Origin: Lepidodermella squamata
Taxonomy: Eukaryota > Animalia > Gastrotricha
Direction: 5' to 3'
Length of the DNA stretch: 64,000 nt
Assembly: GCA_047495785.1 (NCBI GenBank)
Contig: JBLDXI010000028.1
Coordinates: 1,054,001-1,118,000 of the forward strand
The notes below the pieces were generated by a model that was not told where the DNA came from, ran no database searches, and saw nothing but the letters and a program-made list of their open reading frames with translations. This document shows positions 1-64,000 of the stretch, piece by piece (position 1 is the first letter of the stretch; every line of letters begins with the position of its first letter). The position numbers and the translations under genes were made by a program.

Positions 1-412
1 CAAAAGTATTTGATATTTATTAAGCAATATTATGCCAAATTTAACCATTTTAATTGCAAAAGCTAAAAGGTAATTTCCAGGTTTTATTTTAGGATCGACG
101 ATTTTTTTCTGCAACGTGCCTCTTTTCCTTGTTTTTTGTTGGGGGTTACCTTCGTCACGCAGTGGGTGGATGAAAACGGAGGCATGCGTCTCCAACCGGA
201 ATGATTGCTGCGGTTTCAAAGATTTTTCAACAATTTTCAATTTTGAAATTTGAATTTCAGATGCAAGCAGGTCTCGTTTTGATATATTGGGTGTTTTGTT
301 CCTCTGTGAACTCATAAATTTGGGTTGATTTGCTATGAACATTGTAATTGTAACTTAAACCATCCTGAATTATTTGCATTCTCAATTCCATAGTGTTTTC
401 TTTTTGTTGGTC

Positions 413-1981
413 ATGCTTGCTGGCTCGAGAGCGGTGAGCTTAGCTCACTGTCGTCGTGTTTCGCCTGGTTTAACATCGTCCTGGATCTCTACCAGCTCGC
501 ATCGTGCCAGTAAATCCTCAGATGGGTCAAAGGGCGATGAGAAGCCTCCAGGTGCTGAGCTTCCCAATTGGGTACCTCAATGGAAAGGTTCTAGACAACC
601 TGGGGCGGAAGAATACAAAAGTCCGATAAAAATGTTTGGAGATGAGTTCAAATCATGGCGTAGCAGCTCCATGGAAGTCGATGGGCTTGTCAGAGTTCCT
701 CGTGAGACTGATGTTCTGATAATAGGAGGTGGACTTGTTGGACAGGCCATTGCATACTTTCTGAAGCGTGAGCATCGCCGTGCAATCAAGATAACAATTG
801 TGGAACGCGATCCTTCTCACAAAATATCTTCTTCTGCGCTATCGGTCGCGAGCATTCGGCAGCAATTCAGCTTGCCAGAAAATGTTCAACTTTCATTGTT
901 TGGCGCTGACTTCCTGCGCAGGTCGAACGAGTTCTTGGGTGTGGAAGGTCTCGAACCTGTTAGTGTTCCGTTTCATCATGCTGGTTACATGTTTTTGGCC
1001 GAAACTGATAACGGGGCGGCAACTCTCGAGAGAAATGTTAAAATGCAACGTGATCTTGGTGCTGTCGTTACACTGTTGGCTGCCAATGAAATCAAAAAGC
1101 GGTTTCCTTGGATGAATGTCGATAACATCAAGCTCGGCTCTCTCGGTTTGGAGAACGAAGGATACTTTGATCAATGGGCCTTGATGGGTGCTCTCAAAAT
1201 GCGAAATTTGGCTTGGGGTGTTCGTTATGTCCACGGTGATGTTGTTGGCTTCGAGTTTGCAAAAGCACCCGACATCCGAGGCAACAATGAGCCCGTTCAA
1301 GCAAGTAAAGCCATCATCACTGATCTGTCACCAGATGCTGAGCACAAAACAGAACATGCTACCAAGTTTTGGAAAGCAATCGTCGCTACTGGCGCTTGGT
1401 CAGGATCACTTGCGGCGAAGCTTGGAGTTGGTCGACCGGATGGACCACCTGATTGCCAACACGCTCTGCCTATTGAGCCACGTAAGCGTTATGTTTATGT
1501 TGTCCGCTGCCCTAAAGGTCCTGGCTTGGAAACTCCTATGGTAATTGACCCCTCTGGTTTGTACTTCCGCCGCGAGGGTTACGGTGGTCATTACTTATGC
1601 GGTAAAAGCCCCGACGAGAACGAACCTGAGCCCGACCCGAATGATCTAAGCGTTGATGAAAGCTATTTCCTGGAAACCTTGTGGCCGATTTTGGCAAAAA
1701 GAGCACCTTGCTTTGAAGAATGCAAGATCACTTCGTCATGGGCTGGCTACTACGACTACAATTATTTCGACCAAAACCTGGTGATAGGTCCACATCCTCA
1801 TTTCAAAAATGTCATCTTCGCTTGTGGTTTGAGCGGTCACGGTATTCAACACGCTGTCGGTGTCGGTCGGGCTGTTTCTGAGCTAATTTATTACGACAAG
1901 TACCAGACAATCGATCTGAGTCGCTTCCAATTCGATCGCATAATTGCAGGTCGCCCCCTGTTTGAAGAGGGCATTGTTTGA
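413..1981 (+). CDS. FOXRED1: FAD-dependent oxidoreductase domain-containing protein 1 (complex I assembly factor), single exon
   Basis: First ATG at 413, basic mitochondrial-transit-like N-terminus; DVLIIGGG Rossmann motif, SSALSVASIRQQFS, EPRKRYVY, WAGYYDYNYFDQN, GLSGHGIQHA. Confidence 0.92.
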   Translation: MLAGSRAVSLAHCRRVSPGLTSSWISTSSHRASKSSDGSKGDEKPPGAELPNWVPQWKGSRQPGAEEYKSPIKMFGDEFKSWRSSSMEVDGLVRVPRETDVLIIGGGLVGQAIAYFLKREHRRAIKITIVERDPSHKISSSALSVASIRQQFSLPENVQLSLFGADFLRRSNEFLGVEGLEPVSVPFHHAGYMFLAETDNGAATLERNVKMQRDLGAVVTLLAANEIKKRFPWMNVDNIKLGSLGLENEGYFDQWALMGALKMRNLAWGVRYVHGDVVGFEFAKAPDIRGNNEPVQASKAIITDLSPDAEHKTEHATKFWKAIVATGAWSGSLAAKLGVGRPDGPPDCQHALPIEPRKRYVYVVRCPKGPGLETPMVIDPSGLYFRREGYGGHYLCGKSPDENEPEPDPNDLSVDESYFLETLWPILAKRAPCFEECKITSSWAGYYDYNYFDQNLVIGPHPHFKNVIFACGLSGHGIQHAVGVGRAVSELIYYDKYQTIDLSRFQFDRIIAGRPLFEEGIV

Positions 1982-2097
1982 AAAACTACCGGTGCCATTC
2001 ATCTGTTGTTTCATTAACATCTTTCACATAGTTATAAAGCCTTATTTTGTCTTGTTTTAACTCGCATGTTTCCCACTGTGTAGTTTTTATTTGAGAA

Positions 2098-2796
2098 ATG
2101 GTTGATACGGGTGAGGGTTGGATTCCATTGGAGGCGAATCCTGAGGTTCTGGACGCGTTCGTGCAACGTCTAGGTGTTTCCCAAGAATGGGCGTTTGCCG
2201 ATGTCTATTCTCTAGACCCTGAAATGGTTGCCATGGTACCGAAACCGGTGGTTGCTGTTCTCATGGTGTATCCAATCACGGACAAGTCTGAGCAAGGTAA
2301 CCTGGGCAACCCATCTCCTCAGGTTACTGATTTGGGTGGCGGCGATTTGTACTTCATGAAGCAAACCATCCCAAATGCATGCGGTACTGTAGCTCTAGTC
2401 CACGCTGTTTCAAACAATTTGAAGACTCTGGGTGTGGATTTCAACTCTGCCTTTGCGAAGTTTGTCAAAATGTCTCGCCAACTTGCTCCAATTGAGCGTT
2501 GTAAGCAGCTCGGTTCGGATAAAACGTTGTCAGAAGCCCACAACGAGTTGAGTGTTCTCGGCCAAAGTGACGTCCCGTCGCCAAACTCGGATACAAATCT
2601 CCATTTCGTCGCTTTCATCAACCACAAGGGCATGTTGTACGAACTCGATGGTCGAAAGGATGCGCCGATAGAACACCGCGCGACTACTGATGATACCCTA
2701 CTTGAAGATGCGGTTGAGGTTGTGAAGCAATTTGTCGAACGCGACCCTGATTTGATCACCTTTTCTCTCCTTGCTCTTGCAAAGGCTGACGATTAG
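2098..2796 (+). CDS. UCHL3: Ubiquitin C-terminal hydrolase (peptidase C12, UCHL1/3 type), single exon
   Basis: WIPLEANPEV, KQTIPNACGT (catalytic Cys), LHFVAF (His), YELDGRK (Asp). Confidence 0.93.
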   Translation: MVDTGEGWIPLEANPEVLDAFVQRLGVSQEWAFADVYSLDPEMVAMVPKPVVAVLMVYPITDKSEQGNLGNPSPQVTDLGGGDLYFMKQTIPNACGTVALVHAVSNNLKTLGVDFNSAFAKFVKMSRQLAPIERCKQLGSDKTLSEAHNELSVLGQSDVPSPNSDTNLHFVAFINHKGMLYELDGRKDAPIEHRATTDDTLLEDAVEVVKQFVERDPDLITFSLLALAKADD

Positions 2797-3142
2797 AGTC
2801 TCACTCTGCCGCTAAAAAAACATGACTTCAATTTCTGAGTTCCGGTGGTTTATTCTACTCAAGGAAAATCAAATCAATTAGTGAGAAAACAATAAATTAC
2901 GGAGGATTTTTCAATATTGTAGCTTTTGCAATTAAATTTGACTATCGAACTGGAAAATTCCTCCTTAATTTATTATTTATTAATCGTGTTTTCTCGTTTA
3001 ATCGAGCTGGTTTCATCTTTCTATTCTTATTCAAACAGCGACAGTTCTCACTGTATTTGATTGAATTTATTCGTGATTTTCAATGATTTTGTGTAATTTT
3101 GCGATAGGTCGACAGCTAATTTTAACTAATATAATTAGCAAA

Positions 3143-5265
<2,123 letters not shown>

Positions 5266-5875
5266 GCAACTACCCACGCAACAGGACTTATATAACACAT
5301 TATGAGAACGTTTTAGGCATCTAAAAACTGCCAATCATCATCAGATAATGATAATAATTTGTGTGTGCGCCACTCATTTCTCTCTCTAAATTTAAAGAAA
5401 ACGATTCCTCACTCACGTGCGATGATTTATCCGAAGTAGTTGATCCGTCAAAAATCAAATAGAAACGCTGTTAGTGAAAATCCTCGGTGACGCGAGGCGG
5501 TTATTCGCGATGATTGTGTGTGCGTGTGCGACCTGCGCTAAAGATTATAGTCGGCCTATGATAACTAAATATAATATTGCTATACGATACGAGACACGAC
5601 TGAAAAAACCAACGTCATTAATAAAGTAAAGACCCCTGTGTAAACGCACTTTGTTTCGGTTATACGAGGAACGTATAAAGTGATATCTGCATGATAAACT
5701 TTCTCCCGCTGATTCCAAACCCCGAAAATTTCGTATCAAGTCAGTTTCTTCGACGACCCAGCCGATCTATTTACTGCCGTTGTCACACTAATGTGAACTT
5801 AATAAGTAAATAAACTGACTGAGTGACCATTTATTTTAATTGTAGAAACTAATTAACTGATTGATTTTTCCTTGA

Positions 5876-8800
5876 ATGGCCTCAACCGAACCTGAAAACA
5901 ACAATGCCAACGCAGGTAAATTCCTCCTAACGCTTGCCCCTTGCTTCATTTAAGACTCGATGTGGCTAATTTTCAGACGTGCGTGATCAAATGAAAAGCT
6001 ACTGGCAGGAGCATACTGGCAAAGCGTCTGTTGTTGAGATGATGTTGGACGAAAATGCGGATAAGATCACGCAGAAAGACGTCGAGGATGTTCAGAGCAT
6101 GGTGCCCGAACTGAAGGGCAAGCGCGTCCTCGAACTTGGGGCTGGCATCGGGTCAGTTACCATTGATTTTCACCATTCTACATTCTACATTCGAAAATCA
6201 ACGCTCTCATTAGAGCTGAATCTTTGCCTAAAATTAGTAATCGAATAATAATCAAAGAAAAAATCTTCACTGAGAGCTGAATTTCTGCAAGGGTATTCAA
6301 GATGCAAGGGACTTGTTACTCATAAATCGGACAAACATTTAGACATTTAGACAGACTATTTTTTGTTTATTCGATCCGATTGTCGATTTTTGGGTACTTA
6401 TTTGTAGAATCGGGAGCTCCGGAAACCTAAAATTATCTTTCATTATATCCTGACTCAGTTGCAATCTTGACAACATTATACGTGAAAATGAAATTAACGT
6501 GAAACTTGGAATTGCCCAGGTTATTTTTAATAATGGAGTTGAATTTTGTTCAATTTGAATTGAGTAGACTTTTCTCTTTTTCAATGGCAAATTTTGAATT
6601 ATGAACGTATTAATTTTTAGGCGTTATACCGGCTGGCTAGCTTCGCAAGCGAAAGACGTAGTTGCGGTTGATTTTATTGAAAAATTTGTCGACCGAAATC
6701 GCGAGGCGAACGCTTCTTACTCGAACATTGAATATCAGTGCGCGGACGCGACGAAGCTCGAATTCCCGCCCGAGCGTTTCGACGTCGTGTTCTCCAACTG
6801 GCTGCTCATGTACCTCAACGACGAGGAGACATTCAAACTGCTTCAAAACATTCTGTCCTGGCTGACCCCGGGTGGCTATCTGTTTTTCCGAGAGGTGGGT
6901 TGATAATTAAGGTGGATTTTGTGGTTTAATATCAATTTTTATGAACAGTCTTGCAACAAGCCGTCCGGAAACAAACGCCGCGGCAATAACCCGACCATTT
7001 ACCGAAAACTGAGCGACTACGATAATCTGCTCAACTGCGTCACAATGCCAGCCGAAAACGGCTCGGATCACGTGATTGGCTTCGAGCTGCTTCTCGTTCG
7101 ATCCAACCAGGCCTACGTTGATATCAAGAAGAACCCGTTTCAACTGTGCTGGTTGGCCCGTAAAACTATGGTATCTACCTCGGAAACGCAGCTACTCGGC
7201 TGCCGATCGCTTCACGAGTTTTTGGACAAGAAACATTATACGAAGCGAGATATTGCCAAATTCGACCTGTTGCTCGGCCGCAAGACGTACGACAGCTCGA
7301 CGAGTGGCGAGTCAGCGGGCGAGGGTGAACCGTGCCCGTCGCCTCTGCCGCCCAGCTGCGACCACTTGCTCAAAACTACGGCCCGTCATTTGGAACTGAA
7401 AGCCGACGAGGAAGTTCTCGAAGTCGGCTGTGGCTCAGGTGAGCGAAATACCGAATAATTAATAATTGGGCAATTTCTCCTGTTTTTCGTTATGACTAAA
7501 AGCGCTGCCCTCTGTTCCTAAATTTTTTTATGGAAAAATATGAAATATGAAAAAATGAAAAATATGATTAAAAATGCTACTCGAGCATTGAAAGGCAGCT
7601 GCCGTTGGTTTAATTACGTACTTGAGCTTCACTTATTTACTTTTTCCTTATGTCTACTTTCGATAAATTTACGAAAATATTGATTTTACTGCATCATCGC
7701 AAACAATCATGGGGTTATTTTGAGGAAGGCATCATCCCTTTACTATTGTTCTGCCGTTTCTTTTTTATTTACGTAAAGTTTCCGGGGCTCTTACGGGTGG
7801 TATCATAAGGTCAGGTCTAGCGTATGAACAGATTGCTCGAAGGTCCATTGTCTACGCAAATCATCCCAGATCCCAGATGGTTACTTGTGAGATTACATTT
7901 GTCACAGTTAGTTTGCTGTTACCTACCGAAGCTTACCACTGATTACCGTAGACCGAAGTGAAACGGGTCTCGGCGCCAATATGAGACCTGGTTCAGGGAT
8001 GGAAAACACTGCAGCAAAGCTGAACTCTAAAACGTGCGGAAAACTCCAGAAAAATATACTAGATACCCCGATTAATAAAATGAAAAAGCAATTTGAGCAA
8101 CTATTCGTTCCATTTATTAAAGCCTCGATCCTCGGTTTAAATAGTGCAGGAGCGCGCCAAACAGTGATATAGCACAAGGGAACGCAGTGAGGCTGCGGGA
8201 GCAGACCCTCATACATTACTTTTGTCCGAATTAACGGAAAAAAGTTCTAAGTTCTGTAGCTTGTGCATCAATATTATCCGGGTGTAGGAGAAGGATTTTG
8301 ATAGCAACTGAACGCGATAGTACCTGAGCAGCATAGGCTACGTTCATTTTTTGTGGCGCATTATTATATTATCACCGAAAACACATGATTAGCTGTGAGT
8401 CGGGCATGTTCCCCCGAGAGGGTTGAGAGTTGGCACCGTTGCTGACATCAGTCCCAGCAGCAGTGGCGGTGGAAACACTGCTACCTTCCTTCGTCAGAGG
8501 CCGTGGTAGAGGACCACGCACGAGGCCTTGAATGGCCAGGACCTTCTTGGGATCCTTCTCATGGAACTGACTCATCTTTCCTTTCTCATCAAAGCTGATG
8601 CGGAAGTGTTCGATGGTCCGAGGTTTCTTAACCTCCATGAGCCGCATCTTGAAGATCCAGGGGAAGTCGGGATCGCTGTAGATGGGGTCAATCCCCATCA
8701 GCAGGAAACCGTCGTCTCCCATGCGCAGTCGCCTGACCAGATCCGGTCTGTAGCGCATCCCCCAACGTGTGATATTCTCACGTGTTATGTCGCTCGGGGG

Positions 8801-10569
8801 CCATTTGTAAGAATTCCACCACTCGATTTCCCGCTTCGGGATCGAGGTGGTGTTATTGGTGAAGAAGCGCTCAAGACTGAGCCGGGTCGGGGACCTGCTC
8901 CAGGTTCCTCTTCCTTCCACCTGGATTCCACATTCGGTGCCCAGCTTGGAGGGGTTGGCGATCTTCCCCTTCTTAACCTTCTTCGTTTCTCCCGATTTAG
9001 ATTTCTTTTTCGGGCGAGGAGGACAAGCCGGGTCCTAAGTTCCGTTGGAGCGGGGTTTAGCCGTCATCCTTTCGGTAGGACAGGTTGTTTCCTTGTACAA
9101 GGACCATAACCGATCCGCCACACCAATGGAGGATCCAAAACCGTCGACACAAGCTCCGGCGACACTACTGAGGTTCGACCTTGTACCTCGACTGTTGGAG
9201 TCGGGGCCGCAGAGCTCGGCACAAGTCCGGATCCGAGCCGTTTATCGGCCTCGTGCGACTTCGCCTTTCCCTGCTCAGTACCGGCAGCTTCTCGACTACC
9301 CTCAGTTCCGTACGGAACGAGAGTCGCCGCCGATTGATTGTTGTGAGGCTTGCTATAGAGTTTCTTAAGCGACATCATAGCCCTCTTCGAGGCTTTGAGG
9401 GGTAGGAAGGTAACTGAGTAAGTGATTTGTGATACGTGAAAGATTTCATCGATTTAACACGCGTATGTTCGCAAAAATCGTTTTCAAAATAACTGAGACA
9501 GGCTCGATTACCACCGACGAACTGAACAAAATGTATCCGCAGCTGAGTAAGAAACCTGAGTTTCCTCGTATCGTTGCAGTACAACATCTTCTGCGCTTCG
9601 ATACCGCTGAAAAACGGTGCGCAATACTCGACCACGTAACGCCAGAAGACATCTGGTTATCATCAGGGTCATTATCTGAAAACATGGGGAAATTGAAAGA
9701 AAATTCTGAAATTTTTTTGAAATTGGAAATTAATTCAACTAAAGCTGCTCGCCGCCAGTAGTACAGTAGAGAGTAACCAGCCGGCGGCCACCTTTTGAGG
9801 CGCGATTGCATGCTATTTGTTACCAATGTATTATTTAATTCTAATTCTTGATAATCACAATTTTTAGGCTGGGGATCATTCTACTTGGCCGAGGAATATG
9901 GCGTGAAAATGTATGCGGTTGATCTGAGCGCGAATATGATTGAAAATGCGCTGCAAGTGTTCGACGAGCAGTTCAAGCACCAGAACATCCTATTCGAAAT
10001 GGCCGATGCTACGCTGCGCGATTTCGACGACAACCGCTTCCATGCGATCTACTGCCGCGACACGCTGTCGCACATTGAAGGCAAATCGCAGTTGTTCGAC
10101 AAATTCTTCAAATGGCTGAAACCGAACGGCCGCCTGTGCATCGCCAATTTGTGCCTCGGCAAGACGCAGCCTGAAGACAATTTGGCGAAATATATTAAAG
10201 ACCACCAATTCCATATCACTAGCCCAGGAGATATTGAAAAGGTAATTTGAATTATTTTCAGAATCTTTAACAATAATTGAAATTTTTTAGTCACTATCGA
10301 AAGTTGGATTCACTGATGTTCAACTTTTCGACGAGTCCTCGACAATGCATCGGCAACTCGAGGAAGAAGACTTGGCCTCGGCGAAACGGATGAAGAAGCA
10401 ATTTTTGGAAAAATTCTCTGAAGACGACTTCAAAGTAATTGTCGGCGATATTTCGGCCAAACTTCGCTGGCTAACCAGCGGCCAGCTCGAGTGGACGGTA
10501 ATCTCCGCCCGAAAGCCAAACACAGCCAGCTGTTTGACGCCGCCGAAAACGCCCACCAAGAAGCAATAA
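5876..10569 (+). CDS. pmt: Two-domain phosphoethanolamine N-methyltransferase (PMT/NMT type); exons 5876-5915, 5977-6151, 6621-6894, 6949-7438, 9868-10241, 10291-10569
   Basis: SYWQEH..VEMMLD, LELGAGIGRYT, FSNWLLMYL, FFRESC, NPTIYR in domain 1; VLEVGCGSG, AVDLSANM, IYCRDTLSHI in domain 2; splice phases consistent. Confidence 0.9.
7592..9794. mobile_element. Putative ~2.2 kb DNA transposon (Kolobok-like ends) in PMT intron 4, carrying an unknown minus-strand ORF
   Basis: TTGA duplicated at 7588-7591 and 9795-9798; ends AAGG...CCTT; imperfect ~20 bp TIR (aaggcagctgccgttggtt vs rc aaggtggccgccggctggtt); interior GC-richer than host introns. Confidence 0.5.
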
Positions 10570-11500
10570 GGCGGCAAAGCTAAACTAAAAATCTTCCGAA
10601 TATATGCAGAAGCTTGAAAATCACAGCGATAGTTGTGTTTTTGTAGCACTCTTCCGGTCTTTTCATTGCCATAATTTTTTGGTTAACACAGGCACCAATC
10701 GTTCTTTCTCCCCGGTTACAATTTTGCTATTAGAGCCGAAAGAAATACATCATCTCGAATTTCCATCAGCCAATTTCCCCGATACAAACTGGGCCGGTGT
10801 TGCTATTTTTTATACGCCGTTTAGTTCCACATTTAATTTGTAAAACAGCATTCAGCTCGGACTCTTTGTATGGTACTACGCAGTGAAATTCCGCTCATAA
10901 TGATTGCTAAATAATCTTTGAATCAAATATGTTATAATAAGAGAAAGTTATTTTTTTGGTTTTGGGAAATGTTAATTTTTTGTATTAAAATATTGATTCG
11001 TTTCCTGGCAAAAATACCTCGTTGACGCGCAGCCTTCAGTGTCTTGCGACGATATTTATCGAAACAATCTTTAGTTTATTCTTTATCACTGACGTTCGCG
11101 GTTTAATGGCGATTTGCAATGCAGAAATATTGTTGTGTTGAAGCTGAAATGAAGCGTTTAGACTATATCTCGAATATTATATTATTTAAAACTCGTTCCG
11201 ATTCCTGGCATTTCATCCCTAGCATTGTCAGATGTTGAGCGAAAACTGAAATAAAACTGATATCGGAAACTGAAGTGGCTTGTTTAATTTTGAAGTAATT
11301 TGGCCGTTAACAGTGAAAAGGTGAATTGGCTACATTTTCGCAGGAAATTCAACTAAAATCCTTTTTAAATGAATCTACCGAGCGAATATTCCATCCTTCA
11401 TCCGCGAAAATCCCGATGGTAACTGGATCGGTTACTGTCGGTATTTTACCTAGTTGGACCGAATTACTCCGGATTTTTGTAATCACATTGACAAGTGACA

Positions 11501-12098
11501 TACCGTCAAACGTGGTTGGCCCACGGAAAAATGGGGTGACTTTCGCATAGCCATTTCTCAGAGGTATCAAGATAAAGACCCCTTGAGTGGGATATCGTTG
11601 GAAAGCCCAAGAAAAGAACAACTGGAATGCCTTGAACATACCTCAGCCCTTCACAATACCTGGTGATTAAACACAGATAAAGTTGAGCGAACAATACAGT
11701 TTTCGGCAGAATTTAGATGACTCTAAAGTCGACCAGGTGGGATCAAAATGAAATAAACTTGTCAATTTCGAGCAGCCCCTGGCACAAGCTATCCAGCGGT
11801 ACCCCACTTGAGAGGTATCAGCCTTTCCACCTGCGGAGTTAGGGCGAAGTCACCCCATCTGCATCTAAACCGTACTCAGGGTCACTTTGCCACCCTTCCA
11901 CGTAATTTGTTAAGTTAAATACGGCTCAAACGGTTCCACGAAGTATATAATTTATTTCTCCATCATCAGGGCTTTCCATTGACGTCCTACTTGACATGTA
12001 TCATGCCTGAGAAAATGACATCGTGTGTGATCTAAACTCGATAGCAAAAACCTATGGCAATGTCACCCTACTGGCTAAAGACACCCCGTTTGACGGTA
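11501..12098. mobile_element. MITE family A (TA-flanked, CCGTCAAAC termini; Tc1/mariner-type non-autonomous), copy 1
   Basis: TA-ccgtcaaacg ... cgtttgacgg-TA; colinear and highly similar to 44062-44680, with a short deletion near the left end. Confidence 0.85.
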
Positions 12099-14023
12099 CC
12101 TACCTAATTTCTATTCTCGTGATAATCTGAATTTTTTTAAACATTTTCTGGCCATGAGATGCGACTTCGTCTCTCATTTTAGAGTTTCTGAACCTTTTTC
12201 CATGTATTTTCTGTTCTTGTGTTACTTAAGGAACATGCTGTATCCAGTTCATTGAAGTTATCAAGGCCAATTGGGCAAAACTGCACATTTTGACCTGCAA
12301 CTCGACACTATTTATCTATTTCTCAAGGACACACCTACCGCGAGCATAACTCATTCGTCAACTGCGATTCACCGAAGAGCTTACCAAATTTGCCAAAGAA
12401 AACCTGAAAAATCAGAATTTTCTAACCATGAAATCATTTGCGATCCCTTTTCAGGGAATTATTTGTTAGCGTTACTTATTGGACGCTGAATTTGGATCGG
12501 CAGAAGCTACACGCGCTTGCTTGCGGACGGCATATTACTCATAAGAACCTTATCAGCACTTCGAAGAGATGATTTCTGTATTAGACGTTATTTTCGATCT
12601 GCTGCATGAAACTTCCGATACATTCGGTATTTTGGCGTTTTGCGAATTCTACCAGCTTTCATTAGTCAATCGGATAAGCGAAAACTCAAGGCAACAGCGT
12701 AATTCGTAAATTTCTGGCTCTTTTACTAAAACAAACTCACGCACAATTTTTGTCCGTTCATCGATTCGAACAACTAGTACATTATAAACAACGCCGGTGT
12801 CGCGCGCCACCTGCCAACAAACTCGGCATTGGCCACCATCGAAACCAAAAATGAAACACAAAAGCATCAACAAGGCGCCATACATAATTATTATCAGTAG
12901 CTATTATCAGTATTTGTTTTTCGTTCGACCGTATTATATACCAAAAAAACGTACACACACACGCACGTTCGAAATATGAACATAATATTATACTACTAAA
13001 TTATCAGTATTTTTCTCGGTTCGTTTGTTCGTGTACTCGCGTAACAGTATAGAAGTAGGCGGGGGAGGCGGCGGAAAATTACCGATTTCGTTCAACAGAA
13101 ATAATAATATTATTATTTAGAAATGTACAATTTTTTAATACAGACTATTTAATACACGATATTTACATACAAATATATTCGGTATATAGATGTTCGTATC
13201 GTAAAAAAAAGGACGCCGAAAATTGTTAAGAATTATAATAATTTTTCCAAATTATAATATCATATTATACTTTCATCATCAAAAAAAATCATCCAAAAAA
13301 GAGCGGTTTCTTCGACACAACACAATATTTGGTCAGCAATCAATTAATATTTCTTAATTTTACCAAGCAACATGTGAGCAAGAAAACAAAACAGCAGGCA
13401 ATTGTTTTTTTTCGATGAGCTATTTGTTAATGATACCGCTAATAGTCAAAAGACCGGTATTTTTTTTAGTTCAAGTCAGCATTCCAAAAATCATGATGAG
13501 TGCGTAATATTGTAGGAAGACTTGGGCTATTCGAAATCAATCGATATTTGAAAAAATGAAATCTCGCAAGCATTCGATGCACTAACCAGACGAGACGAAA
13601 ATACGGAGAAAATTACCAGAAAAAAATCTAGGAAAAGTCCCAAGTTAGTGCTCGTAAGTTGACCGAAAAATTAGCTGCTTAAAGAAGCTATTAAGGGGAA
13701 AATTCCACAAGTTTAATGTTTTGCGGAGAAATACAGCCCCATTAATAGCATCTCAAGCCGAAATTTTCAACCACACGAGCCTTACTTGAGAATGAATGGA
13801 AAGGCTATTACACTTGAGGTGTCTAAAACCGTTCCGAGATGGAAAAAATCTCACACCTGTGAAATTAAATTAAATTTTAATAAAAATTCCGAAAATTCAA
13901 AATTTTAATTATCGATTAATTCCCAATTTTATCGATTTTTACCCAGCATTTTTCGAATAATTTTCTCCGTATTTCTCGATAAGAAAAAAGGAAGACAAAT
14001 TTGTTCTGAATTTTTTCACATCT

Positions 14024-26230: not shown

Positions 26231-27469
26231 CGTAAACTGAAGTAGATATTAAACGTAAAATTAGGATGTTGAGAATTGCCGAAAAAATGGAATAAAGCTT
26301 AGCATCTTTGATGCGCACTGACGGTAATTTTTGCATGTGAACATCTGTCACTTCAACCCGCGCGGGGAGTATCCTCCCTCACGTGAGTTTTTTCCATGTC
26401 GAAATTTAGGCTGATCGACTGAGCGGCTTGTTTGCCTTTGACATGAAGCACCGGCTGTAATGCACCGATGAAAATCGCACACGTTTGTGCCCATTTGCTT
26501 CAAGTTCGAATTTCCATGCATCGTCGCCGAAAATTAACTAAATTTCTAATCCTAAGAATTCGGCACCATATTCGGCATGCAGTAGGTAAGCATCTGCACG
26601 AAGTGCGGAAAAGTGCGGAAAATATTCGTATAATTCGCAGAAAATTCATTTTTAAGGTGGAATTTATAATTTTTATGTCTTCCTCGTTGATAATTCGATG
26701 AAAACTTGCAAAAAGTAAATTAATGAAAAGCCTATAATTTCATTCATTTTTCTTGTCATGTTTTTTCAGATTTTTGAGAATCGTCGGTTTTTAGATAGCG
26801 TAGAGTTTATGGTAGGTTCTCGTATCAATCGCAAGTTGATGTTCCAATCTTTCGTCAAATTGCCTTGACATCTATTTTGCGCTAATTTCATACTAATTTC
26901 ATCGCTAATTTATCACTCACCAACAAGTATCAATATCAATTATCACTTATTCAACCTGGAACGGTCTAGCGTTTCATGTACTATTTGCGGGTGTTCTGCA
27001 GAAGCATCTGCAAATCGCGCAACGGCCCTGACTCTCGATGATTGTTTGTGCCCAACACCTTTACAATTATGTCTTGTTTTGACAAACGTCTCGGAAAGAT
27101 TGGCATGCTTATCCATCTATTGGTTGCATCTTAAAACCAATCAAGTTTGATCTTCAACTGCGCAATGGCTCGGACACTCTACAGCAGACTTCGACGCTGA
27201 TGAAATACCCTGCTGTTAGCGGAACCAAATTACAGAATTTTCTAGTGGCCTGAAATCGCTTTTCGGATATTTATTGCATGTCAAAATTGGCCCCAATAAT
27301 TCTAGAAAATTCACCAGCGAATTCAGCGCAACATTCTCTATAAGACGCAGTGTTCAATTTAAAATCCATGCTTAGCCTAAAATTCTTGGAAATATTCAAA
27401 AAATTACTCTTGGCATGTTTCGAGTTTGGTTCCGCAAATAAGCAAATTTGGTTCCGCTACAGCATATTT

Positions 27470-28144
27470 CGTCGTCGGTGCGGCCAAAAGTAATATGTCC
27501 AAGAGTGATAATTTTGAGATAAATCGTAAAAACAGCTTTATTTTCGAAATTTTCAGTAAAATATGTCACCGAGATGACCAAGGGGGTAGTTGATTACGGC
27601 GGATCGAATGGCGCCGGCCATTTCTACCGGTGATGCACCGTTTTTGCGCCATCGAGACATTCGTTGGACATATTACTGTTTCGTACTTTTTTTGTTATTT
27701 TGTTATGGGGTTTTAAGATAGGGTGGTTCGATTCCTCGTTCACACATCTATTTTTTAAGCTATTTTATTTTTAAGCGTAAAGAAAGAGAATTATTTCTCA
27801 CTTGTTATCAACATCGCGCTGCTGTGGTTCGATCCCTCATGCGTGCATCTATTTTTTCGGCGATTTTTACACTACCATTTTGCTCGCAATTGAGTGATTT
27901 TTTGCTGGACATATTACTTTTGGTGCCCTTTTCGAACTCGTGCCATGGACATATTACTGTTGATTCTGCCGACAAATTGACCTGGTAAAAAAGTCACGAA
28001 AGTGGACATATTACTTTTGATCCCTGGCGAATTTTGAGATGCGGTTTTCAGAATAATGACCGGCGTTAAATTCTGAGTTCGGAACCGTAAAAATCTCATT
28101 TTCGATTTTGGATGGACATATTACTTTTGGCCGCACCGACGACG
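27470..28144. mobile_element. Non-autonomous DNA transposon with 4-bp ATTT TSD (Sola1-like), inserted into a tandem AAATTTGGTTCCGC repeat
   Basis: ~30 bp TIR cgtcgtcggtgcggccaaaagtaatatgtcca / tggacatattacttttggccgcaccgacgacg; ATTT on both sides; removal restores the host repeat unit; internal ggacatattact repeats. Confidence 0.75.
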
Positions 28145-28266
28145 ATTTGGTTCCGATACAGCAAATTTGGTTCCGCTCACCGTATATTTGGTTCCACTAA
28201 AAGATATTCCCTTTTATTATTGTCGTTTTTAGCTACATCGTTTTTGTATTGTCGTTTTTGCTGTAG

Positions 28267-28430
28267 CGGAAATACCCGTGTCGTCAAGGCTTGCAAGCTG
28301 TGGTGCTAAAGTTGAAAACGTCACGTATTGACAATTTATTTTATTAAAAAATTCTCTGATGAGAATAATTATGATTAATATCTGATCGTTGTGAAAAATG
28401 TGAGTGAAATAAACGAACATCGTTGAGTGT
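28267..28430 (+). pseudogene. Orphan last exon plus 3'UTR of a lost GDPD copy
   Basis: gtgtcgtcaaggcttgcaagctgtggtgctaaagttgaaaacgtca matches the copy-1 terminal exon/UTR (24005-24150); stop mutated; no upstream exons present. Confidence 0.75.
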
Positions 28431-28746
28431 GAAAGAACTTGTGTTGCTCTCTCAGCCGTAAACTTTTTTTATCGATTGGACGACCTTACTATTTGCAAGA
28501 AGGAAAAATAAAGCTGTGTAAACAGAGCGTGAAGAAAATGGCATTTTCCACATTGCCTCTACCAAAATCGAGATACCGCATACTAATATCTAGCATTTCC
28601 TTCGTTGGAAGCTGGTTAAGACTGGTTTGCTGGTTTGGTAATTCGTGGAGAAACCTGTCACCTTGGAATCGCCTCAATTTTCAATCTAAGCTCGGCTATT
28701 AATAGAGAATTCAGCTTGCCATTATCTTGAAGATACGGAACTGTGA

Positions 28747-30376
28747 ATGCTGTTGACGGTTTTCCTGAGGATTATCGGCTTTAGCTCGTTCGTGGATATT
28801 TCGGTGAATAACGGTGTCAGTCTGAAACTGCGAGTTATATCATCGAAACCTGATTCAAATTTTGTTCGAGCTACGGTACGTCTCACTAGACAATTAGGAT
28901 TAAAATGGAAAAATCAAAGAATTTTTAGAAAATTTCGGAAACTTGCAAAGAAGATAATTGCTCGAACTCTGGGTCTTCGGACGGCAAGCTAACCCTCGAA
29001 AGCGAAACTGATATTGAGACATTTGCTGTCACCCTGAATAAGCAAGTCGAGGTATGAAACAACTCTTAAATAGTTCGATAGGACATTCGATTTCTTTAAT
29101 CAAGGCGTTGGAGCTTGAAATAGACGATATATCTCGAGTTTTCATCCCATTTTCACTTTTCGAGGATAACACTCTTCCAACGCCGTCAAAGCAAATTTTC
29201 GCCCTCGAAAAAGGCAAAGGCGCTGTGAAGGTCGATGTGTTATCAAGTCGCCCACTTCCCGCCCCAGTTTCGGAAAAACTGTTGAATTTCAAGTCTAGAT
29301 CGTTTGATTTCTTCCAAAAAGCGTCGAATTTGGTGTTCGGCCATCGCGGCATGGGAATCACGTACAGGTACTTCTTGAGAAAGGACGAAAATGGCAAACC
29401 CATCGTCAATCCTTACTACGAAAATACAATCCCATCATTCGACGCTGTTGCCGAATCTGGCGGCGATGGCATCGAATTTGACGTGGTTCTGACTAAGGAT
29501 AGAATTCCGATTATTTACCACGATTTTTACGTGGCTTTGAAAACCGAATGTGGTCATTTTGTCAAAATTCCCATTCACGATTTGACCTATGCCGAAGTTA
29601 AGGAATTGCAACTTTACCACACCGGAGTTTTGATTGCAGTGAAAACCCGTCCGGATTTGGACCCGGAAATGTTCCGGATTCCGAGAGACATCGGATTCCC
29701 ATCTCTGGCTGAAATGTTGCAGAAAACTAACCGAAAATTGGCTTTCAATTTGGAGTTGAAATACCCGCAGTTGGACGCAAATGGCGATCACGAGTGCGAA
29801 AACTATCACGCCCGAAATCTGGTCGCTGATGAAATTTTACGAATTATGGCCGAAAATGCTGGCGATCGGCCTATTGTGGTCTCCACTTTTGATTTTGATA
29901 CCTGCCTGATTTTCGCATCAAAACAGTCCGTATGGCCTGTTGCGGCTTTAACACAGGGAAAAACGAAAATTTGGCCGGCCATGGCTGATTTGAGGACACG
30001 ATCCGTTGAGTCTTCGGCGCAATTCGCGAAAACTAGTGGACTATGGGGCATTAGCGCGCATGCCGAGGATTTGGTGGGTGACAAATCGTTGTTGTCCTAT
30101 GCGAGGAAGACGATTGGCACGGCGATGATAGTTTGGGGTGAACATGTGGCTGATCCTAAGACGGCAGCGACTTTAATGCCACGAAATTCTGGCGCAGCAG
30201 CTAACATTATCATTACGGACAAGTAAGTTTTTCGAATTTGATCGGAAATTTACCGGGAAATGTGGCATTATGCTACAGTTTGAGAGGGCGCTTAGTCAGA
30301 CTAAAATCCTACACTTCTAACAACTTTTTCTTTTCGTTTTAGCACTCCCGGTGTCGTCAAGGCGTGCAAGCTGTGA
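28747..30376 (+). CDS. GPCPD1-like phosphodiesterase copy 2; exons 28747-28875, 28929-29051, 29105-30222, 30343-30376
   Basis: Same motifs and exon structure as copy 1; ends ..VVKACKL*. Confidence 0.88.
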
Positions 30377-32965
30377 TGCTGAAATCGTTTAATATCGATT
30401 ATTTTATTCAACGGCTCTCATTAAATTAGGATTAATCTGAGCTCTTTGACCTTTGACTAACATTTTAATGAAATAAACAACTACTGCTTTGACTTCTCCC
30501 GTGTTATTGTTTGAAGGTTCAGCTTTCATCATCGATTGGAAGACCTTTTGCTATTTACAAGAAGAGGTAGTGAAGCTGTGTGAATAGAGCGCCAGTAAAG
30601 CGGCATTTCCCAGAATGCTTCCATCTAATTTGAGTTCTAGCATACTAATTATTATTTTCGTTAAAAGAAAAAGCTGGTCACGACATCTGCAGGTTTCAAG
30701 CAGATCCCTGCCACCTTCAATTAGCTGGTTACAATCGAAGTTCAATCACAGCTACACGATAATTAATGTTCAGATTTTCTTGAAAATACGGAATATAGTT
30801 TAGAGTCAAGTCATCCGAATGCTATTCACGGTTTTCCTGAGGATTATCGGCCTTAGCCCGTTCGTGGATATTTCGGTGAATAATGGTGTGAGTCTAAAAC
30901 TGCGAGTTATATCATCGAAACCTGATTCAAATTTTGTTCGAGCTACGGTACGTCTCTCTAGACAATTAGGATTAAAATGGAAAAATCAAAGAATTTTTAG
31001 AAAATTTCGGAAACTTGCAAAGAAGATAATTGCTCGAACTCTGGGTCTTCGGACGGCAAGCTAACCCTCGAAAGCGAAACTGATATTGCAACATTTGCCG
31101 TCACCCTGAATAAGCAAGTCGAGGTATGGAAAACTATTGTGAAATTCTTAAAAATTAGATTTCTCAGATGATCAAGGTGTTGGAGCTAGAAATCAATTCT
31201 GGATCTCGAGTTTTCATCCCATTTTCACTAATCGGCGATAACACCCTACCAACTCCATCAAAGCAAGTCATTGCCTTCGAGAATGGCAAAGGAGCCGTGA
31301 AAATCAATGTACTATCAAGTCGCCCACTTCCCGCCCCCGTTCTGGAAAGACTGTTGAATTTTAAGTCTAGATCGTTCGATTTCTTCGGAAAAGCATCGAA
31401 TTTAGTTTTCGGCCACCGCGGCATGGGAATCACGTTCAAGTATTTCCTAAGAGAGGACGAATATGGCAATCCTAATGTCAATCCTTACTACGAAAACACG
31501 ATCCCGTCATTCGACGCTGTTGCCGAATCTGGCGGCGATGGCATTGAATTTGACGTAGTTTTGACCAAGGATAAAATTCCGATAATTTATCACGATTTTT
31601 ACGTGGCTCTGAAAACTGAATCAGGGCATTTTGCCAAAATTCCTATTCATGATTTGACCTATGCTGAAGTCAAGGAATTGCAGCTATACTACAAACCACG
31701 AACAATTGGTTTCCCCACTCTGGCTGAAGTTTTAGTTAATACTAGCCGCAATTTGGCTTTTGACATTGAAGTGAAATACCCGCAGCTCAATTTGCTGGGT
31801 GAGCACGACTGCGAAAGTTACCACGAGAGAAATCTGGTCGCTGACGAAATTTTGCGAATTATGGCCGAAAATGCTGGCGATCGGCCGATTCTGTTTTCGT
31901 CCTTCGATTTTGACACGTGTCTTCTGTTCGCATCAAAACAATCGATTTGGCCTGCAGTAGCGTTGACGCAGCGGAAGACCAAGAACTACGTTCCATTTGC
32001 TGATATGCGGACGCACTACTCGGAATCTTCGGCGCAATTCGTGAAAACCAGTGGCATTTGGGGCATCGTAGTGCTCACCCTGAGGATTTGATAGGGGCTA
32101 AATCGCTGCTTTCCTATGTTGAGAAGACAATTGGCACGGCGATGGCAGTTTGGGGCGAACATTTGATGGATCCTCGGACGACCTCGATTTTAATGTCGAT
32201 AAATTCCGGTGCTGCTGCTAACATCATGATTACCGACAAGTATGTTTTAGATTGATTTTTGATTTTTCACTCAATTGAAAACATTTGCAAAATATAAAAT
32301 ACTTCCACCTACGTAGTAAAATGTTTAACTTGAAATTATTGAATTTTATTTGTTGATTTCTCAAACATTAAATTCTAGTAATTCATTTTTCTTCGCTTTC
32401 GCGATTTCGTTTTGTTTTTCGTAGCCTTCTTTTTGTTCTTCTTATCGTTTTCAAGAGTGACTGTTTTGCCTATGTGCTTCGGCAGTGTCCTTTTAAAAGT
32501 TCGTTAGAGGAATTCCATAACTTGCGTCTTCTATTTTTGGTAGATTTTTGTGACATTTATGAGAACATGACTCAAGATGCATTTTATATGGTCCAAAATA
32601 ACCCGATTTGCACATGAACTTCAGGTGGATGCCCTGCTAAAATCAACCGTAAGACTTTTTTTTGTTTCACGTACCCAAATCGACTGCAAAACTGAGAATT
32701 ATAAGCAAAAAGAACGCATGTGTGCGCATATGTGAACCGCTATTGAAGAGCTACTGAGAGTCGCTATTGAATTGAAGCTTAGAGATTAGAGTTTGCTGCC
32801 ATTGATTCCAAACGCCCACCAATTGCAGTGTAAATATAAAGCTGAATAGATAAGTAGTTGATAGGGGTTGGAGTTTCAAAGTGAAAAACTCACTGTATCA
32901 TGCAAATATACAAGCCAGCGGTACACTGGTCCTGAGCTTGGTTTTGGTCATGGTTTATTCACGAA

Positions 32966-34357
32966 ATGCGAAATTTACCGGGAGTTTTATTAGCAATAGA
33001 GTTTTCATTACTTCTAACTAGCAACAGCCAAACATGTGATAGAGACTCTTGCGACAAAGCCGCAAAGGTGGGCATAGTTGCTCGATTACCATCGCAGGAC
33101 ATCCTAATACCTTACAGTTTGGGAGGCATCGAACGACTTGTATACCCAAAGGAACGACTTAATATCTACTTTTTGAAAAGCGATTCCCAATTGCTACAAG
33201 ACTGGGTTGACGCTAACAAGCACAAGTATGGCGCCGTCAATATCATCGATGGCTCTATCGGCCGAAATCTTACAGATATCGCATCTACTTTTTTGCAAAA
33301 AGATGTTGATTTTTCGCTTCTATTGGAGAAAGGAACGATTTTAGTCGACGAAATGTTACTGGACCACGCAATCGATAGTGGAGCTAATAAAATTTCGCCC
33401 GTTTTGCACCCTGAGACGAAAGGCAAGGTACTTTTCGCAAAAATTGGCGCGCTCGATGGGAAAATTCTGGAAATTCAGGATCGAATTTACGGTTATTACA
33501 TCGATTCAGAGGAAAATTGGATCAAAATCGTGACGTCTCAGGCAATTATTCAAAAAGCGGTTCGTTACAGCCAGCCGCATGTCATACCTCAGCCGTTTAA
33601 TGGCTACGAGCCGGCACTGTCAAAACTAGGCTTCGACAAAATTTATGTTGTAAATTTAGCGAGGAGGAAGGATAGGATGCAAGTTATACAGCGGCTCTTA
33701 CGCATTCATGGGATCGATTTCAAGAGATGGGAAGCGACTGATGGGAATCTTGAGGATGAAATCAGTGGTATAAAACAGGCGGATTTTTTCCAGGCCCGTC
33801 ACACTGGTGCTAAACAGATGAAGCGAGGCGAAGTTGGGTGTTTCTTGAGTCATTACAAAATTTGGCTGGATGCCAGGGCGAAAAATTACCGCAAAATTCT
33901 CATTTTTGAGGACGATATTTGGCTGAAACCGAATTTTGTGGTAGCCGCTGAAAAAACGATGGAAAAGATTGAAAAATTAGAGCCATCGTGGGAGCTATTG
34001 TACTTGAGCCGCGGGACTCGTGGCGAGGAAAATTTGAACTCAGTTATTGGGTCCAATCACCGGCTTCAATACCCAGGGCCTTCAAGTTGGACGTTGGCTT
34101 ATGCACTGAGTAGGCGTGGCATCGAGAAGTTGCTGGAAGAAAGGCCGTTGCAAAAAATGGTTCCAGTTGATGATTATCTGAGTATTAAATTCGACCAGCC
34201 GGGTGAGATAAAGCAGGAGGTTGTGGCGCAGTTCAGAGATCGGACTCTGAACGCAGTGACAGTTCGAGACAATTTAGCTATTCCGTTGTGCTATCCGCAT
34301 TGTTATGACGATGATTTTTTTGCGAGCGATTCTGATACAGTAAATTCAATTTTTTGA
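32966..34357 (+). CDS. Glycosyltransferase family 25 (procollagen galactosyltransferase/COLGALT-like), single exon, nested in GDPD copy 3 last intron
   Basis: Signal peptide; LVYPKER; FDKIYVVNLARRKDR, GEVGCFLSHY, IFEDD, WTLAYALS..GIEKLL, PVDDYL. Confidence 0.85.
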   Translation: MRNLPGVLLAIEFSLLLTSNSQTCDRDSCDKAAKVGIVARLPSQDILIPYSLGGIERLVYPKERLNIYFLKSDSQLLQDWVDANKHKYGAVNIIDGSIGRNLTDIASTFLQKDVDFSLLLEKGTILVDEMLLDHAIDSGANKISPVLHPETKGKVLFAKIGALDGKILEIQDRIYGYYIDSEENWIKIVTSQAIIQKAVRYSQPHVIPQPFNGYEPALSKLGFDKIYVVNLARRKDRMQVIQRLLRIHGIDFKRWEATDGNLEDEISGIKQADFFQARHTGAKQMKRGEVGCFLSHYKIWLDARAKNYRKILIFEDDIWLKPNFVVAAEKTMEKIEKLEPSWELLYLSRGTRGEENLNSVIGSNHRLQYPGPSSWTLAYALSRRGIEKLLEERPLQKMVPVDDYLSIKFDQPGEIKQEVVAQFRDRTLNAVTVRDNLAIPLCYPHCYDDDFFASDSDTVNSIF

Positions 34358-34641
34358 ATAGAAAGTATTTTTTACTGAGGTTTTATGAATAATTTATTGC
34401 TTCGTACCTATTTTTAAACCGTGGAAGATTAATGAAAAAATGACTACAATCATGTGTTTTCAATTTTTTACACAAAGGACTTACTCAAAAGTGAACATTC
34501 CTCAGCCAGAATTAATTCCTATTTTTGGCGCTGAGTTCAAATTTTCAACCTGTTACGACTTAATTATTGTTTGGTGAACTTTTTATGAAATTCTAAAATG
34601 TCAATTCAATTTTTTATTTTTAATATCAATTTTTATTTACG

Positions 34642-35519
34642 GAGTGCCTAATATTTGTACATAATTATGTGGTATATTTTCCCTATTTGTACATAATTAT
34701 GTGGTATATATTCCCTATTTGTACATAAATATGTGGTATATTTTCCCTTTTTGTACATAATTTCCTATTTACAGATTTCACGCTAAAGGTTGATGTTTTA
34801 TATGGTTTAAAAATGTTTTTCTAGTTAATCGCGAGCTGAGACACCTACTGGGCATCATTTGACACATATGGGGTAGATCTATATACACAAAATTGGCGAT
34901 ATTCGTATCGTACACAAATATCGTCGCACAAATGCGTATTAGGGATTTCATCCATGAGAACCTAGAATTTAGCTCCTAAAAAGTTTCATTTATTCTTGTC
35001 AATAATTACTTTCGCAAAACACGTTTTTTGGCTATAAAATCTAGCTTCTCATGAGAGGGTGTAAATCTAGCGAAGGGTTATGGTTAGGGTTAGGGTTGGG
35101 GTTAGGGTTAGGGTTAGGGTCAGGGTTAGGATCAGGGTTAGGATCAGGGTTAGGGTTAGCTTTGGGGCTTGGCCTCGATATGCAAGTGATAATTACGCAA
35201 AAACCCAGGGTAATTATCTGATGGACAACATCCCTCGTACGCATCTGTGCACGATACGAATATCGCCAATTTTTTGTACGTAGATCTACCCTATATGTGG
35301 CAAATGATGCCCAGTAGGTGTCTCAGCTCGCGATTAACTAGAAAAACATTTTTAAACCATATAAAACATCAACCTTTAGCGTGAAATCTGTAAATAGGAA
35401 ATTATGTACAAAAAGGGAAAATATACCACATATTTATGTACAAATAGGGAATATATACCACATAATTATGTACAAATAGGGAAAATATACCACATAATTA
35501 TGTACAGATAGGGGCACTC
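34642..35519. mobile_element. Foldback/Mutator-like non-autonomous element with ~275 bp TIRs and a telomeric-repeat core
   Basis: Near-perfect inverted arms (34642-~34918 / ~35245-35519) with subterminal ~30-bp tandem repeats; ttttattta on both flanks. Confidence 0.8.
35075..35159 (+). repeat. Interstitial (TTAGGG)n-type tract with variants
   Basis: GGGTTA repeats with ggatca/gggtca/ggggtt variants. Confidence 0.9.
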
Positions 35520-35831
35520 TTTTATTTATATTAATTTTCTTGTATTTTCTAGCGCTGCCGGTGTGGTCAAAACCTGTAAAAACTAGACCAAACTTGCTTC
35601 ATCTCAGTCTTGGTTAATTTTGCTACATGTTTTATTATATTGCAATCAATTAAGTGAAGAATTAGGAAATAAAATAATGTATTGAGTCAACCTTATTGTT
35701 TGTTTTATTATTCGTTTCTTTTCTTATCTTTATAAAGCAGAATTGTGATAGCGAGAGACAATGCAGCTGATTAGAGTGCAAAAACAGAGGCATTTTTTGA
35801 ATCGTTGTCTAGCAAAAATTGAGTTTGTTGA

Positions 35832-37440
35832 ATGCTGCTAACAATATTTCTACGTTTCGCTGGTTTGGCGCCGTTCCTCAACCAGGGACCTGCGACTTTG
35901 AATCTGAAAATCGCGTCGTCACAGTCGCCTCAAAATTCAATCAGAGCTACGGTAAAAATATGATTAAAATACAAAATGTCCTAGAAATTCGGACATTTCC
36001 CCCCTAGAAACTTTCCCCATCGTGGCCTCCAGATTCTTTCCCGCAGCCGGACCCAACGATTGCAAAACTTGACATTTCGAATGAAACTGAGTTTGGAACT
36101 TTCACCATTGAATTAGCTGAAAATAAGGTGAATTGTTTTGTTCAGGAATTTTACTTTATTCAGATTTTGTTGCTGTAGAATTTTGAACTCGAAATTTCCA
36201 TCGGCACCCTGCCTGCTAGCCGGTATTTTATCCCGTTCGGTATTTTCGGAGACCAGACACTACCCACCCCGGCTTACCATGTGTTACCATCAAGTGACGG
36301 TTCGGCATCAGTTAAAATCGATTTTCTCACAAGTTTCCAACTTCCGGATTCGATCGCGTCGAAACTCGTAAATTTCAAGTCGAGATCACGTGATTACTTC
36401 GCAACAGCATCTGACCTAGTTTTCGGACACCGCGGCATGGGCACTACTTACGGGAATTACCTAAAAAAAGGCCCTGACGGCAAGCCAATCATAAATCCCT
36501 TCATTGAAAATACAATCCCATCTTTCGACGCTGCGGCTATAGACTACGCTGATGGCGTTGAATTCGACGTAACTTTCACCCGCGATAAAATCGCTGTAGT
36601 CTACCACGATTTTTACGTATGCGTAAAAGCTGAACCGGGCCAATTTATCCAGATCCCAATACACGAATTGACGTATTCCGCCATAAAATCAACCCAGTTG
36701 TACCATACCGGGGTTTTAACCGCAGTTTCAAGCCGACCCGATTTGGACCCGGAAATGTTCCGAATCCCGCGGGACATAGGTTTCCCAACCCTGACCGAGG
36801 TCCTGCAACAGACCGATCCTAAATTATCCTTCAATTTAGAGATAAAATACCCGCAAGATGATATTAAGGGTGTCAATGAATGTCCGGGCTATTTCGACCG
36901 AAATTCAGTCGCTGATTGGGTGATTGAAAATCTAGCGAATTTCGCCGGAGATCGGCCTATAGTTGTGTCATCCTTCGATTTTGACATGTGTTTAACTGTC
37001 GCGGCTAGGCAAAATATCTGGCCTGTAGCTGCCCTCACATTAGGAGGTAGGGCTGCTACGCCTAAGGCGGATCCTAGGACTAGATCGACCCAATACACGG
37101 CCCAATTTGCGAAAACGAGTTTGATGTGGGGAATTAGCGCTAAGGCCGATGATTTGGTGTTTGACAAGTCGATACCGAGTTATGTCCGCGAAAAAGTTGG
37201 CGTTGCTATGATGGTATGGGGCGATGATGTTGACGATCCGAAAGTTGCGGCTGACTTGATGCCGAAAAACTCCACAAGTGCTGCTAATATTATCATCACC
37301 AACAAGTATAATTTAGAATTTTTCAAAAAATATTGAATCTGTTCCTTTTTTGCAGTACACCTGGAGTGGTCAAATCGATTAAAAATATCGATCCGCCGAT
37401 TAGCAACTGCGCAACTTCGAACAAATTGTTTTTATTTTAA
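35832..37440 (+). CDS. GPCPD1-like phosphodiesterase copy 4 (most divergent); exons 35832-35951, 36008-36127, 36179-37305, 37356-37440
   Basis: FGHRG, ENT, DGVEFDV, VYHD, NLEIK; same four-exon structure. Confidence 0.88.
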
Positions 37441-37837
37441 TAGACACAAGTGCCGAGTGATTTATCTGAAAAAAATAAACGGTGAACGCAACATTAATTG
37501 AAAATTGAGGCCATGTGAAGAAGCGCTAATTAAACGTTCGAGTTGTGAACTAATTAAATAAGGCTTCGCGAATTTTTTTTCAATTTTCGAAATTCCTCAA
37601 AAATGAAATTTCACTTTTTAAAACTCACATTACAAAAATTTCAATCCGAAAATTAAATTATTTTGAAAATGTGAAAAATTTAAAATTTTGAAATTCAAAT
37701 TAAGATTTTCGAAAAATGGGACATTTACGAAGCCTTTTACTGGGACATTCCAGTGCAGTTTGCCGAAAATAATTGAAAAAATATGCCAAGTTCAACATTT
37801 TTTTGAGAAAGTCAGTTTTCAAATTGTTCAGTTTTTC

Positions 37838-40800
37838 TTATGATACGGGACATTTCGCGCTACCACAAGCTGCATGTCGTTCCACTCTACTGCGTCGGTG
37901 ACTCCGCGGTTGCTCTACAACTCGAGCAGCCTGGCCATTGGGCACAACCTCGATGTGCTCAACTTCAGTTGGCGTCGATGCCTCAGAGCGGCTATCCTTA
38001 GCCGGCGAGTGATGCTGGTTGTAGTTCGCAATCTGCGTCGAGCAACGGCTGTTGGGCGTTAGGTTAGATATCGATGAGCTCATCACGCTTTGCGACCTAT
38101 TCTGGTCATCGGCTGTCAAAAATGCGTTCATAAGTTGCGACATTGGAATAGCTTCGCCACTCTCTGCAGCCTGCTTCATCAACTACAAAAAAGACAATAA
38201 ATTATTCAAAATTTAAAAAATTTCAATTTTCAATTTTAATTTTTTTTTTAAATTATGGAAATAACTGTACCTGAGGAATTTTAGGGTCCAGAGAGTTGTC
38301 TGGGATTTTAGACACCCTAGTGGTTATTTCCTGGGGTATAGCCGAGCCAGTTGTCGAAGTTCGAGCCGAAGTACCCTCGGACGGCACCGAGCTGTGTTGA
38401 GCAAGTCGGCGTTTAGTACGAGCCGCAGCCATCTCCTGCTTCTTTGTCCTCCGCCCGATTGACCAAACCGTGAATAAATCAACATTTTCGATAGTTGATA
38501 GCACCTTCATTTTAAAAAATAGTTGAAAATTATTTCTCAAAAATTATTATTACAGGCAATTGAATAGTCACAAGAGGCCGGCTGTCGTAATTGATGGCGA
38601 ATTCGTTCTTTTTCAGTTCATTCACAACATTTTCCGTGACAGTAACAGTATTTGGCTATGAAAATTGAAAATTTTAAATTTAATTTTTTTCAAAATTTAA
38701 TTCATACGATAGCAATTTGAGAAATTCGTTGTGATATAGTGACTGGACGTCCACAGGCCAAAAATCGCGGAATTGTCACGCCGAGACATGTCCCAATAAC
38801 AGGTCCAATGTCGCACGCGACTTGAACATCCGTGACCATAGATTTGCGCATCCGGCGCCCGTTGATAATATTTTGACTCGCCTCGCCAGATCGTGCCGTT
38901 AGGTTCGACATTGAATCGTTGCCAACTTCGGCAGCATCGATTAGTTCTTCGGCGATAAGAACCGCTAAATTGGCAGGCAGGGTGGCGTGAAACGGCAGGC
39001 CGACGATAATTTGGTAATCATTAGCGAAGCTGAGAATCTATGCGCAAAAAAATCATAAAAAACGGGATTTTTTATTTTTTTTAAATCGGAAATTTTGGAT
39101 ATCAATTTTCAATTTTTCAATAATTTTTTAATATTAATTTTAATATTATACAAATGTGATTTTTTTCAAATTTCTCACCTTGCAAACGTTGTATTTGATT
39201 GTTACCGCATCGAATTTCCGGAAAAGAGAATTCAAAGTCATGATAGCTTCCTTGACCATATGCGGCGTTGTGACCGTTTTGAAGTTCAACGCGCACGTGA
39301 TTATGGCTACTTTATTCGAATACTAAGAAAAATAATGAAAATAATTGATAGTAGCCGATGAAATTCATCTTTTACATGAACTCGAGTGAGGTTATCAGGC
39401 GATTTTAGAACAAAACTCGGAATAGCTTCTTCGAGTAGGGCAACGCGTCTTTGGCGGTAGGTATTAGACTCCTGGTTTAGCGAGTCGAGTTTATTGCTAA
39501 TTTTAGCCTCCTGAACCATTAGCGGGTCTTTGCCGATGTCACGATGATGCCGCATGGTGATCAACTCGCGGCTTGAATCCATCATCGATAAATCATGAAT
39601 TTTCAGTCCAAGAAGATTCAGCTCTTTCAAATTATCGATCTTAAAAAATATAAGAAAATTTAAATCAATATTTCAGTGGAAGAAACTTACGATAGGCATG
39701 GCAATGAACATGAGACAGTCCCATTCGTCAAAATGAATCATTTGGCCCCGAAGTCGAAGGTGGATAAATCGCTCAATTCGATCTCCAACTGTGTCGTGAC
39801 TCTGGTGCGTTGAAGGCCTGTGAAGGGCCCCGGGCCCAACTGCCAGATCATCAAAATGACCTTGAATCGGCTGAAGCGAATGAACTTCAAACACGTTGTT
39901 CGCAAAATCCAAAACCTGGAGCGACAAAATTGAAAAAATTCCGAAAATACCGAAAAAACCCGGCAATACCCGGTAATACCCGAATTTCGAGATTTTGAAA
40001 ACTTCTGTTTTCAAGTCATCTCCTGTCTCCTTGGTGCTTGGTGTTTCGGGTATTTTCGGGTATTTTCGGGTGTTTTCGGGTATTGCCGGTATTTTCATGA
40101 TTTTTCAGTAATTTCTTACATTCGCCCACGTGCACGGAATAGCAGGTCGTATCAGCTCGAATACTTCATTAAAATCCCGGCCCACAACCCCAGGCAGAGA
40201 GAAGTTGACGCCACGCCCGGCCGAGACAATTTCAAACTCGCGATTGAGTATAATGTAGAAGGAAATTTTGTCGTACAGCGTTTCAGGGTTCGTTTTCTGC
40301 TGCCTGATTGGCGAATTAATATCGCTAGGTATGCTCGGCAACTTTTGCAGAATTTTCGAATTAGCAACCAGAGCTTGTAATACAGGATTCTCGCCAGGTG
40401 ATGCCAAGGTAGGGGGCGGGGATGGTTCGCGGAGTTGAAGCGGGGCTTGGACCTTCATCGCACGGCGATTGATATAGCCGGAATTATCGAAATCCAACCG
40501 CATTAGGACGGAATATTTGCCGCGGCTATCGATGACTTGCGATTGAATTCCGACTGTGATCGAAATGCCGTAGTAGAGCCGAGCGACTTCAGATAACTGC
40601 CCGGCGACGTAGCCGTGTAAATTGCCCCGAATCGATCGGTAACAAATCGTCATGCCGTTGCAGTCTTCGGTAACAACGGAAAAAGACGGCGCTTTGATTT
40701 TCGGATAGGTCCCTCGGAAGTATTCATGCAAGTTGTCGAGGCCGAGTACGAAATCGCTGAGATTTCGGCCAAGCACGCGGAGAAGCGTTTCGTAGCCGGC

Positions 40801-41473
40801 TTGGTGCGTGTATCGAACGAAAAAATGGCCGAATTGCTCCATGACCTGGTCGAGGCGGAGATTGCACGCGTCGGCCGTGCATTGCGCGAGGCGAACGAGC
40901 AATTTATCACTGTAAAGTTGGTGAATTGAAAATCCAGCTCGGCCGAGCCTGCAAATTTTCAGAGAAAATTATTAGAAAATTATTAGAATTATTAGAAAAA
41001 TTGCAGTAACTTGGAACTAAAGTTTCTTTCAATTAAAGAGAATAAGCGGAAAACTTCAGAATCTTATATTTCGGTACTTCGAATATCTGCTGGAAGTTAG
41101 CGGCCTATTTTCAGCTGCCCACTTCAGTAGAGAAGAAACTATAGGATTAGGGTTGGGATTGGGATTGGGATTGGGATTAGGATTGGGATTGGGATTGGGG
41201 TTAGGTTTAGGATTAGGGTTAGGGTTGGGTATTGACTGCCAACTTCTACAAGCTAACCCGATAGCTAACCATCTTCGATTTTTGCTATGGCAAAGTTACC
41301 CCGCTGCCTACAGTCCCCCAGTTGACGGTATGCTTCGAGACTGATTAAATTTACCCAATTCTGGCATCGATTGCTCCGCTACCAGCCGCTTGGGCCAGCA
41401 CAGTTTGCGCAATATCGGCCGAAAACTTGGACGAAATGAACTCGAGTGCAGCTTGCAGCAATAATCCGTACAT
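37838..41473 (-). CDS. Atypical soluble guanylyl cyclase-like protein A (H-NOX + PAS + coiled coil + degenerate cyclase), ~9 exons
   Basis: MYGLLLQ start at 41473; GLDNLHEY, KAPSF, YRSIR; LRLRGQM; GLKIHDLSMMDSSREL; cyclase-like exons 39322-39179 and 39037-38708. Confidence 0.85.
39940..40096. repeat. Intronic inverted array of ~10-bp units (ataccc(g)gaaa / tttcgggtat)
   Basis: Two tandem arms in opposite orientation around a short spacer; a similar motif pair occurs at ~55070-55135. Confidence 0.6.
41143..41230 (+). repeat. Telomere-variant hexamer tract (TTGGGA/TTAGGA/TTAGGG) in intron 1 of sGC-like A, followed by a MITE family A right-end fragment (to ~41329)
   Basis: ~14 hexamers; ...cccagttgacggta terminus at ~41329. 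Confidence 0.8.
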
Positions 41474-42174
41474 TTTTCACGGTAAAATCGCGCCGTGTTT
41501 AATATTATTTTAGGTAAATATATATATTAAGGTTATTTCAGGTATTTCGGTGATAGTCTGTTTGATTTGTCACAAAATTATAGCCTCATAACAAACAGAC
41601 AGCGTGATTCGTCTCGTGTGTAATTAGCAACTATAGAGAAATTAATTTCGAGGCCCTCGACAATTAATCACCCAGTCGCACTTCGGCGACTTCTAAGCGC
41701 GATTTTCAAAGTCTTCAACGCGCTAATTAAATGCGACAATAATTCCACAGATTGTTTTTTCTATGGAAACCGGCATGAGGAGAGCTGATAAAATCTCTAA
41801 CCGAGGATATAAAATAGATCGCGAAGCCTTTAACAGTTAATATTATTTGATTGAAGTATTTGGCGGTGAAATTGCCATAACGTTATATATTATTTGACAA
41901 TCGTCATGTGATACTTAATGATTCTGAATAAAAGTGGCCGTTCAAAAATAGCCAACCGCTTTGTTGAGCTTTTATTTGATCGAGTATAGTACTCTGTCTT
42001 CTGTCAACCTGTTGTGAACGTAGTGCGAACAAATGAAAAGTGAAGAGAACGGATATTTTGATATCAGCAAAAAAGATTCGGCAGGTTATACTGTTTTACA
42101 GGACTTGAGTAGTATAGCAATACCGGAATATAAAGTCGTTATATAAAATAATTTTTTAATTCATTTAATTCGTG

Positions 42175-42711
42175 GTAAGACTTTTCAGCAGTGACACTTC
42201 AGCAAATGACGGTCAAATCAGCAGTGACTTTTCATCAGTGACACATTGTCAGTAAAAAATCCATAAAAATCAAATTTGTGTATTAATTTAAATAATTCTT
42301 GTAGACAAGTGAGCAGTGTCATTTCAGCAGCGACAAATGAGCTAGTGACACTTCATCAATTTTTATTCATTTATCTCGGGCATTGAACTTGCACTTTTTG
42401 AGCTCAACTTCAATGCAGCGCATAGCCCCCCTGCTGAATACGGCTGAAATTCTGTTGATGAATTTATCTCCGCGAAATGTCACCGCGATAAAAATGATGA
42501 ATTTGGAAAAATTTAGGATAAATTATCAAAAAATCACTGCTGACTGGTCAAATGAGCAGGGACTTTTCATCAGTGACAAATGAGCAGTGACATTTGAGCT
42601 GTGACATTTGCGCAGTGTCTCAAATCATCAGTGTCTCTGATTTGTCACTGATGAAAAGTCCCTGCTCATTTGACCATCATTTGCTGAAATGTCACTGCTG
42701 AAAAGTCGTAC
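42175..42711. mobile_element. MITE with ~70 bp TIRs and internal cagtgaca repeats
   Basis: gacttttcagcagtgacacttcagcaaatgacggtcaaat vs rc of atttgaccatcatttgctgaaatgtcactgctgaaaagtc; TSD not clear. Confidence 0.75.
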
Positions 42712-43178
42712 AACCATTTTTCTTTTATTTTTTTCAAAAAATATTTTATATTATTATATTTTAACGATTTACATTTGATATAACGACGTTTATATTCCGA
42801 TAAACTATTGATAGAGCATCTATCTATACCGTCATCCCCGACATATGATGGTAATGCAACAATATAAACGACTAAGACGTTAAGAAGACAAATTTGGTTG
42901 CCTATCATTTATTCTAGTCAGCTCTGTGTTTATCAGACAAGTAATGCCTATAGAAGCTTCTACACGAAAAACCCTTGATAAGTATAAAAAGAATGAAACC
43001 ACCTCAGTCATCTTCCACTTTATTTCACAATAGGTACACAAAATAGGTATTTGGTTACAATTGAAAGATCAGAGTGAAAGGACATAAGCAGAAAGAACGA
43101 GATTGCTTGCGCCTACCGGTTGATATTAAGGAACAAAGTATTAGTAATAAATGGATGACGTTGTGTTTCGAAGCATAA

Positions 43179-44040
43179 TTATGGACTGTGCTTCTCGTTC
43201 TCAGTTGGTTCGCGAGTCTTGGTGCCTTCAAACAAGATGACGGGACTCTCCCCTTTTGCTCGCAACAGTCGGTACAACAGACGCTTCTGTAAAACAGGCA
43301 AATCACCTGGAATGACTGGTCTAAAATCGTTTTTGGTTCGAAGGAGCTGAATAAGGTGGGAAGTTTGAGATGAATCACCGTAGGTTTCCACTAGCCTGCC
43401 TTGAGTTGGAGATCGCTCATCTGGAGCATTAACGAGCAATCGTTCTCGCCAATGCTCATCAAAAACAGGACATGTATCATAATGGTTCAGAGCAGCATTG
43501 ACACTCGGAATCTGAACTCCGCAACCCAGCCGCCCATGCCATTCTTGGAACTGCTCAGCGAAGTTTTCAATCAATTTTCGACAACCCATTACAGCAGCAA
43601 GTGAGGCCGCATTATCCGGGTCGACTTCACCTACGATACCTAAAAAATACAGATGTAAATCAATGTATTGGAAATAACAAATAAATAGACAAACCTTGTG
43701 ACGTTAGTGTTGTAAGTGGAGACAGCGCCTTCACAATGATTGGAGAATCGTAGCTATTAACAAGACCATCCGGCTGACCAGCGTAAATTGTTGTCACCAG
43801 TTGATTACGAGGCAGCGCTACGGCGTCAGAAGGGCGAATGAAGATATTGATCAAGCCAAGCGATACATGTCCAAGTTCAGGATGAAGCTTCTTCTGAATG
43901 GCTTTGATAAGATTATAGACGTTTGCATTATCCGGAACTTCTACTTTAATGGGAAAACCAGCTGCAAATTTCACCCAGAATAAAGGCATACTTGCTAACA
44001 CACCAAAGAATGCAAAGATTCCTAGACGCAATAAAATCAT
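43179..44040 (-). CDS. Crinkler (CRN)-like protein: signal peptide, ubiquitin-like CRN N-terminal domain, unknown C-terminal domain; exons 44040-43695, 43639-43179
   Basis: MILLRLGIFAFFGVLAS then FWVKF..PIKVEVPDNANVYNLIKAIQKKL.PEL.HV.L..I.I ... NSYDSPIIVKA; a phase-1 intron joins the two track ORFs. Confidence 0.6.
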
Positions 44041-44061
44041 TATATTTCTCACTTAGTGAGT

Positions 44062-44680
44062 TACCGTCAAACGGGGCGACTTAGCCAGTCGGGGTCACTT
44101 TGCCGCGGAAAAATGGGGCGACTTTCGCATAGCCATATCTCAGAGATATCGAGGTAAAGACCCCTTGAGTGGGATACCGCTGGAAAGCCCAAGAAAAGAC
44201 CAACTGGAATGGCATGAAACTACTTCAGCCTCTCACAATACCTGGTGATTAAACACAGGTAAAGTTGAGCGAAAAATACAGTTTTCGGCAGTATTTAGAT
44301 GACTCCAAAGTCAACCAGGTGTGATCAAAATAAAAAAACCATGTCATTTTCGAGCAGCCCTCGACACAAGCTATCCAGCGGCACCCCGCTTTAGAGGTAT
44401 CCACCTTTCCAACAGCGGTTCGAGTTAGGGCAAAGCCACCCCATCTGCATCTAAACCGTACACAGGGTCACTTTGCGCCGTTCCACGTCAGTTTTTAAAA
44501 TAAATACGATTCAAACAGTTCCACAACGTATATAATTGAATTCTCCGTCATCAGGGCGTATTGACACGATACTTGACATATATCATGCTTGAGAAAATGA
44601 CATCGTGTGTGATCCAAAGTCGATCGCAAAATCCTATGGCAATGTCCCCCCACTGGCTAAAGTCGCCCCGTTTGACGGTA
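44062..44680. mobile_element. MITE family A copy 3 (most complete)
   Basis: TA-ccgtcaaacggggcgacttagccagt ... actggctaaagtcgccccgtttgacgg-TA. Confidence 0.88.
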
Positions 44681-45437
44681 TATGAATCAGAAATTCACAA
44701 AACTTGGTAAATACCAGTCATTTACGACGGTGAATCCGACAAAATTACTCTTGAGGTCATGGGACGCGCCCTACCTGCTCAGGTAAGCCACCTTGCCTGG
44801 ATTTTTCGATATACACCTATCCAGGTGGTGCTGATGAAGAAATAAAAAGCACCATCGTAATCAGCTTCATTTGTTACATTATATAACAAATTCTCACGTT
44901 TATTATGTGCTGCTGTCAGATATAACAAATGGGGTCCCAAATCGATGCAGCTTTTTTACATGGAAAAAACTGAACTTAACAGCATAAGTTGGCAGCACGC
45001 CAACGGAAGGTGATACGAAGGTAATTTTTGTTTCTATCAACTAGTATTGGTCCGTAAAAATCCATAACAAATGATGAGACTTCCAGGGTAAGCGGTTATT
45101 GCTGATGAAAACACGCTGCTAGGTTCCGTTGGGTCTTTATTCGGTTTACTGTTGGACTTTTTCAGACGTGAAGGCTATCGTTATCGATAAATATCTGGTG
45201 AATTTTTCGTCACTCTTGGCGGTCTCTTTTCCAACAGATGGTCTGATTAAGAGCAGCAAAGCTATCGGTGTCATAATATGAGCTTTCAGCAATAATAAAC
45301 TAAAATGAATTTTTATCACAAATAACTTATGGTGATTGATCGTTAATCAAAATTTCCGAACATCTGCCCAATAAAGTACCTATGAATAACGAAAGCAAGT
45401 TTCCTCATTTTAAACAGCTGAAATTATAAGCAGTAAA

Positions 45438-48400
45438 ATGATCATGAGTTTACATGTTACTCTGGTGATTTTGAGCCACCTTTCTCACCTTACCTGCGAT
45501 TCTGTCTCTCCAGATCCTGTACTGCTAGTACTCTACAACAAACAATTCGGACCTCACAGCGTCATCAAAGGGCCGATTCTCGCCTACACATTCAGCGGAT
45601 ATGCCGGCGTCATGCGGCAAGCTGGCCCCTTTGGGTACCTGGACACCGCTTATTCCCTGACACAAATAAGCTCCTACACGAGTGATAGTATAATAGCGGA
45701 CTTCCCAGATATTGCGACATATTATATTCGCGACAGTTATTTCAAGTCAGCCGAGTTGACAATTACATTCTTCTTCTATAGTGATACTGAAGGTTTGAAA
45801 AGCGGAGGGCTAATGAAGTTCTCCGACGAATGGCACACGATTTACGTTGGGTTGAATGCATTTTATAGAACGTTAGAAATAGGAGCGCGCCAGGCTAATG
45901 ATGACTTAGGCACGAATACAGTGAAAACAAATTTGCCGCGCGAACTTCTCCAGACTAGAAAATGGCACTTCATTAGCATTGTTAGGATGTCGCTAAAAAG
46001 TTTGGTAGTCTATCTAGCGACAGAGCCGACTTATGAACTGAGAAATATTGCGGTTCTCGATCTGAGATTAATTCACTATGGCGGCACGTCTTATGTTAAT
46101 CGACAGTTAATGATAGGCTATGCTCCCTATAGCATTATGGGAACAGGAGTCAGTGGCGTAACTCAACGTGAAGGATTCGCATGCCTGGCGTGTCACAATA
46201 CAACTCTCCCGGAAAACATCCTTCCGTCGTTGATAGAAAACTGCCGAAACATCAGCGAACATACCGCAAAGCAGCAGCTTGGTATATGATTCTCAAGGCG
46301 TCTAAACTCTTTCAATTTATAAATGCTATAGTTAAAGTTGTTGGGACTTACACGTATCCGTCTATTGAATGGACAAATCTGCTATTGGATCCTTCCAGCG
46401 ACATGTTTCGAAAAGCAATGTCAAACGTAGTTTCCCAGGTTGTTTCTGACCGTTACCCTTCTGACCTGCCATTTTGATTCTTAAACGTCAAACTTATTCT
46501 AGATAAATCAGCAGTTGTTGAATACATCTTTCGGAAATGTCCGAACTTCAGTCTATCGGTTTTCAATGGGACCTGCTGCGACAGTCGAAGCTTTGTACAT
46601 GTCTTACATCCAGCGTTCATACAAATTCAACGCAGAGCTGAGCGAAACAGACGCCATCAAAGAACTCAATCGATTTGTTTCGAACAACACTCTGACTATA
46701 TCATCGGTTTCACTAGGTAGTTTTTCCAGGGCTGCAAAATCTGCAGAACTTCCCGCGCAGTGATTTTAATTTCCCGATAAACCCGCTCGCTCGCTGCGCT
46801 CGCTCGCGGAATGTGCCTTTATAACTTTTCCTTATCGCTTATATTTCTGTGGGTTATTTCCTGTAAAGCCTCGCGCGGCGGAAAAATTGTAAGAAACATC
46901 AGTATTTTGGAGTGAGAAAATGTCTGAAAATACTTGATTCGGCACATTTTTAAATTTTTATTAACATTTTTAGGCCTAAATTGGTGGCCAGATTTCGCAT
47001 TTCATACGGCTTGATACTCGTATAATTCACATATTTAGGGTAACCAAAAACTTGTGGCTAAATATCGTAATTACCCAAATATTCTTAATTACGCAGATAA
47101 ACCAAGTTCTTCAATTTCAGGAATTTCAAAAAACAAATTAGATATTCGGATTCAGCGCAAAAAGTTACCCCACCCTGCAAATTTGCGCACAGTTATCGTG
47201 AAAATTGGTTGAGAAATAGGCGGAAACAAATTTCAATTTTTGCACGTGTGCGCGCGCGTGTGCGTGCGTGTGTGCTCCACAAAAATTCGCTCACTCGCAC
47301 TCGCCCGCTCCACTTCACTTTTCAAAGCAGTTGTGCGCTGTTGTGCGCGCGCGCTCGCTGATTTGTGCGCGCACACAGTTACAAGCAAACTTTCAGTCCG
47401 CATTTCTCCCTCATTTTCAAACATAGCTGCGCGCAAATTGGCAGGAATGCCCAACTTTTTACGCTGAATCGGAATATCTAATTTGTTTTTTGAAATTTCT
47501 AACCGTTATTATCACCGATTTCGCGTTAGTTAAACAGAAGTTATTATTGGAATTAGATAGGAAAGTCATTCGTGAATTGCTAATTAGTTCAATCACTTAA
47601 TTATTGAAATAAATTATCGGTGGAAGATTAATTACTTGTTAGATTTCCCGCTGATTACCCTTATTTCCCGCTGATTTTTGGCGATTTCTGAGCATTTTCA
47701 CATCTCTATTTCCCAAAAATTTCCCGCTGCGCGTAAAAATTTCCCGCGCAGCCACTGCGCCATTTTTGCAGATTTTGCACCCCTGAGTTTTTCAATAGTG
47801 TTATTGTTGTTGCTTTTATAGAGAAACATGATTTAAAGAAGTCACCTCTTGTTAAGCTAACTCTTTCGCATTAGCTAAAATTGAATGCTGAAGAAAGCAT
47901 ATTACAGATAGTATAATCTCCTGACAGGAATCGAAATGCCAAGATCTTTTGCTTTGGTCGGCTTCTGGCCGCTTTCTTACGCTTATTTATTGAGCGACTT
48001 GGGTCCGCGACGTCTTGTCAACTCTTACACGAGCGATTCTGACTTTGCAACACCCGCTTTATTCCAAGAGTGGACTGGCAGATGGTTCAGAAAAGAGCTT
48101 TTCTCTGTTGCTGACCTCAAGTACCCTATTAGAGGAATGGAAGGCTTCGCGGTTTCATTCTATTTTCTCCAAAGTCAGATTGGGTCAGTATTGACAGGAA
48201 TCTTGGAGATCAAACCCAACGTACTTCATATTGGTTATAAGTATCCTGATGCGTTGCTCGTTTCAGTTACCAACATGAAGGAACCGATCATTGTACCGGG
48301 TATTATCCGTATTTCTGAATGGGTTTTCATTGGGCTCGTATTTTCGAACAAACCAAAAACAACGTGGCTGAGAATTTATAATAATCACCATTACGTTTTC

Positions 48401-50642
48401 GAAGTGCAAAATGCACCCGTCGAAGTTGCATCAACTTGGTGGCTGAATTCTACGGGATTGACTGTTGGGTTTTCATCCAAATTTTCGCTAGGCACTTCGA
48501 TCGGCGCCGATGCAATCGCCGGACTAACAATTTATGCAGCCGATTTAGCTGCTGATGAGTTAAATCAAGTGCAGGAAGCTTTTCGACTAGTCGTTTCTAG
48601 GAAATGTTGCGGTGTCGGGAATATCCAGCCCTTAGCGCCGATAGTTACTAGGCCAACAGCAGTGCTCCCCGAGCAGGTTCCATTCATCAAGGTCTTTCCT
48701 GGAAATGACATATCGACGTGCATTGGAGCCATCGTTGATGACGAGATAATTTTAACAACTGCAACGTGTAAAGGCGCAATGCTTTCAGCTCTCAACTATT
48801 CCCTTGTCGATGAGTTACTCGTCGCCCGTTACTCGAAAGAGGATTCTTCCAAAATTCAACCTGTTTGTTTGCCAACATGCTGTGATCAGAACATAACGTG
48901 GAGCGAATCGGTTCAAGTTGTCGGCTTGCCCGAGACGAGCTCGAAAAAGTACGTATATGTTACCGGAATTGTTCTTTCGCAGGCAGAATGCTCAGCGAGA
49001 GTGAATGCGTCTTCCGACGAAAACAGCATTTGCTTTTACACAAAAATATTGCTTGAGCTAAATTGCGACTTCCTCGATGGGGCTGTGCTGTTACGTTCAA
49101 TCAATGGGGACAGCGTGACGGGCAAAACAAGACGCTACGTTTTGGCAAGATTAATCCTTAACTCTTAAAATTGCCAGTTTAACGATTTATTATAGGCTGG
49201 AATTTACGTCAAAGCTCTAAACGCGGATTGCAAACCGGGAAAACCTATTATTTTCAAGAATATCTTCGCGAAAATAGAGCACATCAGGCGATCAGCATCG
49301 TGCCTCAGCATGTCTCAAGGCCAACAATGTCCAATGACCTACCGGACTGTACCGACATTGCCGCCATCTTTCACGAGGACCACGAAAGCTGCAAGTTTTG
49401 AAGAAAGCACTACACCCTATTTGACCATTATTGAAAGCGGACAATGTAAGGCCTAAAGATAATTTATACTAGTAAAATTATTCCAATTATTTCTTCGTCA
49501 AATAGCGCCTATGATTGAAATCATAATCAGTGTAGTAGCTGCCGCCGGTCTTGTTGTCGCATCCTCTGTATTCTGCTACAAGAGGAGAGCGAGACAACTT
49601 GTAAAAAAGCTAGCAGGGTTAAAATCAGCGACATCATCTTCAGTCGCACCATCAAACTACATCGTTGCTGTAGGTGATCTCGCAAGTCTTCTTAGGGACC
49701 TCACCGAGTCCGAGGAACTGATAAGTGAGTTTGAAGGAATCGGCTTGAATCCAGAATTTGTGGAAGTTCTAGAGCTAGTTGGGGAGGGCCAATTTGGATC
49801 CGTGCATAAAGGTTTACTACAACAGGGCGATAACGAACAGCGTCTAGAAATAGCTTTGAAATGTACAAAAACATCAGCTGAAGTTGGAGATCTCGTCGCT
49901 TTTCTAAAAGAAGCAGTAATAATGAAGGACTTTCAACACGACAACGTTTTGCCGCTGATTGGCGTTGCTGCTGTCTACAACAAGCCCAGCATTGTTGTAC
50001 CATTCATGGCAAATGGCAGTCTTAACCGATACTTGAGGATGAATACTGATGCCAGTGGCGGATCATCTCCTGAGACACTCATCGACTATTGTCTCCAGGT
50101 GTGCAAGGGCATGGTGTATTTATCGTCGAAAAATTGCCTGCATCGTGACCTGGCGTGTCGCAATGTTCTCGTCTCCGACGATCGAGTGCTGAAGATCTGC
50201 GATTTCGGCATGTCACGCAAGGTTGACAGTGAGCGGTTGTACTACAAACTGACTAACAATGGCCAACTTATGATTCCGGTCCGGTGGTATCCTCCAGAAG
50301 CAATTCACAAGTTCACCTTCGAGCCGAAAAGTGATGTTTGGTCCTTCGGCGTTACGATGTGGGAAATATTTTCAGGTAAGCCTTGCCTTTTACTGTACCT
50401 TTTATATCTAGAGGATGCTCTTTCTTCGAGCAGAATGCAAGAGCGTTCCGTACGAAGACATCGACACTGCAGAGGTCATACTTCGGATTGTTCACGGTCT
50501 GCGCCTCAGTCAGCCTGAGAAGTGTCCAACTGCAATTTATGATCATATCATGACCAAGTGCTGGGCAAGCGAGCCACGAGACAGGCCTACCTTCGGCGAG
50601 ATTGAAGGGCTCATCGGGGATCGGGGATCTGTCGTTGCCTGA
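45438..50642 (+). CDS. Receptor tyrosine kinase, Met-like kinase domain, with LamG-SEA-LamG-inactive trypsin-like ectodomain; exons 45438-46281, 46332-46438, 46503-46716, 47928-49144, 49196-49445, 49506-50375, 50434-50642
   Basis: Signal peptide; WHFISIV and WVFIGLV LamG-like; LLDPSSDMF SEA-like; CIGAIVDDEIILTTATC, IQPVCLP, LAGI protease-like; TM then KRRAR; GEGQFG, IALK, IMKDFQH, HRDLACRN, DFG, PVRWYPPE. Confidence 0.82.
46727..47785. mobile_element. hAT-type non-autonomous element in RTK intron 3
   Basis: 8-bp TSD agtttttc (46719-46726, 47786-47793); TIR cagggctgcaaaatctgca / tgcagattttgcacccctg; internal ~46 bp inverted repeat 47121-47166 / 47453-47499. Confidence 0.9.
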
Positions 50643-50815
50643 TAACTATATCCAAGCTTTATTTTAGATCAAAACACTTGATTTATTGTTAACCATTATT
50701 TCTGAGCCATACTTCATCGTCACAGTTTATGTTACAAGTGATGATTAGCCGTGATACATTAAGAATAAGTAATTAGGGCAAATTTAGGACAAAAACGACA
50801 GCGAACAGAAAAATA

Positions 50816-53800
50816 TCACGATATTGTACACGAAGCATTGCGTGGCATGCATTGCCCTTTTCCGTTATTATTGACAACAGGGACACAGCCCAGAGTGGTT
50901 TGCCCGTCTGTTCGGCTGTTATTGGACGCCAGACGAGCCTGAGCCGCGTCAACATCCAAAAACTCAACTACGCCCAATTCACTCAAACTCTCCACCCCGG
51001 TTTTGAACGGGCAAGTCCCACTAAGGGCTGGGGCGAATTTCGCCAGCTCGCCCCCGTCGAAACTAGGCCGCCGACTCGATAGCGAGTCGTCTGGGGTATC
51101 TGAGCTGCGGACAGGGTTTTCTAGTGTATCTTTAGCCTCATCCTCCTCTATGACTGGGGTTTCCTCATCGATTATAACTTCATCATCGAATTCCACCGTT
51201 TCAAGCATTGACCTATGCCGAGAGGTCACAACATCTACGTTTTCGTCATCGTCATCTTCATTTTCGAAGGTGACCTTACTACCGGAAGCTGCGCTACTTT
51301 TGCTGAGCCGCGTTTCTTTCTCCAGCCGGCGTCTCTCGATTTTTTGCATGAAATCTAACAGGCCGGTGTTGTCTAGCGGTAGGGCTGTTTGGCGGCCGCT
51401 GATTAGCTGTTGATCTGATGTGGTTGATAGTAGCTGGGCTGTTCGACTTACCGGGCCAGAGTAGGCCGAATCACTCTCTGCGCCAAAAACTGACGAATCG
51501 CTATCCAATTGCTGGCCGGGATATCGGACAAGTTTAAACAGCTCGACACTTTTACGAACCTGAAAAACATAGCCAAAAAGGTGATTGCTGATTGCACACG
51601 TATGACGGACCAAGTATGACACGCAAATGCAATCTTGAGGTATAAGATGCCATTAGAATATTTTACTTCACGACAGGGAATTGAGAATTTCGGCTTCGCC
51701 AGTATTTTCGGGGCCTTTCGTGAGCTAAGACATAGATGTAGAAATGAGGTCTTTTAATTCCACAGCGATGATTAGATCCCAGGAGGGCTCTTATGGTTTG
51801 TTTTTTGCTAGCCCTGCTTTTTTCCATGTGATTTGTAGATCTACGTCACATTATTTGAAAATGTTCGGAATTTGTCACATTCGGAGCTCTCAATGACAAA
51901 CGTTCTGAAATTAACGTACCAAATATTCGGCACTTTGAATTTGCGAAAAATCGAAATTGTTCGCCGAATCGGTGGTGGCCAATACAACTTTCGCGTTCTC
52001 AGTTATCGCGATCGAATTCGTCTAAAACGCGAGAAAAAGCACGAAAATTCAATGAACTCGCGAAATGAGCTCACGCAAAGCCTCGCATAATTACGTGTTA
52101 GTTTAGCTAATCTTCTCATACCTGGCCGATAGTAGCAGCTAAATCGCGAGTGCATCGCAGTGATTCTCCGGCTATGCAATAGTAGTTCAAATTGCCGATC
52201 GAAGCTATCGAAGACGCCCCCTCGCCGCAATCGATAACTTGAAAATCCGTTTTGCAGATTAAAAAAAATCTTACAAATTTCCATACCAATTTGAAATTTC
52301 CCAGCTGGTATAGGTTTTTCATTCGAGGCTCGGCTCGATCCACTGGCTGGGGTCATATTTCCAAGATGAATACCTGATGGAGGCTTGTTGGCGCTAAAAA
52401 TCGCTTTAAATTCAGCCGAATGAACTAATTCGATCGCAGCTAAAATTATCGAATTAACAGGCTGTTTTTGCTCAAACGGCAGTCCGGCCGCTAGAGTCAC
52501 TTCATCAGCGAGCGAGGGTGTCTGAGAAAATTGAAAATTGAAACAAAACCGACGTGTCATCAAGTCGGGCGATAATAATTGACGCACTTTTGTCAAGTTG
52601 AATTTGTCACAAATTTTGTCGAGCTTCGCCGCGAAGCAATTCAGATGAGTGACATGTTGCTGAATCGACGATGCGTGGTTACTGCCGCTATTATTATCCC
52701 CGTCATCGAGGCGAGAAAAGTCGAAAATTATCGCCATAATTGCAACGAAGCCTTTGGTGACCTGTGTAAATAGCATATAGTTGAAATGTCCTGAAACATG
52801 TGTTCAAAATCAGCTGATCAATCAATGAAAAAAAAATTTTTGATTTTCAAATTTTCAAATTCTAGTATTTTTTTTAATTTTCAAATTAATAATTCAATTT
52901 AATTAATATATCTTTTCTTCTACAAAATTACTTCGACATTTATTGATTTTGGGTTATCCGAAACTTCTGAATAGCGAAGAACCAAATGCCTGGGGACAAC
53001 GGTCTGAAGTAAGCTTAGCCGTTCGCCCTGAAGTTGGAAAGCTCGTTCGAGGCAAAAGTCAATGTCAGAGTCCTTCAGAAAAAACAAAGGAAAATTTGAA
53101 GCAAATCAATAATATTGGGTTAATAAGTACAAATTTTGCCAATTCTTTACGATTTGAAGACAAATTTTTCGACAGTTGCCGGTGATAAGCAACACTGGTG
53201 ACAAAACGCGACGCGTCATTTTTCGACAAATCCGAGCCATTCAAACCGATATCGCGTAAATTGTTCATTTCCTCGAATCTGACAAAGCCAAATATGAGAT
53301 ATTTTAAGGAATAATTTTGTCCTTACAGTGGGACGCCATTGAATATCAGACAATTCGCGCTCTTGAAGAAGAAAACTTGGCCGCGGAGGCGTAAAATAAC
53401 AGACTCTTGATTTTTGGATTCACCCTTGTACGGAACTTGGAATTCGATAGTGAAAATGTTGTGCCCATTTCCTCCGATCTATTATAAGTAGAAAATGGCT
53501 TAAAATGGAAGACAATAGCTGAAAGCTGAAATATGACCAGCTTCAAATTTCACAAAAATTCAAATGAAATAACTAATTTTGTCCTGTTTACCTCAGCCCA
53601 AGACCAGGATGATCGTTTAGGTAAGGCTATTTTGCAAACAGATAGCAAACTTGATCCAAGAACCCCAGGTAACAGCTTCATCAGCGATTTGCCTATCGAA
53701 ACAATTTCCAGCTCGCTCTCGACAAACGCGATATGAAACGGCATCAAATCATCGAAAATGCAACTCGCCGATAGTTGCATTTTCTTCATCGAATCAACGT

Positions 53801-54440
53801 AGCACCGCGTTTTTTTGCGCTTCACATATTGGTCTAAATTATCGAAAATCAGCGTAATTATCGTTTCGATAAAATCATCATCGGAGGTTTCTTGCTCGAT
53901 TTTCGACTCGATCTTAATTCCGTAATATTTTTCAGCTACGGTGTTCATTAGCCCGGTCGCGAGGCAACTAAATCCAGTTCGGTTGGTTTTATACGAAATT
54001 TTCATGCCTTCCGGAGTTTGTTCTAAAACCGTGAATGACGGCGGTTGAATTCGCGGGAAACTGTGGCGTAAATATTCGTGTAGACAGTCGATATTTCTTA
54101 GAAAATCGGCGAAATCCCGGCCGAAAAAGTCGAGAAGCGGCTTGAAACCGGCGTCATTTGTTAGCAAATGCAGGAAATAATGGCTGACTTTCTGCAAAAC
54201 TTCACCCGGCGATAAGTTGGTGATGAGGCAAACGGCTTGAATCAGGCAATTCATAACATCATCCGGGTAGGATTGATAAATCGTAAAGCCGCGTTTGAAA
54301 ATTTGCCGAAATCGCGGCATCGAACTGTTCGACTCTCGCCGGTCAAGGCTATCGGCTGTATCGATAATTTCATCGACCACATCTGGCGGGAAATTTTCCG
54401 TTATATATTGCAATAAAGACTGCAACACAAGGCCATACAT
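50816..54440 (-). CDS. Atypical soluble guanylyl cyclase-like protein B (H-NOX + PAS + coiled coil + degenerate cyclase + long acidic tail), ~9 exons; last exon 51559-50816
   Basis: MYGLVLQ start at 54440; NIDCLHEY, QPPSF, YKTNR; LRLRGQV; GLNGSDLSKNDASR; cyclase-like HLNCFAAKLDKIC, TPSLADEV, YYCIAGESL; several intron positions shared with gene A. Confidence 0.8.
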
Positions 54441-54674
54441 GGTTGATAAAAAAAAATTCAGTGTTGGGTCAGCCAACGAAAAAACACTGATAAAACTGAA
54501 GCCATTTGAGGCTCGAGACAGGATTAAACACCCCCTCATAAATCGGGTGCAAATCACTTGTTTTATTCGCAATGAAAACAAAAAAATCGTAATAAAAAAA
54601 GAAATCATTTGACTTTAATTAACAGTGAATGAATGAATCGATCGATAAATTTTGAAATATATGAGGTCGGATAT

Positions 54675-57388
54675 TTACTTAAAAGATAAATTTGTAATGT
54701 CACGGCTTGGAATGTTTTGGCACCATTTCGAACATTCAGGACTAGACAAGAAGGCCGGAGTGATTGTAGGAGGGACTGCGGCTTCGTTTTCGAGCGATAA
54801 ACAAGCAGCTCGGAGGCCGAGGCGAACGGCTTGATCGGCATCCTTCGCCAGGCCAGATACCGTCGAACCAATTACCGTCCCAATGAAACTAAGAAAAAAT
54901 CAAAAAATTAAAATTATTAAAATGGGACAAAGAAAATAAACGGAAATGGGATCAGAAAATAAAAAAATAAGAGGCAATTCTCATGGCCACAAAAATTCCA
55001 AATGCCTTGAGAATGGTAGTCAGGTATAAAACTTTTCAATGGGAATGTAAAAAACCGAAAATTGGCCCAACCGGGTAAAATACCGAAAATTACCGAACAA
55101 TTGACAATCGGGTTTTTCCGGGTTTTCTGCGGTACATTTTTATTTTGAAATTGTGAACTAACCAATCACCAGCTCCTGATACGCTAACAATTTTCAGGCC
55201 CTGGCCAGGCGGCTCAGCTGAGTAGAAAATTGCTGAAAACTTGTCACTTTTTCCACTTTCAGGCTTCGACCAAGGCCTCATCGGCAACGACTGATACGCA
55301 TCGCAGCTTCGAATTACAATCACGCCATGATGGCCCAATTTCAAGAACAAATTCGGCGGAAAATTCGGCTTTGACAACAGTTCTTTTCCAGATTTTGCCA
55401 AAATCATCAGAATTTCGTCGCTTAGCGGTGCGTTTCCAACAACAGCATCTCTGCAGTTAGCCGGCGATGTTTTCCCGGTAAAAAATTCGAATAATTGTAA
55501 AAACTCCTCAAAGTTCGGGCTAATCGATGCGAGGCAGTCAAAAATTGCGTGATGACTAGATTTCACGTCGAATTGCGCTCCAATGGCTTGAAATGGCCTT
55601 GTTGCTTTATAAATATCAGTACATTCCAAATAGAGCGGAACTTTGTGCTTCAAACAAATTTCCATCATTTTAGGAAAGACTTTGAAGGGCAAATTTCCGT
55701 CGATTACAGCTAACGGCGCTTTCGAAATCGATTCCTCGTGAGCGGCCAAATCTTCGGCGTCAAATTTTTCCATAGCAATAAAATCGCCTATTCCAACCAG
55801 GTATTGGCCAGTATTCGCCAGAGTTCCAACGTAAGACGGCGAATAAACGCCTGTTTTTTCTTTATCAAGCCATTTCACGCCTGCTACGTCAAGATGTTGC
55901 GGCGTGAGCGATACAATCAATTTCCCAACCGAGTCGTTTGATAGAACCGAAACAAGTAGAGGCCGCTTTTCGGTCTCATTTTCTTTCGCCTGGGTTTCGC
56001 CGATAACTCGAGAAATGCAGTCGGCAACATTTCTACCGACCCCTCCAGCTGACAAGAAAACTCGGCCTTGTTCTGTAGCTTGCGTATGGCCCGGGGTTGG
56101 GTCCAAAAATTTTCCATACGCGTCTAGAACTGAACCGCCGACAATAACAGGCCGGGTTGATGCTTCTGATTTTCGGGGGGGCGAGCAATTTCGATGACCA
56201 GTTTGCATTTTAGACAGGCCAACAGCGATTTGACAACCGATGTTAGTGTTGTTCAAGACCAGCGCGAGATCTATAGTTTAATATCATCATATTTTTTTAA
56301 TAATTCTAAGATTTGTACAGACTTGCTTTCACTGTTTCGCCTTTGCTAGCTTTAGCGATTTCAGACAGTAAAAATGGCGTTGTAGCTTTCCCTGTTATAG
56401 ATTGTTCCGCAGCTTTTTTCAAAGCCTCTTGAATTCGCTTTTCCATCACTGCGACTGAAATAGCAGCACTTTCCGGGATTGGGCAGGCTAACAACACTCC
56501 ACTGGGAGGTGGATCCATCGAAAAGTGAGCATCTACGATACATGATTATTTCAATTGCGTCAAAATTTGAATATTTACTTATAAGTTTCACGGCATCTTC
56601 ACTCGAGCCAAGACGGAGCGGTACCTTAACGCCGGAAGAAACTGAGTGGAAAGCCGGGAAAAACCCATCCGGATGAAAAGTAGCCACAGGAACGCCGAGT
56701 GTTTCCAAATATTCCAGCGTGGCTGGGATGTCGAGAATTGACTTCGACCCCGCACAAACCACGACAACAGGCGTCCGGCCTAGTTCTGTTAAATCCGAAC
56801 TGATATCGAAACTTTCTTGCCAACTACGGTGAACGCCGCCAATGCCACCGGTTACGAATAGTTTAATACCAGCCATATGAGCTGCCCACATTGTTAGCGA
56901 GACGGTAGAACCTCCACTGAGTTTCTTTGAAACGGCTTTTGCAATATCAAGCCGAGCGACTTTCTCTATTTCTGATTTGCCGGAGGCTAGAAATTCCAGC
57001 TCCTCCCGATTTAGCCCTTGAAATTTAAGATTCAGTGTTATGAATGACCAAGTTCGTCTTGAGAAAGTACCTATTACAAGCTTGCCATCAACAAATCCAA
57101 TCGGCGCCGGTGTAACGTCAAATTTTTTGCAAATCTGGCGGATGTCATCGTTTAAGCTGAAATTTCGTCGGAATTAATTCAGTTATGGAGCAGTATATTC
57201 TCTCACTTCAAATTCAACGGCTTTGGGAGACCGTGCGTTACAATTGCTGTCTCGAATGCAACAACCGGCTTGTTCGCCGATACAGCCTCTATAACACTAG
57301 GTCGAATGTCGAGCCAATGCGGCCGCTTAGCAGTAGACAGCATTCGCTTGGAAATCATTCGACAATGCGGAGATAGGCCGAGAAACAT
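54675..57388 (-). CDS. Bifunctional pseudouridine-5'-phosphate glycosidase / pseudouridine kinase (PsuG-PfkB fusion), ~6 exons
   Basis: PVVAFETAIVTHGLP, FVTGGIGGVHR, DISSDLTELGRTP, KSILDIPATLEYLET, GKATTPFLL; GGVGRNVA, VSVSGAGDCF. Confidence 0.92.
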
Positions 57389-57529
57389 TTTTACTGATTC
57401 TACAAATTCAAGAATAAATCTTATTATTGATGAAATGTTAAATGTCAGGATGGAAGATGCACATCAATTAATCACAGAAATCAAGCGACAAGAAATGGAT
57501 GAAGCTTCAAGATGATATCAACACCATGG

Positions 57530-58200
57530 TTTAAAAATAATGGTTTGACGATGAATGCGAAGAAATGCTGTGTTATGCGTCTTGGCATTTACGTATGAAA
57601 TCGATGATACAAGCTAGAATGTGTTGATTCAGTTCGTAACTTTGGTGTTAATGTTGATAAAAAGTTGAATTCGAAAGTCACTGTGCTCTTCTAAAAAGCA
57701 AATGCGCTCAATCAATTGGTTACACTTTTAAAGCTTTCACATCTGAGTCTATGCGCTTAAAAGCTTACGTGCTACCTATTTCTGACTACTGCTCAACAGT
57801 ATACTCAACAGTATTTGTTGAATTTAATCGAAGAGCTAGAGTCTAATCAAGAGCGATTTCTCGAAAGGCACGGTAAGCATAAAATTGGTGAAGGCTATGA
57901 TTTGCGAAGTAAGTATAGCCTTCCGTCTCTGGAGAAACGGAGATTTATGCGAGAACTTTTTGTGACTTAAAAATTATATTGCAATATTGTTGCAGTTGAT
58001 TCAATTTCTTTATTTTGTCTAAAAATAAATATGCACCAGTTCATCGTTTACAACAAATCAAATGTCGCCGTGATTGCAAAAAATTCTCTTTAAATAAAAC
58101 AATTTTACATTTTTGGAATGACTTGAATCATAACACTATCAATGTCGGCTTGAATTTGTTTAAAAAGACCAATAGAGGTGCCAGCTAAAGTACCTGATTT
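57530..58200 (+). mobile_element. Degraded 3' fragment of a LINE (CR1/L2/Jockey-like) reverse transcriptase
   Basis: Broken frames read NGLTMNAKKCCVMRLG, VDSVRNFGVNVDKKL, KAYVLPI.DYCSTVYS, LPSLEKRR. Confidence 0.7.
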
Positions 58201-58322
58201 GCATTGTTATGCCTAATAAATATAATCATTTTTGCAATAATCGCCTCGGCGGATTTAGCAAGCCAAAAATGAAAATAAATACATAAACAATAGTAAAATA
58301 TTTCATACACCGAAGAGCTAAG

Positions 58323-59372
58323 TTAGCTCTTTTGAACCAACGGATATGGGCGACGAAAGGAGGCAAAAACAGCATCGCCAATATTGATAGGGCCAGTTTT
58401 GTCAGGTACACCCTGAATTCCAAACAAGGGTGACGGGCCAAACTCTGCACACTGGCGATAAACTTTCATTTCTTTCAAAGGTTGGCCATCGCCTCTCTTC
58501 TCGCCATGGTCAGGGTCAACGGTCGTCAACACGCAACGTAAGCACGGTTGAATGCTTCTAAAGACAACACTTGCCGCTTGAAACATCGCTTCGGGCGATT
58601 CTTCCTGGACTTTGGCTCCCGATGGAACAATGTAAACAACATCAAATTCGTCCTCAATATAGGGTTGCTCCGTGCGAATTAGGATGTTAGGGCGGAAATT
58701 CCGGTAAGTTATTGGTGTGTAGGAAGAAGTGTCTTCTGCCTTCGACTTCACCCTGGCATTCAAATCCTCCACGGACCTATCATTAATTAATAGCAATGGG
58801 GCCCAGTCAGCGTAGCCAGTTTTATCCTCGGGGAAAATACGGGGAGCAACGCTTGGAAAAATCTCGGGACTTGATGCCAAGAATCTAAGATGTTCCTGCG
58901 AGTCAATATGCATCAGACGAAGATCTTCCCTGCCGATGAAAATGTTGAGCCAATTTGCAGCGTTCTGACCGCAGTCTTTTCCATGAACCACTACGCCCCA
59001 TAAAGTTGCTGTCAGGTTTTGATCGGTACCATTTGCGGCGTGATGATGGAAAGGTAGGTCTATCACCAAATCGGGAACATCAGGTGCGGATAATCGCAGA
59101 GTCCATCCTTCGTTAGAATCAAGCTTGATAAGCTCGGTTCTTATCAATGCCATCCTCGGGCATTTTCTCTGAGTTAACAGTTGACAAGGGGAACCATCCT
59201 TTGACTGCATTAAAAGAGCAAAATGTCTGTCCCTTAGCGTAGCGTCGAATTCCAGGCCCGTGTACAAACATTCCAGTTTCTCAGTTAGTTCAATGCCCCG
59301 TAGCGATTTAATGGGATACAAAATCAGCTTCTCAATTCGGCCGACTTTAAAAAGATTTAAAGATCCCGACAT
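58323..59372 (-). CDS. MTARC: MOSC-domain mitochondrial amidoxime reducing component (mARC), copy 1; first ATG-started form lacks an N-terminal anchor
   Basis: LYPIKSLRG, LRDRHF, RNFRPNILI, PCLRCVLTTVDP. Confidence 0.88.
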   Translation of the reverse strand: MSGSLNLFKVGRIEKLILYPIKSLRGIELTEKLECLYTGLEFDATLRDRHFALLMQSKDGSPCQLLTQRKCPRMALIRTELIKLDSNEGWTLRLSAPDVPDLVIDLPFHHHAANGTDQNLTATLWGVVVHGKDCGQNAANWLNIFIGREDLRLMHIDSQEHLRFLASSPEIFPSVAPRIFPEDKTGYADWAPLLLINDRSVEDLNARVKSKAEDTSSYTPITYRNFRPNILIRTEQPYIEDEFDVVYIVPSGAKVQEESPEAMFQAASVVFRSIQPCLRCVLTTVDPDHGEKRGDGQPLKEMKVYRQCAEFGPSPLFGIQGVPDKTGPINIGDAVFASFRRPYPLVQKS

Positions 59373-60054
59373 GCGACGACCGCAGATTTCAAAAATGAGC
59401 CGGCCAAATGAGCTTGCGGTGCGACTTATTGATAACAGCAACCAGCCAATCAATCAATAATAATTGTCATGTACATAAAGGGGAACAAAATGACAACAGA
59501 TTAATACAATCAATAAATCGAAATAGGTTCCCAATAGTGATTATTTTCTTTAATCAATTTTCTTCTTTTTCTTGTAAAATACAAATTTCACAATGTGATT
59601 ATCGGCAGGCAATGAACTTGGTGTGTACTTCCGAAATCAGATTCAAGGTGTCTTTACCGGAAATCTCCGATTCTTTACTGTACAGTAGCCAGTCGAGCAA
59701 ACTGTCGAGCCAGTCGAGAGAAGATTGCAACACTTTACATACGGAATTCACATTAGGCCATCGCACCTTGTTAGTAGCAGTGGCTTTCCTAGCTGCTCGC
59801 CCAATTCTCGCAAGTTTGTCTCTCGCACGTAGACACATTCGGACGTATAATGGACGTTCTTGCACTTTTCCGTCTCTTGCTTGCACTTGTTCAGCTCGGT
59901 GTTGATTGCCACTATTAGCGCGTTCAGCAACTCATGCGTTTCGCTAGCTGCTATGACCGCAGCGTTGTGGAATACGGCTTTCAGCGACGTCAACCCTTTG
60001 TTCCTGGTACCAGTTGCGTTGCGGGCGTTTCGCTTCGAACTTGCTCATCATTCG

Positions 60055-60288
60055 ATCGAAATCACGACAACGGGCGCCCGGCCCAACTCTGTCGAATCTG
60101 AGCTGGTATCGAAGCTTTCTTGCCTACTACGGTGAACACCGCCAATGTCACTGGTTACAAACATTTTGATGCCGGCCATATGAGCGCCCACATTGTTAGC
60201 GAGACTGTAGAACCTCCACTGAGTTTCTTTGGAACGGCATTTGCTTCCATATTTCATTTGATAATGCGGAGATAAGCCGAGAAGCATT
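60055..60288 (-). pseudogene. Internally deleted fragment of the PsuG/K gene 5' end
   Basis: Matches 57340-57480 (start and upstream region) fused to 56760-56935 (AHMAGIK..GGVHRS..SSD.TELGR.PVV), with frameshifts. Confidence 0.85.
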
Positions 60289-60420
60289 TTTATTGATTCT
60301 ACAAATTCAAGAATAAATAATCATTGAATGAATTATTGAATGTCAGGATGGAAGATGCACAATAATCAACCACAGAAATGCAACAACGAGAAAGCGATGG
60401 TACCATTTAAGCTACCCGAG

Positions 60421-61551
60421 TTAGTTGTTCTGAATCATTGGATAAGGGCGACGAAGAGAGACAAAAACAGCATCGCCAATATTGATAGGGCCAGTTTTGT
60501 CTGGTACGCCATTGATTCCAAACATTGGTGACTGACCAAATTCTGCACACTGACGATAACCCTTCAATTCTTTCAAAGGTTGGCCATCGCCTCTTTTCTC
60601 GCCAAGATCGGGGTCGACAGTCGTCAACACGCAACGTGTGCACGGTTTAACGCTTCTGAATGTAATACTTGCCGCTTGACAGATCGCTGCAGGCGATTCT
60701 TCATCGACTTTGGTTCCCGATGGAACAACATAAACAACATCGAATTCGTCCTCAATATAAGGTTGCTCCGTGCGAATTAGGATGTTAGGGCGGAAATTCC
60801 GGTAAGTTATTGGTGTGTAGGAAGAAGTGTCTTCTGCCTTCGACTTCACCCTGGCATTCAAATCCTCCACGGACCTATCATTAATTAATAGCAATGGGGC
60901 CCAGTCAGCGTAGCCAGTTTTATCTTCTGGAAGAATACGGGCAGCAACGCTCGGGGGCACCTCGGGACTTGATGCCAAGAATTTAAGATGTTCCTGCGAG
61001 TCAATATGCATCAGACGAAGATCTTCCCTGCCGATGAAAATGTTGAGCCAATTTGCAGCGTTCTGACCGCAGTCTTTTCCATTAACAACCACGCCCCATA
61101 ACGTTGCTGTCAGGTTTTGATCGGTACCATTGGCGGCGTGGTGATGGAAAGGTAGGTCTATCACCAAATCGGGAACGTCAGGTGCGGATAATCGCAGAGT
61201 CCATCCTTTGTTAGAATCAGGCTTAATAAGCTCGGTTCTTATCAATGCCATCCTCGGGCATTTTCTCTGAGTTAACAGTTGACAAGGGGAACCATCCTTT
61301 GACTGCATTAAAAGAGCAAAATGTCTGTCCCTTAGCGTAGCGTCGAATTCCAGGCCCGTGTACAAGCATTCCAGTTTCTCAGTTAGTTCAATGCCCCGTA
61401 GCGATTTAATAGGATACAAAATCAGCTTCTCAACTCGGCCGACTTTAATGAGTTTCTTGGAGTATCTCTTGCGATTGAAATAGTTGGCGAGATACACCGC
61501 CACGTTTGATCCAATAACAAAAGCCGAAAATTCCACGAACACAGAATTCAT
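60421..61551 (-). CDS. MTARC: mARC copy 2 with N-terminal hydrophobic anchor
   Basis: Same MOSC motifs; N-terminus MNSVFVEFSAFVIGSNVAVYLANYFNRKR. Confidence 0.9.
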   Translation of the reverse strand: MNSVFVEFSAFVIGSNVAVYLANYFNRKRYSKKLIKVGRVEKLILYPIKSLRGIELTEKLECLYTGLEFDATLRDRHFALLMQSKDGSPCQLLTQRKCPRMALIRTELIKPDSNKGWTLRLSAPDVPDLVIDLPFHHHAANGTDQNLTATLWGVVVNGKDCGQNAANWLNIFIGREDLRLMHIDSQEHLKFLASSPEVPPSVAARILPEDKTGYADWAPLLLINDRSVEDLNARVKSKAEDTSSYTPITYRNFRPNILIRTEQPYIEDEFDVVYVVPSGTKVDEESPAAICQAASITFRSVKPCTRCVLTTVDPDLGEKRGDGQPLKELKGYRQCAEFGQSPMFGINGVPDKTGPINIGDAVFVSLRRPYPMIQNN

Positions 61552-62625
61552 ATCAAAACAAGGTAACTCGCCTTAAATGGGAGATGTGTTGCCGTCAAGT
61601 CTAACATACCCACAACTAACATACCCGACGACCGCCGATTTCATGCATTCAAAAAAAGCCCGCCAAATGGGTTGTGTCAAGTATCATTATGATAAATGTT
61701 ATATGTATACACTAAAAAATTGCAATTCTGAATGCACTGGTAAGTTGATTACTTTTGAAATGGTCTTCACATAGTTTTTGGGTGAGCCGCGACCGACAAT
61801 CATTTTTGTTGTTGGAGGGCTGAGTGGGGCTCTCTGTTTGAAGATGTCGAAAGTCATCAGTATATCGCAATCGCAGTTATACCTGCCAGCTGACGGCTGC
61901 TCGCTGCTCCGACAGTCAAACTGTTCCCCTTAAACTAATTAGTTTCTTCTTTTTGAATCAGCCGTTGAATCAGGTTCGACGTAAACTTCTACTTGTGACC
62001 GGCATTATTTCCTTCGTGCGACCAAGGATGGTGTACGCTTTTCGAACGGAACTGTCCAGTTTTATTCTCGAGGGTATGGGTTAATTTTTTTTTATTGCCG
62101 ATGCAGGCGACTTCGATGAGATAAAGCTTCACATCGACCTTTGGTTGTTGATTGCTACAGAAATATGAAGAAATGCTGTTTGCTGATGAGACTTGAGTTT
62201 GAGGTAGTCATGCTTGACCTCCCCTCTGAATGAAGTTGCATATTTACTTTTCAACCCTGGCCTTTGGCTATTGGTGTGGTGGGATCCATCCCACGATCTC
62301 ACGCAGTGCAGAACAAACTGGACGCGAAAAGCGTGCGATTTTATTTTTGGCGAAATGCTTAGATGATTTAAATGAATAATAAATGTCCACGACCCCCGAG
62401 CTAGGCTGCTCTTATTGCTGCTTATCAATTTCAAATAGCGAACAAAGCAACGAAATTCCGCAAAATTGTTAACTCACTCCACACTTAGCCATTTGCGATA
62501 ATTTCAACCTTTACAGTATACAATACCTCCTTAATTCTTGGGCCAAATCTGTTTCTTAGTCCTATTGTAGCCTGCTTCTAATAAATTTTCAATTCCATTA
62601 TAGGGTTTAACAAAAAGTATTGACA

Positions 62626-62871
62626 ATGTGGGCACTGCCGACATTTTCCGGACTGTGGTTCGTCGTGGGCGTTATTTGCCCGTTTTTCGTACCTCGAAGC
62701 AATCCTAATCGTGGTCTTATACAAACAATGTTGGCTCTCACAGCTGCTTGCTGCTGGCTTTTCTGGATTTGCGTCTATCTTCATCAGTTGAACCCTCTAA
62801 TCGGCCCGATTTTGAAAAATTCGACGATATACGTTATGCAACGGGAATGGTTTGGTAAAACTGACGACTGA
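62626..62871 (+). CDS. ATP6V0E: V-type ATPase V0 subunit e
   Basis: PFFVPRS.PNRGLIQTML.LTAACCWLFW...LHQLNPLIGP.L. Confidence 0.93.
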   Translation: MWALPTFSGLWFVVGVICPFFVPRSNPNRGLIQTMLALTAACCWLFWICVYLHQLNPLIGPILKNSTIYVMQREWFGKTDD

Positions 62872-63263
62872 TTAAGATGTATTACTGATGGTTCTATAAA
62901 TATCGGATATTTGATTCCAAAGCCTGTCTTATTAGCATATAGTCGACGAAGCCCTTTCTTCTAATTTTGTTCTACCATCCCAAATTTTTTAAACAATTGC
63001 AATGCTTAATGTGAGATACATGTAAATTATCAAATCAATTTGCGCTTGCGTAATAGTGTGTTGTGCGTCGGTGCATTTTTTTCCATGAGATATCAGAGGC
63101 AAGTATTTTCAGTCTTTGTATGATTCTTGTTATATACACATAAATTTCTCGTCTCACGCGTAGCAATCGATGATTCTGTGACTTGACTGTCTATCAAAAT
63201 AAAAATTTGGATTTCATTGTTTAATTGCGCCGTCACTATTTTAGGCATTGCAAGCTTTAAAAA

Positions 63264-64000
63264 ATGGGTAAACGAAAAAGTGCGGAGCTGAAATTGAAAA
63301 ATGTCTCATTGGAAGATCAACTTGCTGCTGATGCTGCTCCTCGGCAAAGGGATCGAAAGAAAGCTAAACTGCCGAGCGATGAACCTTCAGAAGACGTTTC
63401 GGTTATGTCCCTGGCTAAACGAGACATGTTGCTAGCCTCGGAAATGAGATCGGAGAGTGAAAGCGATGGGGAGGAACCGTAGGTTTAAGTCAAATATGAG
63501 GTGATGGTTTACTATGATTAAGCTTTTCTAGGATGATCCAACCTGCCCCGAGGAAGGGGAAACTCATTGCTACTCCCCATTCTGACAGTGAAGATGATTT
63601 GGATGGATTGAGTGAAGCATCCGAGGATGACGCTAGGAGCTATGCCCCGATCGATTATGAAGATAATTCTCATGAATTATACGATGAATTGGTAAAGAAA
63701 TATTAATTATTGGAATTTTGTTTTTTAAGCTGCATTTTTGTAGCAATTAACAGATAATGATGCTGTAATTTTGGATTCATTAACCGGCGGCGCAAAAATG
63801 TCGCTAGCCGAGGCCATGCGTAAAAAATTCGAGCAGAAATTGAATGAAGCTCTCGAGGGTGGGCCGAGTGGCGAGAAGACCGGATTAGACCCTCGCATCG
63901 TAAAATTATATCGCGGTGTTGGGCAAGTTTTGTCGAAATATCGATCTGGGAGATTACCGAAAGCTTTCAAAATCGTACCATCTCTCTCGAATTGGGAAAC
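63264..64000 (+). CDS. BYSL: Bystin (5' part, runs off window)
   Basis: MGKRK..LEDQL start; downstream exon LDPRIVKLYRGVGQVLSKYRSGRLPKAFKIVPSLSNWE. Confidence 0.9.

What the first reader, a model, noticed from the sequence alone, without database searches (positions are those of the whole stretch)
37838..54440. Pair of H-NOX gas-sensor pseudo-cyclases: heme pockets intact, catalytic sites dead in both
Seen: two same-strand paralogs (41473-37838 and 54440-50816) with full sGC architecture and open reading frames. Both keep the proximal His (DNLHEY, DCLHEY) and the heme propionate motif (YRSIR, YKTNR). Spliced cyclase domains versus the class III consensus: FSDIVGF -> ITCALNF (A) and MAIIFDF (B); KVETIGDAY -> KILSFANDY (A) and KTPSLADEV (B); RYCLFGDTVNTASR -> RFLACGRPVTISQR (A) and YYCIAGESLRCTRD (B). 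Established: sGC alpha subunits supply the two metal Asp and beta subunits supply Glu/Cys/Asn/Arg, so one partner normally complements the other. Inference: even an A/B heterodimer lacks the first Asp, the Glu and the Asn, so this may be a cGMP-independent gas-sensing module or a dominant-negative regulator of real sGCs, signalling through the long novel C-terminal tails.
Basis: partly seen in the sequence, partly recalled or inferred. Interest (0 to 1): 0.88.

Follow-up and report, generated by a model that had tools for sequence, protein, structure and literature searches.

The report
Heme gas sensors with dead cyclase domains
Two intact genes in this animal genome encode relatives of the nitric-oxide/oxygen receptor soluble guanylyl cyclase that keep the heme-sensing half and a lipid-anchor signal but have lost the residues needed to make cGMP, and the same loss is found in their counterparts in another, distant animal, so they probably sense gas without making the usual messenger.

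Summary
Genes A (41473-37838) and B (54440-50816), both on the minus strand, splice cleanly into 9 GT-AG exons each (863 and 857 aa). Pfam confirms H-NOX and HNOBA in both. The proximal His and the Y-x-S/T-x-R heme motif align to human sGC beta-1.

The cyclase domains are homologous to class III cyclases but very divergent (A 49.9 bits, B 15-20 bits on a profile built from 21 canonical sGCs). At the seven key columns canonical sGCs read D-E-D-R-C-N-R. A reads C-L-N-R-L-T-R and B reads I(or D)-P-D-Y-C-R-D.

New here:
- A-type and B-type counterparts exist in metagenomic contigs of a distant animal. They also lack the base-binding Glu and the catalytic Asn.
- The five proteins form one well-supported clade apart from 44 other sGC homologues.
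- H-NOX is their best-conserved domain and the cyclase domain the worst, the reverse of canonical sGCs.
- All five end in a CaaX box with X = Ser.
- B shows one spliced RNA joint and purifying selection in exon 1 (pN/pS about 0.1).

They are not pseudogenes. I read them as a conserved family of prenylated, non-catalytic H-NOX pseudo-cyclases whose output is unknown. The loss of the first Asp in B depends on which alignment is used. The scan noted a third such gene elsewhere in this genome (s1-374297); I did not test it.

The parts
37838..41473 (-). Gene A, 9 exons, 863 aa. Exons: 41473-41355, 40948-40120, 39915-39691, 39639-39376, 39322-39179, 39037-38708, 38655-38554, 38504-38271, 38182-37838.
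   Evidence: Manual and scripted splicing. All 8 introns are GT..AG, the frame is open and the length is a multiple of 3. The model is collinear with orthologue L001.
40474..41473 (-). A H-NOX domain (aa 1-198, interrupted by the 406-nt intron 1). Proximal His114; heme-propionate motif Y143-S145-R147.
   Evidence: Pfam HNOB 99.4 bits on exon 2. Residue numbers. 55% identical to L001 over this domain.
39694..40266 (-). A HNOBA (PAS-like) domain, aa 268-390.
   Evidence: Pfam HNOBA hits on three successive exons, covering profile positions 6-65, 63-138 and 140-212.
39376..39639 (-). A coiled-coil/signalling-helix exon (aa 392-479).
   Evidence: Covered by the C-terminal part of the Pfam HNOBA profile. 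Aligns to the coiled-coil region of canonical sGCs.
38448..39322 (-). A pseudo-cyclase domain (aa 480-690, exons 5-8). Key columns: Cys489 (first metal Asp), Leu529 (Glu), Asn533 (second metal Asp), Arg618, Leu620 (Cys), Thr627 (Asn), Arg631.
   Evidence: 49.9 bits on my own profile of 21 canonical sGC cyclase domains. hhalign of the A-type alignment against the canonical one gives 98.6%, E 6e-15. Column read-out.
37838..38447 (-). A C-terminal tail (aa 691-863), Ser/Thr/Pro-rich, ending in the CaaX box CPVS (codons 37852-37841) and the stop codon.
   Evidence: Translation. All five family members end C-a-a-S.
50816..54440 (-). Gene B, 9 exons, 857 aa. Exons: 54440-53592, 53478-53327, 53278-53131, 53072-52932, 52761-52588, 52521-52374, 52237-52122, 52021-51920, 51559-50816.
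   Evidence: All introns are GT..AG. Four to six intron positions are shared with A, depending on how near-matches are counted, and three with L007. The exon 8/9 junction reads straight through within a single exon of L007.
53850..54440 (-). B H-NOX domain (aa 1-197). Proximal His121; Y150-T152-R154.
   Evidence: Pfam HNOB 114.7 bits. Residue-by-residue alignment to human beta-1, PDB 6jt0_B.
53327..53762 (-). B HNOBA/PAS-like domain (aa ~227-333, with intron 1).
   Evidence: Pfam HNOBA 29.7 bits on exon 1. Alignment.
53279..53326 (-). B intron 2 (48 nt), seen spliced out in run X1.
   Evidence: read laying joint 53278/53327, skipped ends CT..AC on the + strand, which is GT..AG on the minus strand. 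It matches the boundaries I had predicted beforehand from the sequence read (scripted model). It rests on one contig with only 20 letters on its short side.
52932..53278 (-). B coiled-coil exons 3-4 (aa 334-430).
   Evidence: Alignment to the canonical coiled-coil region.
51500..52761 (-). B pseudo-cyclase domain (aa 431-~630, exons 5-9). Key columns: Ile441 or Asp444 (first metal Asp, alignment-dependent), Pro490 (Glu), Asp494 (second metal Asp, kept), Tyr556 (Arg), Cys558 (kept), Arg565 (Asn), Asp569 (Arg).
   Evidence: 15.4-20 bits on the canonical profile and 45.4 bits on the A-type profile, against 3.7 or less for shuffles. Columns.
50816..51499 (-). B acidic, Ser-rich tail with the motif RSMLETVEF (aa 726-734), ending in the CaaX box CTIS (50830-50819) and the stop codon.
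   Evidence: L007's tail has RSMLDTVEF and ends CIIS. Run X1 covers 51064-51627.

Best explanation
A and B are functional, ancient paralogues in a distinct clade of soluble-guanylyl-cyclase homologues. Selection has kept four things in this clade: the H-NOX heme sensor, the PAS-like HNOBA domain, the coiled coil and a C-terminal CaaX prenylation signal. The class III cyclase domain has lost its catalytic residues. In A-types it is still a recognisable fold; in B-types it is barely recognisable. The proteins are therefore heme-based gas sensors (NO, O2 or CO) that cannot make cGMP as A/A, B/B or A/B dimers.

Inferred mechanism: the protein is farnesylated and sits on a membrane. It dimerises through the PAS, coiled-coil and pseudo-cyclase domains, as sGCs do. 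Gas binding at the heme moves the coiled coil and the dead catalytic module. The output is a change in protein-protein contacts. Either the protein titrates or silences catalytically competent sGC subunits (any heterodimer with a dead subunit has no complete site), or it recruits partners through the pseudo-site or the conserved tail.

Shown here: architecture, heme residues, loss of catalytic residues, conservation of both types across species, one clade, CaaX. Inferred: heme binding, prenylation, dimerisation, the nature of the output.
For: - Gene models: 9 clean GT-AG exons each. Intron positions are shared between A, B and the metagenomic orthologues.
- Sensor half: HNOB and HNOBA pass Pfam's cut-offs. 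The heme ligands align to beta-1 His105 and Y135/S137/R139.
- Key columns: canonical hits read D/K-E-D-R-C-N-R. A reads C-L-N-R-L-T-R and B reads I/D-P-D-Y-C-R-D.
- Orthologues: L001 is A-type (42% identical to A). L003-L006 carry a second A-like type. L007/L008 carry a full-length B-type of 750 aa; its shorter allele L002 is 35% identical to B. All of them lack the Glu and the Asn. All three A-types have Cys in the first-Asp column. The L001 cyclase exon passes Pfam Guanylate_cyc (45.9 bits against a cut-off of 21.9).
- Tree: on the N-terminal 470-480 residues the five form one clade (SH-aLRT 99), with the A-types (98) and B-types (99) inside it, apart from 44 other sGC homologues.
- Inverted constraint: A against L001 is 55% identical in H-NOX and 30% in the cyclase domain. 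B against L007 is 39% and 18%. Canonical P0008 against P0018 is 53% and 65%.
- Selection: B exon 1 differs from DNA run X2 at 13 synonymous and 5 non-synonymous sites, pN/pS about 0.11. L007 against L008 shows 5 synonymous and 0 non-synonymous differences. L003 against L004-L006 shows 2-3 synonymous and 0 non-synonymous differences per comparison.
- RNA: one spliced RNA joint lies exactly at B intron 2.
- Lipid anchor: the proteins end CPVS, CTIS, CKVS, CAQS and CIIS.
Against: - No structure could be predicted, because spliced proteins cannot be passed by reference. Residue equivalence therefore rests on sequence alignment.
- For B's first Asp two aligners disagree. B keeps the second metal Asp and the Cys, so B paired with an unseen beta-like partner is not excluded.
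- No RNA evidence for A. For B there is one short-sided joint, and X1 also covers some intron.
- Differences inside the cyclase domains are too few to measure selection there: 3 synonymous and 0 non-synonymous in the relatives, and 2 non-synonymous and 0 synonymous among those listed for B.
- The clade unites long branches (B 1.0, L007 1.9), so attraction is possible.
- Heme binding, prenylation and dimerisation are untested.
Confidence: 0.7

Rival explanations
1. Half-site subunits of an active enzyme. B, and perhaps A, is a very divergent alpha-like (C1-like) subunit. It supplies the metal-binding Asp pair to a canonical beta-like sGC subunit encoded elsewhere in the genome, and that heterodimer makes cGMP.
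For: B keeps Asp494 in the second metal column. It has a conserved Asp444 ('FD', also in L007) that hhalign places in the first metal column. Beta-like subunits that lack the first Asp (K-E-D-R-C-N-R) are common among the hits. sGC has a single active site, formed at the alpha/beta interface from residues of both subunits (PMC8196705).
Against: The B-type orthologue L007 has Asn in the second metal column, so the pair is not conserved. B lacks the Arg of the 'PRY' motif (Tyr556). MAFFT and the shared intron position favour Ile441 in the first-Asp column. The cyclase domain is the least conserved structured domain (18% between B and L007), which is not expected of a catalytic subunit. A has neither Asp.
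Confidence: 0.12
2. Dominant-negative regulators. A and B exist mainly to heterodimerise with catalytically competent sGC subunits and switch them off, possibly in a gas-dependent way.
For: Each cyclase site needs residues from both chains (PMC8196705), so a subunit that supplies neither half leaves no complete site in a heterodimer. The dimerisation modules (HNOBA, coiled coil) are conserved. From memory, not checked here: a splice form of mammalian alpha-2 with an insertion in the catalytic domain acts in this way.
Against: A simple inhibitor would not need its heme pocket to be the best-conserved part, nor a conserved CaaX box and tail motif. No canonical partner has been seen in this window, and the scan notes so far name none.
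Confidence: 0.3
3. Decaying genes. One or both are pseudogenes, or on the way to becoming pseudogenes, and the dead catalytic sites are part of general decay.
For: The cyclase domains are extremely divergent: B scores 15-20 bits and L007 about 0-6 bits. There is no RNA evidence for A. The two differences listed in B's cyclase exons are both non-synonymous.
Against: The ORFs of 863 and 857 codons are open across 8 canonical introns each. Both types are kept intact in a species only 35-42% identical. B exon 1 shows a synonymous excess, and so do the relatives' alleles. There is a spliced RNA joint. The C-terminal CaaX is conserved, which requires the whole frame to be read.
Confidence: 0.04

Closest known systems
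Atypical (O2-sensing) soluble guanylyl cyclases of the Gyc-88E / GCY-31 / beta-2 kind
   Same: Same domain order: H-NOX, HNOBA, coiled coil, class III cyclase, long tail. These are the nearest named relatives: proteins annotated 'soluble guanylate cyclase 88E' from tardigrades, a beetle and a snail (29-34% identity to the A-type P0003), and 'gcy-31-like' from a scallop. They also end in a CaaX box (CVLL, CVVI, CLIL in P0008, P0018, P0037).
   Different: Those proteins keep the full D-E-D-R-C-N-R set, and their cyclase domain is their best-conserved part. A and B keep only 2-3 of the 7 residues each, and both lack the Glu and the Asn. A and B fall outside them in a separate clade. Their CaaX ends in Ser (farnesyl type, from general knowledge) rather than Leu or Ile.
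Heterodimeric sGC alpha-1/beta-1 and its pseudosymmetric site
   Same: Degenerate half-sites are normal in this family. One interface site is catalytic and the other is a non-catalytic nucleotide-binding site proposed to act in regulation (PMC8196705). The heme ligands of B align to those of beta-1.
   Different: In alpha/beta one complete site remains. In any combination of A and B both sites are incomplete.
Other degenerate H-NOX cyclase homologues in public data (Seison nebaliae KAI3385820.1, Rotaria sp. CAF4671083.1, metagenomic P0009/P0062)
   Same: H-NOX proteins whose cyclase domains have lost several key residues (R-N-D-Q-F-E-L, x-x-x-Q-C-R-Q, E-D-N-Q-D-I-Q). Where they are named at all, they are annotated only as hypothetical proteins.
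   Different: They sit in other clades of the tree, so the losses are independent. Their cyclase domains are mostly less diverged (about 49-140 bits, against 15-50 here).
Bacterial stand-alone H-NOX sensors
   Same: They work alike in principle: a heme H-NOX domain that signals through protein-protein contacts and not by making a nucleotide itself (abstract of PMC8738867).
   Different: Those are single-domain proteins of about 190 aa that partner with kinases or diguanylate cyclases. A and B keep the whole eukaryotic sGC scaffold.

Membership tests
Soluble guanylyl cyclase family (homology) | N-terminal H-NOX domain with the proximal His and the Y-x-S-x-R motif | tested here: met
   Pfam HNOB scores 99 and 115 bits. 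A has His114 and Y143/S145/R147. B has His121 and Y150/T152/R154 (Ser replaced by Thr). B's residues are aligned to 6jt0_B.
Soluble guanylyl cyclase family (homology) | HNOBA (PAS-like) domain followed by a coiled coil | tested here: met
   Pfam HNOBA scores above its cut-off on the exons of both genes. The region is collinear with canonical sGCs.
Soluble guanylyl cyclase family (homology) | C-terminal class III cyclase-homology domain | tested here: met
   A: 49.9 bits on a canonical profile; hhalign 98.6%. B: 15-20 bits on the canonical profile and 45 bits on the A-type profile, against 5 or less for shuffles. Pfam itself hits only the orthologue's exon (L001, 45.9 bits); it hits no single exon of A or B.
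Catalytically competent class III guanylyl cyclase | Two metal-binding Asp residues (FSD..., ...GD) | tested here: not met
   A has Cys489 and Asn533. B has Ile441 (or Asp444, depending on the aligner) and Asp494. The orthologues read C/D, C/N and V(or D)/N. No member has both securely.
Catalytically competent class III guanylyl cyclase | Guanine-recognising Glu and Cys | tested here: not met
   The Glu column holds L, F, H/F, P or a gap/Ala in all five. Cys is kept only in B and L003.
Catalytically competent class III guanylyl cyclase | Transition-state Asn and Arg (...TVN..SR) | tested here: not met
   The Asn column holds T, S, K, R and I in the five. Arg is kept only in A (Arg631).
Gyc-88E/beta-2-like atypical sGC subfamily | Groups with named 88E/gcy-31-like proteins in a tree | tested here: inconclusive
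   These are the nearest named relatives by score. In the tree, however, A and B form their own clade, separated from all 44 others by branches with support 99. The tree is midpoint-rooted and contains long branches.
CaaX-prenylated proteins | Cys at position -4 from the C-terminus, followed by a-a-X | tested here: met
   CPVS (A), CTIS (B), CKVS (last ORF of L001), CAQS (L003), CIIS (L007). Actual prenylation cannot be tested with these tools.

The most novel reading that the evidence does not exclude
An undescribed class of membrane-anchored animal heme gas sensors. The whole sGC scaffold has been re-used for cGMP-independent signalling: the dead cyclase dimer and the conserved tail serve as a gas-switched protein-interaction module. 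The class has been kept as at least two, probably three, paralogous types since before two distant animal lineages split.
Probability: 0.35. Interest if true: 0.75.

Novelty: new variant of a known kind. Interest (0 to 1): 0.6.

Why it matters
To my knowledge, every described animal H-NOX domain is wired to an active guanylyl-cyclase output. The paper searches here found no H-NOX pseudo-cyclase. This family keeps the sensor under selection while the catalytic residues have been lost in every member recovered here from at least two divergent species. That gives a natural test of whether the sGC scaffold can signal without cGMP, or whether it acts as a built-in inhibitor of active subunits. It also shows that similar degenerate sGC homologues sit in public genomes labelled only 'hypothetical'. 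Counts of 'sGC genes' in comparative work on NO/O2 signalling may therefore include non-enzymes.

Tried and rejected
1. An exon for B at 51840 ('VDLQITWKK', which resembles A's exon-8 start). No GT-AG pair joins it in frame without hitting a stop. Orthologue L007 reads straight through the junction I adopted (exon 8 at 51920 joined to exon 9 at 51559), so I treated the stretch as intronic.
2. Pfam on single cyclase exons of A and B. Nothing was found, even at E 10.
3. Word-indexed search with the B-type P0001. It found only itself. Longer contigs were reached through cluster members instead.
4. Naming the organism. Beta-catenin hits (57% to a metagenomic protein, about 45% to vertebrates and insects), two Atlas searches and a paper search for the sample codes gave no taxon.
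5. Literature on H-NOX pseudo-cyclases and on CaaX or dominant-negative sGCs. Nothing specific is held in the library.
6. dN/dS across species. Not attempted, because at 30-55% protein identity synonymous sites are saturated. I used near-identical alleles and strains instead, and these give few differences.
7. Structure prediction and fold search. Not run. The cyclase domains are split over 4-5 exons, spliced proteins have no reference, and I did not type long sequences.
8. RNA check of A. Only one read-laying run was allowed and I spent it on B. The index shows no RNA run holding A.
Full report
**What is there**

The window is animal DNA with short GT-AG introns of roughly 50-60 nt. On the minus strand, two open-reading-frame trails start with the H-NOX signature MYGL at 41473 (gene A) and 54440 (gene B). 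I spliced both by hand and checked the result by script.

A has 9 exons and encodes 863 aa, ending at the stop at 37838-37840. B has 9 exons and encodes 857 aa, ending at the stop at 50816-50818. All sixteen introns are GT..AG.

The only doubtful junction was B's last one. A stretch in the 360-nt intron 8 (51850-51794) reads CDVDLQITWKK and resembles A's exon-8 start. No in-frame GT-AG path uses it. The B-type orthologue L007 reads straight through the junction I adopted within one exon.

Four to six intron positions are common to A and B, depending on how near-matches are counted. Three of B's intron positions, including one not found in A, recur in L007.

- Every quoted motif is present in the spliced proteins.
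- Pfam finds HNOB (99 and 115 bits) and HNOBA in both genes.
- A search against the PDB aligns B to human sGC beta-1 (6jt0_B). His121 falls on the proximal His105, and Y150/T152/R154 fall on Y135/S137/R139. A has His114 and Y143/S145/R147.
- No single cyclase exon of A or B gives a Pfam Guanylate_cyc hit, even at E 10.
- I therefore built a profile from the cyclase domains of 21 canonical sGC homologues returned by the exhaustive representative search. A scores 49.9 bits and B 15.4 bits. One hundred shuffles score 5 bits or less.
- hhalign of the A-type alignment against the canonical alignment gives 98.6% probability.
- B scores 45 bits on a profile of the A-type domains, against 3.7 or less for shuffles.

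Both genes therefore carry a true, very divergent class III cyclase-homology domain.

**Catalytic residues**

I read out seven columns: first metal Asp, base Glu, second metal Asp, the Arg of 'PRY', base Cys, Asn, Arg. The canonical hits show D (or K/G/Y in beta-like subunits)-E-D-R-C-N-R.

| Protein | Residues at the seven columns |
|---|---|
| A | Cys489, Leu529, Asn533, Arg618, Leu620, Thr627, Arg631 |
| B | Ile441, Pro490, Asp494, Tyr556, Cys558, Arg565, Asp569 |

sGC has one active site at the subunit interface, built from residues of both chains, and a degenerate pseudosymmetric site (PMC8196705). Neither A nor B has the Glu or the Asn, and neither has a secure Asp pair. No A/A, B/B or A/B dimer can therefore form a canonical site.

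hhalign places it in that column.

**Relatives**

The exhaustive H-NOX search of 1.84 billion representatives found nothing closer than 37% identity. Three hits are kin:

- P0003 and P0017 are A-like.
- P0001 is B-like.

All come from ENA metagenome assemblies. Cluster members led to longer contigs. I spliced the following:

- L001, A-type, 42% identical to A.
- L003, a second A-like type of 823 aa.
- L007, a full-length B-type of 750 aa. Its shorter allele L002 is 35% identical to B by tblastn.

Reciprocal scores pair A with L001 and B with L002/L007. The A/B duplication is therefore older than the split between the two animals.

All three relatives also lack the Glu and the Asn. All three A-types carry Cys in the first-Asp column (IIT/SC). 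The second-Asp column alternates between D and N. The L001 cyclase exon passes Pfam Guanylate_cyc (45.9 bits against a cut-off of 21.9), which ties the family to the Pfam domain.

A maximum-likelihood tree of the N-terminal 470-480 residues puts the five in one clade (SH-aLRT 99). A-types (98) and B-types (99) lie inside it, apart from 44 other sGC homologues. The B-type branches are long, so attraction cannot be excluded.

**Are they alive?**

- Both ORFs are intact across eight introns each.
- Both types are intact in a species this distant.
- Run X1 shows a joint that skips 53279-53326 with GT..AG ends on the minus strand. This is exactly my intron 2 of B. X1 also covers B's exons and its 3' exon.
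- The joint rests on one contig with only 20 letters on its short side, and X1 also covers some intron. The expression evidence is therefore modest.
- No RNA run in the index holds A.
- Against DNA run X2, B exon 1 differs at 13 synonymous and 5 non-synonymous sites, pN/pS about 0.11.
- Near-identical alleles of the relatives differ only at synonymous or intronic sites: 5 synonymous and 0 non-synonymous for L007 against L008, and 2-3 synonymous and 0 non-synonymous per comparison for L003 against L004-L006.
- Inside the cyclase domains the counts are too small to judge.

**Pattern of constraint**

| Pair | H-NOX identity | Cyclase-domain identity |
|---|---|---|
| P0008 / P0018 (canonical) | 53% | 65% |
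| A / L001 | 55% | 30% |
| B / L007 | 39% | 18% |

In canonical pairs the cyclase domain is the best conserved. In this family the order is reversed. B and L007 are 27% identical in the tail, which is more than in the cyclase domain. L007's cyclase region is barely detectable by any of my profiles. The sensor is what selection keeps. The catalytic module is relaxed, and more so in B-types.

**Tails**

The tails are 170-250 aa long and low in complexity, but they are not featureless. A, B, L003 and L007 end CPVS, CTIS, CAQS and CIIS, and the last ORF on L001 ends CKVS. Canonical relatives end CVLL, CVVI and CLIL. A C-terminal CaaX box is therefore inherited from the parent subfamily and retained. 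B and L007 also share the motif RSML(E/D)TVEF.

**Interpretation**

The best reading is a conserved family of prenylated, non-catalytic H-NOX pseudo-cyclases (confidence 0.7). How they signal is inferred. One option is that they silence active subunits by heterodimerisation. The other is gas-switched protein contacts through the dead dimer and the tail.

A residual alternative (0.12) is that B serves as an alpha-like metal-binding half for an unseen partner. The Asn at the second-Asp column in L007 argues against this. Pseudogenes are unlikely (0.04).

**Comparison and novelty**

The nearest named relatives are 'soluble guanylate cyclase 88E' and 'gcy-31-like' proteins. Independent degenerate H-NOX cyclase homologues exist in rotifers (Seison, Rotaria) and in metagenomes, annotated at most as hypothetical proteins. 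The paper searches returned no description of an H-NOX pseudo-cyclase.

I rate this a new variant of a known kind. The scan's own notes list a third 'H-NOX sensor attached to a pseudo-cyclase' elsewhere in this genome (s1-374297). I did not test it. It fits the three or more types seen in the metagenomic animal.

**Not done**

- No structure prediction, because spliced proteins have no reference.
- The organism is not identified.
- No read-tool refusals occurred, so no stretch had to be avoided.

Noticed in passing
window ~41145-41235 (minus strand, intron 1 of gene A): An interstitial telomere-like array. (CCCTAA)n decays into (CCCAAT)n repeats, which read as Pro-Asn or Gly-Leu runs in ORF lists.
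   Followed up: no
window 58323-59453 and 60421-61551 (minus): Two tandem 376-aa ORFs with MOSC_N and MOSC domains (mARC-like molybdoenzymes). From memory, mARC enzymes can reduce nitrite to NO. The proximity to the heme sensors may be coincidence.
   Followed up: partly
window 22625-23794, 29054-30226, 36281-37336 (plus): Three paralogous GDPD (glycerophosphodiester phosphodiesterase) ORFs in a row, upstream of gene A.
   Followed up: partly
window 51794-51850 (minus, inside B intron 8): A stop-bounded 19-codon stretch, CDVDLQITWKKAGLAKNKP, resembles the start of A's exon 8 (ENVDLFTVWSIGRRTKKQ). It cannot be spliced in frame. It may be the relic of an older exon, or chance.
   Followed up: partly
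L003 10001-12606; L009 338-1168: The metagenomic animal (or animals) carries at least three or four H-NOX paralogues of this family: P0003, P0017, P0001, and P0023, which is 52% identical to A. All come from the same ENA samples.
   Followed up: partly
proteins P0078 (Seison nebaliae KAI3385820.1), P0121 (Rotaria sp. CAF4671083.1), P0009/P0062: Other H-NOX cyclase homologues with degenerate catalytic columns (R-N-D-Q-F-E-L, x-x-x-Q-C-R-Q, E-D-N-Q-D-I-Q). They fall in separate clades of the tree, which suggests repeated loss of catalysis in sGC homologues.
   Followed up: partly
window 50500-54700 against run X2: The DNA run differs from the window by about 2% in B's exons and by more in the introns and upstream, including indels. 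Some variants are at half depth, so this is a heterozygous or strain-divergent source.
   Followed up: partly
window 14024-15823 (minus): The beta-catenin-like ORF is only about 45% identical to vertebrate and insect catenins. Its best hits are a metagenomic protein (57%) and a protein flagged as contamination in a sturgeon assembly (43%). The source organism is poorly sampled.
   Followed up: no

Follow-up and report, generated by a model that had tools for sequence, protein, structure and literature searches.

A single seven-exon animal gene encoding a cell-surface receptor tyrosine kinase (RTK) was found in the 64,000-nt stretch of Lepidodermella squamata DNA analysed here (the window), and it is a real gene. 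Its product comprises, in order, a signal peptide, a LamG_3/ConA-like domain, an SEA-like insert of ~107 aa, a second LamG_3-like domain, a trypsin-like pseudo-protease, a stalk, a transmembrane (TM) helix and a tyrosine kinase, with no docking tail behind it. We consider it likely that this is one gene for a type I, single-pass RTK particular to a poorly sampled animal lineage, in which a LamG-LamG-pseudoprotease block from a secreted protein family was combined with the SEA-like insert and with a TM helix and MET/TAM-like kinase. This interpretation is carried by the gene model, two splices, the integrity of the kinase, the loss of protease catalysis, and homology to a family of stand-alone secreted proteins.

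Gene structure and transcript evidence

When the seven exons were joined, one stop-free reading frame was obtained (45438-50642, + strand), giving a coding sequence of 3711 nt and a protein of 1236 aa (Table 1). Five introns are bounded by GT-AG, and intron 4 by GC-AG; all introns other than intron 3 are short (50-64 nt). Transcript evidence was taken from run X1, a set of RNA-type contigs labelled only "RNA?". Among the matches listed, X1 contigs carried two of the six spliced junctions, namely 4-5 (across the GC-AG intron, loose ends at 49146/49195) and 6-7 (loose end at 50431). Junctions 1-2, 2-3, 3-4 and 5-6, which were not among the X1 matches listed, were placed by splice sites, phase and intron size. 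X1 read depth was nil over 45200-45963, including the first ~525 nt of exon 1. The initial annotation had joined the same seven exons in frame into one protein, and the rebuilt model agrees with it. No paralogs of the gene were found within the window. The beta-catenin ORF, compared as a guide to the lineage, was 57% identical to a metagenomic ORF and ~45% identical to its counterparts in named animals.

Intron 3 is long only because a polymorphic transposon sits inside it. The terminal inverted repeats of this element are 22 nt in length and 91% complementary, and read depth over it reached up to 13x that of the flanks. Moreover, in a contig of run X2 position 46718 is followed directly by 47786, so that 1067 nt are missing, and 8 letters at the join fit both sides.

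Table 1. Features of the receptor gene and of related sequences (positions in the window).
Feature	Position	Strand	Remarks
Exons 1-7	45438-46281, 46332-46438, 46503-46716, 47928-49144, 49196-49445, 49506-50375, 50434-50642	+	rebuilt gene model
Exon 1: signal-peptide-like N-terminus (aa 1-20) and first LamG_3/ConA-like domain (aa ~60-272, 45615-46253)	45438-46281	+	
SEA-like insert, ~107 aa	exon 2, 46332-46438; exon 3, 46503-46716	+	in frame, GT-AG bounds
Multicopy, polymorphic TIR transposon	46727-47785	.	within intron 3 (46717-47927)
Second LamG_3/ConA-like domain, aa ~395-612	47928-48598	+	first part of exon 4
Trypsin-like pseudo-protease, aa ~615-840	48605-49333	+	split by GC-AG intron 4 (49145-49195)
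Ser/Thr/Pro-rich stalk, aa 841-880	49334-49513	+	by composition; spans intron 5
Intron 5	49446-49505	+	60 nt, phase 1, GTAAGG donor, ATAG acceptor
Single TM helix, aa 881-901	49514-49576	+	KRRAR directly after
Tyrosine kinase domain, aa ~962-1230	49757-50621	+	split by intron 6 (50376-50433)
Stop codon	50640-50642	+	end of exon 7
Secreted LamG_3-(LamG_3)-pseudo-trypsin relatives	P0001-P0003, P0189; loci L001-L004		metagenomic eukaryote contigs

Domains of the predicted receptor

Relatives of exon 4 were sought among 1.84 billion representative proteins, where only three weak matches were found, all of them metagenomic ORFs with Laminin_G_3 plus Trypsin. A profile search with an alignment of the relatives (A2), in which the word prefilter was swamped, gave two matches, and a metagenome scan with exon 4 alone gave none. 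The genes of these relatives are stand-alone, secreted and in tandem arrays; one is a single 746-aa ORF with the order LamG-LamG-Trypsin, and P0189 has a two-LamG arrangement. When a profile built from the relatives only was compared with the spliced protein, it matched at aa 97-273 (first LamG domain), at aa 460-675 (second LamG domain, 73 bits) and at aa 701-840 (pseudo-protease, 24 bits, spanning the exon 4/5 join). The first LamG domain scored 10.4 bits to such a profile, the best of 1000 shuffles reaching 7.3.

In alignment A1, exon 1 runs collinear with the metagenomic relatives over their signal peptide and their first Laminin_G_3 domain (domains of the relatives from Pfam). It had no direct Pfam match. 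By ESM features it scored 0.97 to LamG_3, and 75 of its 100 nearest clusters were Laminin_G_3 only, more when clusters with other families added were counted. The AF2 model of exon 1 was of low confidence and was left out of the fold search. The second LamG domain has homologues in P0001-P0003, namely their LamG_3 part (PF13385). Over the greater part of exon-4 residues 70-220 its AF2 model had a pLDDT of 72-85, which dropped to 54-65 over residues 161-190. Foldseek searches with this model returned the PTX3 pentraxin, the lectin-like subdomain of neurotoxin Hc, and the lectin domains of sialidases (E ~5e-7); at the level of the predicted structure, the ConA-like/LamG_3 fold of the second domain is confirmed. 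Recovery of the ectodomain folds by AlphaFold was thus partial, being confident for the second LamG domain and low for the first (mean pLDDT 41) and for the pseudo-protease (pLDDT ~25, from a seven-sequence alignment and with the C-terminal strands on exon 5 left out). The two LamG calls of the initial annotation are supported indirectly, through the relatives and ESM features for both and through the fold for the second alone.

The insert between the LamG domains is flanked by phase-1 introns and forms a symmetric 1-1 module. With the ESM features of exon 3, SEA clusters appeared at ranks 2-3 (score 0.85) and made up 24 of 100 matches. Pfam and PDB sequence searches run separately on the exon 2 and exon 3 pieces, across which the domain is split, gave no match, and the G/SVVV autoproteolysis motif is absent, the matching stretch reading FSMGPAATV. 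The insert is missing in the relatives, whose first LamG domain passes directly into the second. The SEA domain that had been annotated is retained here as a weak lead only, favoured by the feature score but not by Pfam.

The pseudo-protease scored 22.6-26.1 bits to Pfam Trypsin, above the gathering score of 20.6, and by ESM features all 100 of its nearest clusters were Trypsin (top score 0.95). Aligned with the active protease P0190, the domain has LTTATC where His57 is expected and FLDGAV where Ser195 is expected (H57 to T, S195 to D), and it lacks the D102 strand. The dead site is common to the whole family, with S, T or N at H57 (S or T in 6 of 7) and E, Q or D at S195. In addition, the R/IVGG zymogen activation site is absent, by alignment, from the receptor and from all relatives. 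Judged by these positions, the trypsin-like domain is catalytically dead, as the initial annotation had stated, with the wider bounds of Table 1 in place of ~48680-49290. Equivalents of three core disulfides (C42-C58, C168-C182 and C191-C220) are retained, together with the VCLP cysteine and a family-specific C-terminal Cys pair. With ~40 residues lost from its N-terminal barrel, among them the D102 strand, the domain may not fold like a normal trypsin domain.

Hydropathy peaks in the TM helix, where the Kyte-Doolittle score over 19 residues reaches 2.53 (aa 883-901), the maximum for the whole protein. Eight of nine N-x-S/T sequons lie N-terminal of this helix, in the ectodomain, and the N-terminal hydrophobic stretch lines up with the signal peptides of the relatives. 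The predicted topology is type I and single-pass. The kinase was matched by Pfam PF07714 at 2e-65 on exon 6 and 4.4e-12 on exon 7, and all of its catalytic motifs could be read (GEGQFGSV, IALK, HRDLACRN, DFG, the YY loop and PVRWYPPE), in agreement with its earlier description as intact. When single domains of solved structures were compared, MET scored 155 bits, MER 152, JAK JH1 117 and EGFR 107; this structure-match score would place the kinase nearest MET/TAM, and the Met-like signatures noted earlier do align to MET. The closest kinase among 5.8 billion clusters was P0008 on contig L005 (44% identity, E 1e-52). The protein ends ~6-15 residues past the kinase domain (Pfam match to ~aa 1225, domain bound set here at 1230, of 1236), and its last tyrosine is Y1203, with none downstream. 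The lack of a C-terminal docking tail was thus upheld, as was that of Sema, PSI and IPT domains, none of which was found by Pfam in any exon at E<=1.

Proposed assembly of the receptor and alternative explanations

The secreted relatives share with the receptor a homologous second LamG domain, the linker, an entire pseudo-protease with the C-terminal Cys pair, and the same kind of dead site. They differ from it in having no SEA-like insert, stalk, TM helix or kinase and in keeping the full N-terminal barrel; identity to the receptor is only 21-25%, and up to 31% over local matches. That the LamG-LamG-pseudoprotease block is, by alignment, already dead in stand-alone secreted genes is new here. 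Because the block occurs as such genes, the receptor looks like the product of a fusion, across phase-1 introns, between the block and a TM-kinase cassette. Exon shuffling, proposed in the initial annotation, is a good account of this, since phase-1 introns flank the SEA-like module and part the ectodomain from the TM-kinase, and since the stand-alone block exists. With both the donor (a secreted, already inactive family) and the seams (the phase-1 introns) visible, the gene offers a clean, testable example of receptor assembly.

In the mechanism that we propose, the LamG-LamG-pseudoprotease ectodomain block would derive from the secreted family, the SEA-like module would have been inserted between its two LamG domains, and a stalk that can be O-glycosylated, together with phase-1 introns, would link the ectodomain to a TM helix and an active MET/TAM-like kinase. 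The ectodomain would then serve as a non-catalytic recognition block made of two ConA-like jelly rolls and a degenerate trypsin-fold pseudo-protease. These lectin-like and pseudo-protease domains may bind an extracellular glycan or protein, and binding would bring receptors together, so that the kinases could trans-phosphorylate the activation-loop YY (Y1123/Y1124). Given the absence of a docking tail, the signal would probably pass via juxtamembrane or kinase-lobe tyrosines. A bolder proposal, which we hold to be doubtful, is that the secreted LamG-LamG-pseudoprotease proteins make up, in a thinly sampled animal lineage, an extracellular family of recognition proteins or ligands and that the receptor is a captured member of it on a MET/TAM-like kinase, forming a new RTK class that senses by pseudo-protease and lectin-like domains. 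If so, the receptor itself would carry the fold types present in HGF and Gas6, the ligands of the Met and TAM receptors.

Other explanations were weighed against a single shuffled receptor gene. The locus could hold two genes, a secreted LamG-(SEA)-LamG-pseudoprotease (exons 1-5, with a stop at ~49454) and a membrane-anchored kinase starting from the ATG at 49511. Every known relative of the ectodomain block is a secreted protein that stands alone and ends soon after the conserved C-terminal Cys-Pro; an ATG does open the TM-kinase ORF, and junction 5-6 is the seam in question, absent from the X1 matches listed. However, the gap between the two parts is only 60 nt, too short to hold a terminator and a promoter; it is sized like the verified introns 4 and 6, has a strong donor and an acceptor, and joins the parts in frame. 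X1 depth was also above zero in every 190-nt bin over the gap. Furthermore, a 40-aa Ser/Thr/Pro stalk, missing in the secreted relatives, extends beyond the C-terminal Cys pair of the family, and a TM kinase without ectodomain or signal peptide would be unusual. We therefore consider two genes very unlikely. Somewhat less improbable, but still unlikely, is that the pseudo-protease, and perhaps the first LamG domain, is a relic decaying without a binding role, with the second LamG domain alone at work or the whole gene drifting to loss. The missing barrel residues would fit such decay, as would the very low AF2 confidence, the weak direct Pfam score, and a difference between run X2 and the window at 50084 that would change D1071 to N. 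Against decay stand the retention of all of the core, VCLP and C-terminal cysteines described above, an intact 3.7-kb frame with a spliced transcript, and intact catalytic motifs throughout the kinase.

The least probable of these explanations, in our judgement, is that the pseudo-protease is a tethered ligand that acts in cis, like the HGF beta chain on Met, by self-activation or by release through cleavage. HGF, the ligand of Met, has a dead protease domain, and Gas6, the TAM ligand, has two LamG domains; these fold types match those of the ectodomain, and the kinase is nearest MET. Yet Pfam found no Sema, PSI or IPT domain to which the pseudo-protease could bind, and no kringle or PAN; there is no activation site of the R/IVGG type, and the SEA-like part has no self-cleavage motif. 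At the dead site, it is the secreted family and not HGF that shares the substitutions seen here (H57T/S, S195D/E), which points to inactivation independent of HGF. The idea of a tethered ligand, raised in the initial annotation, thus found nothing in its support, and the single shuffled receptor gene remains the preferred explanation.

Comparison with known receptors and proteases

With Met/Ron and the TAM receptors (Axl/Mer/Tyro3), the receptor shares IMKDF.H.NVL, VV.P.M, LQV.KGM.YL and the activation-loop YY. It differs from them by WYPPE in place of W(M/I)A(L/I)E, by an unrelated ectodomain without Sema/PSI/IPT or Ig/FNIII domains (Pfam), and by the lack of a C-terminal bidentate docking site. 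Membership in the Met family was rejected on the grounds of the missing Sema/PSI/IPT domains and C-terminal docking tyrosines, and MET leads MER by only ~3 bits. Dead protease domains do occur in growth-factor signalling, in HGF/MSP, and HGF carries PAN and kringle domains and undergoes two-chain activation; activation of this kind was rejected here, there being no R/IVGG site, kringle or PAN. The type II transmembrane serine proteases, such as matriptase and enteropeptidase, are cell-surface proteins with an N-terminal signal anchor, an SEA module close to the membrane and an active trypsin-fold protease at the C-terminus. They have the opposite membrane topology and are active enzymes, in contrast to the inactive type I receptor, in which the pseudo-protease is the membrane-proximal domain; a protease of this type was rejected on these grounds. 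The matriptase analogy drawn earlier also failed in that the SEA-like part lies away from the membrane and is itself weakly assigned.

No related ectodomain on a kinase was found among the 1.84 billion representative proteins, the 80 loci recovered by a metagenome scan with the kinase exon (at most 40% identical when the full kinase match is counted, more on short fragments only), or the literature. When the literature was searched for RTKs whose ectodomain contains a trypsin or pseudo-protease domain, only papers on HGF/Met came up. The architecture, described at the outset as unrecognised, was found in no database or paper searched, and a pseudo-protease as the sensing domain of an RTK is undescribed as far as these searches reach. 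The receptor thereby offers a route to asking what pseudo-proteases bind.

It is established that animals and their relatives have reshuffled the ectodomains of their RTKs many times, and the new domain combination fits this outer-domain swapping. Organism-specific tyrosine kinase families and domain shuffling have been described (PMC8662651). Venus kinase receptors follow the same concept, joining a sensor module of another protein class to a TM-tyrosine-kinase cassette (PMC4026697), but they differ in the sensor (Venus flytrap versus LamG/pseudo-protease) and in the kinase (insulin-receptor-like versus MET/TAM-like). The metagenomic CUB-TM-kinase gene on contig L005 (P0008) has WYPPE and a tailless end, as in the receptor, but one CUB domain makes up its whole ectodomain, and its TM helix lies in the ectodomain exon.

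Gene model and transcript evidence

The ORF list of the receptor tyrosine kinase (RTK) locus showed the gene as separate pieces, as the initial annotation had described. When exons were set by DNA reading and splice-site testing, all seven proposed exons joined into one in-frame CDS of 3711 nt encoding 1236 aa, with zero internal stops. Introns 1 to 6 measured 50, 64, 1211, 51, 60, and 58 nt, with phases 1, 0, 1, 0, 1, and 1, respectively; five of the six had GT-AG borders, and intron 4 (49145-49195) was GC-AG (TTG before the border, GCAAGA after it). Minus-strand genes flank it on both sides; the downstream one is convergent, and its ORF ends ~170 nt from the RTK stop.

Features of the RTK locus, its protein, and metagenomic contigs (nt positions in the window unless stated)
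Feature	Location	Strand	Remark
RTK exon 1	45438-46281	+	
RTK exon 2	46332-46438	+	
RTK exon 3	46503-46716	+	
RTK exon 4	47928-49144	+	
RTK exon 5	49196-49445	+	
RTK exon 6	49506-50375	+	
RTK exon 7	50434-50642	+	
Relatives' profile match	aa 97-273		10.8 bits; LamG1
Relatives' profile match	aa 460-675		73 bits; LamG2, linker, start of protease fold
Relatives' profile match	aa 701-840		24 bits; remaining protease fold, family's C-terminal Cys pair
TIR DNA transposon, intron 3	46727-47785		~1059 bp
Nested element, inverted arms	47119-47217 / 47402-47500		99 nt each
Flanking genes	37838-44052; 50816-54608	-	
Beta-catenin-like ORF	14027-15823	-	
Secreted Laminin_G_3-(Laminin_G_3)-trypsin-like tandem arrays	L001 5237-7662; L002 652-6981; L003 1356-4896; L004		metagenome contigs ERZ23486787, ERZ27332993, ERZ23486764
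Small CUB-TM-tyrosine-kinase gene (P0008)	L005 45-1864		closest kinase to the RTK

Only two sequencing runs matched the stretch, X1 (labelled 'RNA?', from 2015) and X2, and their contigs were aligned over 45200-50900. X2, in which 0.91 of the sampled words were present, probably represents either the source genome itself or the same species. X1 contigs were mostly at least 99% identical over this interval, and two of the six junctions were found as spliced joins among the X1 rows listed. The exon 4-5 join was exact in contig loose ends (...CGCTACGTTTTG followed directly by GCTGGAATTTACGT), which confirmed the GC donor of intron 4; the exon 6-7 join was likewise exact (...GGAAATATTTTCAG followed by AATGC). 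X1 depth was zero across the initial ~525 nt of exon 1. One X1 contig skipped 85 nt of exon 7 (50544-50630), between two GATC repeats; because the ends are non-canonical, this skip probably arose as an artefact of assembly or template switching. Position 50084, G in the window and A in X2, is an allelic difference; the X2 allele would put N in place of D1071 in the C-lobe of the kinase.

The pseudo-protease ectodomain and its secreted relatives

The only direct Pfam match in the RTK ectodomain was Trypsin, which scored 22.6 bits, and 26.1 when the searched piece was tighter (gathering score 20.6); by ESM features this part fell among Trypsin clusters (0.95; all 100 of the 100 nearest). The domain was aligned with an active protease, P0190 (RIIGG, TAAHC, DVALIHL, GDSGGP), and with metagenomic relatives. 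As the initial annotation had held, the domain proved inactive: His57 is replaced by T (LTTATC), Ser195 by D (FLDGAV), and the N-terminal barrel has lost, by deletion, the Asp102 strand plus ~25 other residues. No activation cleavage site was found in this alignment. The relatives have lost catalysis through substitutions of the same kind (H57 to S, T, or N; S195 to E or Q), which indicates that inactivation is older than the fusion to a kinase. AF2 modelling of exon 4 gave a pLDDT of only ~25 over the pseudo-protease. The domain keeps the three core disulfides, the VCLP cysteine, and the C-terminal Cys pair of the family, which speaks for a domain that is folded and under constraint.

When exon 4 was searched exhaustively with HMMER against 1.84 billion representatives, three proteins matched (E 2e-7 to 1e-5), all metagenomic ORFs combining Laminin_G_3 and Trypsin. 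On their contigs, such genes stand in tandem arrays, every gene with a signal peptide of its own, and one member is a single 746-aa ORF with two Laminin_G_3 stretches plus Trypsin. These genes look like an undescribed family of secreted pseudo-proteases from a small eukaryote or animal. One array contig, L001, also bears a Cys-loop channel fragment.

A profile made from the relatives alone gave three matches on the spliced RTK protein, the last of them spanning the exon 4/5 join. Exon 1 aligned collinearly with the N-terminal part of the relatives, from the signal peptide through the first LamG; against a profile of that LamG alone it scored 10.4 bits (best of 1000 shuffles, 7.3), its ESM features led to LamG_3 clusters (0.97), and its AF2 model had a low mean pLDDT of 41. 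For LamG2, AF2 of exon 4 with a seven-sequence alignment reached pLDDT 72-85 over most of the domain, and Foldseek matched it to pentraxin, the neurotoxin Hc lectin-like subdomain, and sialidase lectin domains. Elsewhere in the window, a beta-catenin-like ORF shared only ~45% identity with beta-catenin or plakoglobin of named animals, and its best match was a metagenome ORF (57%); judged by sequence comparison, protein collections include neither the source organism nor its kin.

The kinase and the origin of the receptor

Pfam PF07714 matched exon 6 at 2e-65 and exon 7 at 4.4e-12, and the full set of catalytic motifs is kept, consistent with the intact kinase first proposed; the Met-like motifs noted then were visible in the alignment with MET. 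Against solved structures, compared per single kinase domain, scores were 155 bits for MET, 152 for MER, 117 for JAK JH1, and 107 for EGFR. Since the lead of MET over MER is small, the kinase is best described as MET/TAM-like. The protein ends ~6-15 residues past the kinase domain, so the docking tail is absent, also as described initially. Among 5.8 billion clusters, the nearest kinase was the metagenomic ORF P0008 (44% identity, E 1e-52), which shares an unusual WYPPE motif with the RTK. Upstream of the kinase, the P0008 gene carries a CUB-plus-TM exon; thus, in another organism, the same kinase type is combined with a different ectodomain. L005 and the array contig L003 come from the same metagenome sample.

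The RTK has one strong TM segment (aa 883-901, KD 2.53) followed by KRRAR and preceded by a 40-aa Ser/Thr/Pro stalk, and eight of its nine N-glycosylation sequons fall within the ectodomain. On the simplest account, this type I RTK would have arisen when a pre-existing secreted LamG-LamG-pseudoprotease block was fused at a phase-1 intron to a TM-kinase cassette, and a 1-1 module (exons 2-3) was inserted either at that time or afterwards. Symmetric phase-1 modules are a classic signature of extracellular exon shuffling, and the phase-1 seam together with the 1-1 insert fits the shuffling origin suggested at the outset. We infer that the ectodomain may bind a glycan or protein non-catalytically, that dimerisation would follow, and that the activation loop would then be phosphorylated.

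That the ectodomain and the TM-kinase are two separate genes is unlikely, given that the 60-nt gap between them bears canonical splice sites and has no room for a promoter or terminator, and that the stalk is present. The initial annotation had also raised a tethered ligand, with the pseudo-protease serving as built-in ligand by analogy with HGF. This idea found no support: Sema, kringle, and PAN domains are all absent, as is a cleavage site, and the protease was inactivated independently of that in HGF. The pseudo-protease might instead be a leftover domain, as its deletion and poor structure models would suggest; this reading ranks below the block-cassette fusion.

No related ectodomain was found on a kinase in the representative library (1.84 billion; exon 4 search) or on any of 80 metagenomic kinase loci, no RTK paralog was present within the 64-kb window, and the literature searched contained no comparable RTK, in keeping with the claim of an unrecognised architecture. 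Both lineage-specific tyrosine kinase families and the shuffling of domains have been amply described (PMC8662651), as in the VKR family (PMC4026697), and the RTK therefore extends a documented type.

The exon 2-3 insert and the intron 3 transposon

Exons 2-3 encode 107 aa placed exactly where the relatives run LamG1 directly into LamG2. Because phase-1 introns bound the pair on both sides, its skipping would keep the frame. The putative SEA label comes solely from ESM features of exon 3 (SEA clusters in 24 of 100 matches, score 0.85); exons 2 and 3, searched as separate pieces, gave no match in Pfam or PDB, and the insert lacks the SEA self-cleavage motif.

The transposon in intron 3 ends in 22-nt terminal inverted repeats, contains a nested element, and is multicopy, with read depth up to 13x that of its flanks. 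In one X2 contig the transposon was missing and 46718 was joined to 47786, showing that the insertion is polymorphic; the eight letters common to both sides are likely an 8-bp target duplication. Intron 3 is long only because of this transposon, and measures ~144 nt once it is subtracted.
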